DNA of 64,000 nucleotides, from positions 10,885-74,884 of the forward strand of contig CAZNZK010000005.1 in NCBI GenBank assembly GCA_964577595.1, read 5' to 3'. Source of the DNA: an uncultured Candidatus Saccharibacteria bacterium. GTDB taxonomy: Bacteria > Patescibacteriota > Minisyncoccia > Phycocordibacterales > JAKAEA01. Numbering within the stretch: the first letter of the stretch is position 1; every line of letters begins with the position of its first letter. The notes beneath the pieces were generated by a model, which saw nothing but the letters and a program-made list of their open reading frames with translations, was not told where the DNA came from and made no database searches. A program made the translations under genes and the position numbers. Shown here one piece after another: positions 1 through 64,000 of this stretch.

Positions 1-47
1 TGCCCAGCACCACTTTCGGCGCCCCTGGTCTGGCCTACGAATTTGAA

Positions 48-1079
48 ATGATCACGCTTAATTTGGACGGCAAACAAAAATCGCAGGAAAAAATCGGCAA
101 TGTCCTCACGCATCGCATTGGCCGCAGGGGATACTTGTACAAATTACTTTATCCGTTTGCGGCACTCTACCTAGCGCGCCGGCTCCACAAGAAAAACCCG
201 TTCAATGCCACCTGGAGCGTCATGGCCAGCTTCTCCGGCTTCGCCGCGCTATTTTTTAAGTTCTTCTATCCAAAAATTCCCTTCATTCTAACGCTTCAGG
301 AGGGCGATCCTTTAAGCCGCCCGCAGCGTCGTTCCTTTCTAGTGCGTCCACTTTTTGTGCGTATCTTTCGCTATGCCGACCGCATTCAGGCCATCTCCAC
401 CTATCTCGGCAATTTTGCCGAAAAAATGGGCGCAAAAAACAAACCCGTCATCATCCCCAATGGCGTTGATGTGCCACTTTTTAGCGCGCCTGTCGCTGAA
501 ATAGAAAAGCAAAAAATTCGCCAACGGCTTCCAAACGTAAGCACGCGCCTCATCACCGTTTCCCGCTTAGTAGAAAAGAATGGGGTGGGGGACATCGTCG
601 CCGCGCTCAAGCTGTTGCCGGAATCAATCGGCCTTTTTATCGTCGGCGCGGGTGGACTTGAGAAGAAATTAAAAGCTCAAGCCACTAACCTCGGCCTCAC
701 CCAAAGAATTTTTTTCGCCGGCCACGTTGCATATAAAGAATTACCGAAATGGCTGACAGCGAGCGACATTTTCATTCGCCCCTCGCTCTCCGAGGGCATG
801 GGCAACAGTTTCATTGAAGCTATGGCCGCCGGTGTTCCCATTATTGGCACAGCAGTAGGCGGCATTCCCGATTTTCTGCGCGACAAAGAAACCGGCCTTT
901 TCTGTCAATCCAAAAATCCCCAAAGTATTGCCGAGGCGGTCACAACCCTCCTTGCTGATTCCTCGCTAAAAAATCGCCTCATCGAAAACGGTACAAAACT
1001 CGCGGGGGACTATGATTGGGGCGCTATTGCCGAGCGGATGGACATAGAAGTTTTTAGTCATGATCAAAGTATTCTATAA
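48..1079 (+). CDS. Glycosyltransferase family 4 (GT-B), probably 5'-truncated by window edge
   Basis: C-terminal GT1/GT4 signature (EAMAAGVPIIGTAVGGIPDFLRDKETGLF). The N-domain is too short for a full GT4, and the frame is open back to nt 3 with no stop, so the gene probably starts upstream of the window. Confidence 0.7.
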   Translation: MITLNLDGKQKSQEKIGNVLTHRIGRRGYLYKLLYPFAALYLARRLHKKNPFNATWSVMASFSGFAALFFKFFYPKIPFILTLQEGDPLSRPQRRSFLVRPLFVRIFRYADRIQAISTYLGNFAEKMGAKNKPVIIPNGVDVPLFSAPVAEIEKQKIRQRLPNVSTRLITVSRLVEKNGVGDIVAALKLLPESIGLFIVGAGGLEKKLKAQATNLGLTQRIFFAGHVAYKELPKWLTASDIFIRPSLSEGMGNSFIEAMAAGVPIIGTAVGGIPDFLRDKETGLFCQSKNPQSIAEAVTTLLADSSLKNRLIENGTKLAGDYDWGAIAERMDIEVFSHDQSIL

Positions 1080-2106
1080 ATTCACAATCCTACTGGTGGT
1101 GCTTTGTACACTTTTTTTGTTTGTAAGTGTTAATAAAATCAAAGCCGCCACAACGCCGCACCAATTTGAGCGGCTTTTCTATATGTCAAAATTGCATTTG
1201 GCTGACGGCTTGCAAAGCTTGCAGAAAAACGCGGCCTCTATAGATGTGGTTGCTCCGCAATTGTATACGGTTGACCCGAATTTAATTGCCACCGGCTCGG
1301 TGCCTCTGGCCATCCAAACTATCGCGCAGGCAAATGGCATAAAAATTATGCCACTTATTGCCAATGGGGGATTTAGCCGAAGTACTATTCATAATCTTCT
1401 CATTTCAAATGCGGCCCAAAATGCTGTCATCGCGTTTTTGATTGGGGAGGCTGAGGCGCATCGGTATGTGGGCTGGCAATTTGATTTTGAGGCCATACCG
1501 GCTGCTGATCGTGACGCGTACAGCGCTTTTGTTGAAAAAACGGCGGCGGCTTTGCATGCCCGGAATTTGCAATTTTCCGTGGCGGTGGTGGCAAGGGCCA
1601 GCGACGATGCTACCACGAGTTTTTATCAAAATTGGAGCGGTGCTTTTGATTACGCGCGTATCGCCAACGCTGCGGATTTTATTAGCTTGATGACCTATGA
1701 TGATCCTGCTTCAAGCGGGCCGACCGCTTCAGTGCCCTATGTGCAAAGCGTGCTCACGTACGCGCTGACGAAAATACCGCCCAGCAAAATTTCCCTCGGC
1801 GTGCCGCTTTATTATTGGGGTTGGAATGCGACGACGCAAAAAAGGGTGCGCGCCGACGGCGCCTATTCGCGGTTGCAACAAGTGCGGGCAAGGTATGGGG
1901 TGATTGAGGGTTTTAACCCTGTCTATCAGGTGCCCTACCTCATTTACTCCTTGGGGAAATATATCTACACCATTTGGCACGAAGACGCGCAAAGCATGCA
2001 GGCGAAATTGAATCTTATGAAAGCCGACAATCTGCGCGGCTTTTCCGCCTGGGTTTTAGGGGTGGAGGACCCGAGTGTGTGGAATGCTATTAACGCGTCC
2101 AATTAA
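1060..2106 (+). CDS. GH18-like glycoside hydrolase with N-terminal signal anchor
   Basis: GWQFDFE (DxE catalytic-type motif), SLMTYDD and YYWGW motifs typical of family 18 hydrolases; hydrophobic N-terminus. ATG at 1060 overlaps the upstream stop by 20 nt. Confidence 0.55.
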   Translation: MIKVFYKFTILLVVLCTLFLFVSVNKIKAATTPHQFERLFYMSKLHLADGLQSLQKNAASIDVVAPQLYTVDPNLIATGSVPLAIQTIAQANGIKIMPLIANGGFSRSTIHNLLISNAAQNAVIAFLIGEAEAHRYVGWQFDFEAIPAADRDAYSAFVEKTAAALHARNLQFSVAVVARASDDATTSFYQNWSGAFDYARIANAADFISLMTYDDPASSGPTASVPYVQSVLTYALTKIPPSKISLGVPLYYWGWNATTQKRVRADGAYSRLQQVRARYGVIEGFNPVYQVPYLIYSLGKYIYTIWHEDAQSMQAKLNLMKADNLRGFSAWVLGVEDPSVWNAINASN

Positions 2107-2123
2107 CTGTATACTAACACCAC

Positions 2124-2996
2124 GTGATTAAAAGAATAAGCAAAATCGTGGGTTTTTTTGAAAATGCGCGCATCTTGATTGGAACGAATTTTAACCTGCC
2201 GCATCAGGCATCTAGTAAATTGCGGCTATTATGGTGCTACCTACAACTGCATCTTAAAATGAACCTATTGGCACCGCGGAAGCATGTATCTGAAAAAATC
2301 CTTGATTTTACGGTTGAGGCGTTTAATCGTCCATCTATCACTCTGCTTTTTGATGAAATTTTTATTTGCAATGAATACCACACGCCCGAGCTTGGGACTT
2401 CCCAACCGGTTATTATTGATGCCGGAGCAAATATTGGCTTGGCCACGCTCTATTTCAAATGGCGGTTTCCTCACAGTACGGTATATGCTTTTGAGGCCGA
2501 TCCGCATACTTTTACGGCTCTAGAGAAAAATATTTCCAATAACAAGCTCTCAAACGCCTTTGCTTTTAATTGCGCTCTTTCTAACGAGGACAAGGATGTT
2601 TCGTTGTATGTGGAAAAGGGTGAGGCGGGCTCGGGTAGAACAAGTATTTTAGAGGGACGCAACGTTCATGGAAACGTGCTCCATGTTCCCGGCAAGCGAC
2701 TCTCTTCATTTCTTGAGGAGCAAAAAATTACGAGTGTTGATGTAATCAAGATGGATGTGGAGGGGGCAGAATGGTTGGTTGTTGCGGATTTGGTAGCGCA
2801 CAACGTCTTGCCGAAAATTAAGCGGTTCATTATTGAATACCACCACCGCACTGGCGCCGAAAAATCCAAGCTCGCGGATTTTTTGAACATTTTTGAAAAA
2901 AATGGTTTTGAATACAATATTAACGCGCGATTTACGCCTTCTAGTGGCGAAGGATCTGTGCAGGATATTCTCATTTATTTGTACCGGCCTTCCTAG
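2124..2996 (+). CDS. FkbM-family SAM-dependent methyltransferase
   Basis: VIIDAGANIGLATLYF motif characteristic of the FkbM domain. Start is ambiguous: GTG at 2124 or ATG at 2259. Confidence 0.65.
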   Translation: MIKRISKIVGFFENARILIGTNFNLPHQASSKLRLLWCYLQLHLKMNLLAPRKHVSEKILDFTVEAFNRPSITLLFDEIFICNEYHTPELGTSQPVIIDAGANIGLATLYFKWRFPHSTVYAFEADPHTFTALEKNISNNKLSNAFAFNCALSNEDKDVSLYVEKGEAGSGRTSILEGRNVHGNVLHVPGKRLSSFLEEQKITSVDVIKMDVEGAEWLVVADLVAHNVLPKIKRFIIEYHHRTGAEKSKLADFLNIFEKNGFEYNINARFTPSSGEGSVQDILIYLYRPS

Positions 2997-3038
2997 TTTA
3001 GTTTTGATAAAAAGGCTAAAAAACGCTATAGTAGCGAG

Positions 3039-4145
3039 GTGAAAATCCTCATTGCCACGGGCATATATCCGCCCACGGTAGGCGGGCCGGCCACCTATTC
3101 AAAACTGCTTTTTGACCGTTTTGCCGAGCGGGCAGCGCTGGCTGGCCTCACGGCGAGCGTTGAGGTGTACTCTTTTGACAGTGTGCGGCACTTACCAAAA
3201 GTGGTGCGGCATGCGCGCTATTTTTTCGGTTGTTTGCGGCGATTGCGCGGTGCGGATTTAGTTTTTGCCCAAGACCCGGTGAGCGTCGGCTTACCGGCCT
3301 GGCTGGCGGCTTTCGTGCTTGGCAAGCAGTTTATTATTCGTATGCCGGGCGACTATGCTTGGGAGCAGGCGGTTCAACGTTTTGGCGTTGCAGATACTAT
3401 TGATGATTTTCAGCAGAAAAAATATGGCTGGCGGGTGGAGCTTTTGCGCGCAGTAGAGCATTTTGTGGTGCGGCACGCGGCTTTGGTGATTGCGCCGAGC
3501 CGCTATTTTCGTGATTTGGTGCGTGGCTGGGTGCCTGTGTCGCGGCGCGAAAAAGTCATCACGATTTATAATGGTATTAATTTGAAGGATATTTCCAGGT
3601 CTTCAGAAACATACGAGCCAAAAACACTCATTTCGGCGGGGCGGTTGGTGCCCTGGAAAGGTTTTACCGAGCTCGTTGGTGCTCTGACGCTTTTGCCCGA
3701 GTGGCGGTTTGTTATTGCTGGTGATGGGCCGGAGAGGCTTCACCTAGAAACTGTGGCGAAAAAAGCCGGCGTGGCAGAGCGGGTGACTTTTTTGGGCAAT
3801 GTGCCACGCTCGCAGTTATTGGAAAAAATCAAGCGCAGCGAGATTTTCGTGCTCAACACTTCTTTTGAAAGTTTTTCTTTCCAGGTAGTTGAGGCGATGG
3901 CCTGCGGCACGCCGGTTATAACCACACGCATCGGCAATTTGGCGGAAATTATTGACGACGGCAAAGAGGGAATACTAGTCGCGCCTAATGACATGAACGC
4001 TTTTGCGCAGGCTATTAAACGTTTAGCCGAGCCGGAATGTAGGCAGAAAATTGTGGCGGCCGCCCGAAAAAAGGCGGAAACCTTTTCCATTGAGCGAACG
4101 CTGGACGCACTCGTAGAGCAATTAAAACCCTTCGTTAAAAAATAA
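3039..4145 (+). CDS. Glycosyltransferase family 4
   Basis: EAMACGTPVITTRIGNLAEIIDDGKEGILV GT4 C-domain motif; GTG start preceded by GAGG. Confidence 0.75.
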   Translation: MKILIATGIYPPTVGGPATYSKLLFDRFAERAALAGLTASVEVYSFDSVRHLPKVVRHARYFFGCLRRLRGADLVFAQDPVSVGLPAWLAAFVLGKQFIIRMPGDYAWEQAVQRFGVADTIDDFQQKKYGWRVELLRAVEHFVVRHAALVIAPSRYFRDLVRGWVPVSRREKVITIYNGINLKDISRSSETYEPKTLISAGRLVPWKGFTELVGALTLLPEWRFVIAGDGPERLHLETVAKKAGVAERVTFLGNVPRSQLLEKIKRSEIFVLNTSFESFSFQVVEAMACGTPVITTRIGNLAEIIDDGKEGILVAPNDMNAFAQAIKRLAEPECRQKIVAAARKKAETFSIERTLDALVEQLKPFVKK

Positions 4146-4149
4146 ATAA

Positions 4150-5298
4150 ATGAACCTCATTTCCATCAGCACCGACAGAAAGATTTTTGATGCCGAGAGC
4201 GCCGTGACACGGCGCATGCTTGAATATGGCACGCTGGTGGAGCAAGTGCACGTCGTTGTTTTTAACCGAGCGATAGAGAGGCAGAGGCCGGCCCGGCTCG
4301 GCAAAAATGTGTGGGTGTACCCGACAAATTCACACTCGCCTTTTTTCTATATACACGACGCCAAGCGTATAGGCACGGAAATTATAAAAAGTAATCATTT
4401 TTCGGTGGCCAATACTATCGTTTCAACTCAAGACCCATTTGAAACCGGCTTGGTGGGCAGGTTTTTGAAAAAGCGTTTTGGCCTGAAATTACAGGTGCAA
4501 ATTCATACCGATTTTTTGAGTCCGTATTTCGCTGGTTATTCTTCTCGGCATTCATTTTTAAACCGCGTGCGGCTTTGGATTGCTAGCCGTGTGTTGCCGC
4601 ACGCCGACCAAATTCGCGCCGTTTCCGAACGCATTAAAAAATCCTTGCCTGAAAAATATCAGCAAAAAACTATCGTTCTGCCGATATATACCGATGTGCA
4701 CCATTTTGATGTGCCGCCGGCATTTGACCTGCGCGCAAAATATCCGCAGTTTTCGGCGATTGTGTTGATGATGTCGCGCCTGGCACCAGAAAAAAATATG
4801 AAATTTTCCTTAAGAATTTTTAAAGAAATTCTGAAGAAATTCCCGGTAGCTGGCTTGGTTATTGTCGGTGATGGGCCGGAACGCTCGGGTTTGCTGAAAA
4901 TGGCCGCTGAACTGGGGATTACAAAATCGGTTATTTTTGAACCCTGGGCGGCCGACGTTGTACCGTACTATAAAACCGCCGATATTTTTCTTTCCACCTC
5001 ACTCTATGAGGGTTATGGCCTGTCGCTCGTGGAAGCTGGCCTGGCTGGGGCGGTGGTGGTAACATCAGATGTCGGCATTGCGGGGGAATTACTTTTGGAT
5101 AAGGAAGAGGCTCGAATTTGCCCGGTAGGGGATTCCGCTTGTTTTGTCGCCGCCCTGGAGGAATTGCTCGATTCTCCGGCAACCCGAAAAACGCTCGGTG
5201 CGGAAGCACACAACGTTCTGCTCGCCAGGATCATATCCAAAGAACAGTACCTGCAGGATTATAAAAAACTTCTTGAAGCCACTCTCAATGAAAAATAA
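4150..5298 (+). CDS. Glycosyltransferase family 4/1
   Basis: EGYGLSLVEAGLAGAVVVTSDVGIAGELL motif; ATG at 4150 lies 2 nt after the upstream stop. Confidence 0.75.
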   Translation: MNLISISTDRKIFDAESAVTRRMLEYGTLVEQVHVVVFNRAIERQRPARLGKNVWVYPTNSHSPFFYIHDAKRIGTEIIKSNHFSVANTIVSTQDPFETGLVGRFLKKRFGLKLQVQIHTDFLSPYFAGYSSRHSFLNRVRLWIASRVLPHADQIRAVSERIKKSLPEKYQQKTIVLPIYTDVHHFDVPPAFDLRAKYPQFSAIVLMMSRLAPEKNMKFSLRIFKEILKKFPVAGLVIVGDGPERSGLLKMAAELGITKSVIFEPWAADVVPYYKTADIFLSTSLYEGYGLSLVEAGLAGAVVVTSDVGIAGELLLDKEEARICPVGDSACFVAALEELLDSPATRKTLGAEAHNVLLARIISKEQYLQDYKKLLEATLNEK

Positions 5299-6139
5299 AA
5301 AAGACATAAAAATCGGTTTTATTGGCCAGGGTTGGATAGGCCAGCACTATGCCGATGATTTTGAAAATCGCGGCTACACGGTGGTGCGCTATGCTAAGGA
5401 GCCGCCGCACCACACAAATGCCACCGTCATTGGCCAGTGCGACATCGTGTTTATTGCCGTGCCGACGCCAACCACGCCTGCCGGCTGGGATGACAGTATT
5501 ATTCGCAGTGTTCTGCCGCTGGTGGGGAAGGGTAAAATCGCCGTCATAAAATCAACCCTTTTGCCCGGCACCACGGTAGCTCTGCAGAAAAAGTTCCCAG
5601 GCATTTTCGTCATTCATTCGCCGGAATTTTTGAGCACGCCCACGGCCGCTTTTGACGCGGCGCATCCGGCGCGCAATATCGTTGGCATTCCGCTCACCAC
5701 GCCCACGTATAAAAAGAAGGCCAAGCTCGTGCTCTCGGTGCTTTCACCCGCGCCGTACGCGCTCATCTGCCACTCCACTGAAGCGGAAATTATAAAATAT
5801 GGCCGAAATATTTTAGGCTATATGCGCGTGGTAGCCACGAATATTTTTTATGATCTAACCAAAAGCCTGAAAGCCGATTGGCGCCCGGTGGCTGAAGCCA
5901 TGAGCGCCGACGAATTCAACGGCCCGCGCTACATGAAAGTGGAGGACCAAAAGGGCCGTGGTGCTGGCGGCGTGTGCTTTATTAAGGATTTTGTCGCCTT
6001 CAAACGGCTCTATGAAAAGATCGGCAAGGACCCGATGGGCGTGGCAATGCTTTCGGCCATTGAAGCGAAAAATGTAGAGCTTCTGCGGGCCACTAAAAAA
6101 GACGCGGAATTGGTTCGCGGCGTGTATACTAAACACTAA
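5288..6139 (+). CDS. UDP-glucose/GDP-mannose dehydrogenase family core, lacking the C-terminal UDP-binding domain
   Basis: GFIGQGWIG Rossmann motif, IVFIAVPTP, KSTLLPGTT, HSPEFL...HPARNIVGI and catalytic-Cys motif GGVCFIKD all align with Ugd-type dehydrogenases. The protein ends at ~283 aa, directly after the central domain. ATG at 5288 overlaps the upstream stop. Confidence 0.6.
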   Translation: MKNKKDIKIGFIGQGWIGQHYADDFENRGYTVVRYAKEPPHHTNATVIGQCDIVFIAVPTPTTPAGWDDSIIRSVLPLVGKGKIAVIKSTLLPGTTVALQKKFPGIFVIHSPEFLSTPTAAFDAAHPARNIVGIPLTTPTYKKKAKLVLSVLSPAPYALICHSTEAEIIKYGRNILGYMRVVATNIFYDLTKSLKADWRPVAEAMSADEFNGPRYMKVEDQKGRGAGGVCFIKDFVAFKRLYEKIGKDPMGVAMLSAIEAKNVELLRATKKDAELVRGVYTKH

Positions 6140-6148
6140 TAAACTCCC

Positions 6149-7267
6149 GTGCCTCCCACAATCGTCCGCCCCAAAATGCTTGAAAAAAAGGAATTGCCCT
6201 GGATTGGCATTATTGTCGCGATTGGCCTGGCGGTTTTCCTCTGGCGCATTCACCTAGGCGCGCTTGATTATATCGGCGATTATAAAACCTACATTGCCAC
6301 CGGCCAATTTTACGCCGGCGTGCTGGGTGTGGCCCCGAGCATGCAGAGGGTTTTGAAGCCGCTTGAGCCCTTGGCCAATGCCGCTCTGGCACCGTTTTTC
6401 GGCTGGCGCGGCGGCTTTCTTATCGTGGTGGCGCTTTTCTACGTGCTTCTCACGGCCGCCACCTGGGTTTTCTTTCGGAAGGTTTTTAAAAAAATTACCT
6501 GGAGTGCCGACCCGCTTACTAATGAAGCCGTACTCCTGCCATTAACCGCGTGTGCCACCGCGCTTTTTGCTTTGAGTTACCCCATGCTTCGCTATGGCCT
6601 GGACGCCTACACTGAAACCGGCGCACTCTTCTTTTTCATGGCTGGCATGATAGAACTGTGGTGGTTTATCCGTTGGCCCAACTGGCGCCCGCTTGTGGCC
6701 ACGCTCGTCGCCTGCACTATCGGCTTTTTGTGGAAGGAATACGCAATTTTGCCGGTAATTATGATGCAAATTGCCATTTTATGGCACCCGCTTTTGAAAG
6801 GCCAGTGGAAAAAGAAAATCACCTACTTGGGCGTTTTTGACGGCATATTTTTTGCCGTAAACGTGGCCTGGCAGGCATTTGTCTATTTTCATTTTCACTA
6901 TAATTACCTGCAGTGGTATACCACCGGCGGGGCGAATAACTTCGCCGGCGGTTGGAGCATTTATATTGTTTTGAAAAGCCTTTTTGCGCTTCTCATTGCC
7001 GGTTGGCTTTTTGTGCCGTTTGGCTGGGCCGAATTGGGCCGGATGGCAAAAAATCTCCTGTTCTTTTTCTGGCTGGCGCTCTTTGTGCCGTTTATAGTGC
7101 TCGGCTGGGGTGCCGTTTCTTCGCGGCTCTTTTATGTGCTCATGCCCGCCTTCGTAACCCTCGCCGTTCTCGGCATGTGGCGCTGGCGTAAAAACCCTAA
7201 AGATATTGTCGCCATAACGATCGTTTTACTCGCCCTTGATTTTGCCTGGCTTTTTCTCCACCCATGA
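6149..7267 (+). CDS. Polytopic integral membrane protein, putative GT-C type glycosyltransferase/polymerase
   Basis: About 10 predicted TM segments and an aromatic-rich sequence; GTG at 6149 or ATG at 6176. No diagnostic motif recognised. Confidence 0.4.
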   Translation: MPPTIVRPKMLEKKELPWIGIIVAIGLAVFLWRIHLGALDYIGDYKTYIATGQFYAGVLGVAPSMQRVLKPLEPLANAALAPFFGWRGGFLIVVALFYVLLTAATWVFFRKVFKKITWSADPLTNEAVLLPLTACATALFALSYPMLRYGLDAYTETGALFFFMAGMIELWWFIRWPNWRPLVATLVACTIGFLWKEYAILPVIMMQIAILWHPLLKGQWKKKITYLGVFDGIFFAVNVAWQAFVYFHFHYNYLQWYTTGGANNFAGGWSIYIVLKSLFALLIAGWLFVPFGWAELGRMAKNLLFFFWLALFVPFIVLGWGAVSSRLFYVLMPAFVTLAVLGMWRWRKNPKDIVAITIVLLALDFAWLFLHP

Positions 7268-8280
7268 AGCTTCTCGTAATTACCCAGAAAATTGACGCTG
7301 ACGACGCGGGGCTCGGTTTTTTCTTCGGCTGGCTCAAGGCGCTGGCGGCTCAATGCGAGCAAGTGACGGCAATTTGCTTGGAACGCGGGGCGGGAAGCTT
7401 GCCCACCAATACCCGGGTTTTTTCGCTCGGCAAAGAAAGCCGGCCCAGCCGCTTTCTCTATGTGGTGAAATTTTACTGGTACATTGTGCGCGACTGGAAC
7501 AAGTACGACACCGTTTTTGTGCACATGAACGAGGAATATGTGTTGCTGGCCGGCTGGCTCTGGCGGCTTGGTGGCAAAAAGGTGACGCTCTGGCGCAACC
7601 ATGCTCGCGGCTCTTTCTTGACGCGCCTCGCGGTTTTTTTCTCCAATAAGGTTTTTTGCACATCCAAAAGCTCCTATACCGCCCGTTTTTCCAAAACCGT
7701 GCTCATGCCGGTGGGCGTGGATACTGACTTTTTCAAGCCTAACCCGGCCGTGGCAAAACCCGCCGGCTCGGTGCTTTTTCTCTCGCGCATTGCGCCAGTT
7801 AAAAAGCAGGACGTTTTTTTGCGGGCCATGGCAAAAATGCCCAGAGAACATTTTCAGGTGGATTTTTATGGCGATGCTCTGCCTAAAGACAAGCCCTATC
7901 ACGAGCTCTTGAGAGATATAGCGCGTGCGTTGAAATTGGAATCGGCAGTTTCTTTTTACTCTGGTGTGCCCAATACCCAAACGCCCACGCTCTACCATTC
8001 GCATCGGGTGTTTATCAACCTCACCCCGGCCGGCTCTTTTGATAAAACTATTGTGGAAGCGCTAGCCTGTGGCACTCTGGTGCTCACTACCAATACCGAC
8101 ATGCGCGACCAGTTGCCCGCCGCCTGCGTTGCCGACCAGGCAACTCTGCCCACCGCGCTTTCCGCGCTTTTGCATTTGTCGGAAACAGAATATGCCGAGC
8201 TCATTGGCTCATGCCAAAAATTCGTGGAGCACCATTCATTACGAAACTTAATCACGCGGTTACTAAAAGAGGTACAATAA
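7264..8280 (+). CDS. Glycosyltransferase family 4
   Basis: GT-B fold pattern with EALACGTLVLTT; ATG at 7264 overlaps the upstream stop by 4 nt. Confidence 0.7.
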   Translation: MKLLVITQKIDADDAGLGFFFGWLKALAAQCEQVTAICLERGAGSLPTNTRVFSLGKESRPSRFLYVVKFYWYIVRDWNKYDTVFVHMNEEYVLLAGWLWRLGGKKVTLWRNHARGSFLTRLAVFFSNKVFCTSKSSYTARFSKTVLMPVGVDTDFFKPNPAVAKPAGSVLFLSRIAPVKKQDVFLRAMAKMPREHFQVDFYGDALPKDKPYHELLRDIARALKLESAVSFYSGVPNTQTPTLYHSHRVFINLTPAGSFDKTIVEALACGTLVLTTNTDMRDQLPAACVADQATLPTALSALLHLSETEYAELIGSCQKFVEHHSLRNLITRLLKEVQ

Positions 8281-8285
8281 AACAT

Positions 8286-8696
8286 ATGTCCATTATTGCC
8301 CGATACATAGTTGCTGGAGTCGTTGGCGTGGCAGTAAACGTCGGCGTGCTCTACGGCCTCACGCGCTTTTTCGGCGTCTGGTATTTGGCCGCGTCTGTGG
8401 TCTCGTTTATTATTTCTTTGCTCGTTAGTTTTGCCCTGCAAAAAATGTGGACGTTTCAGGACAGGGGCATGGAGCTCGCCGGCCGGCAATTCCTCGTCTA
8501 CTTGGCCATTGCTCTTTTCAACCTCGGCCTCAATAGTCTCTGCATGTATTTCTTTACCAGTATTCTGGGAATATGGTATGTTATGTCACAACTGCTTTCT
8601 TCGGGCCTCATCGCCATTTCTAGTTTCTTTCTATATAGAGCATTTGTGTTTACTGCCGCCGCGCCCGTTCCAATGCCAACTAATCCACAATCATGA
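8286..8696 (+). CDS. GtrA-family membrane protein (glycan translocation/flippase accessory)
   Basis: MSIIARYIVAGVVGVAVNVGVLYGL...SLLVSFALQKMWTF is the typical GtrA signature; 4 TM. Confidence 0.75.
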   Translation: MSIIARYIVAGVVGVAVNVGVLYGLTRFFGVWYLAASVVSFIISLLVSFALQKMWTFQDRGMELAGRQFLVYLAIALFNLGLNSLCMYFFTSILGIWYVMSQLLSSGLIAISSFFLYRAFVFTAAAPVPMPTNPQS

Positions 8697-9310
8697 ACAA
8701 CACTCTCTGGTCACATAAAATATTTTCTCCGGGCGGTTTAACCACCAACGAAGTGCTTGGCGACGCCCTCGCTTTAGATGTGGGCTGTGGCCAGCGAAAA
8801 TTGCCTGGGGCTATCGGCCTTGATATTTTGCCCGGCTCCGAAGCCGACATCGTCCACAACCTCAACCGTTTTCCTTGGCCAGTGCCCTCGGCAAAATTTG
8901 ACCTGGTTTTAATGAGCCACGTTCTTGAGCATGTTGACGACGTGGTGGCGACGCTCAATGAAATCCACCGCATTTTGCGCCCTGGCGGCTCGCTCATAGT
9001 GCAGGTGCCGTATTTCCGCTCGGTTGACGCTTTTACCGACCCGACGCATAAACGTTTTTTCACCGCGCGCACGCTTGACTACGCCTGCCCGGCCACGAAG
9101 CTTGGCAACTTCAAATACACCGGAAAGCTCTATGAAAAAGCTGGTTTTTGGTATGATTGGCCCGGCCGGAAAATTTCTTTCATGGGCCATGTGCGCAAGC
9201 TTTTTCAGCGCTGGCCGTGGTTTTATGACCAGTATTTTTCTTTAGTGTTCCCAGCCCGGTGCTTAACATGGGAATTGCGCGTAGTCAACGATAATGAAGA
9301 GCGCTCTTAA
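8693..9310 (+). CDS. Class I SAM-dependent methyltransferase
   Basis: LDVGCGQRKL motif I and LVLMSHVLEHVDD motif; ATGA overlap with the upstream gene. Confidence 0.7.
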   Translation: MNNTLWSHKIFSPGGLTTNEVLGDALALDVGCGQRKLPGAIGLDILPGSEADIVHNLNRFPWPVPSAKFDLVLMSHVLEHVDDVVATLNEIHRILRPGGSLIVQVPYFRSVDAFTDPTHKRFFTARTLDYACPATKLGNFKYTGKLYEKAGFWYDWPGRKISFMGHVRKLFQRWPWFYDQYFSLVFPARCLTWELRVVNDNEERS

Positions 9311-10070
9311 AACGGTTGTCCTGTCGCTGTTTCGGGTTTTCAGGCCCAGCCTTTCGGCCGGGGCGATTTTAATGTATCACTCGGTGGGGGAAAATAACGC
9401 CTTTTTTTCGGTGCGGCCAGAGGAATTTGCCAGGCAAATGGCTTGGGTGGCTGAGCGGAAATTCAAGGTAGTTTTTCTTTCAGAATTGGTGGCCATGATT
9501 CGCCAGAAGAAAAATAGCGTTGCGGGCTATGTGGCTATCACTTTTGATGATGGCTATAAGGATTTTCTGCAAAATGCCGCGCCAGTTTTACGCCAGCATA
9601 ATTTTCCCGCTTCGGTTTTTTTAATTTCCGATATGCTCGGTGCTTCCTATACTACTTCTGATGGTATTTCTTTCCCGCTTATGAATGCGGCCGAAGCTCA
9701 AGAGGCGAAAGCGAGTGGCCGGGTAGAATATTTTCCTCACACCGCTAAGCACACTATTCTTGACCAAGTGTCGGCGCAAGAAGCTATACAAGAAATAGAA
9801 AAATCAAAAAACGATATCGCCGAAAAATTCGGCCGGTCCGCTAATATTCTTGCTTTTCCCAAAGGCCGGCACACGTCGGAAATTATTGAGTATTTGCGAC
9901 ATTCCAATTTCACGGCCGCCGTTACGGTGCAGGAAGGATTTGTCACTCCAGCGGGCGACCCATTTCTTCTGCCGCGCCTCTCGGTAGATTCCAGCACCAG
10001 CTTCGCGCAATTCAAAGCCAAGCTTTCCGACGGGTACGGTGCCTATCTTTCTTTGCGTAAGTATCTATGA
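9294..10070 (+). CDS. Polysaccharide deacetylase (CE4/NodB homology)
   Basis: ITFDDGYKDF motif and downstream His-containing motifs. Confidence 0.65.
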   Translation: MKSALKTVVLSLFRVFRPSLSAGAILMYHSVGENNAFFSVRPEEFARQMAWVAERKFKVVFLSELVAMIRQKKNSVAGYVAITFDDGYKDFLQNAAPVLRQHNFPASVFLISDMLGASYTTSDGISFPLMNAAEAQEAKASGRVEYFPHTAKHTILDQVSAQEAIQEIEKSKNDIAEKFGRSANILAFPKGRHTSEIIEYLRHSNFTAAVTVQEGFVTPAGDPFLLPRLSVDSSTSFAQFKAKLSDGYGAYLSLRKYL

Positions 10071-11131
10071 AAAAGGGAATTCGTTTTTGTTTTTTTGGTA
10101 TCTATACTCCCGGCTATGCCCGCAATCGGGTTTTTCTCAAGGGTTTGCGGCAAAATGGCGTGAGTGTGGTAGAAATTCGCCTGGATGCCGGCACACGCTG
10201 GCGCTATTTCAAATTGGCCTGGCGGCTTTTTAAAATGCGTCGCTCCTATGACGTGATAGTAGCGGCATTCCCGTCGCCAACAGCGGCTATCGTCGCCCGG
10301 CTCGTTTCCCGGAAGTTTCTTGTTGTTGACGAGTTTTATTCTATGTATGACGCGGTGGTTAATGATAGGAAGGAAATCAGTCGCTGGCACCCGCGGGCTC
10401 TGAAATTGCTAGTGCTCGATTGGCTCAGCTTGCTTTGCGCTGATTTGATTATCACCGACACTGCCGAGCATAAAAAATACTGGGCACTCTGGCTGTGGGC
10501 CAATAGTAAAAAGATGGAAGTGGTGCACATTGGTGCCGAAATTCCTAAGCTCGCCGCTAACCAGCCAAGCTCCGAAGATGGCCGGCTCGTTGTCCATTTT
10601 CACGGTTCCTACGTGCCTCTACAGGGCGTTGAGGCCATTGTCGCGGCCGCGGCGTTGCTTAAAAATGACAATCGATTCGCGTTTCGGCTTATAGGCGATG
10701 GTCAAGATTTTGAGCGGGCTATGGTTATTGCGGAAACGGCCGGCATCAAAAAAGAACTTGAAATTATTCGGCGGATAGATTATGGCACGTTGCTCAACTA
10801 TATTTCCGCGGCTGATATTGTCCTCGGCATTTTCGGCACATCGGAAAAAGCTAAGCGGGTTATTCCCAATAAAGTCTATGAAGGCGCGGCGGCAGGGAAG
10901 CCAATAGTAACCATGGACAGCCGGGCTATTCGCGAAGTTTTTTCGCCCAGCAAAGACATTCTCGTAACAGAACCAACACCCGAAGCTTTGGCCGAGGCCT
11001 TGAAACGCTTGGTTGGCGACCCGCAGTTCCGTCACGCTCTTGGCGCTGCCGCTTTGGCCACCGCTAAAAAATATAGCCCGCAGTGCGTTGCAGAAAAATT
11101 GTATACAATAGTAGAACAAAAAATAAAATGA
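10067..11131 (+). CDS. Glycosyltransferase family 4/1
   Basis: GT-B C-domain (VYEGAAAGKPIVTMDSRAIREVF); ATGA overlap. Confidence 0.65.
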   Translation: MKKGIRFCFFGIYTPGYARNRVFLKGLRQNGVSVVEIRLDAGTRWRYFKLAWRLFKMRRSYDVIVAAFPSPTAAIVARLVSRKFLVVDEFYSMYDAVVNDRKEISRWHPRALKLLVLDWLSLLCADLIITDTAEHKKYWALWLWANSKKMEVVHIGAEIPKLAANQPSSEDGRLVVHFHGSYVPLQGVEAIVAAAALLKNDNRFAFRLIGDGQDFERAMVIAETAGIKKELEIIRRIDYGTLLNYISAADIVLGIFGTSEKAKRVIPNKVYEGAAAGKPIVTMDSRAIREVFSPSKDILVTEPTPEALAEALKRLVGDPQFRHALGAAALATAKKYSPQCVAEKLYTIVEQKIK

Positions 11132-11775
11132 GCGATTTTCTTCGCGACATATACGCCGGCCGCACCGTGTACCGTTTTCTTTTTGATAGGGCTACCAAGC
11201 CACTCCTCAGCGCGCTTACTGGGGAAGTGCTTGATTTGGGTGGCAATCGCCGTTCGCCCTATTACCGTTTTTTCTCGCCGCAGGCGAACGTTACCGCCTC
11301 CAATTATCTTCCTAAAGATGGCGTAGATGTCGTCGTTGATCTTTCTAAAAAATTTCCATTGGCCAGCGAAACCTATGGTGCTGTGCTTTGTTTTAATATG
11401 CTCTATATATTAGCCGATAGGCATACGGCTCTAGTTGAAATGCGGCGTGTCCTAAAACCCGGTGGCCAGCTCATTCTTTCCATGCCATTCATCGCCAATG
11501 AAATGCCTGAGCCCACCGACTATTGCCGGCTCACCGCAGATGGTCTCAAAATAGAGTTAGAACAGGCTGGTTTTTCCGACATAAAAATCACCCGTTTCGG
11601 CGAGCGCTTTACTTCGGCCGCATACTTGCTTCATCCGCTCTATGTTTTCAACACGGTTCGACTTGTTGCTTACGCCGCGGCCTTGTTTTTGGACAAACTC
11701 CTACCAAAATCAATAAAGCGCAATCACCCTACGCCGCTTGGGTATATTGCCGTGGCGAAAAAATCCGCGCTATAG
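11128..11775 (+). CDS. Class I SAM-dependent methyltransferase
   Basis: VLDLGGN motif I and VLKPGGQLILSMPF; ATG at 11128 overlaps the upstream TGA as ATGA. Confidence 0.65.
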   Translation: MSDFLRDIYAGRTVYRFLFDRATKPLLSALTGEVLDLGGNRRSPYYRFFSPQANVTASNYLPKDGVDVVVDLSKKFPLASETYGAVLCFNMLYILADRHTALVEMRRVLKPGGQLILSMPFIANEMPEPTDYCRLTADGLKIELEQAGFSDIKITRFGERFTSAAYLLHPLYVFNTVRLVAYAAALFLDKLLPKSIKRNHPTPLGYIAVAKKSAL

Positions 11776-11884
11776 ACATTTTACTGTATTTGTTGTAGTC
11801 TTGTGATAGATATTCGCGAATAGTTCGTGAGCCCTCTATCGTGGAAAAACGGTATTTTTCGTCCTTTTCCAAAGGAGAATCGCC

Positions 11885-12850
11885 ATGAAAGCGATTGGTT
11901 TGTTTCTTGGTGCGTTGCTTGGTTGTCTAGTTTTGACCGCTTCAGCCAATGCTGCCGCTTATAGCATCACGGATTTAGGCACGCTGGGCGGTTCGTTCAG
12001 CATTGGCAATAACATGAACAGCACTGGTCAAGTTGTTGGTTCATCCATTAATTCTACTGGTGTTGAACACGCTTTCCGGTACTCTGGTGGTTCCATGATC
12101 GACCTGGGAACGCTCGGTGGTACTTACAGCACCGCCCACGGTGTCAATGTTAATGGACAAGTTGTGGGCTTCTCCGCTATTTCTGGTGGTCCTGGTGGTA
12201 CGCAACACGCCTTTCTGTATTCCGGTGGCTCTATGGCAGATCTTGGAACGCTCGGCGGCACCCAAAGCTATGCCAATGGCGTCAATAATGCCGAGCAAGT
12301 AGTTGGTCGCGCTCAAATTGCGAACGGCCTCTACCATCCATTTCTGTACGCGAACGGCTCCATAACTGATTTGGGCACGCTCGGCGGCACTTCCGCAAGT
12401 GCCCAGAGCATCAGTGACGTCGGACAGATCGTCGGCGGTTCGTACACCTCCGGAGGTGTTTACCACGCGTTTCTCTATACAGGTAGCACGATGAGCGATC
12501 TTGGCACGCTCGGCGGCATTTTTGCAAACAGTCAGGCCGACAGTGTGAACAATATCGGTCAGATTGTTGGCGAATCTTACTCCGCCGACGGTAGCATCGT
12601 CCACGCTTTCTTGTATGCCGACGGTTCGATGAAAGATTTGAACGGTCTTGTTGATCCGAGTTCGGGCTGGATGCTTGAGTACGCAAAAGCCGTTAACGAT
12701 GGCGGTCAAATTGCCGGTTATGGTATTAGTCCGTCTGGTACAGCTCATGCGTTCTTGCTCAATCCTGTTCCGGAGCCGACAACGCTCCTGGTTCTCGGGC
12801 TCGGCTCGCTTCTCGTTCTCAGGCGGCGAGGTTCATCAGTCTCAAATTGA
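11885..12850 (+). CDS. Secreted HAF-repeat protein with C-terminal PEP-CTERM sorting signal
   Basis: Signal peptide, then six repeats of ~44 aa (DLGTLGG...QVVG...HAFLY), then VPEPTTLLVLGLGSLLVLRRR (PEP motif, TM helix, Arg cluster). AAGGAG RBS 7 nt upstream of the ATG. Confidence 0.85.
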   Translation: MKAIGLFLGALLGCLVLTASANAAAYSITDLGTLGGSFSIGNNMNSTGQVVGSSINSTGVEHAFRYSGGSMIDLGTLGGTYSTAHGVNVNGQVVGFSAISGGPGGTQHAFLYSGGSMADLGTLGGTQSYANGVNNAEQVVGRAQIANGLYHPFLYANGSITDLGTLGGTSASAQSISDVGQIVGGSYTSGGVYHAFLYTGSTMSDLGTLGGIFANSQADSVNNIGQIVGESYSADGSIVHAFLYADGSMKDLNGLVDPSSGWMLEYAKAVNDGGQIAGYGISPSGTAHAFLLNPVPEPTTLLVLGLGSLLVLRRRGSSVSN

Positions 12851-12856
12851 ACAACA

Positions 12857-12884
12857 GCCGGTGGCAACCCCACCGGCTTTTTTC
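12857..12884 (+). terminator. Rho-independent terminator after the HAF/PEP-CTERM gene
   Basis: gccggtgg-caacc-ccaccggc hairpin followed by TTTTTT. Confidence 0.7.
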
Positions 12885-12946
12885 TTGTAATGATGTCATT
12901 TTTCGAGTAATATTGAAGTACTTTATTATTAGCGATTCTCACTTTT

Positions 12947-13828
12947 ATGGCTGACATTACTACTCTTGAGACGCCGTATGGCACGTTTGCTGTTGACCCT
13001 GCGCGAGACATGAAGGTATTGCGCCAAATGCAAGAATATGGTCACCATCAGTTATTTTCCATCAATCTCCTGAAATTGTTTGCCGATAGTAATTCTGTGG
13101 CGATGGACGTTGGCGCACACATAGGTACGTTTTCAATACCGTTGGCGCGCTGGTTTAAGAAGGTGATTGCTTTCGAGCCGTCACCAGAGACGCATGCTCT
13201 TCTTGTAAAAAATATCGCCCTAAACCGGCTCACCAATGTCGCCTCGCCGCAAAAAGGTCTCGGTTCTGTCGCTGGTCATGCCAGCCTAGGCACGATTTTT
13301 AGTGGCAATGCTGGTGGGCAGGCCTTACGGATAGGGGAAGGCTCTATAACTGTCTCTACGCTTGATACTGAATATCAGGAAAAAGAGCCGTTGTGTTTGA
13401 TGAAAATAGATGTTGAAGGAATGGAACTCGACGTATTTAAGGGTGGCGTAAAAACAATCGAATCGTCACGACCAGTGATTTTATTTGAAATAAATCTTCG
13501 CGAAATGAAAGCCCATAATAATTCGCCGAAAGCTATTGCCGTTTTTTTTGCTTCTCGAAATTATAAGATTTTTTATCCTTTTGAACGCTCCGGAAAAGTA
13601 TGTTTCGGGAAGATACCAAGTTTGTCTTTAGTTTTGAGTGTTGTTACGCCCCGTTCATTTTTCTTTAATGGGCCATCAATGCCTTTTGATGTGTTGGCCA
13701 TTCCACGCGAGCGGGCTGTACCCGCGCAAACGAAGGTTGTTTCGCGAACAGCACTCGTACTCTATCTTTTCCAGCTTAATATTTCCAATAAGATTCAGCG
13801 ATTTTTGTGTTTATTTAAAAAACCATAA
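12947..13828 (+). CDS. FkbM-family methyltransferase
   Basis: AMDVGAHIGTFSIPLARWF motif; second FkbM paralog in the cluster. Confidence 0.65.
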   Translation: MADITTLETPYGTFAVDPARDMKVLRQMQEYGHHQLFSINLLKLFADSNSVAMDVGAHIGTFSIPLARWFKKVIAFEPSPETHALLVKNIALNRLTNVASPQKGLGSVAGHASLGTIFSGNAGGQALRIGEGSITVSTLDTEYQEKEPLCLMKIDVEGMELDVFKGGVKTIESSRPVILFEINLREMKAHNNSPKAIAVFFASRNYKIFYPFERSGKVCFGKIPSLSLVLSVVTPRSFFFNGPSMPFDVLAIPRERAVPAQTKVVSRTALVLYLFQLNISNKIQRFLCLFKKP

Positions 13829-13833
13829 ATTTA

Positions 13834-14892
13834 ATGGTCAGCGCTTCTTCTCAGAAGAAAACCCTTAAGCCCATTCTGTGGATGTCCTTCGGGCCGATAG
13901 GCGACACGATGATGATGGTGGCCTTTTTTGACGACATTCTGCGCGTGCGGCCGGACGCCACTTTTACCGTGCTCACCAGCCGCAATGCGGCCGTGATTCG
14001 CGACCTGTGCCGGGCATACCCCTCCATAACGGTAGTAGAAATTCCTTCGCGTCTCGCAGCCGTGCCAGCGTTTCTGTTCAATATTTTCCGCAAGCGCTGG
14101 ATAGTACTCATGCCGGGCGTGGCGCACTATTATTCCACCCAGCTGAAAATTTTCTTTTTAGTGCTCTATTGTTTTCCGTGGATAACTTCCATCGGCTTCG
14201 GCGATATCCGGAAGCGCTTTGGCTGGCTGCCATTTCATACGGTTCTGCATTTTGATTTGTCGCGCACGGTGCTTCAAAATTATCGCCGGATGGCTCCTTA
14301 CTTTTTAGGCACGCCGATTCCACCCGAGCAGCTGCTTACGGCGAAGCTCGCCTTAAAAGCGCCCGCGAATTTTTCTCTCAAGAAGGGCGCTTATGTGGTT
14401 ATTCATATGTTTGGCAATAAGCGGCGGCTTTCGTTTCCCGACAGACGCTGGCGCGCGCTTACTATAGAATTAACGAAGCGCTACCCCAATTACCAGTTTG
14501 TATTTACCGGCGCGCCCAAGGACGCGCCCGCCATGGAGATAATCACCAAAGATATTCCGCGCACCACAATGCTCGTTGATTTGCCGATTTTGGAAGTCGC
14601 CTCCATTATTGATTCGGCCGCGCTTTATATTGGCGTGGATACGGGCATTACCCATTTGGCCGGCGTGATGAAAAAGAAAAGCGTGCTGGTGGAGAATAAT
14701 TCCAACCCGCTCTGGTGGCCTTCCTATAATCCCAATGCCACTATTTTGGTTAACAACAAGCGCTGTATTTGCAAAGGCGACAAAACCGACCAGTGTCGCG
14801 TGCTTGATGAAGACGGCACAAATTATTATCGTTGCACCTACGACATTACCGACCAGGCGGTTTTAGACGCCGTAGCCGCCGTTCTGAAATAA
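13834..14892 (+). CDS. Glycosyltransferase family 9 (heptosyltransferase-like)
   Basis: C-terminal VDTGITHLAGVM motif matches the GT9 DSGxxHxAAA signature. Confidence 0.6.
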   Translation: MVSASSQKKTLKPILWMSFGPIGDTMMMVAFFDDILRVRPDATFTVLTSRNAAVIRDLCRAYPSITVVEIPSRLAAVPAFLFNIFRKRWIVLMPGVAHYYSTQLKIFFLVLYCFPWITSIGFGDIRKRFGWLPFHTVLHFDLSRTVLQNYRRMAPYFLGTPIPPEQLLTAKLALKAPANFSLKKGAYVVIHMFGNKRRLSFPDRRWRALTIELTKRYPNYQFVFTGAPKDAPAMEIITKDIPRTTMLVDLPILEVASIIDSAALYIGVDTGITHLAGVMKKKSVLVENNSNPLWWPSYNPNATILVNNKRCICKGDKTDQCRVLDEDGTNYYRCTYDITDQAVLDAVAAVLK

Positions 14893-14910
14893 AATTTCAT
14901 ACAAAATTCC

Positions 14911-16023
14911 ATGCGCCTTATTTATTTAACCGGTCTCAACTATCCTTCAGCAATTGCTAATAACCAGCAGGTGATGGTGATGGCTGGGGAATTTCATACA
15001 ATTCTCGGTACTGGCGATTTTACGTTGATAGTGAACGCTTCGCGAACAGCGGGGGAATTTGCTGGTTTTCAGCCGGTGACTATTGGTTGCGGTTGGAAAC
15101 ACTTTCGTTTGTTCTACAGTGCCTGGTGGTTTTTCCGGCATGCAAAAGCACTTGTTAATGGCCGCCCCGATGTGGTGGTTTATACCAAAGATCCATATTT
15201 TTGCCTCATCAGTATTTTCTTCAAAAAAATCTTCGGCTACAAAGTAGTGTTTGAATCACACCTTTTATTTTCGCCGATGGTTGATTGGTTCATTGCTCGC
15301 TATGCCGACGCGATTCTCGTGCTGACCTCGCATTTGAAAACTGATCTAGTGGCGAAGGGTGCCTCGGCGCAGAAAATCGCCGTTGTTCCCGACGCTGTTG
15401 ATGTGGCAAAATTCAACCTCAATATTTCTGTTGCCGAAGCTCGGCAGAAATTACACCTGCCACTTGATAAAAAACTCGTCATGTATAGCGGAAGCCTCTA
15501 TGTGCATGAATGGAAAGGCGTGCCGGTGCTGTGCGAAGCCGTCCAGCTTCTACCGCCGGAATACTTAGTAGTGCTTCTGGGCGCTCGCAATGAGGCCGAG
15601 AAAAAACGGGCCGAAGAAGCCGGGAAGGGTAGGGTGCTGGTGGTGGAGCGAAAGACGCACACTGAAATTCCGCTCTATTTACAGGCCGCCGATGCACTCG
15701 TTTTGCCCAACACTCGCGGTAATGCCAATTCGGAAAAGTACACCTCGCCGCTGAAACTTTTTGAATATATGGCCGCCCGCCGGCCCATCGTCGCTTCCGA
15801 CTTACCTTCCATTCGCGAAGTGCTTTCTGAAAAGAATAGTTTTTTGGCCGAGCCTGGCTCAGCGCCGAGCCTGGCAAAAGCAATCGTTGCGGCCACAAAT
15901 AATTCTGGCACCGATTCTGGCCGTATTGTTGACCAGGCCTGGAACGATGTGAAAGACAAAACCTGGCATGCTCGCGCCGAAGACATCCTGGCTTTTATGC
16001 GCACAGCGATTACAATGAAATAA
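14911..16023 (+). CDS. Glycosyltransferase family 4
   Basis: GT-B C-domain LFEYMAARRPIVASDLPSIREVL. Confidence 0.7.
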   Translation: MRLIYLTGLNYPSAIANNQQVMVMAGEFHTILGTGDFTLIVNASRTAGEFAGFQPVTIGCGWKHFRLFYSAWWFFRHAKALVNGRPDVVVYTKDPYFCLISIFFKKIFGYKVVFESHLLFSPMVDWFIARYADAILVLTSHLKTDLVAKGASAQKIAVVPDAVDVAKFNLNISVAEARQKLHLPLDKKLVMYSGSLYVHEWKGVPVLCEAVQLLPPEYLVVLLGARNEAEKKRAEEAGKGRVLVVERKTHTEIPLYLQAADALVLPNTRGNANSEKYTSPLKLFEYMAARRPIVASDLPSIREVLSEKNSFLAEPGSAPSLAKAIVAATNNSGTDSGRIVDQAWNDVKDKTWHARAEDILAFMRTAITMK

Positions 16024-16033
16024 CAGTAAAACA

Positions 16034-16663
16034 ATGGCAAAAATTAGAGATTTCCTGACCGGCAAATTAACCCGCATCCCTTTGGACGCTTTCGTAAAGC
16101 GGCATGCTTCCGACGCCTACACTCTGGATGTCGGCTGTTCGCATTCGCCCTATTCGCAGTTTTTCAAAAACCGCGTCGGCTTTGACATCGCCCCCGGCCC
16201 AGGCGTTGATGTGGTTGGCGACGCCCATGCTATGCCTTTTGCCGCCAACACTTTTGACCTCATTGTGGCTACAGAAGTATTGGAGCACCTCCACTCGCCC
16301 TGGCTGGCCGTTGCCGAAATGCACCGCGTCCTCAAAAAAGGTGGCCATCTCCTCCTCACCACTCGCTTTTTTCAAGTTATCCACGATGCGCCGCACGATT
16401 ATTATCGCTACACCGAATACGGCTTGCGCTACTTGCTGGCCGATTTCAATATTGTTGAGCTTGATGAAGAATTTCCGCCCAAAAATACCATTGCCATGCT
16501 CATCCAACGCGCTGGTCTCAATAAAAATCTTCGGGGTGGCATTCTCGCTCGCGGCTTTTTCCTGGTATTGGCCCGATGTGTCTATGCTCTACCGACATTT
16601 TCTCGCCGCAAAACCGGTCATGCTTTCACTTCCGGCTACTACGTCTTCGCCGCCAAAAAATAG
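16034..16663 (+). CDS. Class I SAM-dependent methyltransferase
   Basis: LDVGCSHSPYS motif I and ATEVLEHLHSP. Confidence 0.7.
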   Translation: MAKIRDFLTGKLTRIPLDAFVKRHASDAYTLDVGCSHSPYSQFFKNRVGFDIAPGPGVDVVGDAHAMPFAANTFDLIVATEVLEHLHSPWLAVAEMHRVLKKGGHLLLTTRFFQVIHDAPHDYYRYTEYGLRYLLADFNIVELDEEFPPKNTIAMLIQRAGLNKNLRGGILARGFFLVLARCVYALPTFSRRKTGHAFTSGYYVFAAKK

Positions 16664-16684
16664 GCGAAATACCGAAAGGCAACC

Positions 16685-17863
16685 ATGTTCAAAAAAACCA
16701 GAGATACGATTAAAAATTACAGCCTGCTTGCTCTCTGTTTTTGCTACGCCCTTGTTCGCGGTTCCGCCAAAAAGCTCGGCACGGAAGTCAACAATATTCT
16801 CATCGTCCACGACGCTAAAATGGGGGATATGGTTTGCCTTACGCCCACCATTCGCGCCGCAAAGCAGGCCCGCCCGCAAGCGCGGGTGTTTGTGTACGGG
16901 AACGCTATTGGCCGGGCTATTCTCGCCGGGAACCAGGCGGTCGGCGGCTATATAGAGAGTAACCAGAACATGTTTGCGCTCATTAAAAGTTTTCGCCAAA
17001 ACAACATTGACTACGTCGCCATCGCCGCGCCCGACTTTCGCGCCGCCGCCATTGCTTTTTTAGCCGGCATCAAAACCATTTGTTGTTCCAACGTTGAAGG
17101 CGGTTTTTCTCCCTGGGAAACCGCGGCCTATGGCTTGCTCAAAAAACTGACGTTCCAGTATCCTCTGCGTATGAATTTTTACGCTCCCGCCGAATATCTC
17201 GGGGCTCTCGCGCCCTTGGGGAGCACTACAAATGCCGCGGGTATTACTAGTGCCGCAAGCTTCACCGACACGCGCAAAGAGCTCTACTATTCCCCGCAAG
17301 CCGCCGAGCGTATTAAGCAGTTTTTCGCCGAGCACCACCTTACTCCGAAAAAAGATTTCATTGTCGCTATTTCTCCCTCGGCAGGCAATAAAATAAAGAA
17401 TTGGCCGGGCGAGCGCTTTGCCGAAGTGGCCGCCTATGCCCATAAAAAGCACAATGCAAAAATCATCATCATCGGTAGCCGCGTAGACGGGCCTGAAGTT
17501 GAGGGAATGCTCCGCCACATGGCTCCGGGCGTGCCCCTTATAAACACCCTCAACCTCTTTTCAATTGACGAGCTCAAAGCTTTTCTTTCGCAAGTAAGCC
17601 TCTTGGTGGCCGTGGACACTGGGCCCATTTACATTGCCGAAGCTTTTGGTGTGCCGACCATTGATATCATTGGCCCCGTCAGTGAGAAGGAACAGCCGCC
17701 CATTTCCGCCATCCACAAAATTGTTTTTCTGCGCGACAGAAAAGCGCCTGCTGTGCATATCATGAACGCCCGCATCTACGACTCCGCCGAAGCCCGCCGC
17801 CAAGTTGAGGGGATTACTGTGGCGATGGTTGAGGAGGTTTTGGAGGAGGTGGTGGGGAAGTAG
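16685..17863 (+). CDS. Glycosyltransferase family 9 (heptosyltransferase-like), second copy
   Basis: VDTGPIYIAEAFGVPTIDIIGP GT9 signature. Confidence 0.6.
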   Translation: MFKKTRDTIKNYSLLALCFCYALVRGSAKKLGTEVNNILIVHDAKMGDMVCLTPTIRAAKQARPQARVFVYGNAIGRAILAGNQAVGGYIESNQNMFALIKSFRQNNIDYVAIAAPDFRAAAIAFLAGIKTICCSNVEGGFSPWETAAYGLLKKLTFQYPLRMNFYAPAEYLGALAPLGSTTNAAGITSAASFTDTRKELYYSPQAAERIKQFFAEHHLTPKKDFIVAISPSAGNKIKNWPGERFAEVAAYAHKKHNAKIIIIGSRVDGPEVEGMLRHMAPGVPLINTLNLFSIDELKAFLSQVSLLVAVDTGPIYIAEAFGVPTIDIIGPVSEKEQPPISAIHKIVFLRDRKAPAVHIMNARIYDSAEARRQVEGITVAMVEEVLEEVVGK

Positions 17864-17890
17864 TTTATTGACTGGTGGATAAAATTATTG

Positions 17891-17918
17891 TTGAAAAATG
17901 CTCAGGTGGTATTATAGA
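17891..17918 (+). promoter_or_regulatory. Weak sigma70-like promoter candidate (TTGAAA-16-TATAGA)
   Basis: Hexamers read from the sequence upstream of the ATG at 17948; weak match. Confidence 0.25.
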
Positions 17919-17947
17919 GTGAACTTTAATCATTTCTTATTAATAAT

Positions 17948-19609
17948 ATGCCTGATCAAAACCTGCTCAACTACATTAAAACCGCGCTCGCGCAAGGTAA
18001 GAGTCGCCAGGAAATTACGGCCACGCTTATGGCTCAAGGCGGTTGGACCCAGGCGGATATAGATGCTGTTTTTGCGACCTTGCCGCCAGTGCCGCCGTCA
18101 GCCCCAACGAATCCACAGGTTCCGTCATTCAAGCCGCAAGGAAGTGTGCCGCCGCTTTCGCCAATGAACGTATATACGGTTCCTGGTGCTGGTCAAAACT
18201 ATCGGCCGCAAAATTCTGGCTCGCACTGGCTTCTCGGCTTGATTACTTTAGCTGTCGCCTTGGTGGGTACGTATTTTAGTTGGTACGTATTGATCGGTAA
18301 TTCAACTGTGGCGTTATGGATTGCTGGTAGCATGGATGCTATTCTGCTTTTTGAAATTTTGTTTATTTGGATTATTGCCGCGCTTTTTCGGGTTCCCAAT
18401 AACTCATTTTCCAAGCCCTTACTGATTGGTGGTGTTCTTGGGGTGATGTATATTCCTGTGCTTTTCCTGTATTACAACGTTCCTGTTTTCTCTAGTATAG
18501 CGGGCGTTGTTGAATTTATCATCTATATCGTACTCTTGGTTAAGATATATGGGATTTCCATTGGCAAAAGTATTGGTATTGCTGTTGTTGCCGGTATTCC
18601 TACTATGATTGTTGCTGGGGTTATCGTCATGGCTTTGTTGTTTAAAGGACTCTTTTCTCTTGTTACGGTTGCTGAAAACTATAACGCGCAAAATGCGCAG
18701 ATACAAAATTCTTCGGCATCAAGCGTTATGATTGATTCAGATTCGCTTACTACCTCATCCGCGTTCCCGACAATTACCGGTATGACCGCTAATTTATCAT
18801 CAGTAAGCGTTGATGTGGATGGTTTTGTTCCAGCAAAGGGTGGTACTGTCGCCCTTTATGATGGCACGGTTCCTGTCGTAAATGGTGCGTGGTCTTTCAC
18901 AGTATCAGCATCAAATGCCGCCTTCGGCGGACCCCAAGGACTTGCGCCGGGGAACTATACTGTTGTTGTTGGAGCAACAGAAGCGGCGGCGCTTGCTAGT
19001 AGCACCCTCACTGTTTCAAACGGTTCGCAAATGCCGGCTACTAGTGTTGCGGGTATGCAGCAATACTCCGTGCCAGCGTGGCCGTTTACTATTTCCTATC
19101 CATCCGATTTTGCGCCTACCGATACCCTAACTACCGCGCAACAAAATTCAGTTGCTTCATATATGGGAACATGTTCTGTGGGGCCTGCCGGTCATTCTAA
19201 TGATGTTGCTCAAGTTCAGCTTTGCTACATTGGCACGCAAAAACCCGATGGCTTTGCGTCTGCAGGCGTAAATATTATGCCAAACCATGCTATAAGCGCG
19301 CAGGATTGCCAGAAACCGGAAGACAGCGGTAATACTTCATCATTGGCTTCACAAACAGCTACCATTAATGGCGCTACATTTTACGAAAACACATTCAGCG
19401 ACGCGGCCCTCGGCCACTATCTGTCAATCGATTCGTACCGGACATACCAAGGCGGCACGTGCTATACGGTAGACTTAAAATTTGAAACTGACCGAGGCAC
19501 ATCTGAAAAAGGGCTTAATGACCCTAGTTTTGCCGCGACAATGCAGGCGAAGTTGAAAGCAATTCTCTCTACGATTACATTTTCGCAGAATTCTGCAACT
19601 ATAAATTAA
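17948..19609 (+). CDS. Hypothetical membrane/surface protein with extracellular Ig-like region
   Basis: Soluble N-domain, a cluster of TM helices, then a Ser/Thr/Ala-rich extracellular region with a beta-rich segment. Confidence 0.5.
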   Translation: MPDQNLLNYIKTALAQGKSRQEITATLMAQGGWTQADIDAVFATLPPVPPSAPTNPQVPSFKPQGSVPPLSPMNVYTVPGAGQNYRPQNSGSHWLLGLITLAVALVGTYFSWYVLIGNSTVALWIAGSMDAILLFEILFIWIIAALFRVPNNSFSKPLLIGGVLGVMYIPVLFLYYNVPVFSSIAGVVEFIIYIVLLVKIYGISIGKSIGIAVVAGIPTMIVAGVIVMALLFKGLFSLVTVAENYNAQNAQIQNSSASSVMIDSDSLTTSSAFPTITGMTANLSSVSVDVDGFVPAKGGTVALYDGTVPVVNGAWSFTVSASNAAFGGPQGLAPGNYTVVVGATEAAALASSTLTVSNGSQMPATSVAGMQQYSVPAWPFTISYPSDFAPTDTLTTAQQNSVASYMGTCSVGPAGHSNDVAQVQLCYIGTQKPDGFASAGVNIMPNHAISAQDCQKPEDSGNTSSLASQTATINGATFYENTFSDAALGHYLSIDSYRTYQGGTCYTVDLKFETDRGTSEKGLNDPSFAATMQAKLKAILSTITFSQNSATIN

Positions 19610-19631
19610 ATCAGTATTATATTTCACCCTC

Positions 19632-20462
19632 ATGAAAATTTCTCAAAAAGGTTTTATTGTTCCGTTACTAATATTGTTAGTCGTTGTGATTGCTATTATT
19701 ATAGGAGCTTTTTTGTTTTTACAGTCATCACTCCCATCAGCTTTTAGTAACAATTCTCCGGCAGCACCCCCACAGAATCTCCTCACGTTGTCATGTGGCG
19801 CTAGTAGCTTCGTGATTTCAGGCGAACCATTCAATAGTACGAATTATCCGTTTGCTCATGATTATAAAATAAAAGTATCTATTTTGTTAAATGGCAAGTT
19901 GGTTCAGAAAGACACCGTAGACAAGACGTGGTCTGTTATCTACCCACCAATCCTACAGTCGTATAAAGATAAGTACGCTTCCACAAGTGTATATTTTTTA
20001 CCTGAACCGAACTTGAGTAGTTGGCAATCATCAGTAAATTATTTAAGCATTTACGTTTCATCGAAAAATTTTTCTGAAACTGAATATCGGGGCTTTGTGG
20101 ATTGCGTAAAAAATAACCAGCAAACGATCGATAGTGCCCTTAGTAAGACCTATACCATTCAGGTGGGTACATCAGAATTTCCAGCTACTACTTTTTATCA
20201 AGGTATCCTTATGGTGGCATACGGTAATCCGTATTCTGATACTATCTTGAATTGTCCGGATGAGGCTGGATATGTTACTAGTATCAACCCAGTCGGTTTC
20301 GTGATTCAAACAGACCCCGGCAGTAGTGGTATGGTGGGAAACATTATACTAGACGGGGGAAGGGAGGTATGGCAAGCTGAGTTCCCCTTAAATAATGCTA
20401 AATTAAATTCCTGCACGCTTCCTGACGGCACAAATTTTTTACAAAAATATCCACCAGTCTAG
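19632..20462 (+). CDS. Hypothetical signal-anchored secreted protein
   Basis: N-terminal TM (LLILLVVVIAIIIGAFLFL); AT-rich gene. Confidence 0.5.
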   Translation: MKISQKGFIVPLLILLVVVIAIIIGAFLFLQSSLPSAFSNNSPAAPPQNLLTLSCGASSFVISGEPFNSTNYPFAHDYKIKVSILLNGKLVQKDTVDKTWSVIYPPILQSYKDKYASTSVYFLPEPNLSSWQSSVNYLSIYVSSKNFSETEYRGFVDCVKNNQQTIDSALSKTYTIQVGTSEFPATTFYQGILMVAYGNPYSDTILNCPDEAGYVTSINPVGFVIQTDPGSSGMVGNIILDGGREVWQAEFPLNNAKLNSCTLPDGTNFLQKYPPV

Positions 20463-20502
20463 AGAACGTTACTGCTTCACTTACAAATTAATTAGAAATC
20501 CC

Positions 20503-21222
20503 ATGAAAACTGCTTCAAAACTATTTTTGATTTTATACGCAATATTCGGCGTACTTTCTATTCCCGGCGCGATAGCAGTCAGCTTAATGATTGGTCTCTT
20601 TGGAGGATGGATTCCCTTGATAATTATGCTATTGGTAATTGAGGTGCCGACGTGGGGATTTTTTCTTATCGCTTTCTTGTTCTATAAAAAACAAAAGTAT
20701 GTTGGGTGTTTTGTATTCCTGGCTCTTCCTTGCCTGGCATTGCTTGTGTCTGGTATTTATTATTTTCATTCCGTGCCTTCTAATTTTCGATCTCGCTCCA
20801 CCGTTGCGAGCGGGTTCTTAGTGCCATCTCCGCAGTCAGTCCCAACAGGTTTTCAAGCAACAAATCCCAGTTACACTAATGGCGCATATATAGCACGGTA
20901 TACCGACCCGTCAGTTCAGCCGTATGACGCATATATTGAGTTTGACGAAATTAAAAATCTCCCCGCACGCTACAACTACACATACACCGTTGGCCGGTGG
21001 GCACAATCTAGTGCCGATCAAAAAGTAACCAACTTTACCTTTGACAACCATCCAGGAGAAGTGCGCGTATATAACACTACTATCGGTTCAGAGAATACGA
21101 CCACTTACAATTTAGTTTGGGATGATAGTGGTTCCTTATTAAAAGTAACCTTTTTTGGCGTTTCGGCAATACAATCCCCGCAAGATGTTGTGAATGTTCT
21201 AAACACAATGGTTCGGAGTTAA
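20503..21222 (+). CDS. Hypothetical membrane protein
   Basis: Several N-terminal TM helices; no recognisable domain. Confidence 0.45.
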   Translation: MKTASKLFLILYAIFGVLSIPGAIAVSLMIGLFGGWIPLIIMLLVIEVPTWGFFLIAFLFYKKQKYVGCFVFLALPCLALLVSGIYYFHSVPSNFRSRSTVASGFLVPSPQSVPTGFQATNPSYTNGAYIARYTDPSVQPYDAYIEFDEIKNLPARYNYTYTVGRWAQSSADQKVTNFTFDNHPGEVRVYNTTIGSENTTTYNLVWDDSGSLLKVTFFGVSAIQSPQDVVNVLNTMVRS

Positions 21223-21225
21223 CCG

Positions 21226-21263
21226 CGTTACTGCAACGCACCCAGTGCCGCGATGGTTTGTGG
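21226..21263 (-). pseudogene. Relic 3' end of a PG-binding/amidase-like gene
   Basis: The reverse complement encodes ...PQTIAALGALQ*. It is 33/38 nt identical to the real 3' end of the amidase gene at 24427-24464, and the differences fall at wobble positions. Only ~19 codons remain open. Confidence 0.55.
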
Positions 21264-21269
21264 TATAAT
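21261..21269 (+). promoter_or_regulatory. Extended -10 element (TGgTATAAT), 8 nt upstream of ATG (leaderless-type)
   Basis: TGGTATAAT, then 8 nt, then the ATG at 21278. Confidence 0.45.
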
Positions 21270-21277
21270 TTTAAGCA

Positions 21278-22579
21278 ATGAAAACATCTAAAAAGGGCTC
21301 AGTGGTTGTAGTTTTACTAACCTTAATTGTCGTCGTCTTGGTTGTTCTTGGCGGTGTCTATATTTATTATCAAAACCAACCAAATCAAAGCGGTGCAGTC
21401 AGTCCGTCGCAAACAGAAGTGGCTAACCAGACACCCGTAGCGTCGGACAATCAGACCATTAACTCAAGCCAGGGTACTATTTCAACACCAAACACTCCTC
21501 CAACAGTTGGCTGGAACGTATTCACTAGTTCCTTGTACGGTTTTCAGATAAGTTACCCAAATACATATGGTGCTTATAAATATCAATCTGATGACAATGG
21601 TGGTGGTAGCTATCTGCCTATAACTACAAATACGGATATTGCAAAACTTTCCGGAATATATCAAGGTGTTTTCATCACTCTCCCTCAGGCAATTGCGGCA
21701 GTAAACAAAGCGGCTGATCCCTATGCTCTTGTACCGGCGGCATATGTAACAATACAAATATCTGTGACTAAAACACCTGGAGTGGGATATGCTAGCCTGG
21801 AACAATACAAGAATTTTGAGATCAGCAGTGATGCTACAGCCCAACAAAAATGGGTTTATAGCGACACGACCATAAATGGCCAGCCCGCTTTCAAAGAAAT
21901 TTTTACAAGCTCCAAGGGGACGTATTACAGATTGTCCTTATTCAAGGGTAATGCTCTGTACCTTCTTGATGTAGATCCAAACTCTTATACTCAAGATTCT
22001 GCGACTATTGACGCTATCGCAAATTCCTTTAAGTTTACAAATTCTGCAACGGCTGTTTCTTCCGCTACTGGCGTGACACAACCCGTAGCTCCGACCACCA
22101 ACACCACTTCCACCGCGGGCTGGAAGACCTACACTGATTCGCAGTATGGATTTTCGTTTCAATATCCATCTGCTCTTCCATACTCACTCTTTGCGTCTCT
22201 TAATGGCACACCGACTGCTCTTACTGCTTCTTCAAAAAATAACATTGATAGCAATGGTTGTTATGTCCCCAGCATCTATGCTGGAACAGAAAGGGCTGGC
22301 ACAACAGATTCTAACATCACTCTCAATAAAATATCTTTTTGTGCCTCAAATTATGGCGATCCCGGCGCTGGTCAACTATATACCGCTTACTCATATACCA
22401 CATATCGGAATGGTAACTATGTTACCCTCCAATACGTTGTTCACACACCAAACGGTTGCGGCGCGTATCAAGGAACCGATAAATACCAAGCATGCACTAC
22501 TTTCTTCCAGAGCGGTTTTAATACTGGCGTATTACAACCGATTCAACAGAGTGTCGCAACACTGATGTTTACTCAATAA
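21278..22579 (+). CDS. Hypothetical signal-anchored secreted protein
   Basis: N-terminal TM; two W-x-TYT-x-QYGFSFQYP modules. Confidence 0.5.
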   Translation: MKTSKKGSVVVVLLTLIVVVLVVLGGVYIYYQNQPNQSGAVSPSQTEVANQTPVASDNQTINSSQGTISTPNTPPTVGWNVFTSSLYGFQISYPNTYGAYKYQSDDNGGGSYLPITTNTDIAKLSGIYQGVFITLPQAIAAVNKAADPYALVPAAYVTIQISVTKTPGVGYASLEQYKNFEISSDATAQQKWVYSDTTINGQPAFKEIFTSSKGTYYRLSLFKGNALYLLDVDPNSYTQDSATIDAIANSFKFTNSATAVSSATGVTQPVAPTTNTTSTAGWKTYTDSQYGFSFQYPSALPYSLFASLNGTPTALTASSKNNIDSNGCYVPSIYAGTERAGTTDSNITLNKISFCASNYGDPGAGQLYTAYSYTTYRNGNYVTLQYVVHTPNGCGAYQGTDKYQACTTFFQSGFNTGVLQPIQQSVATLMFTQ

Positions 22580-22626
22580 AAAATCAATCTATTCACATAA
22601 GTCTCGCTATCCGTTAATTACTGACT

Positions 22627-23967
22627 ATGAATCCCAACCAAAACTATTCTAGCCCAATATCACCAACGCCGATTAGTAAGGGGAAGGTTTTTCTCGGACT
22701 GGTTGTCTCCCTAATTCTTGCCTTCGTGGCAATTTTTATTCCGAACTTACTAGTGGTCGCCCAACCCCTCTTCGCCCTCTTTTTTGCGGGCATACCTTTC
22801 GGTGTGTTTCTATTCAGTGGTGTAATTTTTATAATCCTAAACTTCATTGCTCAGAAAATATTCAGGAATTCTCCTTCTCTAAAGAAAGGCATGAAATGGG
22901 GTTATCTATTCATAATTATTGTCGCGGTTTTCTCGCTGTCAACTGATATTACTGCCTTGCAAAACATGAGTGCTCTGCAAGGCAGTTATGCCGCGTCTTC
23001 CAGTGGGGATGTCAGTGGTTGTCTTAAAGTCAACGATCCTTATGACAAAGATATGACGATAGATACTTGTCTTCAGAATATTCACGATCAAAAACCGGGC
23101 GATTCAACGATTTGCGACAGTATGATTACGGATTCAGCAAATCCAACAGACTTGATGCGAACGCAAAGCTTCAAACCTCAGTGTTATGACGATGTTAATG
23201 CTTGGAATGCCGCTAATTCGGGTGATATTTCTTTGTGTAAAAAAATGTCGTTCACCACGGATATTGATTCGTGTTACCAGACTGTTGCAATCAGAACAAC
23301 AAACTATTCTTACTGTCAAAATCTCTCTTCGCCTGATCTGGTGCAAAATTGTTACAAGGTTTTTCTACTAGATCATAAAACACCTCAATTTATGCAGAGT
23401 GTGTGCCCGTTGATAACCAATCAAACCTACTACGGATTAGCGGGGTGTACGGCGACTGGTGTGACACTGCCCGTAGCTCCGACCACCAACACCACTTCCA
23501 CTGCTGCTTGGCAAACATATACGAGCACCCAATATGGATTTTCAATGAAGTATCCTCAGGGCTGGAGCGTCACTGGTTCGCAACCACTTTCCTATGTTAA
23601 TCCACTTACCTTGTCAAAAACATTTGGTACTGGTCCCCAAGGATACACTTGCAGTTCAGTGGTTAGTTTGATTTCAACGAGCGTGCTTGATCAAAATGCT
23701 TCCGGATGGGGAGCAAAGACTCCTTTTGTGAGCGCTACTAATCGCTTAGTTGCTGGCTGGACTAAAAGTAATGACTTCCCTGGTACATTTGACTATTTTC
23801 TGAAAAATACGAACAGTCAGTATTCGTATCAGGTTTTTGATTCTACTCAAACTTTTGGAAGTTATAGTCAAGATCCTAACGCTGAAATAACCCCCTCAAA
23901 AAACATCTACGTAAAAGAATGTACGGATATTTTCTCCCAAATGCTCTCAACGTTCACTTTCATTTAA
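22627..23967 (+). CDS. Hypothetical membrane protein with Cys-rich extracellular region
   Basis: Three or four TM helices, a Cys-rich region, and the same PVAPTTNTTSTA-W-TYT-QYGFS-YP module as the preceding gene (32-nt identical stretch). Confidence 0.5.
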   Translation: MNPNQNYSSPISPTPISKGKVFLGLVVSLILAFVAIFIPNLLVVAQPLFALFFAGIPFGVFLFSGVIFIILNFIAQKIFRNSPSLKKGMKWGYLFIIIVAVFSLSTDITALQNMSALQGSYAASSSGDVSGCLKVNDPYDKDMTIDTCLQNIHDQKPGDSTICDSMITDSANPTDLMRTQSFKPQCYDDVNAWNAANSGDISLCKKMSFTTDIDSCYQTVAIRTTNYSYCQNLSSPDLVQNCYKVFLLDHKTPQFMQSVCPLITNQTYYGLAGCTATGVTLPVAPTTNTTSTAAWQTYTSTQYGFSMKYPQGWSVTGSQPLSYVNPLTLSKTFGTGPQGYTCSSVVSLISTSVLDQNASGWGAKTPFVSATNRLVAGWTKSNDFPGTFDYFLKNTNSQYSYQVFDSTQTFGSYSQDPNAEITPSKNIYVKECTDIFSQMLSTFTFI

Positions 23968-23973
23968 TAAAAT

Positions 23974-24315
23974 ATGAATAATCCGATTGCTACTCCGGCA
24001 CAAAAAGTACTTCGCATTTGTCGTATTGTCTTATTCATACTTACACCATGGAATGTGTTGGTAGGGTTGTTGCTGTTTGTGGGTTCTGATTTATCCCACG
24101 ACCCACAATCAATTTCGCTGTCAATCCCGCTATTCTCCCTTCTCCTTCTGGTATTTAGTATTATTTTAATAAATAAAATAGGACGATGGTTGTGTTATCC
24201 TGCCGCGGAATTAAAACCGGAGCTGCTTACTCCCATATTCATAGTAACGATCTTGGTCGTGATAGCGGCAATTATACCTACGCTAGTTGTTTCTGGTGTG
24301 TTTGGTAGTTTCTAG
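23974..24315 (+). CDS. Small hypothetical membrane protein
   Basis: Three TM helices; 113 aa. Confidence 0.4.
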   Translation: MNNPIATPAQKVLRICRIVLFILTPWNVLVGLLLFVGSDLSHDPQSISLSIPLFSLLLLVFSIILINKIGRWLCYPAAELKPELLTPIFIVTILVVIAAIIPTLVVSGVFGSF

Positions 24316-24428
24316 TTCTGGTATCTGGGTGGTAAACTTGTGGGGTGAAAAAACAACGGAACTACATTTTATTTTGTGACTCACCACTATTTATTTAACG
24401 GCAGCACGTTAGTAAGCACGCAGTAACG

Positions 24429-25706
24429 TTACTGCAACGCACTCAGTGCCGCAATAGTCTGCGGGCCGGCGAAGCCATTTTCCCCGGTGATATTTTGCTC
24501 TGTCTGAAAGTTTTGAAGGGCAACACGGGTGCAGGTGCCAAAGATGCCGCTTCGTGGGCAGGTATTATTTGTTTTGTCGTTGGGTGGATAGGTGCCAGCA
24601 TAGGCCAGGGCAGTTTGGAGGGCGAAAATGTCTAAGGCTGAACCGTTGGTGGCAGTAACTGGCGCGTTCCAGGTGTGGGGCAGAACGAGGGTGTCATAAG
24701 GGGTGGCAAGCTTGGCGGAGCTCGCCGGGTCAAAAAAGTCTTGAAGGCCGAGATAGGTTTGAAAGGCAAGGTCATTGAGAGCAGTGCTTCGGAGGGCGGG
24801 ATTGGTAAACTGGGCTTCATAGATGTAGCCATACTCAATGAGCATGCTGGCGGCATCGGCGGTATCGTAGGAACCGAGAGCGATGAGCTCGGGGTCGTCA
24901 ACGATGCCGCTGGACTCGGCGGGTAGGTTACTAACGGGATTGTACTTTTTTAAGCGGTTGAAAATGGTAGCGGCAACAGCTTTTGTGGTGGCGCTATTTT
25001 CATATTGTTCGGCCGGCACATACATAGCAAAGCCGGAGTATTTCCCGACATTCATTCCTTGGCGGCCAGCGTAATCGTTGAAATGAATATGGAGAACAAT
25101 GTCAATGTCGTTTTCATTGGCCCACTTGGTCATGCCATACAGGCGGGTGGCGCTGGCAGGCGGGGTAGAGAGGTGATCGATAGTTACGACAGGCGCGGTA
25201 ATTGCCCCAATTGCCACAAGGTGTGAAAACGACGCATATGACGCGTTTTGCCAGGCTTGAATATCGCTCCAGTTGTTCTGGAAATAACTGGTGAGTTCGG
25301 GGCTCCAGGCGGTATTGTCACGGGCGATGAATACTTGGTAATGAGTATTTGAGGCTAATAATTTCTGGAGATCCTGGCCGAGCTCCACGGTCATGTTTCG
25401 CTCTTTAAGCGAGCCGAATTCCGCGCCGCCAGAATCGGGGTTGTGGCCGGGTACGATGAGAATACGGACTTTTTTAGCCTGATTAGTACTTGTGTCGACG
25501 TAGTCGTTTTTGATTTGAGCGATTGTTCTGGGGTTGTGGCTGAGGATGACAGCAGCTAATTGTTCACCGATGTTTTCTACTGCCGAGACAATTGCTTGGG
25601 TTGCCTGTGGGTGGTCGTAGGCAAGTTGCGCGGTGACAAAAAGGGCGAGGCATGCAAATAGGCCGAACACGTGCACCTTTCTGAAATGCTTTTTCGGAGG
25701 TTCCAT
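24429..25706 (-). CDS. N-acetylmuramoyl-L-alanine amidase (Amidase_3) with C-terminal peptidoglycan-binding domain
   Basis: Signal peptide; ILIVPGHNPDSGGAEF and VLHIHFNDYAG Amidase_3 motifs; C-terminal GENGFAGPQTIAALSALQ PG_binding_1-like. Confidence 0.7.
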   Translation of the reverse strand: MEPPKKHFRKVHVFGLFACLALFVTAQLAYDHPQATQAIVSAVENIGEQLAAVILSHNPRTIAQIKNDYVDTSTNQAKKVRILIVPGHNPDSGGAEFGSLKERNMTVELGQDLQKLLASNTHYQVFIARDNTAWSPELTSYFQNNWSDIQAWQNASYASFSHLVAIGAITAPVVTIDHLSTPPASATRLYGMTKWANENDIDIVLHIHFNDYAGRQGMNVGKYSGFAMYVPAEQYENSATTKAVAATIFNRLKKYNPVSNLPAESSGIVDDPELIALGSYDTADAASMLIEYGYIYEAQFTNPALRSTALNDLAFQTYLGLQDFFDPASSAKLATPYDTLVLPHTWNAPVTATNGSALDIFALQTALAYAGTYPPNDKTNNTCPRSGIFGTCTRVALQNFQTEQNITGENGFAGPQTIAALSALQ

Positions 25707-25733
25707 TTTCTGTAAGTATACAATATTCAGTAC

Positions 25734-28328
25734 TTACGCCGCAGTAAACCACCTTCCAAAAGAGTGCACGCGTTCATCGAGGCGGGCATCGGCGAGGGCG
25801 GATTCTATGTTTTGTACTTGGGTTGGATTTTCCGCGAGGTTGGAAAGCAGAGTGACAAGCCCGAGGCGCTTGAGTTCTAAAGTGAGGGAAGTGACGGTGG
25901 CGTCGTTGGGAACTAGGCCAATAAGCTGACTTTGTGCGGTAGTGAAAGTAATGTGTTTGCCGGCAATATCTAAGCCGACACATAATCCTCCGGCAATAAT
26001 TGGGCGGATTTTTTGGGTGATGGTTGTGTCGGCGAGATTGTCGGTGATCGTGCCATTCAGGCCGGAAATGGTGAAGGTGCCATTTTTATAATCGCGGGGT
26101 TCTATGATTGTGGCTGGCACTTTTTTACCCGCAACAGAAAAGGTAATTTCAACGGCTGGCTTCCCGGCGCGTTTTTTGAGGCGCGCGCTTATGATAGGTG
26201 CATTATTCATAAGCGTTTTTATGAGTGCTATGCCGTGGTAGGCGTAGGCGGATTGGTTGAATGTCATGCTGGTGATTTCCGACAGGATTTCTTTTAAGGG
26301 TTGAATCCATGGCAAATACGCAGTGTCTTCGGCGGCCACGACGTGCGCGAAATTTTTGAAATATTTTTTATTGCCGAGATATTTTTTGGGAAAAACGGGG
26401 GTGTCTAAAATGAGGCCGATGGTGCTTGTGTCAAATTTTTCCAGGAAAGCGAGAACGGGGGCGACTTGGGCTACTGGCACGCCGACGTATATCCAGGCGG
26501 CTTTTCGCACAAGGTATTTGGGCAAATTGGGGAGGGGCACGACATCATAGTGCTTGGGGCCAATATAAATGCGGCGGGCTCCTTCCGCGTAGACGCCGGT
26601 GATTTCAAATTTTCCGGTTGCTTCTATGGCAGGAAGGACGTCGGTTTGGGCACGCTTGCCGGCACCGATGACGATAATATTTTTGCGTCCCGTTGTTTTC
26701 GCACGCTGTTTGGGTGCGGGCAATTCTTTTACATCCATTTTCTTTTTCAGAGTATCGGCAAGGCGGACAGCGAGAGCGCACATGGCGTAGGTTGGGTTGG
26801 CACAGCCGCTGGTGGGGAAAACGGAACCGCCACAAATGTACAAGTTGCTAACGGTGTGAACGCGAAGGTTGGCATCAGCTACGGATGTTTTCGGATCCTT
26901 GCCCATGCGTGTGCCGCCGAGGTGATGGCTGGCGTCAAAGTTGATGGGCCAGGGCGCGCGTTCGGCCAAGTTACTCTCTAGGGTGCCAACACCGTTCTTC
27001 TCCATTTCCTCGGCGAAAATGCGGTGGAGCTCAATGAGTGATTTTCTATCAAGGGCGGAGGTGTTCACGTTGACGGCGGGCACGGGCAGGCCGTTTTCGT
27101 CGCGCTCATCGGAAAGGGTTAAACGGTTTTCCGGCAGGGGTTCCATTTCCATGAAATTGCGCAGTTCGCCGGCTTTGGCGCGGAAGCCTTTTTTGCCACG
27201 AAGGCGGTAGAGTGCGAAGGCGGCAATGGTTGGTAGGTTTATGACGATGGAAAAATATTGAGCGAGGCGGCTCTCCTTTGCGGGTTGGTGTTTAATAATG
27301 CCAAGCAAAGCTTTGACACCTTTATTGTTGGTCCAGGGAAAAATGGGTTCAAGGCGGAAGTAGCTATTGAGGAGGCCGAGCTCGCGCTGAGCGCTTTCAG
27401 AAAGACGAAAACCAGTGTAGCCAACCCAGCCGTTTTTTGCATTGCCGAAAGGGTAGGGGATATTGTGCGGTGAGCCGCGCTTTAGGCGAAATGTGCCGAC
27501 ATTGCCTTTGGGATGATTCATTAAATAGCGGCCAACTTGGTCGCGCTCATTGCCGAGGCCGCTTGGGTTGGTGTCGCGGGAAAGCAAAAGGAGGCGCGCG
27601 CTTTCCAGGCCGCCCGCCGCCATCACGAATATTTTCGCGGAAATGGTGCGCTCGGTGCCGTTTTGGGAGCGGATGCTGGCGCTGGTGACGCTGACTGCGC
27701 CGCTAGTGTCGCGTGTTGAATTCAATTTAAGAACAGTAGCATCAAGCCAGAGGTCAACATTTGGCCCGTAAAAAATCCACTGATGTTTTTTGACGAAATC
27801 CCAGGGCGGCACGCTGGCGATGAAGCGCTTGCCGTTGAGGCGACTGGTGTTCACCAGCATATTGTTGCTATCGTCGGTGGTTTCAAAAAGAGCTAGGGGC
27901 GGGAAACCGTAAGCTGTGGTGCGTTCGTAAAAAGGCGCGAGCTCGGCCGCGCTTACTGGCCAGCCAGCAGGGTTAGAAAGAAACGGGCGAAATTCCAGGT
28001 CAATAGCATCCATGGGCGCACTGCCGCCGCCCCACATGAGCGTGGCGCCGCCGAGCACGCGTTCGCGCGAAGAGGGCTTGGTAGCTATTTCGCCGAGGTT
28101 TTGGACTTTGCGCAAGGCATTGCCGTAAGGGCTGGTTTTTAAGCTGCCACTTTCCAAAACGCAGATGCGTTTGCCCGCCATTTTCGTATCGGCCGCTAAT
28201 TCGGTGGCAAGAGTGATGCTCACCGGCCCAGCGCCAATAATGCAGATGTCGTAAGTTGTGTCGGAGGCTTGGTTTGCGGCGTCCTTCGGGATGTGGTGCT
28301 CTGCGTCGTCGGAATATTTTACCGCCAT
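25734..28328 (-). CDS. Fusion protein: GMC-family FAD oxidoreductase (N) + Gfo/Idh/MocA-like NAD-binding domain (C)
   Basis: DICIIGAGPVSITLATELAA FAD dinucleotide motif and HHLGGTRMG...NLYICGGSVFPTSGCANPT GMC C-terminal signature. A ~330-aa extension follows, starting NIIVIGAGKRAQTDVLPAIEA (Rossmann). ATG at 28328; GTG alternative at 28346. Confidence 0.6.
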   Translation of the reverse strand: MAVKYSDDAEHHIPKDAANQASDTTYDICIIGAGPVSITLATELAADTKMAGKRICVLESGSLKTSPYGNALRKVQNLGEIATKPSSRERVLGGATLMWGGGSAPMDAIDLEFRPFLSNPAGWPVSAAELAPFYERTTAYGFPPLALFETTDDSNNMLVNTSRLNGKRFIASVPPWDFVKKHQWIFYGPNVDLWLDATVLKLNSTRDTSGAVSVTSASIRSQNGTERTISAKIFVMAAGGLESARLLLLSRDTNPSGLGNERDQVGRYLMNHPKGNVGTFRLKRGSPHNIPYPFGNAKNGWVGYTGFRLSESAQRELGLLNSYFRLEPIFPWTNNKGVKALLGIIKHQPAKESRLAQYFSIVINLPTIAAFALYRLRGKKGFRAKAGELRNFMEMEPLPENRLTLSDERDENGLPVPAVNVNTSALDRKSLIELHRIFAEEMEKNGVGTLESNLAERAPWPINFDASHHLGGTRMGKDPKTSVADANLRVHTVSNLYICGGSVFPTSGCANPTYAMCALAVRLADTLKKKMDVKELPAPKQRAKTTGRKNIIVIGAGKRAQTDVLPAIEATGKFEITGVYAEGARRIYIGPKHYDVVPLPNLPKYLVRKAAWIYVGVPVAQVAPVLAFLEKFDTSTIGLILDTPVFPKKYLGNKKYFKNFAHVVAAEDTAYLPWIQPLKEILSEITSMTFNQSAYAYHGIALIKTLMNNAPIISARLKKRAGKPAVEITFSVAGKKVPATIIEPRDYKNGTFTISGLNGTITDNLADTTITQKIRPIIAGGLCVGLDIAGKHITFTTAQSQLIGLVPNDATVTSLTLELKRLGLVTLLSNLAENPTQVQNIESALADARLDERVHSFGRWFTAA

Positions 28329-28411
28329 ATTGGGCGATTGTAGCACGGAAATTTTTCTGATACTATCAATCTAATTGTGATTTGCGGTCGCTCTATTGCG
28401 TACTATTTTTC

Positions 28412-29647
28412 ATGAAAATTCTCATTCTTTCGGACGATTTTCCGCCGATGAGCTTCGGTGCCGGCGTGGTGGCCGCCAACCTGGCCGGCGAATATAAACG
28501 CCGCGGCGATGAGGTGATTGTTGTTACAACTGTTCGCGACAGTGCGCAGGGCGGCGTGGCAACATATGAAGGCATGAAAGTGCATCGTATCGTCACTTCT
28601 TACAATACTTTTTTTCAGGCGTACGTTGGCTTGTGGAACCCGGGGGTGGTGCGGCAAGTCAAAAAAATCCTGGCGGAATATAAGCCCGAAGTGGTGCATG
28701 CGCATAATTTGCATGGTTATCTTTCCTACATCTCGCTCGTGGAGGCCAAGCGTGCCGGCGCGCGGGTGATTGTGACTTGCCACGACGTTCTCTCTTTTCA
28801 TTATGGAAAATTCGTGGAATTTATTGACCGCTCCAGCACGGCTATTCCGCAGAGTTTTAATTACCGCATAAGCCCGTGGCGGCAACTGCGCGCATATCGT
28901 TTCCGCTACAATCCATTTCGCAATCTAATTATTAGAAGGATTTTTCGCAACCACGTTGATCACGTGGTGGCAGTGAGCAATACTTTGCAGGAGGCGATGC
29001 TGGCTAATGGTATTAAAAATGTCAGCGTTGTTCACAACGGCATTGACCCAGAGGCGTGGAAAGTTTCGGCCGAAGAATTGGCAGCGTTTAAAGATGCGCA
29101 CAACATTTCCAATCGCCGCATTGTGCTCTTTGGTGGCCGCTTGAGCGGGCCGAAAGGGGGAGCGGAAACTATTGCCGCCATGGAGCTTGTTTCAAAGGAA
29201 ATTTCCGATGCCACACTTCTGGTGGTGGGGCCAAAAGAGGGCTATGGGGAGACTATGGAAAAGCTGGCCACGCAAAAGGGTATTCACACCGTTTTTACGG
29301 GCGTTTTGGCTGGCCCAGGGCTTCACGCCGCCTATGCCGCCGCCGACGTGGTTTTGTTTCCTTCGGTGTGCTTTGATACCTTTGGAATGGTCAATATTGA
29401 GGGTATGAGCGCCCAAAAGCCGGTAGTAGCCACTTGCTTCGGGGGTGCCCCGGAAATCGTCCAGAATGGCGAAACGGGCTATATAGTGAACCCGTATAAC
29501 ATCGCCGATATGGCCGCCAAGATTAGCGCTCTTTTGGCCGACCCTGCCAAAGCGCGAAAAATGGGCGAGGCTGGTTACCAGCGAATGCTCGCCGCCTTTA
29601 CCCTCAAGCGCCAGGCCGATTCTTATTATGATTTATTTCATCACTAA
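28412..29647 (+). CDS. Glycosyltransferase family 4
   Basis: MKILILSDDFPP start and GT-B C-domain VNIEGMSAQKPVVATCFGGAPEIVQNGETGYIV. TTG alternative at 28382. Confidence 0.7.
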   Translation: MKILILSDDFPPMSFGAGVVAANLAGEYKRRGDEVIVVTTVRDSAQGGVATYEGMKVHRIVTSYNTFFQAYVGLWNPGVVRQVKKILAEYKPEVVHAHNLHGYLSYISLVEAKRAGARVIVTCHDVLSFHYGKFVEFIDRSSTAIPQSFNYRISPWRQLRAYRFRYNPFRNLIIRRIFRNHVDHVVAVSNTLQEAMLANGIKNVSVVHNGIDPEAWKVSAEELAAFKDAHNISNRRIVLFGGRLSGPKGGAETIAAMELVSKEISDATLLVVGPKEGYGETMEKLATQKGIHTVFTGVLAGPGLHAAYAAADVVLFPSVCFDTFGMVNIEGMSAQKPVVATCFGGAPEIVQNGETGYIVNPYNIADMAAKISALLADPAKARKMGEAGYQRMLAAFTLKRQADSYYDLFHH

Positions 29648-30677
29648 ATCCGGTCGCGATGCCGGCAGTTCCCGCCAGCGCGGTTTTCTCATGGCGGAAT
29701 TTTTGAACAAAGCCGGCTTTCCGGCCGAAGTAATTGCTCCACCAGAATATCTGGCTGGCACGACGCTTTTTCAAAAATGGGGGATGCAGTGGCGCTACAC
29801 GCGGAAAATTCTCTCCATCAAAAAAACCGACACGGTTGTTTTACAAAATATCATCAGAAATATTCGCCTTATTATGCTCGTGGCCGTGCTAAAAACCTTT
29901 CGCCATCCGCGCACTATTTTTGATATTGATGACGGCAGTTATATGCGCAACCCGTGGATTGTAAAAACACTCGTGGCTCTTTCCGACAAAATTGTGGTGG
30001 CCAGCCACCGCCTTGCGGAGTGGCCGGGTTTTCAAAAGAAGCCCATTCATATTATGCCCAACCCCGTGGATGCAGAGTTGGCCGCGCGTTTTTCCGCAAA
30101 AGAAAAAGGGGGCGAAAAAAACGGAGGCGACGTAGTCGTGGGCTGGATAGGTGGCGGTCCGGGAAGTATCCCTAATTTAAAATTGCTCGTGCCAATTTTT
30201 CAGCGCTTGGTGGCGCAAAAAATTTCATTTCGTTTTCGGTTTATTGGCACGCTCGGCAACGTGCGGGTTGAGGAATTATTTTCCTCCATCCCCGGCCTCA
30301 ACGCTGAACTGGTGGAAAAAATTGATTGGGCCAAGCTCGGTGAAATTCAGAAGGCTAATGCCGTTTTTGATATTGGTGTGTGCCCGCTAGTTGATAACGA
30401 AGAGAGCCGGGTGCGCTGTAGCCTAAAAGTGCTTGATTATATGGCTGCCGGCATCCCCGTGGTTATTTCGCCGATAGGGGAGAACAATTATTTTATTAAA
30501 AACGGCGAGCAAGGTTTTTTGCCCGCAACGTTAGATGAGTGGGCCGAAAAATTAACGTTGCTTATAAAAGACGCCGCGCTTCGCCAACGCCTCGGTGCGG
30601 CTGGCCAAAAACGCGTAGCCGAAAAATTCAGCTATCAAGCGCAAGTGCCTGGTTTCGCCAATTTTATTTTCCACTAG
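29628..30677 (+). CDS. Glycosyltransferase family 1
   Basis: LDYMAAGIPVVISPIGENNYFIKNGEQGF; overlaps upstream gene by 20 nt. Confidence 0.6.
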   Translation: MIYFITKSGRDAGSSRQRGFLMAEFLNKAGFPAEVIAPPEYLAGTTLFQKWGMQWRYTRKILSIKKTDTVVLQNIIRNIRLIMLVAVLKTFRHPRTIFDIDDGSYMRNPWIVKTLVALSDKIVVASHRLAEWPGFQKKPIHIMPNPVDAELAARFSAKEKGGEKNGGDVVVGWIGGGPGSIPNLKLLVPIFQRLVAQKISFRFRFIGTLGNVRVEELFSSIPGLNAELVEKIDWAKLGEIQKANAVFDIGVCPLVDNEESRVRCSLKVLDYMAAGIPVVISPIGENNYFIKNGEQGFLPATLDEWAEKLTLLIKDAALRQRLGAAGQKRVAEKFSYQAQVPGFANFIFH

Positions 30678-30678
30678 C

Positions 30679-31032
30679 ATGCGCGTTCAAAAGGAAATTG
30701 TCGGTATTGGTACCGATATTGTGGAAATTGAGCGCCTGCGCAATGCGCGGGAATTGAAGCGCGCCGCCGATTTCTTTTTCCTACCAAGCGAATTGCGCGA
30801 TATGAAAAAAAGCCGCAACCAAGCTGAGTTTGTGGCCTCCCGCCTAGCCGCCAAAGAAGCAGTCATTAAGGCCTATCCAGGAACAATTCATTATCACGAC
30901 ATCGCCATAACCAAACGCGGCAAAAAAATCATCGCAAAATTAGTTCGTCCCGCCGACAAAAAATTTACGGTTTTTGTCAGTATTGCTCATGAAAAAAAAT
31001 ATGCACTCGGCTATGCAATTTTATGTACGTAG
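30679..31032 (+). CDS. acpS: Holo-[acyl-carrier-protein] synthase (4'-phosphopantetheinyl transferase)
   Basis: IVGIGTDIVEIERL and LAAKEAVIKA motifs; 117 aa. Confidence 0.8.
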   Translation: MRVQKEIVGIGTDIVEIERLRNARELKRAADFFFLPSELRDMKKSRNQAEFVASRLAAKEAVIKAYPGTIHYHDIAITKRGKKIIAKLVRPADKKFTVFVSIAHEKKYALGYAILCT

Positions 31033-31121
31033 GCTTGCAGAATTAAGGGTTTTTAGCTGAAGCTGTTGTGGGTAAGTCATATGTTGTTTTTTGTTATCAG
31101 TAGTTGTATAGTCGACTATGA

Positions 31122-31430
31122 ATGTTGCATATGAATTCCTTTAATCAACAATCTCGCATACCCCGGTGGCTACGCATCACTGGAACTATCCTTGAGATGA
31201 TGCTCATCTATGTCGCATGCTTCCCGTTTTCTATCGGCGTGGCAATATTCTTAGCGTGGATTGGAGGCCAACGCGGAATCTATGTGTTTGGACTTGTTCC
31301 GTTACCCGGCTTTTTTCTTGGAGGCCCTCTTGTGATTGAGTGCCTGATTTTTATTTTTCATAAACCATCAAGACAATGGTTAAGAAAGCGTTTTTCTCGT
31401 GATCCACTACCACCTCTGTCGAGTACTTAA
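31122..31430 (+). CDS. Small hypothetical membrane protein
   Basis: Three TM helices; 102 aa. Confidence 0.35.
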   Translation: MLHMNSFNQQSRIPRWLRITGTILEMMLIYVACFPFSIGVAIFLAWIGGQRGIYVFGLVPLPGFFLGGPLVIECLIFIFHKPSRQWLRKRFSRDPLPPLSST

Positions 31431-31474
31431 TTTAGTACATTGTTATTCGTTCTAGAATTGAGTATTGTTTGCCC

Positions 31475-33154
31475 ATGAACGTCTTGGAATATCTTAAAAA
31501 AGCATCTGAACATAAGAAAAGTTCACTCATAGGTGCAGAAATGCGCATCGCTATCGTCAGTAATTTTACCGACGACATTTTGGAGAAAATTTTTGTGGGT
31601 ATGTGCCTCACGGAAAACATTCAGCCCGATATTTTTCGCGTGCCATTCAAACAGTATCTTTTTCAGTTACAAGATTCAACTTCCGCTTTGGCCAAACACA
31701 AGGCCCAGGCCACATTTGTCTTCTTTGACGTTAACCCCTATTTAGAATCGGAATTCACTTCTGATCTGAATCATATTGATGAAATAATCGCCGATTTGGA
31801 GCGTTTTGCCACAGCCAGTGCGGGAAGCGTAATCCTGCACACTATCGCTTTGCCCACCAGCCTCCAGCATGGCCGACTTTTCCGCGAGCATCCGCTCCAA
31901 GCCGCAATTAACCGCTACAATTCGGCGATTAAAAAGCTTGCCGAAAAATCTTCAAATGTTTTCATTATTGAAACCGAACGTTTGGTGGCCGCAATGGGGG
32001 AGAGCAAGGCTCGCGACATGCGCGGGCTTTATGCCTTTGGCCAGCCGTTTAGTCACGAATATCTGCTTCGTGTCGCGCAGGAATGGATGGCCTACGTGCG
32101 CTCGCTCGCCGGCAAAATCCGCAAATGCATCGTGGTTGATTTGGACAACACTCTTTGGGGCGGTATTGTGGGCGAGGTGGGGCCGCTTGAAATAAAACTT
32201 GGGCCCGATTACCCGGGCAATGCCTACCGCGAATTTCAGCGCGTTTTGTTGGACTATTATAACCACGGCATTATTTTGGCCGCCAATAGTCGCAACAATG
32301 CCGCCGACGTTGACGAAGTTTTTGAGAAAAATCCGTACATGATTTTGAAAAAGTCGCATTTTGCCGCTTTTCTCACGAATTGGAAAACCAAGCCGGAAAA
32401 TTTGCGCACTATTGCCGAAGACCTCAATATCGGCCTAGATAGTATCGTTTTTCTTGATGACGACCCCGTCAACCGCGACATGGTTAAAACGCAGTTGCCC
32501 GAAGTGCTGGTACCCGATTTTTCCCTGCCGCCGGAGGAATATGCACGCACCCTTTTAGATTTGGACGCTTTTCACACCCTCAAAATGACCACCGAGGATA
32601 AAGAGCGCGGCAAAATGTACGCCGCCGAGCGCGAGCGAAAGGTTGCTGAAAAGGAAACGCAAAATCCTGAGGAGTATATAAAAACCCTCAATATAAAGAT
32701 GGATTTTTCCTGTAACGACATTGCGCTCATTCCGCGCCTCGCCCAGCTCACCCAGAAAACCAATCAGTTTAACTTGACCACCTGCCGCTCCACCGAAGCC
32801 GAGCTTACCGAGTGGATTAAGAACGGCGCGCTCATTTACGCTGGCGATATTAAAGATAAATTTGGTCCGTATGGCATCACAGTTATGGCGGCCATTAAAC
32901 CGACGAGTAAAACTGAAGCCGACCTGGCCATTTTCCTGATGAGTTGCCGCGTCTTTGGCCGGAACATAGAATTTGATTTTATGAAAAAGATTTTGGCCGA
33001 CCTCAAAGAGCGTGGCTTCAAAAAGCTAACCACTCACTTCATTCCCACCGCCAAAAACGCGCCGTCAAAGGAGTTTCTTAAGACCGCAGGTTTCAAGGAA
33101 GTTGAGCGAAAAAATTCTGGTGAAGTTGTTTGTGAAATTAATGTAAAATCTTAG
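31475..33154 (+). CDS. FkbH-like HAD-IIIC family protein (phosphatase/acyl-carrier loading enzyme)
   Basis: IVVDLDNTLWGG, ANSRNN...FAAFLTNWKTKPENL and IVFLDDDPVNRDMV match the HAD-IIIC/FkbH signature (TIGR01681/01686-like); ~560 aa as in FkbH/OzmB-type proteins. ATG at 31475 (TTG at 31469). Confidence 0.7.
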   Translation: MNVLEYLKKASEHKKSSLIGAEMRIAIVSNFTDDILEKIFVGMCLTENIQPDIFRVPFKQYLFQLQDSTSALAKHKAQATFVFFDVNPYLESEFTSDLNHIDEIIADLERFATASAGSVILHTIALPTSLQHGRLFREHPLQAAINRYNSAIKKLAEKSSNVFIIETERLVAAMGESKARDMRGLYAFGQPFSHEYLLRVAQEWMAYVRSLAGKIRKCIVVDLDNTLWGGIVGEVGPLEIKLGPDYPGNAYREFQRVLLDYYNHGIILAANSRNNAADVDEVFEKNPYMILKKSHFAAFLTNWKTKPENLRTIAEDLNIGLDSIVFLDDDPVNRDMVKTQLPEVLVPDFSLPPEEYARTLLDLDAFHTLKMTTEDKERGKMYAAERERKVAEKETQNPEEYIKTLNIKMDFSCNDIALIPRLAQLTQKTNQFNLTTCRSTEAELTEWIKNGALIYAGDIKDKFGPYGITVMAAIKPTSKTEADLAIFLMSCRVFGRNIEFDFMKKILADLKERGFKKLTTHFIPTAKNAPSKEFLKTAGFKEVERKNSGEVVCEINVKS

Positions 33155-33659
33155 AATAGTTGAATTTCTTTAATTGACCCTCAATATCAGTATATTTTTT
33201 ACCGCAGAGCATCCCTCCGGCGATAAAATCTTCCTGGGTGACTTCCGCCAAAACCCATAATGGTGCGACAAATTTCTTCTTCTCTTTGTTGGATTTGAAT
33301 TCAACATCAATTAAAATCAGACCTTGTAAATCTCCCTGAAACACATCAATCTCGTACACATATCCGTTTTCTTTATAAAGATATCGATTTTTTACAACCC
33401 TTTTTCCTTTCAGCATACTCAATTCCTTAAACTCTTCTTTGGTAAGTGGTATTGTCATTTCCAGCTGATACGAAGAATCCCCGTTCTTAATCGGCTGTTT
33501 CTTAGTCATTTCATATTTTTCACCCGATCGTCTTATTCGCAATGTGGGGTGTTTCGCTGTTGAGGGGATGTATATGTCCAACATTGCTTTGAAAGGGGCG
33601 TCTTTCAGTTTTTGTACAACTTCTTTCTTTGCCAAATATGTCAGTTCAAATTCTTCCAT
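33138..33659 (-). CDS. CYTH-like domain protein
   Basis: N-terminal ExExxY pattern and a 173-aa length consistent with the CYTH fold; weak assignment. Confidence 0.4.
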   Translation of the reverse strand: MEEFELTYLAKKEVVQKLKDAPFKAMLDIYIPSTAKHPTLRIRRSGEKYEMTKKQPIKNGDSSYQLEMTIPLTKEEFKELSMLKGKRVVKNRYLYKENGYVYEIDVFQGDLQGLILIDVEFKSNKEKKKFVAPLWVLAEVTQEDFIAGGMLCGKKYTDIEGQLKKFNYSKILH

Positions 33660-33673
33660 AGAAAAAGCATATC

Positions 33674-34324
33674 TTAAATTAGTCGCTCCGTATAGCCCTG
33701 TGCGAGCAAGTATTCATAGGCGGCCCAAACGTCACTGGGAATACTCTGCTCTATTTGAAAGCCTTTCTTGGGATATTCTTTGATGCGTTGAAGATCGCCG
33801 ACCATGGTGTTGATTACGTTATTTTTGTCCCGGCCTTCTATTGGGTAGTCGTGAAATGAAATTTGTGGTGACGTTACCAAGAGCTCAACATCGGGCAACC
33901 ATACTTTACCAGTCGCATATGTTCTGCGTTCCATATATGGTTTCTGTACCAGAATCATTCTTTTAGGCTCAATGCCGTGTTCGTGCAGTTTCTTAATGGC
34001 AAATTCATAATTTTGACCTGTGTTTTGTGATTGATTTTCAATAATGAGCGCTTCTTTTGGCACGCCTATTTTTATGGCAATATTCGCAAACACTTCAGCC
34101 TCAGTACTTCCCGCAAATTGTTCTCGGCCGGGCTTGTGGTTGTGGATGGATCCGGAACCGGCACACAACAGTACCGGTGCCCAGCCGTCTAAATAGAGTT
34201 GGGCCGCACACTCAGCGACGCGCGTATCTCTGTTGCCTAAAACAAAAATGACATCAGACTTTTTCAGCTCGTGATGCATGAGCATGTAATCCCAAATTTT
34301 TTGTGCGGCGGTGTCAGTGGTCAT
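33674..34324 (-). CDS. DUF218/YdcF (ElyC-like) family protein
   Basis: VIFVLGNRD...LLCAGSGS...IIENQSQNTGQN conserved DUF218 core; ATGA overlap with the downstream hydrolase gene. Confidence 0.6.
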   Translation of the reverse strand: MTTDTAAQKIWDYMLMHHELKKSDVIFVLGNRDTRVAECAAQLYLDGWAPVLLCAGSGSIHNHKPGREQFAGSTEAEVFANIAIKIGVPKEALIIENQSQNTGQNYEFAIKKLHEHGIEPKRMILVQKPYMERRTYATGKVWLPDVELLVTSPQISFHDYPIEGRDKNNVINTMVGDLQRIKEYPKKGFQIEQSIPSDVWAAYEYLLAQGYTERLI

Positions 34325-34920
34325 AAGTTTTGTATATCCTCCACCAATTCCGGAAGGTGCGTTTGATTAAAGTGTCCGCGATCTGTAAAAACCCATTCTT
34401 TCGCAGAAGGGAGGGCGTGTTTGTATTTTTCTAGATTCGAAAACGGGACAACGTTGTCGTCTTTACTTTGATAGATGAAAATCTTTCCGCCTTGCTTCTC
34501 TAGGCCGGCAAGCGATTGGGGAAGGCTAAAATCGGCTAGCGTGTAATCAGTTCCGGAGGTATCAAACGGGGCCGCAATCAAGAAAGTGGCCCGTATCTTT
34601 TTTGGATAGGTATTTTCAGAAAAATATTTTGCCAGGAATATGCCGCCGAGGGAATGGCCCACAAACACGACTTCTTCGTCCAAAAAGGGAATGATTTTTT
34701 CAAACCATATTTTCCACTCGCTGTATTTCGCGTTAGCTTGGTTGGGCATTTTGGGGAGAACTACCCGGAACTCGCTACCTAGTTCCTGTTCAAGGTTTTC
34801 TTTCCAGCCCCTCCGCAACATTTTACTGAAATCAATAATAAACGATTTTAGCGACGCAATATATTCTGTATAGGTATTGAAGGTGTCGCCTCCGTGAATT
34901 ATTACTACTTGTTTTTTCAT
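34321..34920 (-). CDS. Alpha/beta-fold serine hydrolase (YdeN/RBBP9-like esterase)
   Basis: VVFVGHSLGG nucleophile elbow; ~200 aa. Confidence 0.6.
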   Translation of the reverse strand: MKKQVVIIHGGDTFNTYTEYIASLKSFIIDFSKMLRRGWKENLEQELGSEFRVVLPKMPNQANAKYSEWKIWFEKIIPFLDEEVVFVGHSLGGIFLAKYFSENTYPKKIRATFLIAAPFDTSGTDYTLADFSLPQSLAGLEKQGGKIFIYQSKDDNVVPFSNLEKYKHALPSAKEWVFTDRGHFNQTHLPELVEDIQNL

Positions 34921-34985
34921 GACCAAAATATAACACGTTTTTAAGGAACTATGCAGCTAATAATATTCAATGTTATAGTAGTTCT

Positions 34986-35222
34986 ATGAGCAAATTAACT
35001 CACATTTTCTCCTCGGTTTTGGGCGTAGATGAGGCAAAAGTGGTACCGGACATGGCGCCGGCAAATACAAGCTCGTGGGATTCATTGAATGCTATTATTT
35101 TGCTGACGGAAATTGAAAAGGCATTTGAGACGCGTTTTGAATATGAAGAGGCGATGAATATTAAGAATTTTGGCGATGTGTTGAAATTGGTGGCGGGGAA
35201 GGGGAAAGATCCGCAGGCTTAA
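34986..35222 (+). CDS. DltC-like acyl/peptidyl carrier protein
   Basis: 78 aa; SSWDSLNAIILLTEIEKAF with the DSL phosphopantetheine-attachment serine; resembles D-alanyl carrier proteins. Confidence 0.7.
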   Translation: MSKLTHIFSSVLGVDEAKVVPDMAPANTSSWDSLNAIILLTEIEKAFETRFEYEEAMNIKNFGDVLKLVAGKGKDPQA

Positions 35223-35296
35223 AAATATGCCTATCATTGGCCCAAAAATTGGTGACAGCACAGAATAGCGTGAAGATTCTGAAAATCTCATAAGAA

Positions 35297-36757
35297 ATGA
35301 AACACATCCATACTGACACGCTGATTATTGGTGCGGGGCCAGCCGGCCTGGCGGCGGCCATAAAATTAGCCGAGGCCGGTAAAGATTTCGTTATTATTGA
35401 AAAGAGTGATATGGTCGGCGGTTTGGCAAAAACTCGCACGTTTGTCGAGGGCGATGACGTTTTTCTAACCGATCAGGGTCCGCATCGTTTTTTTTCAAAA
35501 AATCCCGAGCTCTATCATTTCATTGAAGACCTCTTGCAGGAGCGTTGGATTAAGGTGAAGCGTTATACTCGCCAGTATATTGCCGGCAAGTTCTACGACT
35601 ATCCGCTCAAGCCGTTTCAGGCTTTAAAAAATATCGGCCCATGGAAGGCGGCCGGTATGCTCTACGATTACGCCGTGGCGACGGTACGCTACAAACTACT
35701 TGGCCGTCCACTCGCAACTTTTGCCGATTATGTGTATGCAAATTTTGGAAAATCGCTTGGTAAATTTTGCATGATAAATTACACCGAGAAAATTTGGGGA
35801 TTGCCCGCCGAAAAAATTCACCCTGACTGGGCATCCCAGCGTCTTAAGGGTCTCAGTGTTTATGGCCTTCTGAAAGACTTTTTAAGAATTTCGCGAAAAA
35901 AGGACGGCCCCAAATCGCTCATTGACACTTTTTATTATCCTGAACGGGGTGCTGGTGAGGTGTATGAAGCTATTCAAAAAAAGCTGGAGGCCCTTGGGTA
36001 TACAGTGCTAACAAAAACGCAACCAACAAAAATATTCCACGAGAATAATAAAATCACCGCTGCCCTCTGCCAGTCGCCCGAGGGCGAAATACGCTTCACA
36101 TTCAATCATCTTATAGAGTCGGTACCCATAAAAAATTTTGTTACTCTTTTTGAAAAAACGGCCGTACGTCACGTATCCGAAAGTATGCGAAATCTCTCGT
36201 ACCGCCACCAGGTATACCTATTCATAACGCTCAATAAGCCCAAGGTTACCGACGATCAGTGGATCTATTTCCCCGAAACACATATTCCGATAGGTCGGAT
36301 GAGTGAGATGAAAAATTTTAGCCAAGCTATGGCTCCAGCCGATAAAACTTCTCTTTTTTTGGAATTTTTTTGCTCAACCAATGATGCTGTTTGGAAGATG
36401 GGCCCAACTGAGGTTTTTGAACTGGCCGTTCCCTGGCTTGAGCAAATGGGGTTTGTTACCCGCACGGAAGTGAGGCGCTCATATGTTTTCAAAGAAGAGA
36501 ATGTGTATCCAGTATACGACCTGGGTTATAAGAAACACCTGGAAGAAATTAAGAATTTTTTAAACAAATTTAACAATCTCTTATATGTCGGCCGACCGGG
36601 CCGTTTTAAGTATAATAATCAGGACCATTCTCTGGAAATGGGTTTCTTGGCGGCCCAAAGTATTATTGATGGGCATCCTTACGACATTGAAGCGGTTGGT
36701 GAGGATAAAAAACATTATGAGTCGGGAACAATATATGACAAAAGAACAACGCATTGA
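35297..36757 (+). CDS. FAD-dependent oxidoreductase (amine-oxidase-like fold)
   Basis: LIIGAGPAGLAAAIKLAEAGKDFVIIEKSDMVGGLA dinucleotide-binding motif. Confidence 0.6.
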   Translation: MKHIHTDTLIIGAGPAGLAAAIKLAEAGKDFVIIEKSDMVGGLAKTRTFVEGDDVFLTDQGPHRFFSKNPELYHFIEDLLQERWIKVKRYTRQYIAGKFYDYPLKPFQALKNIGPWKAAGMLYDYAVATVRYKLLGRPLATFADYVYANFGKSLGKFCMINYTEKIWGLPAEKIHPDWASQRLKGLSVYGLLKDFLRISRKKDGPKSLIDTFYYPERGAGEVYEAIQKKLEALGYTVLTKTQPTKIFHENNKITAALCQSPEGEIRFTFNHLIESVPIKNFVTLFEKTAVRHVSESMRNLSYRHQVYLFITLNKPKVTDDQWIYFPETHIPIGRMSEMKNFSQAMAPADKTSLFLEFFCSTNDAVWKMGPTEVFELAVPWLEQMGFVTRTEVRRSYVFKEENVYPVYDLGYKKHLEEIKNFLNKFNNLLYVGRPGRFKYNNQDHSLEMGFLAAQSIIDGHPYDIEAVGEDKKHYESGTIYDKRTTH

Positions 36758-38093
36758 GTTTTGGTATGGCGCGGCTATTGTAGTGCTCGCATGTGTCTAT
36801 ATTTTCTGCTGGTTCTGTACAATCTATCTTGCTACCGGCCGAGAACAGCAACAAAGCGGTAGCGGTTTACTTGTCTTGGAAGTCAATGGCGACAGCCGCC
36901 AATACGTGGCCTTGGCCCACTCGCTCCTCACGAGCCATACATTTCCTGCGACCAACCACTCGCCAACACCGTTCGTGCCGGAAACATTCCGTGTACCGGG
37001 GTACCCTCTTTTTGTTGCCATTTTCTCATTATTTGGAAAAGTTTTTTTTGTCACCACTCTCGTCCAAATCATCCTGGCTTTCTGTACGGCTTTTTTAATA
37101 CGTCGATTGGGTTGTTTTTTCTTTTCCGACACTGTTGGTTGTGTCGCCGCTGTTCTCTTTCTTCTTGACCCTACAACCCTACTTCTCTCGCTTGCACTAT
37201 TGTCTGACATGTTATTTGTATTTCTGTTCATTGCTGGCTTCTATTTGCTTGTCAGTAGACTCCATAAAAAACCGCTTTTGGTAACAGTATCTGCTGGCCT
37301 CATTTTTTCCTACGCGGTGTGTGTGCGGCCGGTTGGCTTATTTGCCTTACCGATTTTTTTCGCGCCAGTGTTTATAAGCAAGGCTTCTTTGCGGCATAAA
37401 ATATATTCCGCTATAGGCATATTGGTCATTATTACTGCTGCTGTCGCGCCATGGATGTGGCGCAACTATAAAGAAGCTGGCGCGTTCACGTTCAGTTCTC
37501 TTCCTGCCTACAACATTGCCAAATACAATATTCCAATTTTTCTGGCAACACGGGGAGTAACGGCCGAAGAGAGCCGGGCTCTTGTTGAAAAAAAATCTGG
37601 CGTTTCTCCTGATCGTTGGCGCGATGTGGAAGCGTCGGCGGCTCTTAATAAGGCATCAAGGAACATTCTCGGGCATCAATTGCTTTCCTATGTGGTTTTT
37701 CATATAGAAGGCTCCGTTATCGCCAGCCTCTCTTCCTCGTTAAATACATTCATCAGTACCTATAACACTATTGTTCCAATTTCCATCGATACATCTCCCA
37801 TAAAACTTTCTGATCTTTTAATCAGCTGGAAACAAAGCGTGTTTATTTTTGGCCACTTTTGGTGGCGTTTTGTCGAGGGGTTTATGTGGGCAGGCGCATT
37901 TGCCTGCGCTGGGGTAGCCTTTTGGATACATCGTCGATATCTCTTTTCGTGGGCGTTTGTTCTTATCGTCGTATATATCTTATTACTTATTGGTCCGGTT
38001 GTTGATGTGCGCTATCGCACGCCCGCTGTCCCTTTCATATTCCTTATGGCGGTCGCGGGTGCCGGCTGGCTTAGGAAACGTTTGTTCGATTGA
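36717..38093 (+). CDS. GT-C family membrane glycosyltransferase (ArnT/PMT, COG1807-like)
   Basis: N-terminal D..Y...A...PGYPLF loop pattern of GT39/83 enzymes; ~11 TM. Start 36717 or 36735; the ORF-track extension to 36585 overlaps the previous gene. Confidence 0.5.
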   Translation: MSREQYMTKEQRIEFWYGAAIVVLACVYIFCWFCTIYLATGREQQQSGSGLLVLEVNGDSRQYVALAHSLLTSHTFPATNHSPTPFVPETFRVPGYPLFVAIFSLFGKVFFVTTLVQIILAFCTAFLIRRLGCFFFSDTVGCVAAVLFLLDPTTLLLSLALLSDMLFVFLFIAGFYLLVSRLHKKPLLVTVSAGLIFSYAVCVRPVGLFALPIFFAPVFISKASLRHKIYSAIGILVIITAAVAPWMWRNYKEAGAFTFSSLPAYNIAKYNIPIFLATRGVTAEESRALVEKKSGVSPDRWRDVEASAALNKASRNILGHQLLSYVVFHIEGSVIASLSSSLNTFISTYNTIVPISIDTSPIKLSDLLISWKQSVFIFGHFWWRFVEGFMWAGAFACAGVAFWIHRRYLFSWAFVLIVVYILLLIGPVVDVRYRTPAVPFIFLMAVAGAGWLRKRLFD

Positions 38094-38131
38094 TTTCTCT
38101 CATAAAAAAGTGTTTAATGGAGGTGCTTTGT

Positions 38132-38542
38132 ATGTCTAAAATCGGCGCAAAAATTGGTGATAGTGCAGAATTTTCTGTCGAAGTTACTGCCGATATGGTG
38201 GACGCTTTTGCGAAGCTTTCGGGGGATATGAACGCTTTGCATATGGATGAAAAGTTTGCGCAGAGCAAGAAATTTGAAGGCCGAGTGGCGCATGGCATGC
38301 TTGGTGCCAGCTTTTTCTCGCGGCTGGTGGGCATGCATTTGCCGGGGAAAAATTCACTCTATCTTTCACAGTCACTTTTTTTTCGCCGGCCTATATATAT
38401 AGGAATGAAGGTGACCGTAAAAGGTGTAGTGATGCAAACGACGACAGCGACGCGGACGGTCAAAATAAAAACGGAGATACTTAATAGCGCCAATGCGGAG
38501 TGCTTGCTGGACGGCGAGGCGCTTGTTAAAGTGCTGGAATAG
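38132..38542 (+). CDS. MaoC-like (R)-specific dehydratase, hotdog fold
   Basis: FAKLSGDMNALHMDEKFA and RVAHGMLGASF motifs; strong GGAGG RBS 9 nt upstream. Confidence 0.7.
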   Translation: MSKIGAKIGDSAEFSVEVTADMVDAFAKLSGDMNALHMDEKFAQSKKFEGRVAHGMLGASFFSRLVGMHLPGKNSLYLSQSLFFRRPIYIGMKVTVKGVVMQTTTATRTVKIKTEILNSANAECLLDGEALVKVLE

Positions 38543-38562
38543 CTACTCTCACTCTGGCCGCG

Positions 38563-40044
38563 ATGCTCTTTAACTCCTTTTCCTTCCTTATATTTTTCCC
38601 GATAGTGGTAGTGCTTTACTACAGCATTCCGCGGCGGTTCCGAGTGTATTTTTTGTTGCTTGCGAGCTGTATTTTCTATATGGCTTTTGTGCCGTGGTAT
38701 ATCCTTATTTTGTTCTTTCTTATCGGTATTGATTTTTTCCTCGGGCAGGCCATTGAAAAGCGCACGGGCCATGCGCGGCGGGTATTGCTTGTAGTGAGTG
38801 TTATTTCCAACCTCGGTACGCTTTTTGTTTTTAAATATTTGAATTTTTTTGATGCAAATATTGCAGCGTTGGCGCATGCGTTGCATTGGAATTATTCCTT
38901 GCCGCTTTTGTCGCTGGTGGTGCCGCTTGGCCTTTCATTCCACGTGTTCCAGAGCTTGAGTTATGTGATTGAGGTTTACAGGGGCAAGTGGAAAGCGGAG
39001 CGGAACTTTTTCGTGTATGCGCTCTACGTGATGTTCTTTCCGCAATTGGTGGCGGGCCCTATTGAGCGGCCGCAACATCTTTTGCCGCAGTTTCGGGCGG
39101 AACACCAGTGGCGCGACGAAAATGCAATTACTGGCTTGGAGCGTATGCTCTGGGGATTTTTCAAGAAGATGGTGATTGCGGATAACTTAGCACCGATTGT
39201 TGATCATATTTTTGGCACGGTGCCACATAATGGGCCGGTACTTATTTTGGGAGTAGTGCTCTTTACCTATCAGCTTTACTGCGATTTCTCGGGCTATTCG
39301 GACATTGCCGTGGGCACGGCGCGAGTTTTGGGTTTTGAAATTATGGAAAACTTTAATAGGCCGTTTGCGGCGCGCTCCATTGCAGACTTTTGGCGGCGCT
39401 GGCACATTTCGCTTTCAAGCTGGCTTCGCGATTATTTATTTACCCCGCTTTTGTGGCTGTGGCGCGGTGCCGGGCAACTAGGTTTTTATGCGAGTTTGCT
39501 GGTAACATTCACGCTTATTGGCCTGTGGCATGGTGCGAACTGGACGTATGTGGTTTTCGGCGCATTGCATGGAGCATATATGGTGATTGGCGCGGCGACG
39601 CAAAAATGGCGCAACCGTTTTGCGGAACTTATTGGCCTGGTGCGGCTTCCGCGCCTTCGCGCGGCTTTGCAAACGCTGACGGTATTTGCGCTGGTATGTT
39701 TCAGTACGCTCTTTTTCCGGGCTGACACTATTGGCCAAGCATTCACTATGCTCGCACATATGGCCGATCATTTAGCGCAGGCGTTTAGCGTGAGTTTTTG
39801 GTGGCGGGAGGCGCCGGGCTTAATGGGGCTTTCGGCCCGCGGGGCAAAGGTGTATTTGTTTCTACTCATTTTAGCTATTATCGGCATGGAGGTTCTGCAG
39901 TATTTTCAGGAAAAGAAGGCGACGCTTTTAGTGTGGGCAAAATGGCCGAGCTGGGGGCGCATCAGCTGGCGCTATGCGGCGCTGGCGGCCATTGTCTTTT
40001 TCGGCTACCTGGGTGCGACGCCGTTTATCTATTTTAAGTTTTAG
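38563..40044 (+). CDS. MBOAT family membrane-bound O-acyltransferase (DltB/AlgI-like)
   Basis: FWRRWHISLSSWLRDYLF conserved-His motif; ~11 TM; 493 aa. Confidence 0.8.
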   Translation: MLFNSFSFLIFFPIVVVLYYSIPRRFRVYFLLLASCIFYMAFVPWYILILFFLIGIDFFLGQAIEKRTGHARRVLLVVSVISNLGTLFVFKYLNFFDANIAALAHALHWNYSLPLLSLVVPLGLSFHVFQSLSYVIEVYRGKWKAERNFFVYALYVMFFPQLVAGPIERPQHLLPQFRAEHQWRDENAITGLERMLWGFFKKMVIADNLAPIVDHIFGTVPHNGPVLILGVVLFTYQLYCDFSGYSDIAVGTARVLGFEIMENFNRPFAARSIADFWRRWHISLSSWLRDYLFTPLLWLWRGAGQLGFYASLLVTFTLIGLWHGANWTYVVFGALHGAYMVIGAATQKWRNRFAELIGLVRLPRLRAALQTLTVFALVCFSTLFFRADTIGQAFTMLAHMADHLAQAFSVSFWWREAPGLMGLSARGAKVYLFLLILAIIGMEVLQYFQEKKATLLVWAKWPSWGRISWRYAALAAIVFFGYLGATPFIYFKF

Positions 40045-40070
40045 TTTAAATTCTGATTATTTTTATTACC

Positions 40071-41213
40071 ATGTGGAAATTCCTGCTCAAATTTATTCTC
40101 TATATAGGCGTGCCGGTGGTGCTGGTGCTGGCGTTTCCACTCTATGTATATTGGCAGGCGCGTGAGTTCACGAGCGTGCATGACGCCATTACCACCCAGG
40201 CCGCTTCCAGCTCAGCGCTTTTTGGCATTGGCTACGACTATGCCAGCCGGGCATATAAAGAGGCGATGCTTGCCGAGAAGCCGGCCGATGTGGTAATTCT
40301 CGGCTCGTCGCGCGTGCTTGAGTTGCACCAACTGTTTTTTGCCTCGTCTACCAGGTTGGTGAATGCTGGCCTCGGACTGCCCGACATGTCTCGTTTGCCG
40401 GCTCTGCTTAATGACCACCCGGCAGGAAGCGAGCCGAAAGTGATTTTATTGGGAATTGACCCGTGGATGTTTAAGCCGGGGGAGGAAACGGTCAATATTC
40501 CCCAACAGGTGACGCTTGGTGACAGGCTCTGGGCTTTTGTGAGTGGCGCCTGGCGCACGGTGTATTCCGACTATTTTCTTTTCCATAAATTTGGCTTGGG
40601 CCAACTTGCCGCCGCCAGAAGCACGTCGTCTTCTATTGGCATTAATGCGCTTATTAACGATGAAGGATTTATGGCCGATGGCAGTGAACTCTATGGCCGA
40701 CGGGGCGAGCTTGAGAATTATGTGAATGTTGTGGCGCCGCAGGCTATAGAGCAAATGCGGGCATCGGTTGCCAGCGACCGGGCCGATTTTGATTTTGGTA
40801 CGAGCACGTCGGCGGCAAGCCTTCGCGAGTTAAATATCTTTTTGGCCACTGCCGAGGCGCGCGGCATTCATGTTGTTGGTTTTATTACGCCGTATCCACA
40901 TGCGGTTTTCCAGCAATTAATGAGCGTGCATGATAGTTATGCGCAAGAGGCGGTGCTTTTGCCAGCCGTGCTCAATGCGTTTTTCACTCATTACAATTTT
41001 CCATTCTTTAATTATATGGATGCGGCCAGCGCCGGCATTCCAGATAGCGAATTTTTGGACTTTCAGCACGTCACCGACAAAGGCGCTTTGCGGATACTTA
41101 TTGCTATGGCGCAAGGCGACAGCACGTTACGCGCATACGTTTCCCTGCCGAATTTAAAATCGCTCTTAGCTCACACCCCCGACGCTTTTATTGATCCAGC
41201 CGATTTAAAGTGA
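40071..41213 (+). CDS. DltD-like SGNH-type protein partner of MBOAT
   Basis: N-terminal anchor, VVILGSSRVLEL (DltD LGSSE-like) and C-terminal DFQHVTDKG (DxxH). Confidence 0.55.
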   Translation: MWKFLLKFILYIGVPVVLVLAFPLYVYWQAREFTSVHDAITTQAASSSALFGIGYDYASRAYKEAMLAEKPADVVILGSSRVLELHQLFFASSTRLVNAGLGLPDMSRLPALLNDHPAGSEPKVILLGIDPWMFKPGEETVNIPQQVTLGDRLWAFVSGAWRTVYSDYFLFHKFGLGQLAAARSTSSSIGINALINDEGFMADGSELYGRRGELENYVNVVAPQAIEQMRASVASDRADFDFGTSTSAASLRELNIFLATAEARGIHVVGFITPYPHAVFQQLMSVHDSYAQEAVLLPAVLNAFFTHYNFPFFNYMDAASAGIPDSEFLDFQHVTDKGALRILIAMAQGDSTLRAYVSLPNLKSLLAHTPDAFIDPADLK

Positions 41214-42163
41214 GTGGCAATGCTACGAATAATAGCGTCTAAGGATGTTTTTGGTTTCCAGCCGGTTAAAGCTTGGATGCGGGCGGTGTCGGGCACTCGC
41301 CGCGTCATATCTTCAAAACCTGGCCCGTAGGCTTCTCCATAGGGAACGGTAATAATTTTTGAGCGGCTCTTGAGTTGTTTTTTTATCCGTAACGCCAATT
41401 CCATTATGGTAATTTCTTCCTGACTGCCAATGTTATAGAGCGTGCCAATCGCGTCTGTTTTAGTTAACAGACTTTTAAGAGCTTTTACGACGTCGTTGAC
41501 GTCACAAAAACAGCGCGACTGTGTGCCGTCGCCATACACCGTAATGTCCTCGTTTTTAAGGGCTTGAGAGATGAAACGTGGCATCACCATGCCATATTGG
41601 CCGCTTTGGCGTGGTCCGACAGTATTGAAAAGCCGTACCAAAATAACGGGTAAATCGTACTGGTGGTGATAGGCTAGGGCGAGAAACTCATCAACCATTT
41701 TAGTGGCGGCGTAGGCCCAGCGGGATTTATTAGTGGTGCCCAAAACAACATCATCTTTTTCATTGTAGGGGATGCGGGTGCTTTTTCCATAGACTTCAGA
41801 GGTGCTGGCGACTAAAGTTTTACAGCGATAGCGCAGAGCTGTTTTGAGAACCGCTTCAGTGCCCATGATATTTGTTTCAATAGTGTGTACTGGCTGGTCA
41901 ACGATAAGCTTGACGCCAACAGCCGCGGCTAAGTGGATAACAGTATCAACTTGGCTCATAAGGCGATCCAACACGGTTTCGTTACGGATATCGGCAATGG
42001 CATAACTGAAATTCTTGTTGGAAATGAGGTGCGCGATATTGCGCATACTGCCAGTGGAAAGATTGTCTATGATGGAAACGGCGATGCCGTCCTTTAAAAG
42101 CGATTCGGCCAGATGGCTGCCGATAAAACCGGCGCCACCCGTAATGAGAATTTTTTTAGGCAT
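41171..42163 (-). CDS. NAD-dependent epimerase/dehydratase (SDR, UDP-sugar decarboxylase/epimerase-like)
   Basis: ILITGGAGFIGSHL and YAATK motifs; ATG at 42163. Confidence 0.7.
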   Translation of the reverse strand: MPKKILITGGAGFIGSHLAESLLKDGIAVSIIDNLSTGSMRNIAHLISNKNFSYAIADIRNETVLDRLMSQVDTVIHLAAAVGVKLIVDQPVHTIETNIMGTEAVLKTALRYRCKTLVASTSEVYGKSTRIPYNEKDDVVLGTTNKSRWAYAATKMVDEFLALAYHHQYDLPVILVRLFNTVGPRQSGQYGMVMPRFISQALKNEDITVYGDGTQSRCFCDVNDVVKALKSLLTKTDAIGTLYNIGSQEEITIMELALRIKKQLKSRSKIITVPYGEAYGPGFEDMTRRVPDTARIQALTGWKPKTSLDAIIRSIATHFKSAGSIKASGV

Positions 42164-43106
42164 ATCTTTTAATGTATGAGCGAATATGGTGATTCCGTTC
42201 GTTTTTGTAAAAGGTGAGGATCTTCGCGGCTTCTTTTTTGGGAATGTTATTTTTAGAAATATACATTCGGGCCAGTTTCCGATGGAGGCGGATACTAGCG
42301 AGAGTTTCCCAGAAGCGTAAGGGCTTGTCAATAATGTACTGTAAAAGCATGTCGGCCTCGGCCTTGGATATGCTGAAATAGGGGATGATATTATTTTGGA
42401 TAATATCTATCACCAATGTGGCGGCTCTCGGAGCGAATGATTCGTGGTGGGTGATAGAAGCGCCGCGCATCCGGTATTTGTATAACACAGAATCAAGATT
42501 AGCCAGAGCTTTCCCTTTTTGAACGAGGCGGCATTGAATTTCATAATCATCCACCGGCACATAGGCCGGATCATATCCGCCAATATCGGTAAGGGCTTGT
42601 TTGGTGACGAGCATACTGCCGTGGATAAACTGCGGCCGGAGGAGCAATAGAAAAAGAAGCAGGGTTTGATCGGTTGATTTGCGTTTTATGCCTAAAATCG
42701 TGCTGCCATCTTCGCTCATTAATTCCACCGAACAGCTAACGCCCGCGTACTCTTTATGTTTTTCCAAAAAGGCCACCTCTTCATCTAAGCGGGTGGGCAG
42801 AGAAATATCATCTGAATCTTGAATAGCTACATATACACCTTTGGCTAGAGCCGTAGCATCGTTCAATGCTGGCCCAGGGCCGCCACCGGAAACATTTCGG
42901 CGGATGAGCTTGATTCGCTGGTCGCGGCGTATGTAGCTCTCTACAACGCTTACGGTGTTGTCGGTTGAAGCGTCGTCAGCAATAATGAGCTCCCAATTCG
43001 GATAGGTTTGTTTTTGGATGCTCTCAATGGTTTCGCCAATGTATTTTTCAACATTGTGGGCGGCTGATATGACCGAAACGAGTGGTTGTGTTTTGCTACT
43101 GGGCAT
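42156..43106 (-). CDS. Glycosyltransferase family 2
   Basis: VSVISAAHNVEKYIGETIESIQKQTYPNWELIIADDASTDNT GT2 N-terminal signature. Confidence 0.75.
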   Translation of the reverse strand: MPSSKTQPLVSVISAAHNVEKYIGETIESIQKQTYPNWELIIADDASTDNTVSVVESYIRRDQRIKLIRRNVSGGGPGPALNDATALAKGVYVAIQDSDDISLPTRLDEEVAFLEKHKEYAGVSCSVELMSEDGSTILGIKRKSTDQTLLLFLLLLRPQFIHGSMLVTKQALTDIGGYDPAYVPVDDYEIQCRLVQKGKALANLDSVLYKYRMRGASITHHESFAPRAATLVIDIIQNNIIPYFSISKAEADMLLQYIIDKPLRFWETLASIRLHRKLARMYISKNNIPKKEAAKILTFYKNERNHHIRSYIKRYA

Positions 43107-43107
43107 T

Positions 43108-44358
43108 TTATGTGATGATTTTGGCGGCCACTATACTATTGATAAAACCATCAATACGGTGAAAGGTGGTATGTTTGGCGAATGTTTCGCGCATAGCATT
43201 CATTGCCCAGCGTTGCGCCATTTCCGGGTCGCGTTGGATTTTCTCAAAGTAATCACGATATTCGGCGGGGGAGTGAGCAATAAAAATTGTTTCTGGGCCA
43301 TATAATTTTTCCAGAATTTTTGCCGCGTCGGTTACTTGGGGAGTGCCGCAGGCCGCGAGCATATAACAACGCTCGTTTGTTTCGTCGGCGACGTGAAGGG
43401 AGTGAGGAAGGTTGATATTAACACCCACTTTCGCTCGCGCGTAGAGGTAGCGGTGCAGGTCGCGGTCAAAGGAAAAGTTTTTGATTTTTGCCCAGCCGGG
43501 CCCATCAATGAGGCCGGGATATTTTCGGGCAACCGTTCCTAAGTATTTCAGGTACGGTTCGGATTTCAGACTATTAATTGAGGCCAAAAAAACGTAGGGG
43601 ATATCGCGCGGGATATTGGCTACGGGGTAGTATTCAAGAATATTGGCCCCAAAGAGTAAGGAAAAAATAGGGTAGCCGGCGTCGCGGATTGGCTGGTAGA
43701 GTGGGCTCTCGGCGACGAAATCTTGGTGGTGAAAACAGTAGAAAAAGGTGACGCCGACTGAGGCCGCCCAGGCTATTCGCTCGGGCATTTTTTCCTTCCA
43801 TTCGTGTGGCTGGGGGACGATGCCGAGCGCGAGCTCATGGCTGGCGCGGTATTTTTTTAAAAAGCCCCAGTCTATTGTTGCAATATGGATAACGCTGTCC
43901 ACGGTCAAAAACATCGTTGGCTTAAATGTTTCAATAACTTGTTTGAAATTGGAGCCGGAATAGAAAAATTCGCACGCCACGCCCATGAAGGAGAAGGCTT
44001 GCTGAAAATTAAGGGCGTATGAGTATCCTCCCGGCGACTGGAATTGGTCGGGCAGATGAATCAGTACCCGCAATCCGGTAGTATTGGCGTGTTTGTTTTT
44101 AAATTGTTGGCAGGTTTTTTCGCGTAATGCATAGCCTTCGCGGACGATAGGGTCGGTTGAGTGCGCATATGCTTCGGGGCTCTCGTGCTGTGATTTTTTA
44201 CTAAGCCAGTTTTTAGTTTCAGCTAACAGGTGTTCGCGATTATTCCAGGTTTCCGGCCGGACCATGGCTTGAAACAGTAATAGGGTTCGGCCATTGTCAG
44301 GCTTACCCAGTGCTTTAGCCAGGTGGTATTTTGCCAGTCGTTCAAGATACTCTCTCAT
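43108..44358 (-). CDS. Hypothetical protein, possible CgeB/DUF3880-like GT-B fold protein
   Basis: No diagnostic motif; the C-terminal half resembles GT-B C-domains; lies between GT2 and the ABC exporter genes. Confidence 0.3.
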   Translation of the reverse strand: MREYLERLAKYHLAKALGKPDNGRTLLLFQAMVRPETWNNREHLLAETKNWLSKKSQHESPEAYAHSTDPIVREGYALREKTCQQFKNKHANTTGLRVLIHLPDQFQSPGGYSYALNFQQAFSFMGVACEFFYSGSNFKQVIETFKPTMFLTVDSVIHIATIDWGFLKKYRASHELALGIVPQPHEWKEKMPERIAWAASVGVTFFYCFHHQDFVAESPLYQPIRDAGYPIFSLLFGANILEYYPVANIPRDIPYVFLASINSLKSEPYLKYLGTVARKYPGLIDGPGWAKIKNFSFDRDLHRYLYARAKVGVNINLPHSLHVADETNERCYMLAACGTPQVTDAAKILEKLYGPETIFIAHSPAEYRDYFEKIQRDPEMAQRWAMNAMRETFAKHTTFHRIDGFINSIVAAKIIT

Positions 44359-45565
44359 GGGAAAAACGCGACGCTATTTCTACGAGGCCGGTACCGACCG
44401 GGTTGTGCTGGTTGTGCGGGTCAACGACATGAAAGACGGCGCATCCTGGCATGTAGTATTGTTGCTGGACGCTTACGCCAAGCTCGTAGGAATTCGGCAA
44501 TAATATATTCTGAATCTGTACTTTTATAATGTGCGTGCCTTTTTCAAGTTGTCGCACGTCGTCGTGGACCGAGCCAACACGCTCGCTGTTGATGGAGTCA
44601 ATGAAAAAGCCGATCTGGAATGAGGGTTGGTCAACCAACACTTCCAATTCAACCTCAACTTCTATGGGCTCACCATAGGGAAATGTCCAGGGGCGATTGT
44701 TGCCGTGGACTGATTGCAGGCGGGTAATGTGGAAATCTTTACTGGTGGCGCGCGGAACGACGACAGATGGTGTGTCGGCCGTGTGGAGATAGTGATTAAT
44801 AATTTCATCGGTCGGCCCGATTTTATCTATCTTTCCTTTAGAAAAAAGGATTGTTCGCGGACACAGGCGCTTGATGGCATCAAGGTTGTGACTGATGAAC
44901 ATGATGGTTCGCTTTTGATCGCGGGTCACTTCTTCCATTTTACCCAAGCATTTTTTCTGGAATTCAGCATCGCCAACGGCTAACACTTCGTCAACGAGCA
45001 AAATCTCCGGCTCCATGTGGGCGGCCACGGAAAAAGCCAGGCGAACATACATGCCGCTTGAATAGCGCTTCACTGGCGTGTCAATAAACTTGCCAATGCC
45101 GGCGAATTCAACTATTTGATCAAATTTTCGGGCAATTTCTTTGCCAGTCATGCCCATAATGGCGCCGTTAAGAAAAATGTTTTCGCGGCCGGTTAATTCT
45201 GGGTGGAAGCCGGTGCCGACTTCAAGCAGGCTACCAACCTTGCCACGCAAAATGATTTCGCCTTCGGTCGGCGGAGTGATTTGCGAAAGAATTTTCAGCA
45301 GGGTGGATTTACCAGCACCGTTGGCGCCTATGACGCCGACAATTTCACCTTTATTGATTTCAAATGACACATTTTTGAGGGCCCAAAATTCCTCCTTCTT
45401 TTCCAGACCAACCATACGCCGCGCTTTGGTTTTGGCGAAGGCAAAAGGCTTGCGCAGGGTAGTGGCTATAACGTCGCGTAGGGCCACGTAGCCACCACGC
45501 TCGTGGGTAATGGTGTAGCGCTTGCTGATATTTTTTACTTCAATTATGGGGGTGTTGGTGGGCAT
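44342..45565 (-). CDS. Polysaccharide ABC exporter ATP-binding protein (Wzt/TagH-like) with C-terminal extension
   Basis: Walker A GANGAGKST, ABC signature YSSGMYVRLAFS, Walker B LLVDEVLAVGD; extra ~150-aa C-terminal domain. Confidence 0.8.
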   Translation of the reverse strand: MPTNTPIIEVKNISKRYTITHERGGYVALRDVIATTLRKPFAFAKTKARRMVGLEKKEEFWALKNVSFEINKGEIVGVIGANGAGKSTLLKILSQITPPTEGEIILRGKVGSLLEVGTGFHPELTGRENIFLNGAIMGMTGKEIARKFDQIVEFAGIGKFIDTPVKRYSSGMYVRLAFSVAAHMEPEILLVDEVLAVGDAEFQKKCLGKMEEVTRDQKRTIMFISHNLDAIKRLCPRTILFSKGKIDKIGPTDEIINHYLHTADTPSVVVPRATSKDFHITRLQSVHGNNRPWTFPYGEPIEVEVELEVLVDQPSFQIGFFIDSINSERVGSVHDDVRQLEKGTHIIKVQIQNILLPNSYELGVSVQQQYYMPGCAVFHVVDPHNQHNPVGTGLVEIASRFSHERVS

Positions 45566-45570
45566 GTTTT

Positions 45571-46398
45571 TTAGACGATATCAGCAAAATAACGCTCAAC
45601 TTTTTTGAACATATATACACCAACAATAAGGAGAAGCGTGGAGCTGGCTAGGGAAATGAAGATGAGTGCCCAGTTGATAGGCGTGGTTCCTAAAAGTACC
45701 GCTCGGGCGTTTTGGACTACGGCCATCATAGGGTTGATGGCCAGGATTTTTGAATATTTTCCGGCGATGCTGGCTGGATAGATGACTGGTGTGACGAAAA
45801 TAAGTAATTGCATGAAGAAGGGTAGAATGTAGCGCACATCACGATACTTGACGTTGATGGCCGCCAGAATAAGTCCGAGGCCGCTTGCACACATAAAGGT
45901 AATGACGAAGACGATCGGAATAACGACGAAGCTCATAGCGCTCGGAGTGATGCCGTAGTAAATCATTAATCCGCCGAGGATAACGGCGGCTATGGCAAAA
46001 TCAACAAACTTGGTGACCACGGATGAAATACAAATAATAAGACGGGGGAAATAGACCTTGGTGATGATGGCTTGATTGGTGACGAGTGAATTACTGACAT
46101 CGCCCAAAGCGTCGGAAAATAGTTGCCAGAAGAGCAGGCCTGTATATACGAAAATCGGATACGGGACGTTATCGGATGGCACTTTTACCAGGCTGCCAAA
46201 GAACACAGAAAAAATCACCATCGTGACGAATGGTTGGACGACAGCCCAAATGACGCCAATCATGGTTTGGCGGTAGCGGACCTTTAAATCGCGCCAGCTA
46301 AAAAAATAAAGCAACTCGCGATAATCCCAGATCTCTTTGAAATCAGCGAGTCGGAAAATCTTCTTTGGTTTGATTATGGTGACGTTTGGTTGCGCCAT
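45571..46398 (-). CDS. ABC-2 type polysaccharide exporter permease (Wzm/TagG-like)
   Basis: Six TM helices and an ABC-2 family pattern; upstream of the Wzt-like gene. Confidence 0.75.
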   Translation of the reverse strand: MAQPNVTIIKPKKIFRLADFKEIWDYRELLYFFSWRDLKVRYRQTMIGVIWAVVQPFVTMVIFSVFFGSLVKVPSDNVPYPIFVYTGLLFWQLFSDALGDVSNSLVTNQAIITKVYFPRLIICISSVVTKFVDFAIAAVILGGLMIYYGITPSAMSFVVIPIVFVITFMCASGLGLILAAINVKYRDVRYILPFFMQLLIFVTPVIYPASIAGKYSKILAINPMMAVVQNARAVLLGTTPINWALIFISLASSTLLLIVGVYMFKKVERYFADIV

Positions 46399-46499
46399 TT
46401 TCGGCTATTCTACCATGAAAGTCGCCGGCCGTGTAGCCGTGGTATATGTTGTGTGTTAGGATGAATCGGTCTGCTTTTTAAAAAATAACGCTCATTATT

Positions 46500-48980
46500 A
46501 TGGCTCTTAATCGCGCGCTTCGTTGGATTTGTGTTGCCGGCTTGTTTGCTTTGGCGTTCGTGCCGCTTTTTGTCTCCAATCATCTATTTTTCCCCTTTAT
46601 CAGTGGTAAGGGTTTTTATTTTCGCATCATCACGGAAATTATTCTTGCGGCGTGGGTAGTTCTGGCAATAACCGACGTCTCAGTGCGCCCGAAAAAATCT
46701 TGGCTTGGCTGGGCCGCCGTGGCTTTTGTCGGCATTATTTTCCTAGCCGACGTGTTTGGCGAGTATCCCTACAAGAGTTTTTGGTCCAATTACGAGCGTA
46801 TGGAGGGTTGGGTAACGCTCGCGCACCTCTTAGGGTACGGTATTGTCGCCGCTACGGTTTTGGGGCGCGATATGTGGGAGCGTTTGTGGCAAACCTGGAT
46901 AGGCGTGGGTATGACACTCATTTTGTATTCTTTCCTGCAAATCGCTAACCTGCTTCGTATTGACCAAGGTGCCAACCGCGTGGACGCTACGCTCGGCAAC
47001 TCCGCCTACCTGGCTATTTACATGCTTTTTGTCGTATTTTTGATTTTGTTTTTCTTGGTGCGGCGCGGAAAAGAATTCAACGCCCGTAGTCACTGGTGGT
47101 TGGCGCTCGGTTTCAATGCCGGCTTTCTGGTGTTTTGCGCCTTACATCTTTACGGTAATGCTATTAGTGCTGACACGGTATCGCCAGCGATTTTTTGGGC
47201 CATAGCGGGGCTCGTTATCGGTGACTTGCTCATGCTTTTTTCTGCGCTTTTTGAACGCGGCCGATGGCTTTACGGTTTGCTCGCGGTGTTGAGTTTCTTT
47301 GTGATTTTTCAAACGGAAACGCGCGGTACGTTGCTTGGTCTTGTTGGCGGTATCGCTCTAGCCGCGCTCCTTCTGGGTCTCTTTGAAAAAGAACGTGTTT
47401 GGCTAAAGCGTACAGGCTGGGGTATTGTCATTGGTTTATGCGTTGTTGTCGCCCTCTTTATGGGGTTGCGACACAGCTCGTTGGTACGTTCTAATAGCAC
47501 GCTCTCGCGTTTGGCCGATATTTCCATATCCGATCCGACCACGCAGTCGCGTTTTCTGTTGTGGGACATGAGTTGGCAAGGTTTTTTAGAGCGGCCCATT
47601 CTCGGTTGGGGTCAGGAGAGCTTTAATTACGTATTCAATAAATTCTACGACCCGCGTCTTTACAGCGATGAACAGTGGTTTGACCGTGCTCACGACATTG
47701 TCTTTGATTGGCTAACGGCCGGTGGAGCACTAGGTCTTCTTTCTTACTTTGCTCTTTTTGGCGCTATTTTATGGTATGTGTGGGTTGGGGAGGGTACTGG
47801 GCGGAAGGAGGGCGCTGTTAATCGTGGTGGCTGGGAGGCCTGGAAACAGTTTGGTGGCGTAGCCGGTGGTAATCCATTTTCTATCGCGGAGCGGGCCATG
47901 TTAACGGGTTTACTCGCCGGTTATCTCGTGCATAATCTTTTTGTTTTTGACAACATTACCAGCTACCTTTTCTACGTTACTCTTGCGGCGTATGTGTATG
48001 CGCGGCGCACTATGTGGCCGGCTGAAGGCGTTGGGGCAACTCACGTTCACGTGCGGCCCAACCGTTTTGTACTTCCGGCAGTCGCAGTAGTGCTTGTTCT
48101 TGTGGTCTATTACATCAATGTTAAGCCTTTGGCTGCTAATATTGATTTAATCAATGCTATTTCGCCGGCGACCCAGCCAACGGTTAGCGATACTATCACT
48201 GCTTATCAGGCCGCTCTGGCTTGGCGCTCATTTGGTGACTCGGAAGTTCGTGAGCAGGTCTTCGGTTCACTTGACCAGCTCGCGGGTCAGGTAAGCAATT
48301 CTGCCCAGCAAACGGGCACTGGCCAGCCAGATCCTGCTTTGGTGGCAGAAGAAAGTAAGATGATCACGTTTGTTAAAGAGCAGGCGCAAGTGCAACTTAC
48401 GCGTACTCCAAATGATACGCGCTACTATCTACTTCCCGCTTCAGTTTTAGCAGATGCTGGAGATTATGCGTCAGCCTTGCTATTGCTTCAGCAGGCCGTG
48501 GTTCTATCGCCGAAGAAGCAGACGGTTTTGTTTGAGTTGGCCTCAGTGTATATTGGAGAACAAAAGTTTGACCAAGCTCTGGCAACGCTTCAGACAGCTT
48601 TCCAGCTTGACACTTCCGACCAAATGGCACATTTGTTGTATGCCGCTGCCGCTATCTATGACAAAAAGGAGCCGTTGGCCAATCAAATTCTACAAACGCC
48701 ACCTGCCGTTTCCGCCGCTGATGCGGCTGGGAGCGATGCTGTCCTGCACGCCTACTATTTCATCGGCGATTATAAAGCCGTTCTCAATGTGTGGCAGGCC
48801 CGCGTAGCCGCCGCGCCCGACAATATTAACAATTATGTTTCTTTAGCCGGCGCCTACCTTCTGTTAAAGGATAGTCGCGATGCTATCGCCACTCTCCAGA
48901 AAGTGGAACAGCTTCAGCCCCAATACAAGACTCAGGTTGATCAATATATTACAGCCATTCAACAAGGTAAAACCCCGTAA
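46500..48980 (+). CDS. Wzy_C (O-antigen ligase family) membrane protein fused to C-terminal TPR repeats
   Basis: About 12 TM helices, then a periplasmic loop with FQTETRGTLLGLVGG, further TM helices, then a ~280-aa TPR-like region. Confidence 0.65.
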   Translation: MALNRALRWICVAGLFALAFVPLFVSNHLFFPFISGKGFYFRIITEIILAAWVVLAITDVSVRPKKSWLGWAAVAFVGIIFLADVFGEYPYKSFWSNYERMEGWVTLAHLLGYGIVAATVLGRDMWERLWQTWIGVGMTLILYSFLQIANLLRIDQGANRVDATLGNSAYLAIYMLFVVFLILFFLVRRGKEFNARSHWWLALGFNAGFLVFCALHLYGNAISADTVSPAIFWAIAGLVIGDLLMLFSALFERGRWLYGLLAVLSFFVIFQTETRGTLLGLVGGIALAALLLGLFEKERVWLKRTGWGIVIGLCVVVALFMGLRHSSLVRSNSTLSRLADISISDPTTQSRFLLWDMSWQGFLERPILGWGQESFNYVFNKFYDPRLYSDEQWFDRAHDIVFDWLTAGGALGLLSYFALFGAILWYVWVGEGTGRKEGAVNRGGWEAWKQFGGVAGGNPFSIAERAMLTGLLAGYLVHNLFVFDNITSYLFYVTLAAYVYARRTMWPAEGVGATHVHVRPNRFVLPAVAVVLVLVVYYINVKPLAANIDLINAISPATQPTVSDTITAYQAALAWRSFGDSEVREQVFGSLDQLAGQVSNSAQQTGTGQPDPALVAEESKMITFVKEQAQVQLTRTPNDTRYYLLPASVLADAGDYASALLLLQQAVVLSPKKQTVLFELASVYIGEQKFDQALATLQTAFQLDTSDQMAHLLYAAAAIYDKKEPLANQILQTPPAVSAADAAGSDAVLHAYYFIGDYKAVLNVWQARVAAAPDNINNYVSLAGAYLLLKDSRDAIATLQKVEQLQPQYKTQVDQYITAIQQGKTP

Positions 48981-49060
48981 AATTTGACAGTATCGGTGAT
49001 TGTGCTATACTGCGTGGCGTGAGTGCAGAACTTCGGTTCTTGCTTCTCTACAATGTAGCG

Positions 49061-49089
49061 AAAAAACCTGGCATCAGCCAGGTTTTTTT
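49061..49089. terminator. Bidirectional-type rho-independent terminator
   Basis: AAAAAA-cctggc-atca-gccagg-TTTTTTT. Confidence 0.7.
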
Positions 49090-49236
49090 GTTGCTTCTCG
49101 GTTTTTTATTGCTTCGCATGATGAGCTGTACTACACTAGGGTAGGGTTGTATCAAGAATTGGTTGACGGTCGCACTCACATACTACATTGTTTTGGAGGT
49201 AGCCCCGTCAACCAATTCTGGACGCAATCTTATTTT

Positions 49237-50250
49237 ATGATTGAAATTAAAGAGCATATTGCCTTGGCCGACCATGGTACATTCAGGGTCGGTGGCCCAG
49301 CTCGTTTTTTTGTGGAAGCGACAACACTGGCTGATATAAAAGAGGCTTTGGTTTTTCAACGGGCGGCCAGTATGCCACTTTTTGTGCTTGGTGGCGGTTC
49401 TAATATGCTTTTTAGTGACGGCGGTTTTGACGGCCTCGTTTTAAAGATGTGCCTGCGCGGCATTGTCCACGAAGGTGATGAATTGGTGGCCGGGGCTGGT
49501 GTTACCTGGGATGATTTGGTGGCCTACGCGGTGACCCGCGAGCTCGGCGGCTTGGAAAACCTCTCCGGTATTCCCGGTACCGTTGGCGGGGCGGTTGTGG
49601 GAAATATTGGTGCCTACGGAAAGGAAGTGAAAGACATTCTGCGGTGGGTGGAGATACTTGATGGCGGCAAAGTGCGACGCCTTTTACCGAGCGAGTGCGC
49701 CTTTGTGTATCGCTCCAGTGTTTTCAAGACATCGGTGGGACGGCAGTATATTGTGTTGCGGGCGGCATTTAATGCAAAGAAGCAAACTAAGCCGATCCTT
49801 AATTATCCCGATTTGTTGCGTCACTTTAACGCGCGCGATACCTTGCCGCCTACGCTGACGCCGGCTGTGGTACGCAGGGCGGTCCTTGAAATCCGCGCGG
49901 CAAAATTGCCCGACATTCGTAAGGTCGGCACAGCCGGCTCATTTTTTAAGAACCCAATTATTTCAATCGAGCAGTATACTGAGCTCAAGAAGCGTTTTCC
50001 TGAAATGCCAAGTTTCCCCGTGGCCGAAGCAGGCCGGGTCAAAGTGCCGGCTGGTTGGATTCTGGATAAAATATGCGGCTTTAAGGGTAAGCGTTGGGGT
50101 GCTGTGGGCACCTACGAACAGCAGGCTTTGGTGTTGGTTAATTGGGGCGATGCCACTGCCGAAGATGTTATCCGTGCCGCCGACGAAATAATCGCGGCTG
50201 TTGCCGCCGCTACGAATATTACTCTGGAGCGAGAGGTTGAATATGTCTAA
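49237..50250 (+). CDS. murB: UDP-N-acetylenolpyruvoylglucosamine reductase
   Basis: FRVGGPARFF...LGGGSNMLFSD FAD-binding motif; 337 aa. The ORF-track extension to 49000 runs through the terminator and is rejected. Confidence 0.75.
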   Translation: MIEIKEHIALADHGTFRVGGPARFFVEATTLADIKEALVFQRAASMPLFVLGGGSNMLFSDGGFDGLVLKMCLRGIVHEGDELVAGAGVTWDDLVAYAVTRELGGLENLSGIPGTVGGAVVGNIGAYGKEVKDILRWVEILDGGKVRRLLPSECAFVYRSSVFKTSVGRQYIVLRAAFNAKKQTKPILNYPDLLRHFNARDTLPPTLTPAVVRRAVLEIRAAKLPDIRKVGTAGSFFKNPIISIEQYTELKKRFPEMPSFPVAEAGRVKVPAGWILDKICGFKGKRWGAVGTYEQQALVLVNWGDATAEDVIRAADEIIAAVAAATNITLEREVEYV

Positions 50251-51193
50251 GGGGGAATCGTAAAATAAATAACGTATCCGTTTCGGCACTTTGAACGTCC
50301 ACTGAACCCCCGAATTCTTTTTCCATAATGTCTTTAACCAACGAGAGGCCGATGCCGTTACCTTGCCCGGCCGGTTTGGTGGTAAAAAATGGCTCAAAAA
50401 TTTTTGGTAAAATATGCTCTGGAATTTTGGGGCCATTATTTTTTATGGCCACGTGTAGTGTGCCGCCATCTTGATGTGTTTGGATAGTACAGTGGCGGTC
50501 TGTTCCGTGACTATTGTTTTCACAAGCATCAATGGCATTAGCTACAATATTGGTTATGGTTTGATGAAAACGTAAAGCGTTTCCAAAGAGTAGGATGTCG
50601 TTGGGGGTTATGTGGCTAAGGGTCACCCCAGCCCCCCTCGCTTTGTATGCCAGAATATCTATAACTTCTCTTATCTCGTTGACTACGGAAAATTCCGCGT
50701 TCTCATTGGGATGTTCCTGAATTTGTTTGTTGATGATGGCGACGAGATTTTTCATCCGTTCGGTGGCTTTCAGGGCTTGGTCAATTCTCTGTCGCGTCTC
50801 AACAGCTTGAGGTGTTTGGCAGCATTTCAAGTCTTCAATAGTAATAGCGACGGCGGTTAGGGGGTTGACGAGATCGTGAAAGATACCACATGAGAGCTTG
50901 CCAAATTTAGCAATACGATACAAGTGTGCCAGTTTTTCCAACTGAACTTTTTTCAACTCACGAGTCCTCTCCTCAACTTGTCGTTCCAGAGAATTCCGCT
51001 CTTCTCGTATGGCGATTTCAGAGCGCTGGATACGGCGCAGTGATTCTCTAATTTCCCAATGCGATAGTCCAAAAATAACCGCGGTCGTGAAAAAAAGAAT
51101 GACAAAATCAACCGTGTGCAGTTTCCAAGCCGTTAAAGCAAAGCCAAGCTGGGCGCCGAGCATGAATGCCAGGATGATTCTGTTGGAATTCAT
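50219..51193 (-). CDS. Sensor histidine kinase
   Basis: Two N-terminal TM helices, H-box FHDLVNPL, N-box and GNGIGLSLV G2 box. Confidence 0.75.
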   Translation of the reverse strand: MNSNRIILAFMLGAQLGFALTAWKLHTVDFVILFFTTAVIFGLSHWEIRESLRRIQRSEIAIREERNSLERQVEERTRELKKVQLEKLAHLYRIAKFGKLSCGIFHDLVNPLTAVAITIEDLKCCQTPQAVETRQRIDQALKATERMKNLVAIINKQIQEHPNENAEFSVVNEIREVIDILAYKARGAGVTLSHITPNDILLFGNALRFHQTITNIVANAIDACENNSHGTDRHCTIQTHQDGGTLHVAIKNNGPKIPEHILPKIFEPFFTTKPAGQGNGIGLSLVKDIMEKEFGGSVDVQSAETDTLFILRFPLRHIQPLAPE

Positions 51194-51199
51194 ATGAGG

Positions 51200-51874
51200 T
51201 TACGAAGACGTGTCTATTCTATAGCCACGTCCAGGCACCGTATGCAGAAGGCGGTGACTTTTACTGTCGCCAATTTTCCGGCGAATATTTAAAATGTGCG
51301 CTTCAATAGTATTTGAAAAAGGGTCAGTTCCCGCGTTCCAAACGTGCTCCATAATGAGTGATCGGGAAACGACTTGGCCCCGATGCCGCAACATGAATTC
51401 AAGCAGGGTGAACTCTTTGCGGGTTAGATATATTTCTTTGTTGGCGCGGACAACCCGTTGTTCTTGAATATTCAGCCGAAGGTCGGCGATTTCTAAGGTG
51501 TCCGATTCAAGGACTCGTGGTCGACGGGAGAGTGCCCGGACTCGGGCCATCAGTTCGCGAAACGAAAACGGCTTTGTGACATAATCATCGGCACCGGCCT
51601 GGAGTAGTCGCACTTTTTGCTCAACGCTGGCGTTGACGGAAAGCATTAAGATGGGACAGGTGCGGCCATATCGGCGTAACTCCGCGCATATCGTGCAACC
51701 ATCTTTTTCAGGTAACATGAGATCAAGAACAATAAAATCGTACTCATTGGTTTTTCCAAGGAAAGAAGCGTGGTCACCGCTACTGGATGTATCCACGATT
51801 ATTCCTTCACTGCTGAAGCCTCGGTGGAGAGAATCCAGGAGGTCTACATCGTCGTCCACAATGAGCATTCTCAT
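51200..51874 (-). CDS. OmpR-family response regulator
   Basis: REC domain (MLIVDDD, phosphoacceptor Asp in DLMLP) plus a winged-helix C-terminal domain. Confidence 0.8.
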   Translation of the reverse strand: MRMLIVDDDVDLLDSLHRGFSSEGIIVDTSSSGDHASFLGKTNEYDFIVLDLMLPEKDGCTICAELRRYGRTCPILMLSVNASVEQKVRLLQAGADDYVTKPFSFRELMARVRALSRRPRVLESDTLEIADLRLNIQEQRVVRANKEIYLTRKEFTLLEFMLRHRGQVVSRSLIMEHVWNAGTDPFSNTIEAHILNIRRKIGDSKSHRLLHTVPGRGYRIDTSS

Positions 51875-52078
51875 GATTGTCGAGTTGGTGGGTAATAGTC
51901 TGAGCCTAGCAGATATTACGCAAAGGAGGGAAACGGAACGGGGGATAGGTCTTTATAAAGTTTTTATCTCGATTTTCGTGGGTAGTAATCTTTACAGGTG
52001 CATCTTTCTGTTTTGTGAAGCAAAAAACAGCCTGTAATGCTTGCCTCTGCTACACCCTCTACGATAGAATTACCAACC

Positions 52079-54778
52079 ATGAGCATAACTATCACCAAAC
52101 ACGACGGTACGAAAGAAGTTTTTAATGCCGATAAAATTAACCGGTCAATTGAGCGCGCCTGCAGAGGCCTTTCTAATCCGGTTGGGATGGTCACGCAAAT
52201 CGCTACCGAAACAGAATTGACGCTCTATGATGGCATGACCACCGATGAAATGGATCAGGCCACCATCAGCGCCGCCGTTCAAAATATTCAGCAAGATATT
52301 GAATACGATAAAGTAGCCACGCGCCTTTTGTTGAAAACTGTGTACCGCCGAGTGGTGGGGGAATACGACAAAGATGACACTGAAGACCTTCGCATTAAGC
52401 ACCGCGATGCTTTTATTAAGTATGTTAAAGACGGCATCAGTAACAATCGCCTCCACCCTGACATGGCCGCCAAGTTTAATTTGGAGAAAATCGCCGACGC
52501 CTTGCGGCCTGAACGCGACGACATGTTCATCTATTCGGGCTTAGACGGCATGATGAATCGCTATGCAATAAAAGACATGCAGCAGAAATCTATGGAAACG
52601 CCCCAGTTTCTTTTTATGCGCATTGCTATGGGCCTTTCCTATAATGAGAAAGATCCTACCGCCTGGGCTATCAGGTTTTATAACAAAATGTCTAAGCATG
52701 AGTATATCGCCGGCGGCTCTACCAACCTCGGTGCTGGCACGATGCGCCCGGCTCTTTCCAACTGTTTCCTTTTGGAAATGCACGACAATATGGAGCATAT
52801 CGCCAAAACAGTTTCCGATGTTCTCCTGCTTTCTAAGGCCTCGGGCGGTATTGGCGCGAGTATAACCAAGTTGCGTGCCAGCGGCTCGCCACTTAAGAGT
52901 AATTATGGCGGCGCCTCCACCGGTCCCACTTCTTTTGCTAAGGTTATTGATACTGCCATTCGTGCCGTAATGCGCGGTGGCAAAAAGAAAGGTGCCCTGG
53001 CCTTCTATATGGAAAACTGGCACTTGGATTTTCCGGAATTTTTAGATTGGAAGAGTAACAACGGCGACGATTACATGCGCATGCGCACTGCCAACACGGC
53101 CGTCTTCTTGAGCGATGAATTCATGAAGCGTGTGGAAAAAGGTCAGGACTGGTACATGTTTGACCCTGTTGAAGTTATGGATCTCAACGAGCTCTATGGC
53201 ACCGCTTTCTCCGAGCGCTATCAGCACTATATAGAAATGGCTGATACGGGCAAAATGCGCACCTACAAAAAAGTGCCGGCTTCTGAACAGTTACGCCAAA
53301 TTCTTGTTTCTCTGCAAAGCACGGCTCATCCCTGGCTTATTTGGAAGGATACCATCAACCTACGCGCCCTCAACAACAACACCGGCACCATCCACATGTC
53401 CAATTTATGCACGGAAATTTGCTTGCCGCAGGACAAAGACCATATCGCCGTTTGTAACCTTGCTTCGCTCAATCTCGGCGCGCACATTGTTAATAAGGAA
53501 GTTAACTGGATGAAGTTGGAAGAATCTGTGCGTATGGCAATCCGCCAGCTCGATAACTTGGTTGATATCAACAAGTTGCCAATTCCCGAAGCGGAACGTT
53601 CCGATAAAGAAAATCGTGCCATCGGCCTCGGCGTCATGGGTCTTGCTGATGCTCTTGAGCAACTCGGCCTTGCCTATGATTCCGAATACGCCTGGGATTT
53701 TACCGATCGCATTTTTGAATTCGTCAGTTATATGGCAATTGATGAGTCCACTAACTTGGCCCGCGAGCGCGGTTCCTACTCCAATTTCGCCGGTTCTGAA
53801 TGGTCAAAAGGTAAGGTGCCCATTGATTCTATCGCTACCCTGGAAGCTGGTCGTGGTCGCCCCGTGACGGTTTCTAAAGAAAGCCGCCATCGTGGCCTTA
53901 ATTGGGATATTTTGCGCGAAAAGGTCCGAAGGGGTATGCGCAACGCCACGCTTATGGCTGTGGCACCCAACGCCAATATCGGCCTTTTGGTAGGCACTAC
54001 ACCAGGCATTGACCCACGTTTCTCGCAGGTTTTTGCTCGAAATAAAATTTCCGGCAAATACATGGATATCAACCATAACCTGGTGAAGGATTTGAAGAAT
54101 ATGGGCATCTGGGAAAAAGTTCGCGATCAAATCATTGAAAACCAAGGTGACATTACCGACATCGTCGGTATTCCACAGCACATTCAGCACATTTATAAAA
54201 CATCGTTCAGCACCTCGCCTTACGCCTTCATTGAGGTAGCCGCCCGCGCTCAGAAGTGGGTTGACCAAGCTCTTTCGCGCAATATGTATCTGGACACTCG
54301 CGACACCGATGAAATCATGCGCATCTATCAAACCGCCTGGGACAAAGGGCTCAAGAGCACCTATTACTTGCACATGAAGCCTCGCCACACTGCCGAGCAA
54401 AGCACCGTAGCGGTCAATAAGGCCACGCAAATAGGCAAAATCGGCTTTGCCGGCCTGCGTTTCAAAACCGCTCCCGCTGCTACACCAGCCTCACTGTCGC
54501 CTTTTTCCGTTCCACTTCAAAAAACCCTTGAGATTCCCGTTGAGTCCACCACAACCTCTTCTGATGGCCAAAGCCAGATGGTGACTGCCGAACAACCAAC
54601 TACTGTTGAAAAAGTCGAACCAAAAGCAGAGATAAAAGCAGAGCAACCGGTCACAACTAAAGGTTTCGCGGCAATCAAAAAACCAGAGCAAAAAATCGAG
54701 CACAAGCCCGAACAGCCAGCTTCCGTGCCCCCTGCCGCTAAAGCAAAAAAGTACATCTCTCTAGACAAGCTGAAATAA
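52079..54778 (+). CDS. nrdA: Ribonucleoside-diphosphate reductase alpha subunit (class I) with ATP-cone and unusual Cys-free C-terminal tail
   Basis: ATP-cone (ITKHDGTKEVFNADKI), SNLCTEICLP...VCNLASLNL active site and TYY motif. The last ~130 aa are K/E/P/T-rich with no cysteine. Alternative ATG at 52037. Confidence 0.8.
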   Translation: MSITITKHDGTKEVFNADKINRSIERACRGLSNPVGMVTQIATETELTLYDGMTTDEMDQATISAAVQNIQQDIEYDKVATRLLLKTVYRRVVGEYDKDDTEDLRIKHRDAFIKYVKDGISNNRLHPDMAAKFNLEKIADALRPERDDMFIYSGLDGMMNRYAIKDMQQKSMETPQFLFMRIAMGLSYNEKDPTAWAIRFYNKMSKHEYIAGGSTNLGAGTMRPALSNCFLLEMHDNMEHIAKTVSDVLLLSKASGGIGASITKLRASGSPLKSNYGGASTGPTSFAKVIDTAIRAVMRGGKKKGALAFYMENWHLDFPEFLDWKSNNGDDYMRMRTANTAVFLSDEFMKRVEKGQDWYMFDPVEVMDLNELYGTAFSERYQHYIEMADTGKMRTYKKVPASEQLRQILVSLQSTAHPWLIWKDTINLRALNNNTGTIHMSNLCTEICLPQDKDHIAVCNLASLNLGAHIVNKEVNWMKLEESVRMAIRQLDNLVDINKLPIPEAERSDKENRAIGLGVMGLADALEQLGLAYDSEYAWDFTDRIFEFVSYMAIDESTNLARERGSYSNFAGSEWSKGKVPIDSIATLEAGRGRPVTVSKESRHRGLNWDILREKVRRGMRNATLMAVAPNANIGLLVGTTPGIDPRFSQVFARNKISGKYMDINHNLVKDLKNMGIWEKVRDQIIENQGDITDIVGIPQHIQHIYKTSFSTSPYAFIEVAARAQKWVDQALSRNMYLDTRDTDEIMRIYQTAWDKGLKSTYYLHMKPRHTAEQSTVAVNKATQIGKIGFAGLRFKTAPAATPASLSPFSVPLQKTLEIPVESTTTSSDGQSQMVTAEQPTTVEKVEPKAEIKAEQPVTTKGFAAIKKPEQKIEHKPEQPASVPPAAKAKKYISLDKLK

Positions 54779-54857
54779 AAGTACTTCGCAGTAATCTTGT
54801 GCATAAAACTTGGCCATAGTATCATTGCCAAACAACTTTAATTTTAATCATACTATT

Positions 54858-55880
54858 ATGCTCATCGGCAAAGCTTCTCCGGAAGACATGAATCTCCACC
54901 CGCTTAATTACAAGTGGGCGTATGATCTCTATAATCAGGCAGTGCGCAACACCTGGTTCTCGCACGAAATCGCTCTCAAGGAAGATTTGGAAGATTGGAA
55001 TAAAATGACCGACGACGAGCGTCACGCGGTGGAGTTTCTTATGGCCTTCTTTAATCCGGCCGAGCTTATCGTTAATCGTTCCATTGCTCTCGGCATTTAT
55101 CCTTATTTGAAATCGCCGGAATGCCACCTCTACCTCGCCAAGCAAATGTGGGAAGAAGCCAACCACTGCGTGGCTTTTGAATACGTGCTGGAAACCTTCC
55201 CGCTCGATCGCGACAAGGTATACACGGTGCATTTGAATCTTCCTTCCATGCAGGCCAAGGAGCATTTTATTTTTAAGTATATGGAGCGGATGACGGAAAA
55301 GTCGCTGGACATCGCCACTATTGAAGGAAAGAAAGATTTTCTTCGCAATTTAGTGGCCACTAATATTGTGATGGAAGGTATTTGGTTTTATTCCGGCTTC
55401 ATGGTGGCGCTTTCGTTTCGCCAGCGCAACCAGCTTCGCAACTTGGGTTCTATGATCAATTGGGTTTTGCGCGATGAATCCCTCCACCTGAAATTCGGTA
55501 TTAATCTCATCCACAATGTTCTTGAGGAAAATCCGGATCTTCTCACTGAAGAATTTGCCGAAGAAATCCGCCAACTTATCATTACAGGGGTTGAGCTTGA
55601 AGTTGCGTATAATAAAGATCTGTTTCCGAAGGGCATTCTGGGCTTGAATGCCGACTACGTTAACCAGTACGTGCAATACGTAGCCGATCGTCGCCTTGAA
55701 GAGCTTGGCCTGCCGAAACATTTCAACGTTACTAACCCGGCAAAGTGGATGGCCACTTCTACCGACGTTTTTGAGCTTGTTAATTTCTTTGAAGCCCAAA
55801 ACACCAGCTACGAAGTTGATTCCGCCGCCTCAAAAAAGAAGCCGGAGAAAAGCGCATCCGCTGAAATGGGTGGGGAATAG
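54858..55880 (+). CDS. nrdB: Ribonucleoside-diphosphate reductase beta subunit (class I)
   Basis: Ferritin-like metal ligands (WEEANHCVAFEYVLE, RDESLHLKFG) and MEGIWFYSGF; TTG alternative at 54810. Confidence 0.75.
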   Translation: MLIGKASPEDMNLHPLNYKWAYDLYNQAVRNTWFSHEIALKEDLEDWNKMTDDERHAVEFLMAFFNPAELIVNRSIALGIYPYLKSPECHLYLAKQMWEEANHCVAFEYVLETFPLDRDKVYTVHLNLPSMQAKEHFIFKYMERMTEKSLDIATIEGKKDFLRNLVATNIVMEGIWFYSGFMVALSFRQRNQLRNLGSMINWVLRDESLHLKFGINLIHNVLEENPDLLTEEFAEEIRQLIITGVELEVAYNKDLFPKGILGLNADYVNQYVQYVADRRLEELGLPKHFNVTNPAKWMATSTDVFELVNFFEAQNTSYEVDSAASKKKPEKSASAEMGGE

Positions 55881-55906
55881 CCTCTTTTTGCACGCATAAA
55901 ATTTTG

Positions 55907-55935
55907 TTGCAAAACTCTCGGCGGTGGCGTAGTAT
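55907..55935 (+). promoter_or_regulatory. Sigma70-like promoter (TTGCAA-17-TAGTAT)
   Basis: Hexamers and spacer read directly from the sequence. Confidence 0.4.
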
Positions 55936-55944
55936 GGCCTTCTT

Positions 55945-56046
55945 ATGGGCAAGAAATTACTCTTTTTCGTGCTTCTGCCGATTTATGGGACACTAGGCCT
56001 TTTTCTCCTACTGACCTACGAGTGGTGGACTGGCCTCATTGGTTAA
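55945..56046 (+). CDS. Small hydrophobic peptide (33 aa), stop/start-coupled to downstream gene
   Basis: MGKKLLFFVLLPIYGTLGLFLLLTYEWWTGLIG*; its stop lies 1 nt before the ATG at 56048. Confidence 0.3.
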   Translation: MGKKLLFFVLLPIYGTLGLFLLLTYEWWTGLIG

Positions 56047-56047
56047 T

Positions 56048-57103
56048 ATGCTTTTTCGTCTTAAATTGGTGGTTTTTTTCGCTCTCGGCGTAATCGTGGG
56101 GTTTCTTTTAGCTTTTGGTCGGGTGCACTGGGCGGCGTATCTGCAATCTTTCTCGGCGACAGCATCGTCACGGACCGACCTGGCTTTTCCTGTGAGCGGC
56201 ACTTTAGCGTTCATTATGCCAACCGGAAAAAAAGTGGCGACGGGGGATATTGTTGCCGAATTAACCGACCGTGACGCCTCTTCCGCATTGGTTGCCGCGC
56301 AATCGGCTTTGACGGTTGAAAAAGCAAAACAAACAGAGATCGCTACTCTTATTGCTAACCAACAAATGCTTACCCGGCAGGCTAAAAACCATATACAAAT
56401 AACGCTCATCGCCGACAGTCGCCGTTTGGCCGGGACACTTGCTGTTGCCAGTTCTTCAGTTTCGTCGGCCATTACTAAAAGCGATGCTCTTTTTGCGGAC
56501 GCGACCAGTTCCAATCCTCAGCTTCTGGTGAGCGCTGACAAACTTTCCGCGGCTGCTGCCGAATCAGGCCGTGTGGCTGTTTCCGCTAGTATCGGCCACT
56601 TAGTACTGATCGTTGGTTCAATAAGCGCTTCCTCTACTCCGGCCGACGTGCTCACGGTCGCTACAGGTGCCAGCGCCGACCTGGCCGAAATCCAGCTTTT
56701 TTTAGAAAGTCTCAATTTTCTTCAAAAAGAAAACAGCGGTACTGCTACCAGCTCGGGGCTGTTGTGGACGAGTAATCTTGCTTCTGCTCAAGCAAGTGTT
56801 AGCGGCGCTATTCAATCTATTTTTACCGACGAGGGGAAAGTTGTGGTTGATCAAGCGGCTCTGGAAAGCGCTATTGGCGGGGTGTCGGTTACTCAGCTTC
56901 TCGCCGAAGATGTCGCCGAGCAGAAACTGGTCGCGGCGGCGCAAGTCGCGGTCAGTAATGCTTCAAGCACCTTGGCCGCCAGTGTTCTGCGCGCCCCTAT
57001 GAGCGGCACGCTTGCTGTGCCGGCTACGCTTTCGGCGTTACCGACTATCGGCAAAATTATTATCGCCAACCAGCCCGTTATATCGCTTGAAAGCGGCCAG
57101 TGA
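56048..57103 (+). CDS. Hypothetical Ala/Ser-rich signal-anchored protein
   Basis: N-terminal TM and low-complexity A/S/L-rich sequence; the ORF-track start at 56039 is TTG. Confidence 0.45.
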   Translation: MLFRLKLVVFFALGVIVGFLLAFGRVHWAAYLQSFSATASSRTDLAFPVSGTLAFIMPTGKKVATGDIVAELTDRDASSALVAAQSALTVEKAKQTEIATLIANQQMLTRQAKNHIQITLIADSRRLAGTLAVASSSVSSAITKSDALFADATSSNPQLLVSADKLSAAAAESGRVAVSASIGHLVLIVGSISASSTPADVLTVATGASADLAEIQLFLESLNFLQKENSGTATSSGLLWTSNLASAQASVSGAIQSIFTDEGKVVVDQAALESAIGGVSVTQLLAEDVAEQKLVAAAQVAVSNASSTLAASVLRAPMSGTLAVPATLSALPTIGKIIIANQPVISLESGQ

Positions 57104-57122
57104 TATACTTTCAATCACGCCC

Positions 57123-57374
57123 ATGTTTATGCTCACTTTAGAAATTATTCTCGGAGCCCTTGTGGTTAGTTTTTTAGTTCTCGTAATATACGCAAGTATG
57201 TGGTTGTACGCTCTTCTGCGTGTTTCCAAGGCTCTCCAGAAAGAAACCAACAGCCTTATTCTTGATGTCCACGAATTGCGTGCCGGTTTGAAAAACCAGC
57301 AGGGTATCGGCGCCAAGGCCGGTTTAGTCGGCCGCTCCATTAAAAAGGCGTTCTTGCGCTGGCTTATTTCATGA
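57123..57374 (+). CDS. Small membrane protein
   Basis: One TM helix; 83 aa; ATGA-coupled to the downstream methyltransferase gene. Confidence 0.35.
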   Translation: MFMLTLEIILGALVVSFLVLVIYASMWLYALLRVSKALQKETNSLILDVHELRAGLKNQQGIGAKAGLVGRSIKKAFLRWLIS

Positions 57375-58120
57375 AAACACACGAAACTTCCTGGCAGGAT
57401 GTCGCCGAATGGTATGGTGATTATTCCGCCGCAAAAGGCAATTATCACCAAACGGTTATTATTCCCAATTTATTGCGCGTGCTCCAGCCCAAGGCCGGGC
57501 AGACTATTCTTGACTTGGCTTGCGGGGCTGGCGTAGTGAGCACTGATCTCGCGGCTGCCGGCGCCACGGTTATTGGTGTTGATGCCAGTGCCGCGCTTAT
57601 TGCCAAGGCTCGTCAGGCGGTGCCAACTGCCACGTTTCATGTTGCCGGTGCTGAAAAAACGCCACTCGTTGCTAAAACAGCGGACGCGGCAATTTGCGTT
57701 TTGGCAATTCAAAACATCGCACCAGTCAAAGAAACTTTTGCGGAGTGCGCGCGCATTTTAAAACAGGGCGGCCACTTTTTTCTCGTCCTCAATCATCCTG
57801 CATTTCGCGTGCCACAAGGCTCTAGTTGGGGCTGGGACGAGGCAGCCAAGAAGCAGTATCGTCGGGTTGATGAGTATCTTTCGGAAAAAACCGTCAGCAT
57901 CGTTGCGCACCCAGGCCAGCAGGCCTCGGAAACTACGGTTTCATTTCACCGCTCGCTCCAGTATTATTTCAAACTTCTCGCGAGCGCCGGTTTTGCCGTC
58001 ACTCGCCTGGAAGAATGGATCTCGCCTAAAAAATCCCAATCCGGTCCGCGTCAAAAAGAAGAGGACCGTACCCGCAAGGAAATCCCACTTTTTATGCTTT
58101 TAGAAGCTAAGTTGCTATAA
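57371..58120 (+). CDS. Class I SAM-dependent methyltransferase
   Basis: ILDLACGAGVVSTDLAAAGATVIGVDAS motif I. Confidence 0.7.
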   Translation: MKTHETSWQDVAEWYGDYSAAKGNYHQTVIIPNLLRVLQPKAGQTILDLACGAGVVSTDLAAAGATVIGVDASAALIAKARQAVPTATFHVAGAEKTPLVAKTADAAICVLAIQNIAPVKETFAECARILKQGGHFFLVLNHPAFRVPQGSSWGWDEAAKKQYRRVDEYLSEKTVSIVAHPGQQASETTVSFHRSLQYYFKLLASAGFAVTRLEEWISPKKSQSGPRQKEEDRTRKEIPLFMLLEAKLL

Positions 58121-58121
58121 T
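58113..58121 (+). promoter_or_regulatory. Extended -10 (TGcTATAAT), 6 nt upstream of ATG (leaderless-type)
   Basis: Read directly from the sequence. Confidence 0.4.
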
Positions 58122-58127
58122 ACTGGC

Positions 58128-58322
58128 ATGGATCCCGATCGCCTCGCCGTTATTGAGCAGAAAATAGACGTCATGACCAAGACGGTCAAGCGCCTCAATT
58201 TATATTTCATGATAACGATTATTATCAGCGTGGGCGCTGTGCTTCTGCCGGCAATCGGCCTCATCTGGGCCATTCCACAATTTATTAACGTCTATAGCCA
58301 GCCTCTTTCAGGAAATTTTTAA
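58128..58322 (+). CDS. Small hypothetical membrane protein
   Basis: 64 aa; one TM helix. Confidence 0.3.
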   Translation: MDPDRLAVIEQKIDVMTKTVKRLNLYFMITIIISVGAVLLPAIGLIWAIPQFINVYSQPLSGNF

Positions 58323-58323
58323 A

Positions 58324-59547
58324 TTAAACCCGTCGCGGCCGGGGTGGTAGTTTGTAGGCCACAAAAATACCAACGAACGTAACCACGGCCATGGCTGCGA
58401 ATGGGCTTTGCGCTGGAAATGAACCGAGCGCGGCCAAAGCCAGCGGGGCTACTACGTATGAAAGGGGGCTAGTAGCATGAAAGACGCTGATGAAGCCGGC
58501 GTCGCTGTCGTTAACACGCCGGAAGAATGAATACTCGCTACCAATTTCCACGAAGCTGGCCCCGATGCGCGAAATGAAAAGCCAGAGTGCCCACACCTCC
58601 CAATTGTGGCTTTGGGTCAGGAACATGACGATACATGCTCCGGTCATGATAATAAAGCCGGTCATGAGGGTGTCGCGTTCAATGCGAAAACGATCAAAGA
58701 GGTGGCCGAGCGGGGCTTCAAAGATAACGAATGGCAAAAGCATGATAGCCAAAATGAGGCCGATAGTTTGCCAGTCAAAGCCGATAAAGACGTGCAGGTA
58801 GATTGGCGTAAAGATCGTCATAAGGGCGTAAAAACATTGCAGAAGAAAATCAGAGCCGAGAGCGTCTAAAAGGCCGCGTCGAGCGGGGATTTGGCGCAAG
58901 CTGTCGGTGAAGCTGATTTGGCGAAAGCGGCGTGGTTCCTGACCGCTAAAACGGCCATCAACAAGTAAAATAACCCCGATAATTAAAACGCCAGCCACGG
59001 CGTAAATCGCCCGGTAGGAATATGCCTCGGCGATAGTGCCCACAAAGAACGGCACTAATACGAATGCGATGTTGCTGGCGGTTAAATAGAGCGAGCGGAC
59101 ACTGCCGGTGACGGTTTGGGTGTCTATCATCTGTTCCAAAATGACGTCAAAGGAAAAAAGGACGAGAGGCGGGAGCATTTGGTGGAGAACGAAGAAAATG
59201 GCGATCCAAAGCGGGCTGGTCACTTGTGTTAGGCCGAGTAAGGCAACTGCCTGAGCAACTAAAATAGCGGTGAGCCAGCTAAAATTACTCCAACGCCGAA
59301 TAACGCTCGCACCGATTGCTAAACCCATCAAACTGCCGGCGGCGCCGAAAAGGTAGAGGGCGTCGAGCATGCTTGGCGCGAAATAGAGCGACAAAAAGTT
59401 AGAATCAATGTAAAGCGTGGCCGCATACGAAAGCGACAAAATAATCATCGTTAAATAGATGATTTTGTATGAGTGGCGTGGGTGCGTCGGATGCAAGAGT
59501 GCCCGTAAAGTCCAACGCGAGGTAGTCGAAGAAGTAGAGGAGGACAT
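58324..59547 (-). CDS. MFS transporter
   Basis: Twelve TM helices; ATG at 59547 chosen so the gene does not overlap the upstream small gene. Confidence 0.65.
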   Translation of the reverse strand: MSSSTSSTTSRWTLRALLHPTHPRHSYKIIYLTMIILSLSYAATLYIDSNFLSLYFAPSMLDALYLFGAAGSLMGLAIGASVIRRWSNFSWLTAILVAQAVALLGLTQVTSPLWIAIFFVLHQMLPPLVLFSFDVILEQMIDTQTVTGSVRSLYLTASNIAFVLVPFFVGTIAEAYSYRAIYAVAGVLIIGVILLVDGRFSGQEPRRFRQISFTDSLRQIPARRGLLDALGSDFLLQCFYALMTIFTPIYLHVFIGFDWQTIGLILAIMLLPFVIFEAPLGHLFDRFRIERDTLMTGFIIMTGACIVMFLTQSHNWEVWALWLFISRIGASFVEIGSEYSFFRRVNDSDAGFISVFHATSPLSYVVAPLALAALGSFPAQSPFAAMAVVTFVGIFVAYKLPPRPRRV

Positions 59548-59570
59548 CGTTAGTAGTATAGCAGAAAAAA

Positions 59571-59864
59571 TTATGGCATCGGCCCCAAACCTCCCGAAAT
59601 AATCAGGAGTAGAAGCGCGCCGAGGCCGCCGGCTACCACGATGCCTGAAAGAACGATTCCCCAAATCGCCAGCGCTTCGCCCGCCGCTCTGATTCCTAGT
59701 ATTCCCAAAATAAACCCGATTATCGCACTACAGCAAAAGAAAACGCCGAAAATCATGATCCAACTGAGTGAATTGGGATTGTAGAGCGCGAATACTATAA
59801 AGAGCATTAGAAAACCGAGGATGCTCGCGCCACCAAGAATGCATGACCAAAGCGAATATGACAT
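59571..59864 (-). CDS. Small membrane protein
   Basis: Three TM helices; Gly-rich. Confidence 0.35.
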   Translation of the reverse strand: MSYSLWSCILGGASILGFLMLFIVFALYNPNSLSWIMIFGVFFCCSAIIGFILGILGIRAAGEALAIWGIVLSGIVVAGGLGALLLLIISGGLGPMP

Positions 59865-59906
59865 GGCTATAGTATAGCAAATGGCTCTATAGAGCCGCGC
59901 TATAGC

Positions 59907-59936
59907 TTGACAAACTAGCTTAAAAAATGTTATAAT
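59907..59936 (+). promoter_or_regulatory. Near-consensus sigma70 promoter (TTGACA-18-tgtTATAAT)
   Basis: Perfect -35 and -10 hexamers with a TG extension, ~80 nt upstream of the PEP-CTERM gene. Confidence 0.6.
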
Positions 59937-60016
59937 ACACCCAGACGATATGAAACGGGCAATGTGCTCGTTTTTATCAAAAATACACGTTCGTTGACTT
60001 TTTGAAAGGAGTCAAG

Positions 60017-61057
60017 ATGAAAACTCTCATGGTAGTAGTGTCGGTGCTTTGCGCGCTGGCGACCTCTGTGGCGGCATCTACGTTCACGGTGGGCATTGAC
60101 CCGAGCAACCCCTTGTCGCAGTCGGTGTATACCGACTACAACACAGGGGCGCAAAACGTTCCAGTGTTCGTCTTCAACGCGGCTGGTAGTAGTGGTGACA
60201 GTGTGTTGACCGACTTCACGGTTACGCCAACACAAAACTTCGCCACGGGTGATTTTGTGCCCGCATCTTCTATTAATCTGATGCAGAACGGCAACATTAT
60301 CGCCAGTCAGTCGTTGAATGGGACCAGTCCGGTAACATTCAACCATCTGAACGCGCTCATTCCTTCGGGAGTGACCCAACCATTTGTGTTGGAGGTTTCG
60401 GTGCCTGCGCCAGGTCTCACCAATAATGAAAATGGCACCACCGTGTTCCAGGCCTCGGTTACTAGCGTCAGTTATACGACCAACGCTGGTAATGGGGCGT
60501 TTCCGACTTCCCTCGTTGGCAAGGCTCAACACTTCTTTAGTGGCGTGCCGAACATGCAGCCCATTACGTCGTCGGTTTCGGAAAGTGTGAACAAGAACGG
60601 TGGGACGCAAAGTGCCAACGAAAACCTCACTTTCTCTGTAACGCCCCATGGCGGCATCATGATGGAGCCGTCGGCATCCGATTTCACCATCGGTTTCGGC
60701 CGCTCGTTGGCTGAGGCGGAAAATAATATTTTGCCCGCCAGCCAAATGGTACTCACGTCCATTACGCCAACGCCGCCAACGTCATCGACGCCTCTGTCAC
60801 AAGGTCAGGAGTATATCGTTTCTCTTGATGCTACCGCGCTGACTCCGCAGTTCACTACCTCGGGCGCCTATCAGTTCTATCTTTTAGGTGCGAACACTAC
60901 TGTGGTCAATCCCGACGGCGCGCTCGTCACTACTGATCAAACCTGGGGCTTGGAAAACTTCACGTCCGGCGGAATTGGAGTGACCGCAACCCCCGAACCG
61001 GCATCGCTCGGAATTCTCGGAGCATTTGCTCTCTGCCTCCTGCGTCGCCGGCGGTAA
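60017..61057 (+). CDS. Secreted protein with PEP-CTERM sorting signal
   Basis: Signal peptide; C-terminal TPEPASLGILGAFALCLLRRRR; AAGGAG RBS 5 nt upstream. Confidence 0.8.
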   Translation: MKTLMVVVSVLCALATSVAASTFTVGIDPSNPLSQSVYTDYNTGAQNVPVFVFNAAGSSGDSVLTDFTVTPTQNFATGDFVPASSINLMQNGNIIASQSLNGTSPVTFNHLNALIPSGVTQPFVLEVSVPAPGLTNNENGTTVFQASVTSVSYTTNAGNGAFPTSLVGKAQHFFSGVPNMQPITSSVSESVNKNGGTQSANENLTFSVTPHGGIMMEPSASDFTIGFGRSLAEAENNILPASQMVLTSITPTPPTSSTPLSQGQEYIVSLDATALTPQFTTSGAYQFYLLGANTTVVNPDGALVTTDQTWGLENFTSGGIGVTATPEPASLGILGAFALCLLRRRR

Positions 61058-61074
61058 TCGTTCTTTCAAGTCAA

Positions 61075-61108
61075 CTTAGTCCAAAGGCCGAGCTCTCACG
61101 AGTTTCGG
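61075..61108 (+). terminator. Rho-independent terminator
   Basis: aaggccga-loop-tcggcctt followed by TTTTTT. Confidence 0.7.
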
Positions 61109-61165
61109 CCTTTTTTCTTGGCTGATTTTGAATTGGCGCTTGACCCCCATCACACTCAAAATGTA

Positions 61166-61195
61166 TTGACGTAGTAGTGTTAAGTGTGGTATTAT
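61166..61195 (+). promoter_or_regulatory. Sigma70-like promoter (TTGACG-18-tgGTATTAT)
   Basis: Read from the sequence. Confidence 0.45.
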
Positions 61196-61268
61196 TTCCG
61201 ACAGTTGCTAAAGCGAAACCACTGTGGCCAAGCTTGTAGCAGAATGTTCTTTTATAAGGAAACTGACC

Positions 61269-61949
61269 ATGGATACCATGCTCAGCAAGGCGCTCCGCGA
61301 ATTTATGACCGGACCGCTTAATCAACTCATTGTGAATCTTGCGGGCCAGGATGGCTCTTTATGGGAAGCGGAACTGCATAAGTTCAACCGCAAGGAAACC
61401 TGTTGGCCTTCGGAAAGGGTCTCTAAAGCTCTTCCTAAAACGTCATCCCAGTCGCTTTTCGTAGACGTGAAGAACGTCACCCTCCGCGCCTCAGCCAAAA
61501 AGCTCACGGCGGAATGCTTCACCAACCGCTTGCGCTACTATTCTCGCGATGGTGACTTGGACAAGTGGCTCCCCAAGAGCCAACCAGCTCAAGCCGAGCA
61601 GGAGTTCCGAGCGCAGGAATTGGCGCGCAAAGCGAGCTTCATAGAAATGCTGAAGTATATCTTCGGCACCGGAGGTGATGCCGCCAGCGACTCCAAGCTT
61701 CTCGTTGAAGGTGGTCATACTGTGGCCCTTCCAAAAATTGAGGAGCTCATTGAGCGCCAAGAGAAGGGCGATGACGTTGGCCTCCACACTAACGGCTCTG
61801 CCAACTTGTTCTTTGTTCTCAATGACGATGGAACTGTTTCCGTCGTACACGTGCACCGCCACGCTGGGCCGTGGAACGTGTACGTGCACCGGCTTGACTA
61901 CGCTGACCGTTGGTACGCTGAGGACCGCGTGTTCCTTCGCAACTCTTGA
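61269..61949 (+). CDS. Hypothetical protein
   Basis: 226-aa ORF with AAGGA upstream; no recognisable domain; GTG alternative at 61224. Confidence 0.4.
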   Translation: MDTMLSKALREFMTGPLNQLIVNLAGQDGSLWEAELHKFNRKETCWPSERVSKALPKTSSQSLFVDVKNVTLRASAKKLTAECFTNRLRYYSRDGDLDKWLPKSQPAQAEQEFRAQELARKASFIEMLKYIFGTGGDAASDSKLLVEGGHTVALPKIEELIERQEKGDDVGLHTNGSANLFFVLNDDGTVSVVHVHRHAGPWNVYVHRLDYADRWYAEDRVFLRNS

Positions 61950-61990
61950 CCCTCTATGACCCTTTGTCTTTTGGACACTTAGTCCCTTAC

Positions 61991-62024
61991 CCCGCATGTA
62001 CCGAAAGGTGGATGCGGGTTTTTT
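61991..62024 (+). terminator. Rho-independent terminator
   Basis: cccgcat...GAAA...atgcggg followed by TTTTTT. Confidence 0.6.
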
Positions 62025-62034
62025 CTACGAATTT

Positions 62035-63894
62035 TTAGACTCCAAGTAAAACGGGAATAACTATCGGGCGCTTGGCGGTTTGCTGGAAGAGGTATTTAGA
62101 GACGGCGTCGGTGACGGCCTGCTTCACGTAGTCAAAGTTGATGGGATTCATACCGGCAGTGGCGTCTTCAATGGTTTTCTTGATAATCCAGCGTGTTTGG
62201 TGGAGTAAATCCTGGGATTCACGCAAGTAAACGAAACCGCGGGAGATGATATCGGGGCTTTTCTTAAGCTTGCCATTAGCGACGTTGATGGAAGCGATGA
62301 GCACAAACATGCCGTCTTGGGCGAGGGTTTGGCGGTCGCGAATAACCACTTCCTGAGCTTCGCCGATGCGGAAGCCTTCCACGAACATGTCGTCGTGCGG
62401 GGCGCGCTCGGGCAGGACTTTAATCTGCAGTTCTTTTGATTCGCTACCGCTCAGGCCGATTTCAACGACAGAGCCGTTGTCGGGCACGATAATGTTTTTT
62501 GGATCGGCGCCAAGAGTGCGCGCCAGCTCGGCATGCATTTTCAACATGAAGTGGTAGCCGTGCACGGGCATGAAGAATTGATAGGGGATTTGGCGGTGGA
62601 TCCATTCCAATTCGCCACGCTTGCCGTGGCCGGAGGCGTGGACATCGGAATCAAGATAGGTGATGATTTTGGCGTTGTGGCGATAGAGATTGTCCTTAAG
62701 CTTGGTGACGGCGCGCTCATTGCCCGGGATAACCGAGGACGAAAGAATAATGGTGTCGGTGTCATTCAGGCGAATGTTTTTGTGACTCTGATTGGCGATG
62801 CGCATCAGAGCGGCGAATTCTTCGCCTTGAGCGCCGGTGGCGATGACCATGATTTTGTGCGGCGGCACCGTGTCCATTTCCTCAATAGGAATGATGTGGT
62901 CCAAATTAACGAGGTTGAGTTGCTTGATGATGGCCACGTTATTTTTCATACTGCGGCCTTCAATAACAATTTTTTTCTCGTATTTGGCGGCGATTTTTAT
63001 GAATTCAATAATGCGCTCCACCTGCGAGGCGAAGGTGGCAATGATGACGCGACCGCCGACTTTTTTGACGATCTCATCAATGTTTTTAACCACATGGGAC
63101 TCGGAAACGGTCCAGCCCGGGCGATCAATGCCGGTGGAATCCATCAAAAGAAGCAACGTTTTTTCTTTTTTAAATGACTCATATTGCTCTATTTCATCGG
63201 GAGCGGGAATGCCGTCTTCGTTTTCAACACGAACATCGCCGGTGGTAACGATATTACCGAAGGGGGTGCTTATAACAATGCCGGTGGAGTCGGGAATGGA
63301 ATGGGTGAGACCGAAGAAGCGCACTTTGAGGTGTTGGCCTATTTGAATCGGCGCGTCGTTTTTGCCGACGATTTTGATATTGAGTGGCGGTAAATGGGCA
63401 AATTCTTCCTGGCGCTTTTGAATAAAGAGCGCGCCGAATTCGCGGCTGTAGAGCGGCGGGTTGCCGATAAGGGGCATAACGTAGGGAATGCCGCCGATGT
63501 GGTCAAGGTGACCGTGGGTGATGAAAACGGCGCGGATTTTGCTCTGGCGCTCCATTAAGTATTTAATATTCGGCAAAATGTAATCAACACCCGGTGTTTC
63601 GGCGTCGCTGAATTGGATGCCGGCATCAATGACGATAATGTCGTCTTTGTATTCAATGGCCGTCATGTTGCGGCCAATTTCTTCTACGCCACCAAGCGGG
63701 ATGATACGGAGATTTTCGCCTGGAGGCGGAATAACAACTGCGGCGGCTTTTGTGGCTTTTTCGTTATCATCAACAAAACCCCCCTCGTGTGGCGGCATAG
63801 TGTTGGGAGCAAAAGCGGCTGGCGTGCGCGGGCCAGCGAATTTTTGCTGGGGGCCACGTGAACCGGGGCCGAAACGCGAGTGGCGAGCCGGCAT
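62035..63894 (-). CDS. rnj: Ribonuclease J (beta-CASP metallo-beta-lactamase RNase) with Pro/Gly-rich N-terminal extension
   Basis: HGHLDHIGG motif, beta-CASP region and RNase J C-terminal domain. About 60 extra N-terminal residues; internal alternative start MPPHEGG at 63798. Confidence 0.8.
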   Translation of the reverse strand: MPARHSRFGPGSRGPQQKFAGPRTPAAFAPNTMPPHEGGFVDDNEKATKAAAVVIPPPGENLRIIPLGGVEEIGRNMTAIEYKDDIIVIDAGIQFSDAETPGVDYILPNIKYLMERQSKIRAVFITHGHLDHIGGIPYVMPLIGNPPLYSREFGALFIQKRQEEFAHLPPLNIKIVGKNDAPIQIGQHLKVRFFGLTHSIPDSTGIVISTPFGNIVTTGDVRVENEDGIPAPDEIEQYESFKKEKTLLLLMDSTGIDRPGWTVSESHVVKNIDEIVKKVGGRVIIATFASQVERIIEFIKIAAKYEKKIVIEGRSMKNNVAIIKQLNLVNLDHIIPIEEMDTVPPHKIMVIATGAQGEEFAALMRIANQSHKNIRLNDTDTIILSSSVIPGNERAVTKLKDNLYRHNAKIITYLDSDVHASGHGKRGELEWIHRQIPYQFFMPVHGYHFMLKMHAELARTLGADPKNIIVPDNGSVVEIGLSGSESKELQIKVLPERAPHDDMFVEGFRIGEAQEVVIRDRQTLAQDGMFVLIASINVANGKLKKSPDIISRGFVYLRESQDLLHQTRWIIKKTIEDATAGMNPINFDYVKQAVTDAVSKYLFQQTAKRPIVIPVLLGV

Positions 63895-64000
63895 TGCGGG
63901 CCGTGAACCAGTGTGTGCAATCGGCGACCGGCCAGGGCCGGTGCTGGTCCTGGAATGAAAAGCACGGGTGCCGCCAGGGCGCGCGTAGGGGCCTGAGCGG

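What the first reader, a model, noticed from the sequence alone, without database searches (positions are those of the whole stretch)
11885..12850. HAF-repeat PEP-CTERM protein embedded inside the glycosyltransferase/methyltransferase operon
The only non-enzymatic gene in the 18-kb glycan operon is a secreted protein carrying six ~44-aa HAF repeats and a canonical PEP-CTERM tail. It has its own strong RBS and terminator.

PEP-CTERM proteins are processed by exosortase and are proposed in the literature to be linked to exopolysaccharide biology. This placement suggests the protein is a substrate, for example for glycosylation, or a scaffold of the polymer made by the flanking enzymes. No exosortase gene lies in the window.
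Basis: partly seen in the sequence, partly recalled or inferred. Interest (0 to 1): 0.6.

Follow-up and report, generated by a model that had tools for sequence, protein, structure and literature searches.

The report
Borrowed surface propeller protein in CPR
The gene is a real but ordinary member of a huge family of exported beta-propeller ("HAF repeat") proteins with a PEP-CTERM sorting tail; the one unusual point is its host, an ultra-small Patescibacteria (CPR) bacterium, a group thought to lack the outer membrane that all known PEP-CTERM users have.

Summary
Window 11885..12850 (+) encodes a 321-aa protein with a signal peptide, six HAF repeats (TIGR02913, E=9e-73) and a PEP-CTERM tail above both curated cut-offs. 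It has an AAGGAG ribosome-binding site and a 9-bp-stem terminator.

The architecture is common. At least 7,962 homologues exist, and about half of the top 120 end in the same "HAFLLTPVPEP...RRR" tail. An AlphaFold model (pLDDT 91.9) shows a six-bladed beta-propeller.

The new points come from context:
- **Host:** a Patescibacteria/Paceibacteria bacterium (RNase J, synteny and flanking enzymes all point there).
- **Surrounding cluster:** the glycan genes are CPR-native. A homologous cluster in a relative lacks the HAF gene, and the nearest HAF homologues (57% identity or less) that carry an organism name are non-CPR. The gene is therefore most likely an acquired, separately transcribed accessory gene, not a core part of the pathway.
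- **Exosortase:** none was found in about 95 kb of this genome.
- **Other PEP-type tails:** a second tail (60029..61057) is appended to a domain otherwise seen untailed. A homologous tailed protein sits in another CPR genome.

The glycosylation/scaffold idea rests on co-location only. Whether an exosortase exists elsewhere in the genome is unresolved.

The parts
11872..11877 (+). Ribosome-binding site AAGGAG, 7 nt upstream of the ATG
   Evidence: Read from the sequence
11885..12850 (+). Coding sequence of the HAF-repeat PEP-CTERM protein (321 aa plus stop)
   Evidence: ORF list. The same protein is encoded in independent assemblies. GC content and codon usage are typical of the window.
11885..11953 (+). 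Signal peptide, residues 1-23 (MKAIGLFLGALLGCLVLTASANA); cleavage after ANA is inferred
   Evidence: Read from the sequence. The AlphaFold model has a helix at residues 2-19, separate from the propeller. No signal-peptide predictor was available.
11960..12763 (+). Six HAF repeats (residues 26-293), each about 43-46 aa and each forming one propeller blade. The DLGTLGG-coding phase recurs at 11965, 12094, 12232, 12361 and 12490. The sixth copy is degenerate (DLNGLVD, about 12635).
   Evidence: TIGR02913 six stretches, E=9e-73. Direct-repeat families with 129/138-nt spacing. AlphaFold pLDDT 91.9, all-beta. Foldseek best matches are beta-propellers.
12764..12847 (+). PEP-CTERM sorting domain, residues 294-321: VPEP (12767-12778), hydrophobic helix TTLLVLGLGSLLVL (12779-12820), RRR (12821-12829), then GSSVSN
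   Evidence: PF07589 22.3 bits against 20.7. TIGR02595 18.6 bits against 16. Helix at residues 298-316 in the model.
12856..12884 (+). Intrinsic terminator: 9-bp stem (7 G-C pairs), 5-nt loop, T-run
   Evidence: I3
48..11775 (+). Upstream block of the surface-glycan cluster: GT4 x5, GH18, FkbM methyltransferase, UDP-glucose dehydrogenase, family-less multi-pass membrane protein, GtrA, two class-I methyltransferases, polysaccharide deacetylase. This is context, not part of the gene.
   Evidence: Pfam
12947..17863 (+). Downstream block of the glycan cluster: FkbM methyltransferase, GT9, GT4, class-I methyltransferase, GT9. This is context.
   Evidence: Pfam. Named homologues of the FkbM enzyme are all Patescibacteria. 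The relative's cluster keeps FkbM-GT9 without an HAF gene.
60029..61057 (+). Second protein with a PEP-CTERM-like tail (TPEPASLGILGAFALCLLRRRR), 342 aa. It is probably a substrate of the same sorting route, if one exists.
   Evidence: PF07589 16.6 bits and TIGR02595 14.8 bits, both below cut-off. The tail is appended to a domain whose 20-odd longer relatives end without it. Absent from the syntenic loci L003/L004.

Best explanation
The gene encodes an exported binding module. A Sec signal peptide is removed. Six HAF repeats fold into a six-bladed beta-propeller outside the cytoplasmic membrane. A PEP-CTERM tail (VPEP, a 14-residue helix, RRR) holds the protein in the membrane.

The host is a Patescibacteria (CPR, class Paceibacteria) bacterium. 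The gene is a separately transcribed accessory gene lodged between two blocks of a CPR-native surface-glycan cluster. It was most likely acquired long ago from a non-CPR bacterium, because its composition is now host-like.

My preferred mechanism is that the tail is a working sorting signal. An exosortase-family enzyme encoded elsewhere in the genome would cut at the PEP motif and pass the propeller to a surface acceptor. This would be analogous to sortase in Gram-positive bacteria and archaeosortase in archaea, leaving an adhesin- or lectin-like propeller on the cell surface.

**Shown:** the ORF, its domains, the fold, the host lineage, the separate transcription signals, and the absence of the gene from a relative's cluster.

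**Inferred:** signal-peptide cleavage, acquisition by transfer, binding function, and every processing step.

Confidence is about 0.85 that this is an exported, membrane-anchored accessory beta-propeller surface protein. It is about 0.5 for the exosortase-dependent step; 0.5 is the value given.
For: **Domains.**

**Fold.** AlphaFold pLDDT 91.9, pTM 0.86. The best solved-structure matches are propellers: acylaminoacyl-peptidase propeller, Photorhabdus PHL/PLL lectins, PknD sensor domain and TolB, TM 0.45-0.52.

**Family and architecture are common.**
- 7,962 of 8,000 scored candidates have E<1e-5.
- 50 of 120 top hits pass a strict PEP-tail pattern, with the same HAFLLTPVPEP junction.
- Plasmid homologues are annotated 'PEP-CTERM sorting domain-containing protein'.

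**Host.**
- RNase J is 83% and 79% identical to unnamed MAGs and 66-70% to Paceibacterota, Taylorbacteria and Parcubacteria MAGs.
- Synteny with L003/L004.
- An unlinked 16S rRNA gene lies about 15 kb to the left.
- The locus was recovered in at least four independent assemblies.

**Accessory status.**
- Terminator and intergenic gaps.
- The relative's cluster lacks the gene.
- Named homologues of the flanking FkbM enzyme are all Patescibacteria, while the named HAF homologues are Geobacter and Anaerolineales.
- GC and codon usage are unremarkable.

**Signs that the tail is used.**
- A second PEP-type tail is appended to a domain whose other members end about 8 residues after 'TQTWGLDNFKT'.
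- A homologue (P0142) is 40% identical over about 165 aa. From the PEP motif onward its tail matches 15 of 21 positions by my own hand count on the printed sequences. It lies in a different CPR contig next to a 23S rRNA with a group I intron.
Against: **No exosortase was found.**
- Pfam and NCBIfam gave no hit in the window.
- The precomputed Pfam lists for the flanks showed none.
- The same holds for 22 kb of a 500-kb contig, probably from the same genome, and for the 20-kb L114 locus.
- No ORF carried the three invariant EpsH motifs C-x-G, N-x-x-R and H-x-x-x-G. I scanned 325 multi-pass ORFs in 1.6 Mb of fetched loci and the loci fetched later.

**Known distribution argues against it.**
- PEP-CTERM and exosortase are reported only in bacteria with an outer membrane (PMC1569441; bioRxiv 10.1101/2023.06.07.544157).
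- CPR bacteria are thought to lack one (bioRxiv 10.1101/2025.01.22.634366).
- 80 RNase J neighbourhoods of other Paceibacteria (1.3 Mb) hold no PEP-type tail.

**Function is untested.** No HAF-repeat protein has a tested function; only one paper in the library even uses the term.
Confidence: 0.5

Rival explanations
1. Anchor only. The genome has no exosortase. The PEP-CTERM tail came along with a transferred gene and now acts simply as a C-terminal membrane helix with an RRR stop-transfer. In a bacterium without an outer membrane this alone displays the propeller on the surface.
For: - No exosortase in about 95 kb of the genome, nor in the related CPR loci seen.
- The published PEP-CTERM range excludes monoderms (PMC1569441).
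- Other Paceibacteria loci carry no such tails.
- In a monoderm, a helix plus a basic cluster is enough for surface display (inference).
Against: - The HAF tail still scores above both curated PEP-CTERM cut-offs, although the protein is no more than 57% identical to any homologue and its composition is host-like.
- A PEP-type tail was added to a domain family otherwise seen without it (P0123-P0147). It is better conserved than the body between two CPR genomes. This is not expected for a mere hydrophobic anchor.
Confidence: 0.35
2. The protein is functionally tied to the flanking enzymes, either as a substrate they glycosylate or as a scaffold or attachment point for the polymer they make.
For: - Co-location on the same strand.
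- Exosortase genes are often found in exopolysaccharide loci (PMC1569441).
- The window holds machinery that could in principle glycosylate proteins outside the membrane: two weak PMT_2-like membrane proteins, GtrA, and a Wzy_C/O-antigen-ligase-family protein with TPR repeats.
- The propeller fold resembles sugar-binding lectins, some of which bind O-methylated sugars. This is at generic fold level only, 11-12% identity.
Against: - The gene has its own terminator and the two largest intergenic gaps between genes 1-19 of the cluster (48..17863).
- A homologous glycan cluster in a relative lacks any HAF gene.
- There is no Ser/Thr-rich linker.
- HAF-PEP-CTERM genes elsewhere sit in unrelated contexts; for example, the Eleftheria copy lies between a di-haem oxidoreductase gene and an NAD(P)H oxidoreductase gene.
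Confidence: 0.12
3. Artefact. The contig is chimeric or misassigned, and the gene really belongs to a Gram-negative bacterium in the same sample.
For: The HAF homologues that carry an organism name are non-CPR.
Against: - The same gene order was recovered in independent assemblies from ENA (two samples), Logan and JGI.
- Both flanks are CPR-type genes.
- GC, GC3 and codon usage match the window.
Confidence: 0.03

Closest known systems
HAF repeat proteins with a PEP-CTERM tail (TIGR02913 plus TIGR02595; Pfam DUF3466/PF11949 is the related Vibrio-type model)
   Same: - Signal peptide, tandem repeats of about 43 aa with DLGTLGG and HAF motifs, and the same 'HAFLL(T/N)PVPEP' junction into the tail.
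- Annotated in this form in Skermanella and Eleftheria replicons.
   Different: - The host is a Patescibacteria bacterium, not a diderm.
- Identity to any database member is 57% or less.
- Six repeats here and seven in an allele from another sample.
PEP-CTERM/exosortase (EpsH, XrtA) sorting system of Gram-negative bacteria (Haft 2006, PMC1569441)
   Same: - Three-part C-terminal signal, an N-terminal signal peptide, location among polysaccharide genes, and more than one tailed protein in the genome.
   Different: - No exosortase gene was seen.
- The host lineage is thought to lack a periplasm and outer membrane, which every described PEP-CTERM species has.
- The sigma-54 enhancer type upstream motif of Proteobacteria was not looked for.
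LPXTG/sortase (monoderm bacteria) and PGF-CTERM/archaeosortase A (archaea)
   Same: - Same signal logic (motif, helix, basic cluster) in cells without an outer membrane.
- The product ends up covalently held at the surface. These are the best functional analogies if the tail is processed here.
   Different: - The motif is PEP, not LPXTG or PGF.
- No sortase or archaeosortase gene was seen in the region examined.
Extracellular beta-propeller binding domains (Photorhabdus PHL/PLL lectins, PknD NHL sensor domain, TolB, fungal AAL lectin)
   Same: - All-beta propeller of six or seven blades, one repeat per blade; Foldseek E of about 1e-5, TM 0.45-0.52.
   Different: - Sequence identity is 10-18%, so there is no evidence of shared ligand sites.
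- The resemblance is at the level of the general fold only.

Membership tests
HAF repeat family (TIGR02913) | Tandem repeats of about 40 aa that match the curated model above its cut-off | tested here: met
   Six stretches, 240 bits against 22.65, E=9e-73. DNA periodicity of 129/138 nt.
HAF repeat family (TIGR02913) | Extracellular location (N-terminal signal peptide) | tested here: met
   Residues 1-23 have the form of a classic Sec signal, with A-N-A before the cut. This was read from the sequence; no predictor was available.
PEP-CTERM sorting domain (TIGR02595 / PF07589) | Curated model score above cut-off, at the extreme C-terminus | tested here: met
   PF07589 22.3 bits against 20.7, residues 294-315 of 321. 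TIGR02595 18.6 bits against 16.
PEP-CTERM sorting domain (TIGR02595 / PF07589) | Three-part layout: P-E-P motif abutting a hydrophobic helix, then a basic cluster | tested here: met
   VPEP(295-298), TTLLVLGLGSLLVL, RRR(313-315). Helix at residues 298-316 in the model.
PEP-CTERM sorting domain (TIGR02595 / PF07589) | Several tailed proteins per genome (median 8 in Haft 2006) | tested here: inconclusive
   Two were found in about 95 kb. The second (60029..61057) is below the cut-offs at 16.6 and 14.8 bits.
PEP-CTERM/exosortase system | An EpsH/exosortase-family gene in the same genome (strict co-occurrence, PMC1569441) | tested here: inconclusive
   - None in the window.
- None in the flanks out to about -20 kb and +8 kb.
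- No ORF with the C-x-G ... N-x-x-R ... H-x-x-x-G motifs.
- Most of the genome remains unseen.
PEP-CTERM/exosortase system | Host with inner membrane, periplasm and outer membrane (PMC1569441) | tested here: not met
   The host places in Patescibacteria/Paceibacteria. CPR bacteria are proposed to lack an outer membrane (bioRxiv 10.1101/2025.01.22.634366). The envelope of this organism itself was not observed.
PEP-CTERM/exosortase system | Host carries exopolysaccharide or surface-glycan synthesis genes | tested here: met
   More than 20 glycan genes in the window, including a Wzm/Wzt ABC exporter and a Wzy_C-family protein.
Beta-propeller lectins (PHL/PLL, AAL) | Conserved sugar-binding residues between blades | not tested
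   Only overall fold similarity was measured. Identity is 11-12%.

The most novel reading that the evidence does not exclude
A working PEP-CTERM/exosortase-type sorting route exists in some Patescibacteria, a lineage without an outer membrane. It would attach acquired and native surface proteins (this HAF propeller, the 60029..61057 protein, and P0142 in a second genome) to a cell-surface acceptor, possibly the glycan or lipid made by clusters like the one around this gene. That would break the rule that PEP-CTERM is confined to diderm bacteria. It would also give CPR episymbionts a previously unnoticed way to decorate their surface.
Probability: 0.4. Interest if true: 0.65.

Novelty: new member of a known kind. 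Interest (0 to 1): 0.4.

Why it matters
**The protein itself.** It adds nothing new. HAF-repeat PEP-CTERM proteins are annotated by the thousand.

**The host.** Every published description restricts PEP-CTERM/exosortase to bacteria with an outer membrane. This window shows curated-threshold PEP-CTERM signals in a CPR bacterium. A PEP-type tail has also been grafted onto a domain otherwise seen untailed, and it is conserved in a second CPR genome.

If a cognate enzyme is found, the system's range extends to monoderm ultra-small bacteria. These live attached to other cells and depend on their surface proteins.

If no enzyme is found, this is a clean natural case of a sorting signal reduced to a plain membrane anchor after transfer.

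Either answer needs only one hmmsearch on the full genome bin.

Tried and rejected
**Looking for an exosortase**
- Pfam on 58 window ORFs and NCBIfam on ten ORFs (the family-less ones plus two with only weak Pfam matches): no exosortase.
- I walked outward with exact-protein look-ups until all 12 were used. This reached about -20 kb and +8 kb, 22 kb of a 500-kb contig from the same samples, and one CPR relative. No exosortase was seen.
- A 'CSG' motif recalled from memory gave nothing. I replaced it with the published EpsH motifs, which also gave nothing.
- I tried to obtain an exosortase seed from annotated plasmids carrying HAF genes. None lay near the gene. I then dropped the idea, because a seed would only re-test loci already covered, and the large search lists only the top 120 hits.

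**Looking for orthologues and context**
- The genome-contig scan went on RNase J for taxonomy, so no genome-wide exosortase survey of Patescibacteria was possible.
- The metagenome scan with the HAF protein found only 13 short loci at 58% identity or less, with no orthologue.

**Other checks**
- Recent transfer was rejected: GC 52.8%, GC3 51.9%, codon distance average.
- Tandem Repeats Finder sees no array, because the repeats are too diverged at the DNA level.
- No insertion scars or flanking direct repeats surround the gene.
- A lipoprotein reading of 'LLGC' at residues 11-14 was considered. It is unlikely, because the hydrophobic core continues past the Cys to an A-N-A site.
- A literature search for PEP-CTERM or exosortase together with Patescibacteria/CPR found nothing relevant.

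Full report

Yes. Window 11885..12850 (+) is an ATG-initiated ORF of 321 codons.

- **N-terminus.** MKAIGLFLGALLGCLVLTASANA has the form of a Sec signal peptide.
- **HAF repeats.** NCBIfam TIGR02913 matches six stretches (E=9e-73, 240 bits against a cut-off of 22.65).
- **PEP-CTERM tail.** The C-terminus passes both curated models: PF07589 at 22.3 bits against 20.7 and TIGR02595 at 18.6 against 16. The tail reads VPEP, TTLLVLGLGSLLVL, RRR.
- **DNA repeats.** They recur with spacings of 129 and 138 nt at 64-85% identity. They are old, diverged repeats, which is why Tandem Repeats Finder reports nothing.
- **Signals.** AAGGAG lies 7 nt before the start codon. A 9-bp, 7-GC hairpin followed by TTTTTT lies 6 nt after the stop codon.

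**2. What surrounds it?**

- **48..17863 (+ strand):** seven GT4 and two GT9 glycosyltransferases, two FkbM and three class-I methyltransferases, a UDP-glucose dehydrogenase, a polysaccharide deacetylase, a GH18 protein, a GtrA-like protein and a family-less multi-pass membrane protein.
- **Further along:** six family-less secreted or membrane proteins (17948..24315). Then an ACPS/FkbH/MaoC/MBOAT set, a Wzm/Wzt ABC exporter, a Wzy_C-family protein with TPR repeats, MurB, a two-component system, ribonucleotide reductase and RNase J.

The HAF gene is bounded by gaps of 109 nt and 96 nt, the two largest between genes 1-19 of the cluster (48..17863), and it has its own terminator. It is therefore a separate transcription unit between two blocks, not an internal operon gene. 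No ORF matches an exosortase model.

**3. Whose genome is this?**

RNase J (62035..63894) finds only Patescibacteria in one-genome-per-species GTDB contigs.

- 83% and 79% identity to two unnamed MAGs.
- 66-70% identity to MAGs named Candidatus Paceibacterota, Taylorbacteria and Parcubacteria.

Other evidence agrees.

- The two closest loci are syntenic with window genes 46-55.
- Named homologues of the FkbM enzyme just downstream of the HAF gene are all Patescibacteria (Paceibacterota, Kaiserbacteria).
- An unlinked 16S rRNA gene lies about 15 kb left of the window (L113:5621-7197). From my own knowledge, unlinked rRNA genes are common in CPR.
- The same gene order appears in independent assemblies from two ENA samples, a Logan run and a JGI metagenome. 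The HAF gene's GC, GC3 and codon usage are average for the window. A chimera is therefore very unlikely.

**4. What is the protein?**

It belongs to a very large family.

- 7,962 of the 8,000 scored candidates have E<1e-5, with best identity 57%.
- By a strict pattern, 50 of the top 120 end in a PEP-type tail, usually with the same junction 'HAFLLTPVPEP'.
- Homologues on Skermanella and Eleftheria replicons are annotated 'PEP-CTERM sorting domain-containing protein'.

The architecture is routine.

An AlphaFold model built on 46 sequences is confident (pLDDT 91.9, pTM 0.86) and all-beta between the two terminal helices. Its best solved-structure matches are beta-propellers: acylaminoacyl-peptidase propeller, Photorhabdus PHL/PLL lectins, the PknD sensor domain, TolB and AAL, with TM 0.45-0.52 and 10-18% identity. 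One HAF repeat is therefore one blade of a six-bladed propeller. This fold typically binds ligands; it does not usually catalyse reactions. No tested function for HAF repeats was found in the literature.

**5. Is it tied to the glycan pathway?**

Probably not tightly.

- A homologous cluster in a more distant Paceibacteria relative (L117/L118) shares window genes 1, 4, 5, 8, 9, 15, 16, 30, 32, 38 and 39 at 35-62% identity. There the FkbM-GT9 pair is directly preceded by membrane proteins, and tblastn finds no HAF gene.
- The HAF homologues that carry an organism name are non-CPR (Geobacter, Anaerolineales).
- Elsewhere, HAF-PEP-CTERM genes sit in unrelated neighbourhoods.

The simplest reading is an old acquisition that landed at a junction in a CPR-native cluster. 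The glycosylation or scaffold idea rests on co-location alone. Two points keep it alive at low probability. The window does hold membrane proteins of the PMT_2 and Wzy_C kinds. Some propeller lectins bind methylated sugars.

**6. The exosortase question**

Haft et al. found PEP-CTERM only in bacteria with an outer membrane, in strict co-occurrence with EpsH (PMC1569441; restated in bioRxiv 10.1101/2023.06.07.544157). CPR bacteria are thought to lack an outer membrane (bioRxiv 10.1101/2025.01.22.634366). No paper in the library links exosortase or PEP-CTERM to Patescibacteria.

I found no exosortase in any of the following:
- the window;
- the flanks out to about -20 kb and +8 kb;
- 22 kb of a 500-kb contig from the same three samples, whose tetranucleotide correlation with the window is 0.92;
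- a scan for the three invariant EpsH motifs in 325 multi-pass ORFs across 1.6 Mb of fetched loci.

Eighty RNase J neighbourhoods of other Paceibacteria carry no PEP-type tail. Most of this genome remains unseen, so the test is inconclusive.

**7. Evidence that the tail is nevertheless in use**

The window holds a second PEP-type tail at 60029..61057 (TPEPASLGILGAFALCLLRRRR). It scores below the curated cut-offs.

- An exhaustive phmmer search finds 29 proteins with E of 0.001 or less, the query itself included.
- The body of the protein is the C-terminal domain of secreted proteins of about 600-690 aa. These end about 8 residues after a conserved 'TQTWGLDNFKT' motif and have no tail.
- The closest of these (P0123, 53% identity) carries a peptidoglycan-binding domain and lies on the 500-kb contig from the same samples. 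In the window protein a PEP-type tail was therefore added to a domain otherwise seen untailed.
- A shorter homologue (P0142, 40% identity over about 165 aa) keeps the tail. From the PEP motif onward it matches 15 of 21 positions by my hand count on the printed sequences.
- P0142 lies in a different sample, on a contig syntenic with that 500-kb contig. It sits next to a 5S gene and a 23S rRNA with a group I intron. From my own knowledge, such introns are frequent in CPR rRNA.

A tail that is better conserved than the body across two CPR genomes suggests a recognised signal, not a mere anchor. This keeps the odds of a cognate enzyme near even.

**8. Verdict**

- **Observation:** confirmed.
- **Interpretation:** partly supported. 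The protein is a PEP-CTERM protein among glycan genes, but there is no evidence of a substrate or scaffold role, and the gene is an accessory insertion.
- **The protein:** a new member of a known kind.
- **The interesting residue:** the host lineage. Settling the matter needs a single hmmsearch on the full genome bin.

Noticed in passing
window 60029..61057 (+) and 61224..61949 (+): A second protein with a PEP-CTERM-like tail, followed by a family-less 241-aa soluble protein. Both are missing from the otherwise syntenic loci L003/L004, between the MFS and RNase J genes. The tail is appended to a domain that in about 20 longer relatives ends without one.
   Followed up: yes
L091:1810-2904 (ENA ERZ27245386), corresponding to window 11885..12850: An allele of the HAF gene has exactly one extra in-register repeat (43 aa; 364 aa and seven blades) and is otherwise 100% identical. 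This is either real repeat-number variation between co-occurring strains or repeat collapse during assembly.
   Followed up: partly
window 17948..24315 (+): Six consecutive secreted or membrane proteins have no Pfam or NCBIfam family. Their GC (39-47%) is lower than that of the flanking glycan genes (about 50%). Two of them (21278..22579 and 22627..23967) share a 'TTNTTSTA(G/A)W.TYT..QYGFS' segment. This may be a surface-protein island.
   Followed up: no
window 44342..48980: A Wzm/Wzt-type ABC exporter (- strand) sits next to an 826-aa Wzy_C (O-antigen-ligase family) protein with TPR repeats. The Wzy_C protein is 66% conserved in the closest relatives. Its acceptor in a bacterium without lipopolysaccharide is unknown; it could be a wall polymer or a protein.
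   Followed up: no
window 52037..55880 (+): The ribonucleotide reductase large and small subunit genes are absent from the syntenic position in L003/L004. Their best matches are in other Paceibacteria loci (L062, L078). This suggests local gene insertion or shuffling.
   Followed up: no
window 30679..41213, and L117:8890-13480: A module of ACPS, a small carrier-like protein, FkbH, MaoC dehydratase and MBOAT is conserved with the relative's glycan cluster at 52-62% identity. This suggests that the glycan or a lipid anchor is acylated.
   Followed up: no
L113:5621-7197; L114:10639-14446: An unlinked 16S rRNA gene lies about 15 kb left of the window in a strain variant. In a related CPR contig a 23S rRNA carries a group I intron (L114:11168-11418) next to the PEP-CTERM gene P0142.
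   Followed up: partly
window 62035..64000 (-), continuing beyond the window end: RNase J is called as 709 aa in the source contigs. It therefore has an N-terminal extension of about 90-150 residues that runs off the window.
   Followed up: no

Follow-up and report, generated by a model that had tools for sequence, protein, structure and literature searches.

In PMC5361080 (which cites Jackson et al. 2009 and de Vries & Wackernagel 2002), C-terminal, or 3'-end, displacement by homology-facilitated illegitimate recombination is proposed for Rhs loci and for the T6SS effector-immunity arrays of Vibrio cholerae. According to PMC13626634 (which cites Hill et al. 1989, PMC210168), the icd/icdC duplication of Escherichia coli K-12 flanks the cryptic prophage e14, and also phage 21. 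Here we analysed a stretch of 64,000 nt of DNA (the window) from the genome of an uncultured member of the Patescibacteria, in which a 38-mer occurs twice, once at the 3' end of an amidase gene and once, as a relic, on the far side of three membrane-protein genes (Table 1). Our best reading, which is reconstructed from a single genome and to which we assign a probability of roughly 0.45, is that recombination has left a scar in a low-GC island, itself part of a surface-glycan locus, and that the 38-mer lying apart from the amidase is a displaced and now dead copy of the final 11 codons and the stop of that gene.

Table 1. Features of the locus, numbered from the first letter of the window.
Feature	Position	Strand	Remarks
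Low-GC island, six membrane/secreted-protein genes	17948-24428	+	Between GT9 glycosyltransferase gene and amidase
p239, membrane protein	20503-21222	+	Stop 5 nt from the relic's stop, tight convergent arrangement
Relic of amidase 3' end	21226-21263	-	11 codons (PQTIAALGALQ), TAA stop 21228-21230, 2 nt past stop; non-coding now
Promoter-like motif GTGGTATAAT	21260-21269	+	Match to consensus only; contains extended -10 box TGGTATAAT
p433, N-terminally membrane-anchored protein	21278-22579	+	C-terminal domain, about residues 268-432, in large PsbP_2-like family
p446, membrane protein	22627-23967	+	Cys-rich region; weak PsbP_2-like domain start
p113, small hydrophobic protein	23974-24315	+	No family match
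Spacer, p113 stop to amidase stop, 113 nt	24316-24428		Unlike p239 3' end or amidase 5' region
True 3' end of amidase	24427-24464	-	PQTIAALSALQ, TAA stop 24429-24431, 2 nt past stop; partner of the relic
Amidase gene, N-acetylmuramoyl-L-alanine amidase, 425 aa	24429-25706	-	Amidase_3 and C-terminal PG_binding_1

The relic (CGTTACTGCAACGCACCCAGTGCCGCGATGGTTTGTGG) and the real end (CGTTACTGCAACGCACTCAGTGCCGCAATAGTCTGCGG) are identical at 33 of 38 nt and their starts are 3201 nt apart. We reproduced the direct repeat as the preliminary description had placed it, together with its two translations, which are read from the minus strand. All five mismatches (21242, 21252, 21255, 21258 and 21261) are transitions, and the longest identical runs measure 16 nt and 9 nt. 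The repeat starts 2 nt beyond the stop codon and runs straight into the coding end, where the codons of relic and real end are CCA/CCG, CAA/CAG, ACC/ACT, ATC/ATT, GCG, GCA, CTG, GGT/AGT, GCG, TTG, CAG and TAA (single where shared). Thus four consecutive codons differ, each at the third position only and synonymously, while the fifth difference falls on a first position and exchanges G for S, a conservative change; 10 of 11 residues are identical and the relic retains both the stop codon and the reading frame. A 24-nt core of the repeat, searched with up to 3 mismatches, was found at these two sites only (none expected, from 100 shuffles), and in a local-alignment scan of the whole window the pair scored 56, the highest background score being 29, which rules out a chance match. 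An assembly artefact is likewise ruled out, since an independent Logan assembly (SRR8464963) yielded two contigs, corresponding to window positions 14503-22111 and 23472-28645, that are 100% identical over both junctions. The homology ends sharply with the 38 nt: we found none beyond it on either side, including between the 3' end of p239 and the 113-nt spacer.

The relic lies in the 55 nt that separate p239 from p433 and beside a promoter-like motif, a location that would suit a functional non-coding element present in two copies (a dispersed intergenic repeat, for instance, or a terminator, an RNA motif or the binding site of a regulator). One of the two copies is coding, however, and the 38-mer occurs twice in the window, not at all in 9 kb of extra flank (about 73 kb in total) and in none of 88 loci searched, related loci included; a peptide-degenerate DNA pattern for the ending TIAAL[GS]ALQ* gave no match in JGI metagenome contigs or IMG/VR. 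In the sequence searched it is thus not a common intergenic repeat unrelated to coding sequence, and with two copies and no stable fold it is unlike REP or MITE-like elements. No Rfam match was obtained, the folds are no better than those of shuffled sequence (z-scores -0.8 to +0.7) and a terminator scan called nothing there. An RNA element at the 38-mer was rejected on the Rfam and folding results, and we consider a non-coding element of any of these kinds extremely improbable.

The real end closes an ORF with matches to Amidase_3 (E 5e-15) and to PG_binding_1 (31.6 bits over residues 359-421, the cut-off being 23), in agreement with the preliminary description, which had assigned it to an Amidase_3 gene. 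This amidase is widely conserved in Paceibacteria/Taylorbacteria-like Patescibacteria, and its closest non-self homologues among the matches listed are 57-59% identical. None of the 119 non-self homologues among the matches listed ends in AAL(S/G)ALQ*; the peptide ending is thus lineage-specific, and the relic derives from the amidase 3' end of its own lineage and not from a generic PG_binding_1 motif. The species itself was not found in GTDB representatives or in the JGI contigs searched. No simpler version of the locus was found in any related strain or species. The contigs that carry these genes are all identical or match at 99.99%, and the arrangement is the same wherever p239, p113 or the amidase is present; a strain variant without the module was looked for among these contigs and none was seen, the sole variant contig (99.99% identical) stopping short of the region. 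Just as p239 converges on the relic, in the three nearest amidase relatives a convergent gene lies directly downstream of the real amidase. A relic adjoining the amidase was found in none of 80 related loci, and neither was shared synteny. No compositional breakpoint was found within the amidase gene.

The preliminary description had gone further and argued that the relic descends from a once-functional paralog whose body gave way to the three-gene module (21278-24315). Spelled out, such a model would have two tandem, functional amidase genes on the minus strand; the downstream one would later have lost its body, with the module taking its place, and would have kept its last 11 codons. The derivation from an amidase and the synonymous nature of four of the five differences stand, and such a bias would follow from past selection on both copies; the relic also has the orientation of the amidase and sits downstream of it, and one related genome holds two amidase homologues, though on different contigs (L004 and L048). 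The functional paralog and the replacement of its body are less well borne out. No amidase body, start or upstream remnant lies between the copies, and tblastn of the amidase against the 64-kb window gave only the 12-codon match. A second amidase within 10 kb was present in none of the 80 related loci, and among the homologues listed no extant gene ends in GALQ. Moreover, this course requires three events (duplication, long coexistence and near-exact replacement) where displacement requires one. The synonymous bias itself is only suggestive of coding constraint (p about 0.05-0.1): under random substitution, five differences would leave at most one amino-acid change and the stop intact with P = 0.06-0.10. 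A paralog fits the data no better than would an allele of a different strain or the original, displaced end of the amidase gene itself. In view of the absence of a second amidase from the 80 related loci, we regard the replaced paralog as rather unlikely, and less favoured than a displacement scar.

The same figures bear on whether a second functional gene was involved at all. The present amidase end could have been duplicated in situ, by staggered-break repair, template switching or as filler DNA, and could then have drifted mostly neutrally with no second functional gene. The short duplicated length, 38 nt, would suit such an origin; the probability of 0.06-0.10 under random substitution leaves the synonymous bias indecisive, and in our own calculation a mixed model, in which the real copy is constrained and the relic is free, gives P of about 0.10. 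On the other hand, the relic's stop and frame are intact and in four consecutive codons the difference is confined to the third position; by our calculation at least four of five differences fall on that position with P = 0.045. No repair or transposition mechanism known to us yields a target duplication of 38 nt, which also counts against a local duplication. On balance we hold this origin to be quite improbable.

The GC content of the island is 0.36-0.49, against 0.50-0.55 in its flanks, and the relic lies in the interior of the island and not at its edge. The two halves of the island are alike, with low GC and the same types of genes, within a glycan-biosynthesis locus. No donor of the module was identified: in a word-indexed search of 5.8 billion clusters p446 matched only itself, and the matches of p433 to other proteins are through the common PsbP_2-like domain only, at no more than 56% identity. 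No integrase, transposase, recombinase, excisionase or tRNA was found in the insert or in the 64-kb window (recombinase families were searched in the three insert proteins and in ORFs of at least 150 aa). The module gave no PHROG match and no blastn match in phage or plasmid collections, and the ends of the insert showed no inverted repeat. A repeat that is 38 nt long and imperfect, with neither a transposase nor terminal inverted repeats, does not resemble the target-site duplication of a transposon.

Direct repeats derived from the amidase 3' end nevertheless flank the insert and the gene is intact, as would be seen after site-specific integration of the e14/icd type, in which a small element carried an att site mimicking the amidase 3' end, the 38-mers being attL and attR and the integrase being lost or acting in trans. 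The geometry is that of icd/icdC around e14 as described in PMC13626634 (citing Hill et al. 1989): after the intact end of the gene comes an insert, and then a displaced C-terminal piece that differs by synonymous changes. The identical runs of 16 nt and 9 nt could act as a crossover core, and a 16-nt perfect palindrome, GCAGTAACGTTACTGC (24420-24435), extends from the spacer across the real stop codon. Set against this are the missing integrase, recombinase and excisionase, in the insert as in the 64 kb, the lack of phage or plasmid similarity and of any PHROG match, and the absence of the peptide pattern from IMG/VR. That a relic adjoins the amidase in 0/80 relatives implies that the site is not a recurrent att site, and the position of the relic, mid-island and away from either edge, is also unfavourable. 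The palindrome is unremarkable, since the window holds two perfect 16-nt palindromes where about one is expected by chance (an estimate), and as a candidate recombinase site it was set aside as uninformative. Integration of this type is, in our judgement, unlikely.

A bolder extension would make the amidase 3' end and GCAGTAACGTTACTGC a recurrent docking site in this lineage of Patescibacteria, to which self-promoted surface-protein modules were added serially by a recombinase encoded elsewhere, so that the island (17.9-24.4 kb) would be an integron-like accretion array with decaying relics. We give this very little credence. The palindrome is absent from all other loci. If the docking-site reading were true, AACGTTACTGC (20465-20475), an 11-nt exact match to the site in the spacer between p276 and p239 that was equalled in 2 of 1000 shuffles in the pairwise comparison, would be an older relic. 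As a third relic, however, it was rejected, its score of 22 being below that of many chance matches (23-29) in the window-wide scan.

We return to the scar, of recombination or insertion, that the upstream copy marks, as the preliminary description had also seen; the relic is now non-coding and derives from the amidase end of the lineage. An intact amidase is followed, downstream and in the same orientation, by an orphan 3' fragment, as in C-terminal displacement. Two DNA segments would have been joined at the amidase 3' end, leaving the 38-mer behind. One segment would comprise p239 with the genes upstream of it, which converge on an amidase end; the other would comprise the promoter-bearing module p433-p446-p113, the 113-nt spacer and an amidase end. 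If one partner carried its own amidase 3' end, the intact PG_binding_1 C-terminus would be kept and the other copy stranded 3.2 kb off. The likeliest process would be recombination between two diverged versions of a variable island, with one crossover anchored in a conserved flank, on the amidase or the glycosyltransferase side, and the other junction formed by an illegitimate join at 21259-21264, possibly via TG(Y)GG microhomology; such a process may be named homology-facilitated illegitimate recombination, or '3'-end displacement'. At 13% divergence homologous pairing in the putative anchor gene would be inefficient. Codon preference gives a hint, resting on two codons (ACC and CAA), that the relic may be the native end. 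Because the databases hold no close relatives, we only infer the mechanism, and with it the direction of the event (the incoming half), the source in another strain or at another locus of the same genome, the anchor and the illegitimate join, and the activity of the promoter.

The breakpoint at 21263/21264 is sharp, with a possible overlap of 4-5 nt (TG(Y)GG) between the amidase end and the recurrent promoter motif GTGGTATWAT. GTGGTATAAT straddles this breakpoint. Within it, TGGTATAAT matches the extended -10 box perfectly and stands 8 nt 5' of the ATG of p433 (21278), in agreement with the habit of this genome; 21260-21269 was not called in a two-hexamer promoter scan, as the -35 box is missing. 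The origin of the final 4-5 nt of the relic (21259-21263) is ambiguous. It had been claimed that the end of the relic contributes the promoter of p433. The candidate promoter holds by its consensus, but the contribution of the relic is less certain: since the GTGGTATWAT class of 10-mer recurs at 17906 and 61186, each time 5' of a plus-strand gene, the GTGG may belong to an incoming promoter and overlap with the relic by microhomology only. By its position the relic sits just 5' of the putative p433 promoter and perhaps overlaps it.

The scar is of an ordinary recombination type and does not reveal a new mechanism, and the relic is probably without a function of its own. What it offers is a breakpoint resolved to the base pair, which shows the lineage-specific membrane-protein block beside the amidase to be composite; the block was apparently assembled, within a surface-glycan locus, by recombination that involved no mobile-element genes. 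As close relatives are lacking the finding cannot be generalised, and it stands as a small data point on how the reduced genomes of Patescibacteria may diversify their surface proteins. The direct repeats could also permit a rare loop-out of the module, which would regenerate an amidase ending in GALQ.

Compared with known systems, the locus resembles a pseudogene fragment of a tandem paralog in holding a copy of a gene end that is short and non-functional, keeps the frame and lies near the functional gene, and departs from it in having no further trace of a paralog and no tandem amidases in any of 80 relatives. The resemblance to icd/icdC is that the insert supplies a substitute 3' end of a housekeeping gene while a C-terminal pseudogene fragment lies at its far end, that the copies differ mainly synonymously, and that recombination between them would restore a chimeric functional gene. 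However, the 15-kb prophage e14 carries an integrase of its own and excises after SOS induction, whereas the insert here consists of 3.2 kb of membrane-protein genes without mobility or phage genes. As in the Rhs and T6SS displacements, a conserved gene has a complete 3' end and a co-oriented, older 3' fragment of it is stranded further downstream; new genes separate the two ends, no recombinase is involved and the setting is variable and surface-related. Unlike in those systems, the two ends are near-identical (10/11 residues) and are not alternative toxin domains, the stranded piece is just 11 codons long and is a single displaced copy without an array, and the intervening genes are not cognate immunity genes but lie on the opposite strand and encode PsbP_2-like or orphan membrane proteins. 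Taken together, homology-facilitated illegitimate C-terminal displacement and icd/icdC at prophage e14 are the closest analogues of this locus.

The two 38-nt segments of the preliminary description were confirmed by alignment; they are identical at 33 of 38 positions, lie 3201 nt apart from start to start, and differ at 21242, 21252, 21255, 21258 and 21261, all five differences being transitions, with identical runs of 16 and 9 nt and the rest shorter. A local-alignment scan of the whole window gave the pair a score of 56, the background reaching 29 at most, and the 24-nt core (up to 3 mismatches) was found at these 2 sites only, 0 being expected from 100 dinucleotide-preserving shuffles. The downstream copy is the minus-strand end of an amidase ORF, whose domains confirm the Amidase_3 assignment made earlier. 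It reads CCG CAG ACT ATT GCG GCA CTG AGT GCG TTG CAG TAA, and the upstream copy, here called the relic, reads CCA CAA ACC ATC GCG GCA CTG GGT GCG TTG CAG TAA on the same strand, the two being separated by four third-position synonymous changes in four consecutive codons and one Ser/Gly change. We found 1394 amidase homologues at E <=1e-10, the named ones belonging to Candidatus Taylorbacteria, Paceibacterota or Patescibacteria. The top match was an identical fragment, and the best of the others reached only 57-59% identity, which, the same strain apart, is about the amidase identity of the nearest genome in the collections searched, and because these hold no closer genome the history is inferred from a single sequence. 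The 119 non-self homologues listed follow the C-terminal pattern ...G.KT(I/L)..LN..(F/Y)..., usually with a few residues more, and none of them ends in ...QTIAAL(S/G)ALQ; the source of the relic is therefore the amidase type proper to this lineage, not a PG_binding_1 motif in general. It is a genuine gene-end remnant, correctly described as such from the outset, and it marks a recombination join.

Features around the amidase gene end and its upstream copy
Feature	Position	Strand	Details
HAF-repeat protein gene	11885-12850		TIGR02913, E 9e-73; inside glycan locus
55-nt unit, four copies	12068-12518		within HAF-repeat gene; spacing 129-138 nt
GTGGTATWAT	17906-17915; 21260-21269; 61186-61195	+	intergenic, upstream of plus-strand genes
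Low-GC island	17948-24428		between GT9 gene and amidase; GC 0.36-0.49, flanks 0.50-0.55
AACGTTACTGC	20465-20475		p276/p239 spacer, 2 nt past p276 stop
p239	20503-21222	+	membrane protein
Relic	21226-21263	-	copy of amidase end
TGGTATAAT	21261-21269		extended -10 box, 8 nt upstream of p433 ATG
p433	21278-22579	+	module gene
104-nt direct repeat	22064-22167; 23452-23555		inside p433 and p446; 77% identical
p446	22627-23967	+	module gene
p113	23974-24315	+	module gene
GCAGTAACGTTACTGC	24420-24435		perfect 16-nt palindrome
Real amidase end	24427-24464	-	downstream 38-mer
Amidase ORF	24429-25706	-	425 aa; Amidase_3 and C-terminal PG_binding_1 (residues 359-421)
GMC oxidoreductase gene	25734-28346	-	870 aa; GMC_oxred_C, residues 403-526

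The homology stops 2 nt beyond the stop codon at one end and at 21263/21264 at the other; outside the 38 nt, local alignments of the flanks scored no higher than those of shuffled sequence. When the window was searched with the full-length amidase by permissive tblastn, the 12-codon match was the only one, and the 113-nt spacer that follows the real stop was similar neither to the 5' region of the amidase nor to the 3' end of p239. A coding-derived relic with such sharp limits bears out the earlier view of a recombination or insertion scar. The relic and its junctions are no artefact; identical sequence is present on an 83-kb ENA contig, and an independent Logan assembly of run SRR8464963 gave two contigs, 100% identical to window positions 14503-22111 and 23472-28645, which cover both repeat junctions. 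These contigs end only at the 104-nt repeat common to p433 and p446, which encodes a linker and domain start found in both proteins, GVT(Q/L)PVAPTTNTTSTA(G/A)W(K/Q)TYT..QYGFS..YP, and since both break inside it, this repeat is a likely trouble spot for assembly and recombination.

Other readings of these sequences were rejected. The relic gave no Rfam match, folded no better than shuffles and had no terminator called, which spoke against a functional RNA or terminator; a common intergenic or dispersed repeat was dismissed, since the ~73 kb covered hold 2 copies and the other loci none, and target-site duplication was rejected as the origin of the pair. The palindrome, centred just outside the amidase stop codon, is 1 of only 2 in the window, about 1 being expected by chance by our estimate, and is not special. 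An exact 11-nt match to the amidase stop region (AACGTTACTGC), considered as an older relic, was not above background in a window-wide scan.

Four of the five differences are synonymous, as had been noted, and the probability of at least four of five falling at codon position 3 is 0.045 by our calculation, in a test that rests on five differences. Keeping the stop with at most one amino-acid change has a probability of 0.10 under random transitions and 0.06 under a 2:1 transition:transversion model, and by our calculation it is about 0.10 if drift is limited to synonymous sites in the real copy and unconstrained in the relic. Divergence of the two copies under coding constraint is likely, but as evidence of a once-functional paralog the bias is only suggestive (P 0.045-0.10). 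Such a paralog, a second, tandem amidase whose body was replaced by the three-gene cassette, had been proposed in the preliminary description; it is a possible source of the relic, but it requires more events, a second amidase was present within 10 kb in 0 of 80 related loci, and tblastn detected no other amidase remnant in the window, leaving the replaced paralog unsupported. ACC and CAA, which the amidase body prefers (23:6 and 14:7), are the codons of the relic, and the current end has ACT and CAG; these two codons give a small hint that the relic may be the original end of the amidase gene.

The window is a large surface-polysaccharide locus encoding GT1, GT2, GT4 and GT9 glycosyltransferases, methyltransferases, a Wzy_C ligase, a Wzm/Wzt-type ABC transporter, an MBOAT protein, a polysaccharide deacetylase and GtrA; genes for MurB, a two-component system, ribonucleotide reductase and RNase J come next within it. 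It also holds the HAF-repeat gene. In a second sample (ENA ERZ27245399 k141_3176025) a 99.99% identical strain has an FkbM-type methyltransferase gene, matching window ~1105-1980, called in two pieces (112 + 130 aa), which points to a putative disrupting point mutation in the glycan locus. The low-GC island holds six plus-strand genes in the order p553, p276, p239, p433, p446 and p113, with the relic after the third; the gene products all have hydrophobic N-termini and are membrane or secreted, lineage-specific proteins. The relic lies in the island interior, in the 55-nt p239/p433 spacer, its stop and that of p239 being convergent and 5 nt apart; in the three closest amidase relatives a convergent gene, different each time, lies directly downstream of the real amidase. 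The p433 C-terminal domain belongs to a large PsbP_2-like family (779 representatives at E <=1e-3), with a PF18933 match in 15 of 30 aligned members. p446 has the start of this domain in common with p433 and no homologues elsewhere, p113 matched no family, and weak similarity (E 0.05-0.09) suggests that p553 may share the domain with p433 and p446. The GMC protein has a C-terminal extension of ~330 aa without family match, and its gene and the co-oriented amidase are together the sole minus-strand block within a long run of plus-strand sequence (1-24315 and 28382 onward). The contig of the closest amidase relative (ENA ERZ27282971 k141_83861) carries, about 4 kb upstream of its amidase, a weak SMODS-domain gene (5516-6490) beside an AAA_14/DUF4143 gene, a pair that may represent a Patescibacteria defence island.

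The relic had also been credited with the p433 promoter, and a perfect extended -10 box, TGGTATAAT, does lie over its edge. Shine-Dalgarno sequences were scarce in our reading of the regions upstream of 58 ORFs, and 13 of these had a -10-like hexamer, TANNNT, 6-9 nt before the start codon, with a peak of 6 ORFs at 8 nt, the other offsets having about 1.5 each; the amidase, p276 and p433 are among those with the 8-nt spacing, which the GMC gene shows at an internal ATG. A leaderless p433 transcript is therefore plausible, and the pattern suggests that leaderless transcripts may be frequent in this Patescibacteria genome. The motif GTGGTATWAT, a candidate strong promoter of this genome, occurs 3 times against 0.16 expected, so the GTGG attributed to the relic may instead be part of the promoter of the module itself. 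If so, the promoter and the end of the amidase, where the real copy has TGCGG, would overlap by 4-5 nt of microhomology at the join, and the 21261 difference might be no relic difference.

An intact gene end, an insert and a stranded same-orientation copy of that end is the geometry of site-specific integration with 3'-end substitution, as seen at prophage e14 with icd and its fragment icdC (PMC13626634, citing Hill et al. 1989). This origin is disfavoured, as recombinase and mobile-element content are absent (no integrase, transposase or tRNA in the whole 64 kb, no PHROG match for the island proteins, no similarity of the module to phage or plasmid records), a relic lies beside the amidase in 0 of 80 relatives, and the one here is mid-island and not at an island edge. 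We favour the joining of two diverged versions of the GT9-amidase island, one partner bringing an amidase end, which would have occurred through 3'-end displacement by homology-facilitated illegitimate recombination, a process put forward for Rhs loci and for the T6SS effector arrays of Vibrio (PMC5361080). The join is favoured because mobility genes are absent, the two halves of the island resemble each other in composition and in the type of genes, the surroundings are a hypervariable surface locus, and the breakpoint is sharp, with possible microhomology. The relic scar is of an ordinary kind, a fresh instance of a known phenomenon, its geometry being common to icd/icdC around prophage e14 and to 3'-end displacement at Rhs/T6SS loci.

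What the first reader, a model, noticed from the sequence alone, without database searches (positions are those of the whole stretch)
25734..28328. GMC FAD-oxidoreductase fused to a Gfo/Idh/MocA-like NAD-binding domain, co-directional with the amidase
The 865-aa protein has a complete GMC oxidoreductase, from the FAD motif to the HHLGG...FPTSG C-terminal signature. An in-frame ~330-aa second domain follows, beginning with a Rossmann GxGxxA-like motif (IVIGAGKRA). The two genes are co-directional, and the amidase gene lies 27 nt downstream.

I do not recognise this fusion as a characterised architecture. It could couple sugar oxidation with NAD(P)-linked redox in cell-wall or glycan remodelling.
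Basis: partly seen in the sequence, partly recalled or inferred. Interest (0 to 1): 0.55.

Follow-up and report, generated by a model that had tools for sequence, protein, structure and literature searches.

The report
Fused two-enzyme sugar oxidoreductase gene
This 864-residue protein is a real natural fusion of two genes that sit side by side in many other bacteria, a flavin-dependent sugar oxidoreductase and an unannotated NAD(P)-type partner, and it points to an uncharacterised two-step sugar redox system that in this genome lies inside a large surface-glycan gene cluster.

Summary
One ORF on the minus strand (25734-28328, 864 aa) encodes a GMC flavoprotein (residues ~24-531) joined in frame to a ~316-aa second domain. 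An amidase gene starts 27 nt downstream.

The fusion is not an artefact. The identical protein is called on six contigs, and 68 fused homologues were collected.

The window's second domain has no Pfam hit. Its model (pLDDT 94.5) matches only Gfo/Idh/MocA oxidoreductases. It belongs to a distinct family (642 representatives) that NCBI names "hypothetical protein" in the one named example. In this family the canonical EKP lysine is an invariant threonine.

The main finding concerns gene order. In 61 of 80 reference-genome loci, mostly Planctomycetota, the two halves are separate co-directional genes, typically overlapping by 4 nt. Fusion arose repeatedly, and the second domain has no other partner.

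The GMC half is nearest to sugar-ring-oxidising enzymes. In CPR bacteria, including this window, the gene lies among glycosyltransferases, methyltransferases and flippases. The amidase link is local only.

The most likely function is a two-cofactor sugar oxidoreductase that makes a keto-sugar and then reduces it with NAD(P)H. Substrate and chemistry are inferred. I found no literature on the pair. It is a new variant of known kinds, of moderate interest.

The parts
25734..28328 (-). Complete fusion gene, 864 codons plus TAA. An alternative in-frame GTG start lies at 28346.
   Evidence: ORF list. The identical 864-aa product is called on six public contigs.
26736..28259 (-). GMC flavoprotein half (residues ~24-531). 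FAD-binding GxGxxG is at residues 32-37 with E59. The putative catalytic pair is H469 and N511.
   Evidence: Pfam GMC_oxred_C E 8e-25. PDB profile hits to FAD-glucose dehydrogenase and fructose dehydrogenase catalytic subunits, E 6e-40 to 2e-36. Foldseek on the full-length model. Invariant columns.
26685..26735 (-). Inter-domain linker (residues ~532-548, KKKMDVKELPAPKQRAK...). This is the least confident part of the model.
   Evidence: pLDDT below 50 at residues 537-542. Linker length and composition vary widely among fused homologues.
25737..26684 (-). EKP-less Gfo/Idh/MocA-fold domain (residues 549-864). Conserved features are the G555-x-G557-x-R559 loop, D642-T643-P644 in place of EKP, E667-D668, Y697-H698, R745-D746-Y747, K820 and D847.
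   Evidence: AF2 model with pLDDT 94.5 and pTM 0.91. Foldseek hits are only Gfo/Idh/MocA proteins, E about 1e-11. 9 of 26 relatives hit PF01408. hhalign against E. coli YceM. Conservation in 173 members.
24429..25706 (-). Downstream co-directional gene for an N-acetylmuramoyl-L-alanine amidase (Amidase_3 + PG_binding_1, with an N-terminal hydrophobic anchor). It is probably co-transcribed, but the association is not conserved.
   Evidence: Pfam. 27-nt gap. Adjacency is seen only on contigs with the identical fusion protein and not.
28412..31032 (+). Divergently transcribed genes: a GT4 glycosyltransferase (28412-29647), a GT1-like glycosyltransferase (29628-30677) and a 4'-phosphopantetheinyl transferase (30679-31032). 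They are context, not part of the enzyme.
   Evidence: Pfam. Gene calls on L001.
14911..17863 (+). GT4 (14911-16023), a ~209-aa SAM methyltransferase (16034-16663) and GT9 (16685-17863). The methyltransferase falls in the ~215-aa cluster that travels with the GMC gene in other CPR genomes. GT9 sits next to the fusion gene in L008/L009.
   Evidence: Pfam. Neighbour clustering across loci, where the ~215-aa methyltransferase cluster spans 11 loci including this genome's contig L001. GT9 overlaps the fusion gene by 4 nt in L008/L009.

Best explanation
The gene is a natural fusion of a conserved two-gene module. The N-terminal half is a cytoplasmic FAD-dependent GMC oxidoreductase of the sugar-oxidising branch, related to FAD-glucose dehydrogenase, fructose dehydrogenase, pyranose oxidase and C-glycoside oxidase. 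The C-terminal half is a dinucleotide-binding protein with the Gfo/Idh/MocA fold. It belongs to a separate, unannotated family whose canonical EKP lysine is replaced by threonine.

The two halves work as one enzyme or complex on a carbohydrate. The proposed course has two steps. First, the flavin half oxidises a sugar hydroxyl to a keto group. Second, the other half reduces that keto-sugar with NAD(P)H, or processes it in some other way. The net result would be an epimerised or redox-modified sugar. The logic resembles DprE1/DprE2, although the proteins are unrelated to that pair.

In this genome, and in other CPR bacteria, the substrate is most likely a precursor or unit of a surface glycan.

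Shown: the domain identities, the fusion being real, obligate partnership of the two halves, and the glycan gene context. Inferred: the cofactors, the order of steps, the substrate and the net reaction.
For: Fusion is real:
- The identical protein is found on 6 contigs from several samples.
- About 50 full-length homologues at 34-53% identity were found, and 68 fused members were collected in total.

Obligate partnership:
- In 80 reference-genome loci found through the GMC half, the second domain is a separate co-directional ORF directly downstream in 61, fused in 7 and absent in 12.
- The median stop-to-start distance is -4 nt, and 28 of 43 cases show an exact 4-nt overlap.
- All 173 near-complete second domains are either stand-alone (105) or fused to GMC (68), with no other architecture. 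At least ~20 fused/split switches are needed on a neighbour-joining tree.
- The full-length AF2 model has pTM 0.84 despite a disordered linker.

GMC half:
- Pfam GMC_oxred_C.
- PDB profile hits: 6a2u at 6e-40, 7w2j at 2e-36, 9fl2 at 3e-25.
- Foldseek hits: 8jej at 5e-28, 6a2u, 7qf8, 7dve, 8qve.
- H469 and N511 are invariant.

Second half:
- Model pLDDT is 94.5, and the top Foldseek hits are all Gfo/Idh/MocA proteins.
- PF01408 is hit by 9 of 26 relatives.
- hhalign against YceM covers the Rossmann half.
- G555, R559, T643, P644, E667, D668, H698, R745, Y747, K820 and D847 are conserved in at least 167 of 173 members. This argues for a working site.

Glycan context:
- This window.
- Other CPR loci.
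Against: - No biochemical data exist for any member, and I found no literature.
- The canonical Gfo/Idh/MocA lysine is missing, so hydride-transfer chemistry in the second half is not assured.
- 12 of 80 loci, including several CPR glycan clusters, have the GMC gene without the partner. Two of these are cut at contig ends. The GMC half can therefore work alone.
- In Planctomycetota the pair has no conserved glycan neighbours, so glycan biosynthesis cannot be the general role.
- The electron acceptor of the flavin is unknown. There is no Fe-S cysteine cluster, and no cytochrome or small-subunit genes were seen nearby.
- No PAE map or coordinates were available, so the inter-domain geometry could not be inspected.
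Confidence: 0.55

Rival explanations
1. The second half is an electron-relay or cofactor-recycling partner and not a second catalytic step on the sugar. In this reading NAD(P)H/NAD(P)+ bound there exchanges reducing equivalents with the flavin. Either the GMC half runs as an NAD(P)H-driven keto-sugar reductase, or a tightly bound nicotinamide is re-oxidised through the flavin.
For: - The pairing is tight and exclusive, and a defined two-domain arrangement is predicted.
- The nearest solved GMC relatives (FAD-GDH, FDH) are catalytic subunits that hand electrons to partner subunits.
- CPR bacteria generally lack quinones and respiratory chains (general knowledge), so another acceptor would be needed.
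Against: - Reduction of NAD(P)+ by a GMC flavin is thermodynamically uphill (general knowledge of the redox potentials).
- Residues in the non-Rossmann half of the second domain (H698, R745-D746-Y747, K820, D847) are nearly invariant. That points to a substrate pocket of its own.
- GMC-only loci exist.
Confidence: 0.18
2. The second half is a non-catalytic subunit, a Gal80-like pseudo-dehydrogenase. It would stabilise, localise or regulate the GMC enzyme, possibly sensing NAD(P)(H).
For: - The catalytic lysine of the EKP motif is replaced by threonine in 172 of 173 members.
- Gal80p is among the fold matches.
- Some genomes dispense with the partner.
Against: The very strong conservation of a charged and aromatic constellation (E667, D668, Y697, H698, R745, D746, Y747, K820, D847) exceeds what a scaffold usually needs. 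Biliverdin reductase shows that Gfo/Idh/MocA-fold enzymes can be active without the lysine (general knowledge).
Confidence: 0.14
3. The pair is catabolic. It would be a glycoside 3-oxidase-type system that oxidises sugars or glycosides for breakdown, as in C-glycoside deglycosylation or 3-keto-glycoside pathways, and would have no role in glycan biosynthesis.
For: - Bacterial pyranose and C-glycoside oxidases are among the closest structures.
- Most carriers are Planctomycetota, with sulfatase genes near the pair in 10 loci.
Against: - No conserved sugar-phosphate-isomerase/TIM-barrel lyase, transporter or glycosidase neighbour was found.
- In CPR genomes the neighbours are biosynthetic: GT4, GT9, flippase and methyltransferases.
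- The protein has no signal peptide (sequence).
Confidence: 0.1
4. The fusion is an assembly, frameshift or gene-calling artefact that joins two separate genes.
For: The split form is the commoner state, and the two genes usually overlap by 4 nt. A single sequencing error could therefore mimic a fusion.
Against: - The identical 864-aa protein is found on six contigs from independent ENA, Logan, NCBI and JGI sources.
- 68 fused homologues have lineage-specific linkers.
- The reading frame is continuous, and the junction is a ~17-residue linker and not an overlap.
Confidence: 0.02

Closest known systems
FAD-dependent glucose dehydrogenase catalytic (alpha) subunit of Burkholderia cepacia (PDB 6a2u/8grj) and fructose dehydrogenase large subunit of Gluconobacter japonicus (7w2j/8jej)
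   Same: These are the best sequence-profile and structural matches to the GMC half. They share the FAD fold and the C-terminal His/Asn-containing GMC motifs, and they oxidise sugar hydroxyls.
   Different: - Those enzymes are periplasm-facing membrane complexes with a 3Fe-4S cluster, a small hitch-hiker subunit and a cytochrome c subunit.
- The window protein has no conserved cysteine cluster and no signal peptide.
- Its partner is a Gfo/Idh/MocA-fold protein instead.
- Identity is only about 19%.
Bacterial pyranose oxidases / C-glycoside 3-oxidases (PDB 9fl2, 7qf8, 7dve, 8qve)
   Same: They belong to the same GMC sub-branch by profile and fold. They are soluble enzymes that oxidise C2/C3 hydroxyls of sugars and glycosides.
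   Different: - The NCBIfam pyranose oxidase model scores 60 bits against a cut-off of 545.
- Those enzymes are stand-alone oxidases in catabolic clusters with lyase partners.
- None is known to be paired or fused with a Gfo/Idh/MocA-fold protein, and I found no such report.
Gfo/Idh/MocA oxidoreductases (e.g. TM0312 1zh8, MviM/YceM 1tlt, GenD2 6nor, sulfoquinovosidase SqgA 8qc3, inositol dehydrogenases)
   Same: They share the two-domain fold of an N-terminal Rossmann domain plus an alpha/beta sheet domain. They also share the glycine-rich loop and overall topology through the EKP strand. Many act on sugar hydroxyl or keto groups.
   Different: - Identity is 9-17%.
- The window sequence gives no Pfam hit.
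- EKP is replaced by (D/E)TP in 101 of 102 stand-alone members, and none has EKP.
- The family has its own invariant motifs: AED..LPW, SxYxYH, EPRDY..G and KRxGL.
- The family is found only with a GMC partner.
DprE1/DprE2 (decaprenylphosphoryl-ribose 2'-epimerase of mycobacteria)
   Same: This is a functional analogy only. A flavoprotein oxidises a sugar hydroxyl to a ketone, and a separate NAD(P)H-dependent reductase gives the epimer. The two are encoded by adjacent genes and act in cell-envelope glycan synthesis (general knowledge).
   Different: The folds are unrelated. DprE1 belongs to the vanillyl-alcohol-oxidase family and DprE2 is a short-chain dehydrogenase. No homology was tested or expected here. 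The analogy is a hypothesis about mechanism and not a membership claim.

Membership tests
GMC oxidoreductase superfamily | N-terminal FAD-binding beta-alpha-beta with GxGxxG and an acidic residue ending beta2 | tested here: met
   IIGAGP is at residues 30-35 and VLESG at 57-61. G32, G34, P35 and E59 are invariant in 38 fused homologues. A weak DAO hit covers residues 27-62.
GMC oxidoreductase superfamily | Pfam GMC_oxred_C above the gathering score | tested here: met
   88.4 bits against a cut-off of 24.6, residues 397-520, covering the full model 1-139.
GMC oxidoreductase superfamily | Pfam GMC_oxred_N above the gathering score | tested here: not met
   17.6 bits against a cut-off of 23, and only model positions 147-217 are matched. 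The N-terminal half is nevertheless matched structurally over ~600 columns to FDH and FAD-GDH, so this reflects divergence and not absence.
GMC oxidoreductase superfamily | Catalytic His plus His/Asn pair near the C-terminus | tested here: met
   H468-H469 in SHHLGGTRMG and N511 in GCANPT are invariant in alignment A3. Assignment to the catalytic positions is by motif correspondence (inference).
FAD-GDH / FDH type catalytic subunits | Cys-rich 3Fe-4S motif, small TAT hitch-hiker subunit and cytochrome c subunit | tested here: not met
   No cysteine is invariant in A3. No such neighbours were seen. There is no signal peptide.
Pyranose oxidase (NCBIfam TIGR02462) | Score above the equivalog cut-off | tested here: not met
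   60.4 bits against 544.9, and only the C-terminal ~140 residues align.
Gfo/Idh/MocA oxidoreductase family | Two-domain fold: N-terminal Rossmann domain plus C-terminal alpha/beta sheet domain | tested here: met
   AF2 model with pLDDT 94.5. The 50 listed Foldseek PDB hits are Gfo/Idh/MocA-fold proteins (including Gal80p and biliverdin reductase) or entries titled putative oxidoreductases, with E down to 1.6e-11 and TM 0.44-0.62.
Gfo/Idh/MocA oxidoreductase family | Pfam PF01408 (GFO_IDH_MocA) match | tested here: not met
   The window's own domain has no family at E<=10. Of 26 relatives, 9 give matches with a best E of 3e-6. P0003 carries a weak precomputed hit.
Gfo/Idh/MocA oxidoreductase family | Glycine-rich dinucleotide-binding loop GxGxxG/A after beta1 | tested here: met
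   IGAGKRA is at residues 554-560. G555 is present in 168/173 and G557 in 163/173 members. The loop aligns to VGLGGIA of E. coli YceM.
Gfo/Idh/MocA oxidoreductase family | Conserved EKP motif with its lysine | tested here: not met
   The motif is D642-T643-P644. T is present in 172/173 and P in 173/173 members. EKP occurs in 0 of 102 stand-alone members. DTP aligns on DKP of YceM (hhalign probability 38%, E 3e-4).
Gfo/Idh/MocA oxidoreductase family | Catalytic Asp/His (DxxxH-type) in the C-terminal domain | tested here: inconclusive
   H698 is invariant in 173/173 members, at the start of the helix that follows the first strand of the sheet domain. No residue-level structural alignment could be obtained, and no Asp lies four residues before it.
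Gfo/Idh/MocA oxidoreductase family | NAD(P) binding and hydride transfer | not testable with these tools
   Needs cofactor analysis of purified protein. Sequence hint only: the residue after beta2 is Arg or Lys in 150/173 members (NADP-like), but it is Glu582 in the window copy.

The most novel reading that the evidence does not exclude
The GMC flavoprotein and its EKP-less Gfo/Idh/MocA-fold partner form a previously unrecognised two-cofactor (FAD plus NAD(P)H) sugar epimerase or keto-sugar-processing system. It would be a convergent counterpart of DprE1/DprE2. It is widespread in Planctomycetota and, in CPR/Patescibacteria, recruited into surface-glycan synthesis. The partner would define a new enzyme family with a catalytic apparatus different from that of canonical Gfo/Idh/MocA enzymes.
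Probability: 0.3. Interest if true: 0.65.

Novelty: new variant of a known kind. Interest (0 to 1): 0.45.

Why it matters
- Both superfamilies are well known, but this pairing has not been described in the literature I could search. The partner family is not caught by Pfam for the window's copy, and the one stand-alone member that carries a source name is called "hypothetical protein" by NCBI.
- Split/fused gene pairs with 4-nt overlaps are among the most reliable genomic predictors of a physical and functional complex. This gives a concrete, testable handle on at least 642 unannotated protein clusters.
- In CPR bacteria almost nothing is known about envelope glycans. An oxidoreductase embedded in the glycosyltransferase, methyltransferase and flippase cluster would indicate an unusual (keto, epimerised or further derivatised) sugar in their surface polymers.
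- Sugar-oxidising GMC enzymes are also of biotechnological interest for biosensors and C-glycoside processing. A naturally fused FAD/NAD(P) version would add a new design.

Tried and rejected
- Pfam and NCBIfam on the isolated second domain gave nothing, even at E<=10.
- PDB sequence searches with the single domain and with its profile gave only spurious short hits. The top profile hits were ribosomal protein uL18, through a chance FDRSxYxYHG motif. I rejected them because only about 25 residues match and the fold is unrelated.
I used the GMC alignment A2 instead, with a local HMM scan of the flanks.
- Promoter and terminator scans around the gene were at shuffle level and uninformative.
- Rfam found no RNA family in the window.
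- Four literature searches found nothing on a GMC plus Gfo/Idh/MocA pair.
- In the neighbour clustering, the two largest non-target clusters were antisense shadow ORFs inside high-GC genes, so I discarded them.
- A horizontally acquired island could explain the 50-55% GC around the gene. I rejected this because the window average is about 49%, and the 18-24 kb block of hypothetical genes is the outlier at about 42% GC.
- A peptidoglycan-remodelling role together with the amidase was rejected because the adjacency is not conserved.
Full report
**1. What is in the sequence**

The minus strand carries one uninterrupted ORF from 28346 (GTG) or 28328 (ATG) to the TAA at 25734-25736. Public gene calls use the 864-aa ATG form.
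- IIGAGP at residues 30-35
- SHHLGGTRMG at 467-476
- GGSVFPTSGCANPT at 500-513
- IVIGAGKRA at 552-560

The next gene on the same strand (24429-25706) is an Amidase_3 + PG_binding_1 protein. It starts 27 nt after the stop codon.

**2. The N-terminal half is a GMC flavoprotein of the sugar-oxidising branch**

- Pfam GMC_oxred_C matches at E 8e-25. GMC_oxred_N is matched only below threshold.
- A profile of this half (alignment A2) finds three groups of PDB sequences. These are the FAD-glucose dehydrogenase catalytic subunit (6a2u, E 6e-40), the fructose dehydrogenase large subunit (7w2j, E 2e-36) and bacterial and fungal pyranose oxidases.
- Foldseek with the full-length model gives the same order, followed by C-glycoside oxidases.
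- The presumed catalytic His/Asn pair (H469, N511) and the FAD loop are invariant in 38 fused homologues.
- Unlike FAD-GDH and FDH, there is no conserved cysteine cluster and no signal peptide. No cytochrome or small-subunit genes lie nearby.
- The NCBIfam equivalog models for pyranose oxidase, MftG, choline dehydrogenase and cholesterol oxidase are all far below their cut-offs.

**3. The C-terminal half has the Gfo/Idh/MocA fold but is not a regular member**

On its own, the window's domain hits no Pfam family even at E<=10 and no PDB sequence meaningfully.

I aligned 26 second domains from fused homologues (A1). The results were:
- AlphaFold2 gave a model with mean pLDDT 94.5 and pTM 0.91.
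- The top Foldseek matches are all Gfo/Idh/MocA-fold proteins: TM0312, MviM/YceM, GenD2, SqgA, inositol dehydrogenases, Gal80p and biliverdin reductase. E-values reach about 1e-11, TM-scores are 0.44-0.62 and identity is 8-17%.
- Nine of the 26 relatives reach PF01408, with a best E of 3e-6.
- hhalign against E. coli YceM aligns the Rossmann half. It places the family's invariant D-T-P on YceM's D-K-P, which is the EKP motif (probability 38%, E 3e-4).

Across 173 family members the following residues are conserved: G555 (168), R559 (168), T643 (172), P644 (173), E667 (173), D668 (172), H698 (173), R745 (167), Y747 (168), K820 (171) and D847 (170). None of 102 stand-alone members has EKP.

This is therefore a distinct, strongly constrained branch of the fold with a remodelled site. 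The residue after beta2 is Arg or Lys in 150 of 173 members, which is typical of NADP(H) binders. The window's copy is one of three with Glu.

**4. The fusion is genuine and is one state of a conserved gene pair**

- The identical protein occurs on six contigs from independent sources.
- About 50 full-length homologues at 34-53% identity were found, with very different linkers.
- A search of 1.84 billion representative proteins with A1 found 642 members (292 at E<=1e-30). Most are stand-alone proteins of about 340 aa.
- NCBI names a stand-alone member "hypothetical protein" and a fusion "GMC family oxidoreductase".

I fetched 80 loci from reference genomes through the GMC half and scanned them with an HMM of the second domain:
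- 61 loci have the second domain as a separate ORF directly downstream on the same strand.
- 7 loci have it fused.
- 12 loci lack it, two of them at contig ends.

In the split loci the median stop-to-start distance is -4 nt, and 28 of 43 cases with an identifiable ATG overlap by exactly 4 nt. That indicates translational coupling.

All 173 near-complete second domains are either stand-alone or fused to GMC. On a neighbour-joining tree at least ~20 switches between the two states are needed. That number is rough, but the fused forms are clearly polyphyletic.

The full-length model has pTM 0.84 although residues 537-542 of the linker are disordered. This suggests a defined arrangement of the two halves. 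No PAE map was available to confirm it.

Taken together, this is strong "Rosetta-stone" evidence that the two proteins act as one unit.

**5. Genomic context**

Carriers are mostly Planctomycetota, including the cultured Saltatorellus ferox and Engelhardtia mirabilis. Others are Paceibacterota, Saccharibacteria, Parcubacteria, Entotheonella and a few Proteobacteria.

Across all loci nothing but the pair itself is conserved.

In the CPR loci the GMC gene, with or without its partner, travels with:
- a ~215-aa SAM methyltransferase (11 loci)
- a Polysacc_synt flippase (9 loci)
- two GT4/GT1 glycosyltransferases (9 and 8 loci) (examples)

This window fits that pattern:
- Positions 48-17,863 are a near-continuous array of eight GT4/GT1 genes, two GT9 genes, five methyltransferases, a GH18, a polysaccharide deacetylase and a UDP-sugar-dehydrogenase-like gene.
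- Two more glycosyltransferases, a phosphopantetheinyl transferase and an FkbH-like protein are transcribed divergently from the fusion gene.
- A Wzy_C-TPR protein lies at 46.5 kb.

The amidase is adjacent only on contigs that carry the identical protein. It is absent around P0002, P0003, P0004 and P0064.

**6. Mechanism**

Shown:
- A GMC sugar-type flavoprotein and a dinucleotide-fold partner are obligately linked.
- Both halves are under strong constraint.
- In CPR bacteria they sit in glycan-biosynthesis clusters.

Inferred:
- The GMC half oxidises a sugar hydroxyl to a ketone, as its nearest relatives do.
- The partner then uses NAD(P)H to reduce the keto-sugar, giving net epimerisation, or processes it in some other way. 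This copies the logic of DprE1/DprE2 with unrelated folds.

Rivals are an electron-relay or cofactor-recycling role for the partner, a non-catalytic Gal80-like subunit, and a catabolic glycoside-oxidase role. An artefact is excluded at the level available. The substrate and the flavin's electron acceptor remain unknown.

**7. Novelty and verdict**

Four literature searches found no description of this pairing. No solved structure spans both halves. Both superfamilies are familiar, so this is not categorically new. It is a new variant: an unannotated, EKP-less Gfo/Idh/MocA-fold family that exists only as the partner, or fused domain, of one GMC clade.

The domains and the glycan link hold. The architecture is not unique, the second domain is not a regular family member, and the amidase link is incidental.

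Interest is moderate at 0.45. The finding gives a well-founded, testable hypothesis for several hundred unannotated protein clusters and for CPR glycan chemistry, but no function has been demonstrated.

Noticed in passing
window 17948-24315 (+ strand): Six consecutive genes encode hypothetical proteins. None of the six has a Pfam hit on record, and most have an N-terminal hydrophobic anchor. Most of this block is clearly lower in GC (about 0.42) than its flanks (0.49-0.53). Two neighbours (21278-22579 and 22627-23967) share a near-identical segment, PVAPTTNTTSTA(G/A)W(K/Q)TYT..QYGFS.
   Followed up: no
window 48-17863 (+ strand): A very long co-directional glycan-biosynthesis array holds about eight GT4/GT1 genes, two GT9 genes, two FkbM-type and three class-I methyltransferases, a GH18, a polysaccharide deacetylase and a truncated-looking UDP-glucose/GDP-mannose dehydrogenase-like ORF.
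   Followed up: partly
window 30679-38100: A phosphopantetheinyl transferase (30679-31032) and an FkbH-like phosphatase/loader (31469-33154) are followed by a CrtI/amine-oxidase-like flavoprotein (35297-36757) and a MaoC-dehydratase gene on the same contig. This suggests an acyl- or glyceryl-carrier-protein pathway next to the glycan genes. No carrier-protein gene was noticed.
   Followed up: no
window 26583-26585 (codon of Glu582): The residue after beta2 of the second domain is Arg or Lys in 150 of 173 family members, but Glu in this copy (one of 3). This may be a switch from NADP(H) to NAD(H) preference.
   Followed up: partly
window ~27200-27320 (GMC residues ~340-375): The window's GMC half lacks about 38 profile positions (340-377) of an insertion present in most relatives (consensus ...WK....V.LRDYSETGDDS..QN.R...).
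   Followed up: no
window 26223-26258 (FNQSAYAYHG): The family's conserved FDRSxYxYHG motif is nearly identical to a motif in bacterial ribosomal protein uL18 (FDRSGYKYHGR). This produced the only PDB and Pfam sequence 'hits' of the profile. I judged it a chance short-motif resemblance.
   Followed up: partly
L091 / L092 (contigs with P0003, 53% identical fusion): Here the fused gene sits in what looks like a defence or mobile island (Fic, SLFN-like helicase, RadC, MazG-like, NYN, LAGLIDADG) with no glycan genes. In L005 (P0002) it follows a 2544-aa RHS/CHAP toxin-like gene.
   Followed up: no
window 46500-48980 (+): An 826-aa Wzy_C (O-antigen ligase/polymerase-like) protein carries a C-terminal TPR array. 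Large membrane proteins of similar build (735 aa) lie near the GMC gene in four CPR loci (L003, L010, L017, L019). Homology between them was not tested.
   Followed up: no
window 1-64000: No Rfam family reaches its gathering score anywhere in the 64 kb, so there are no tRNA, rRNA or riboswitch matches.
   Followed up: no
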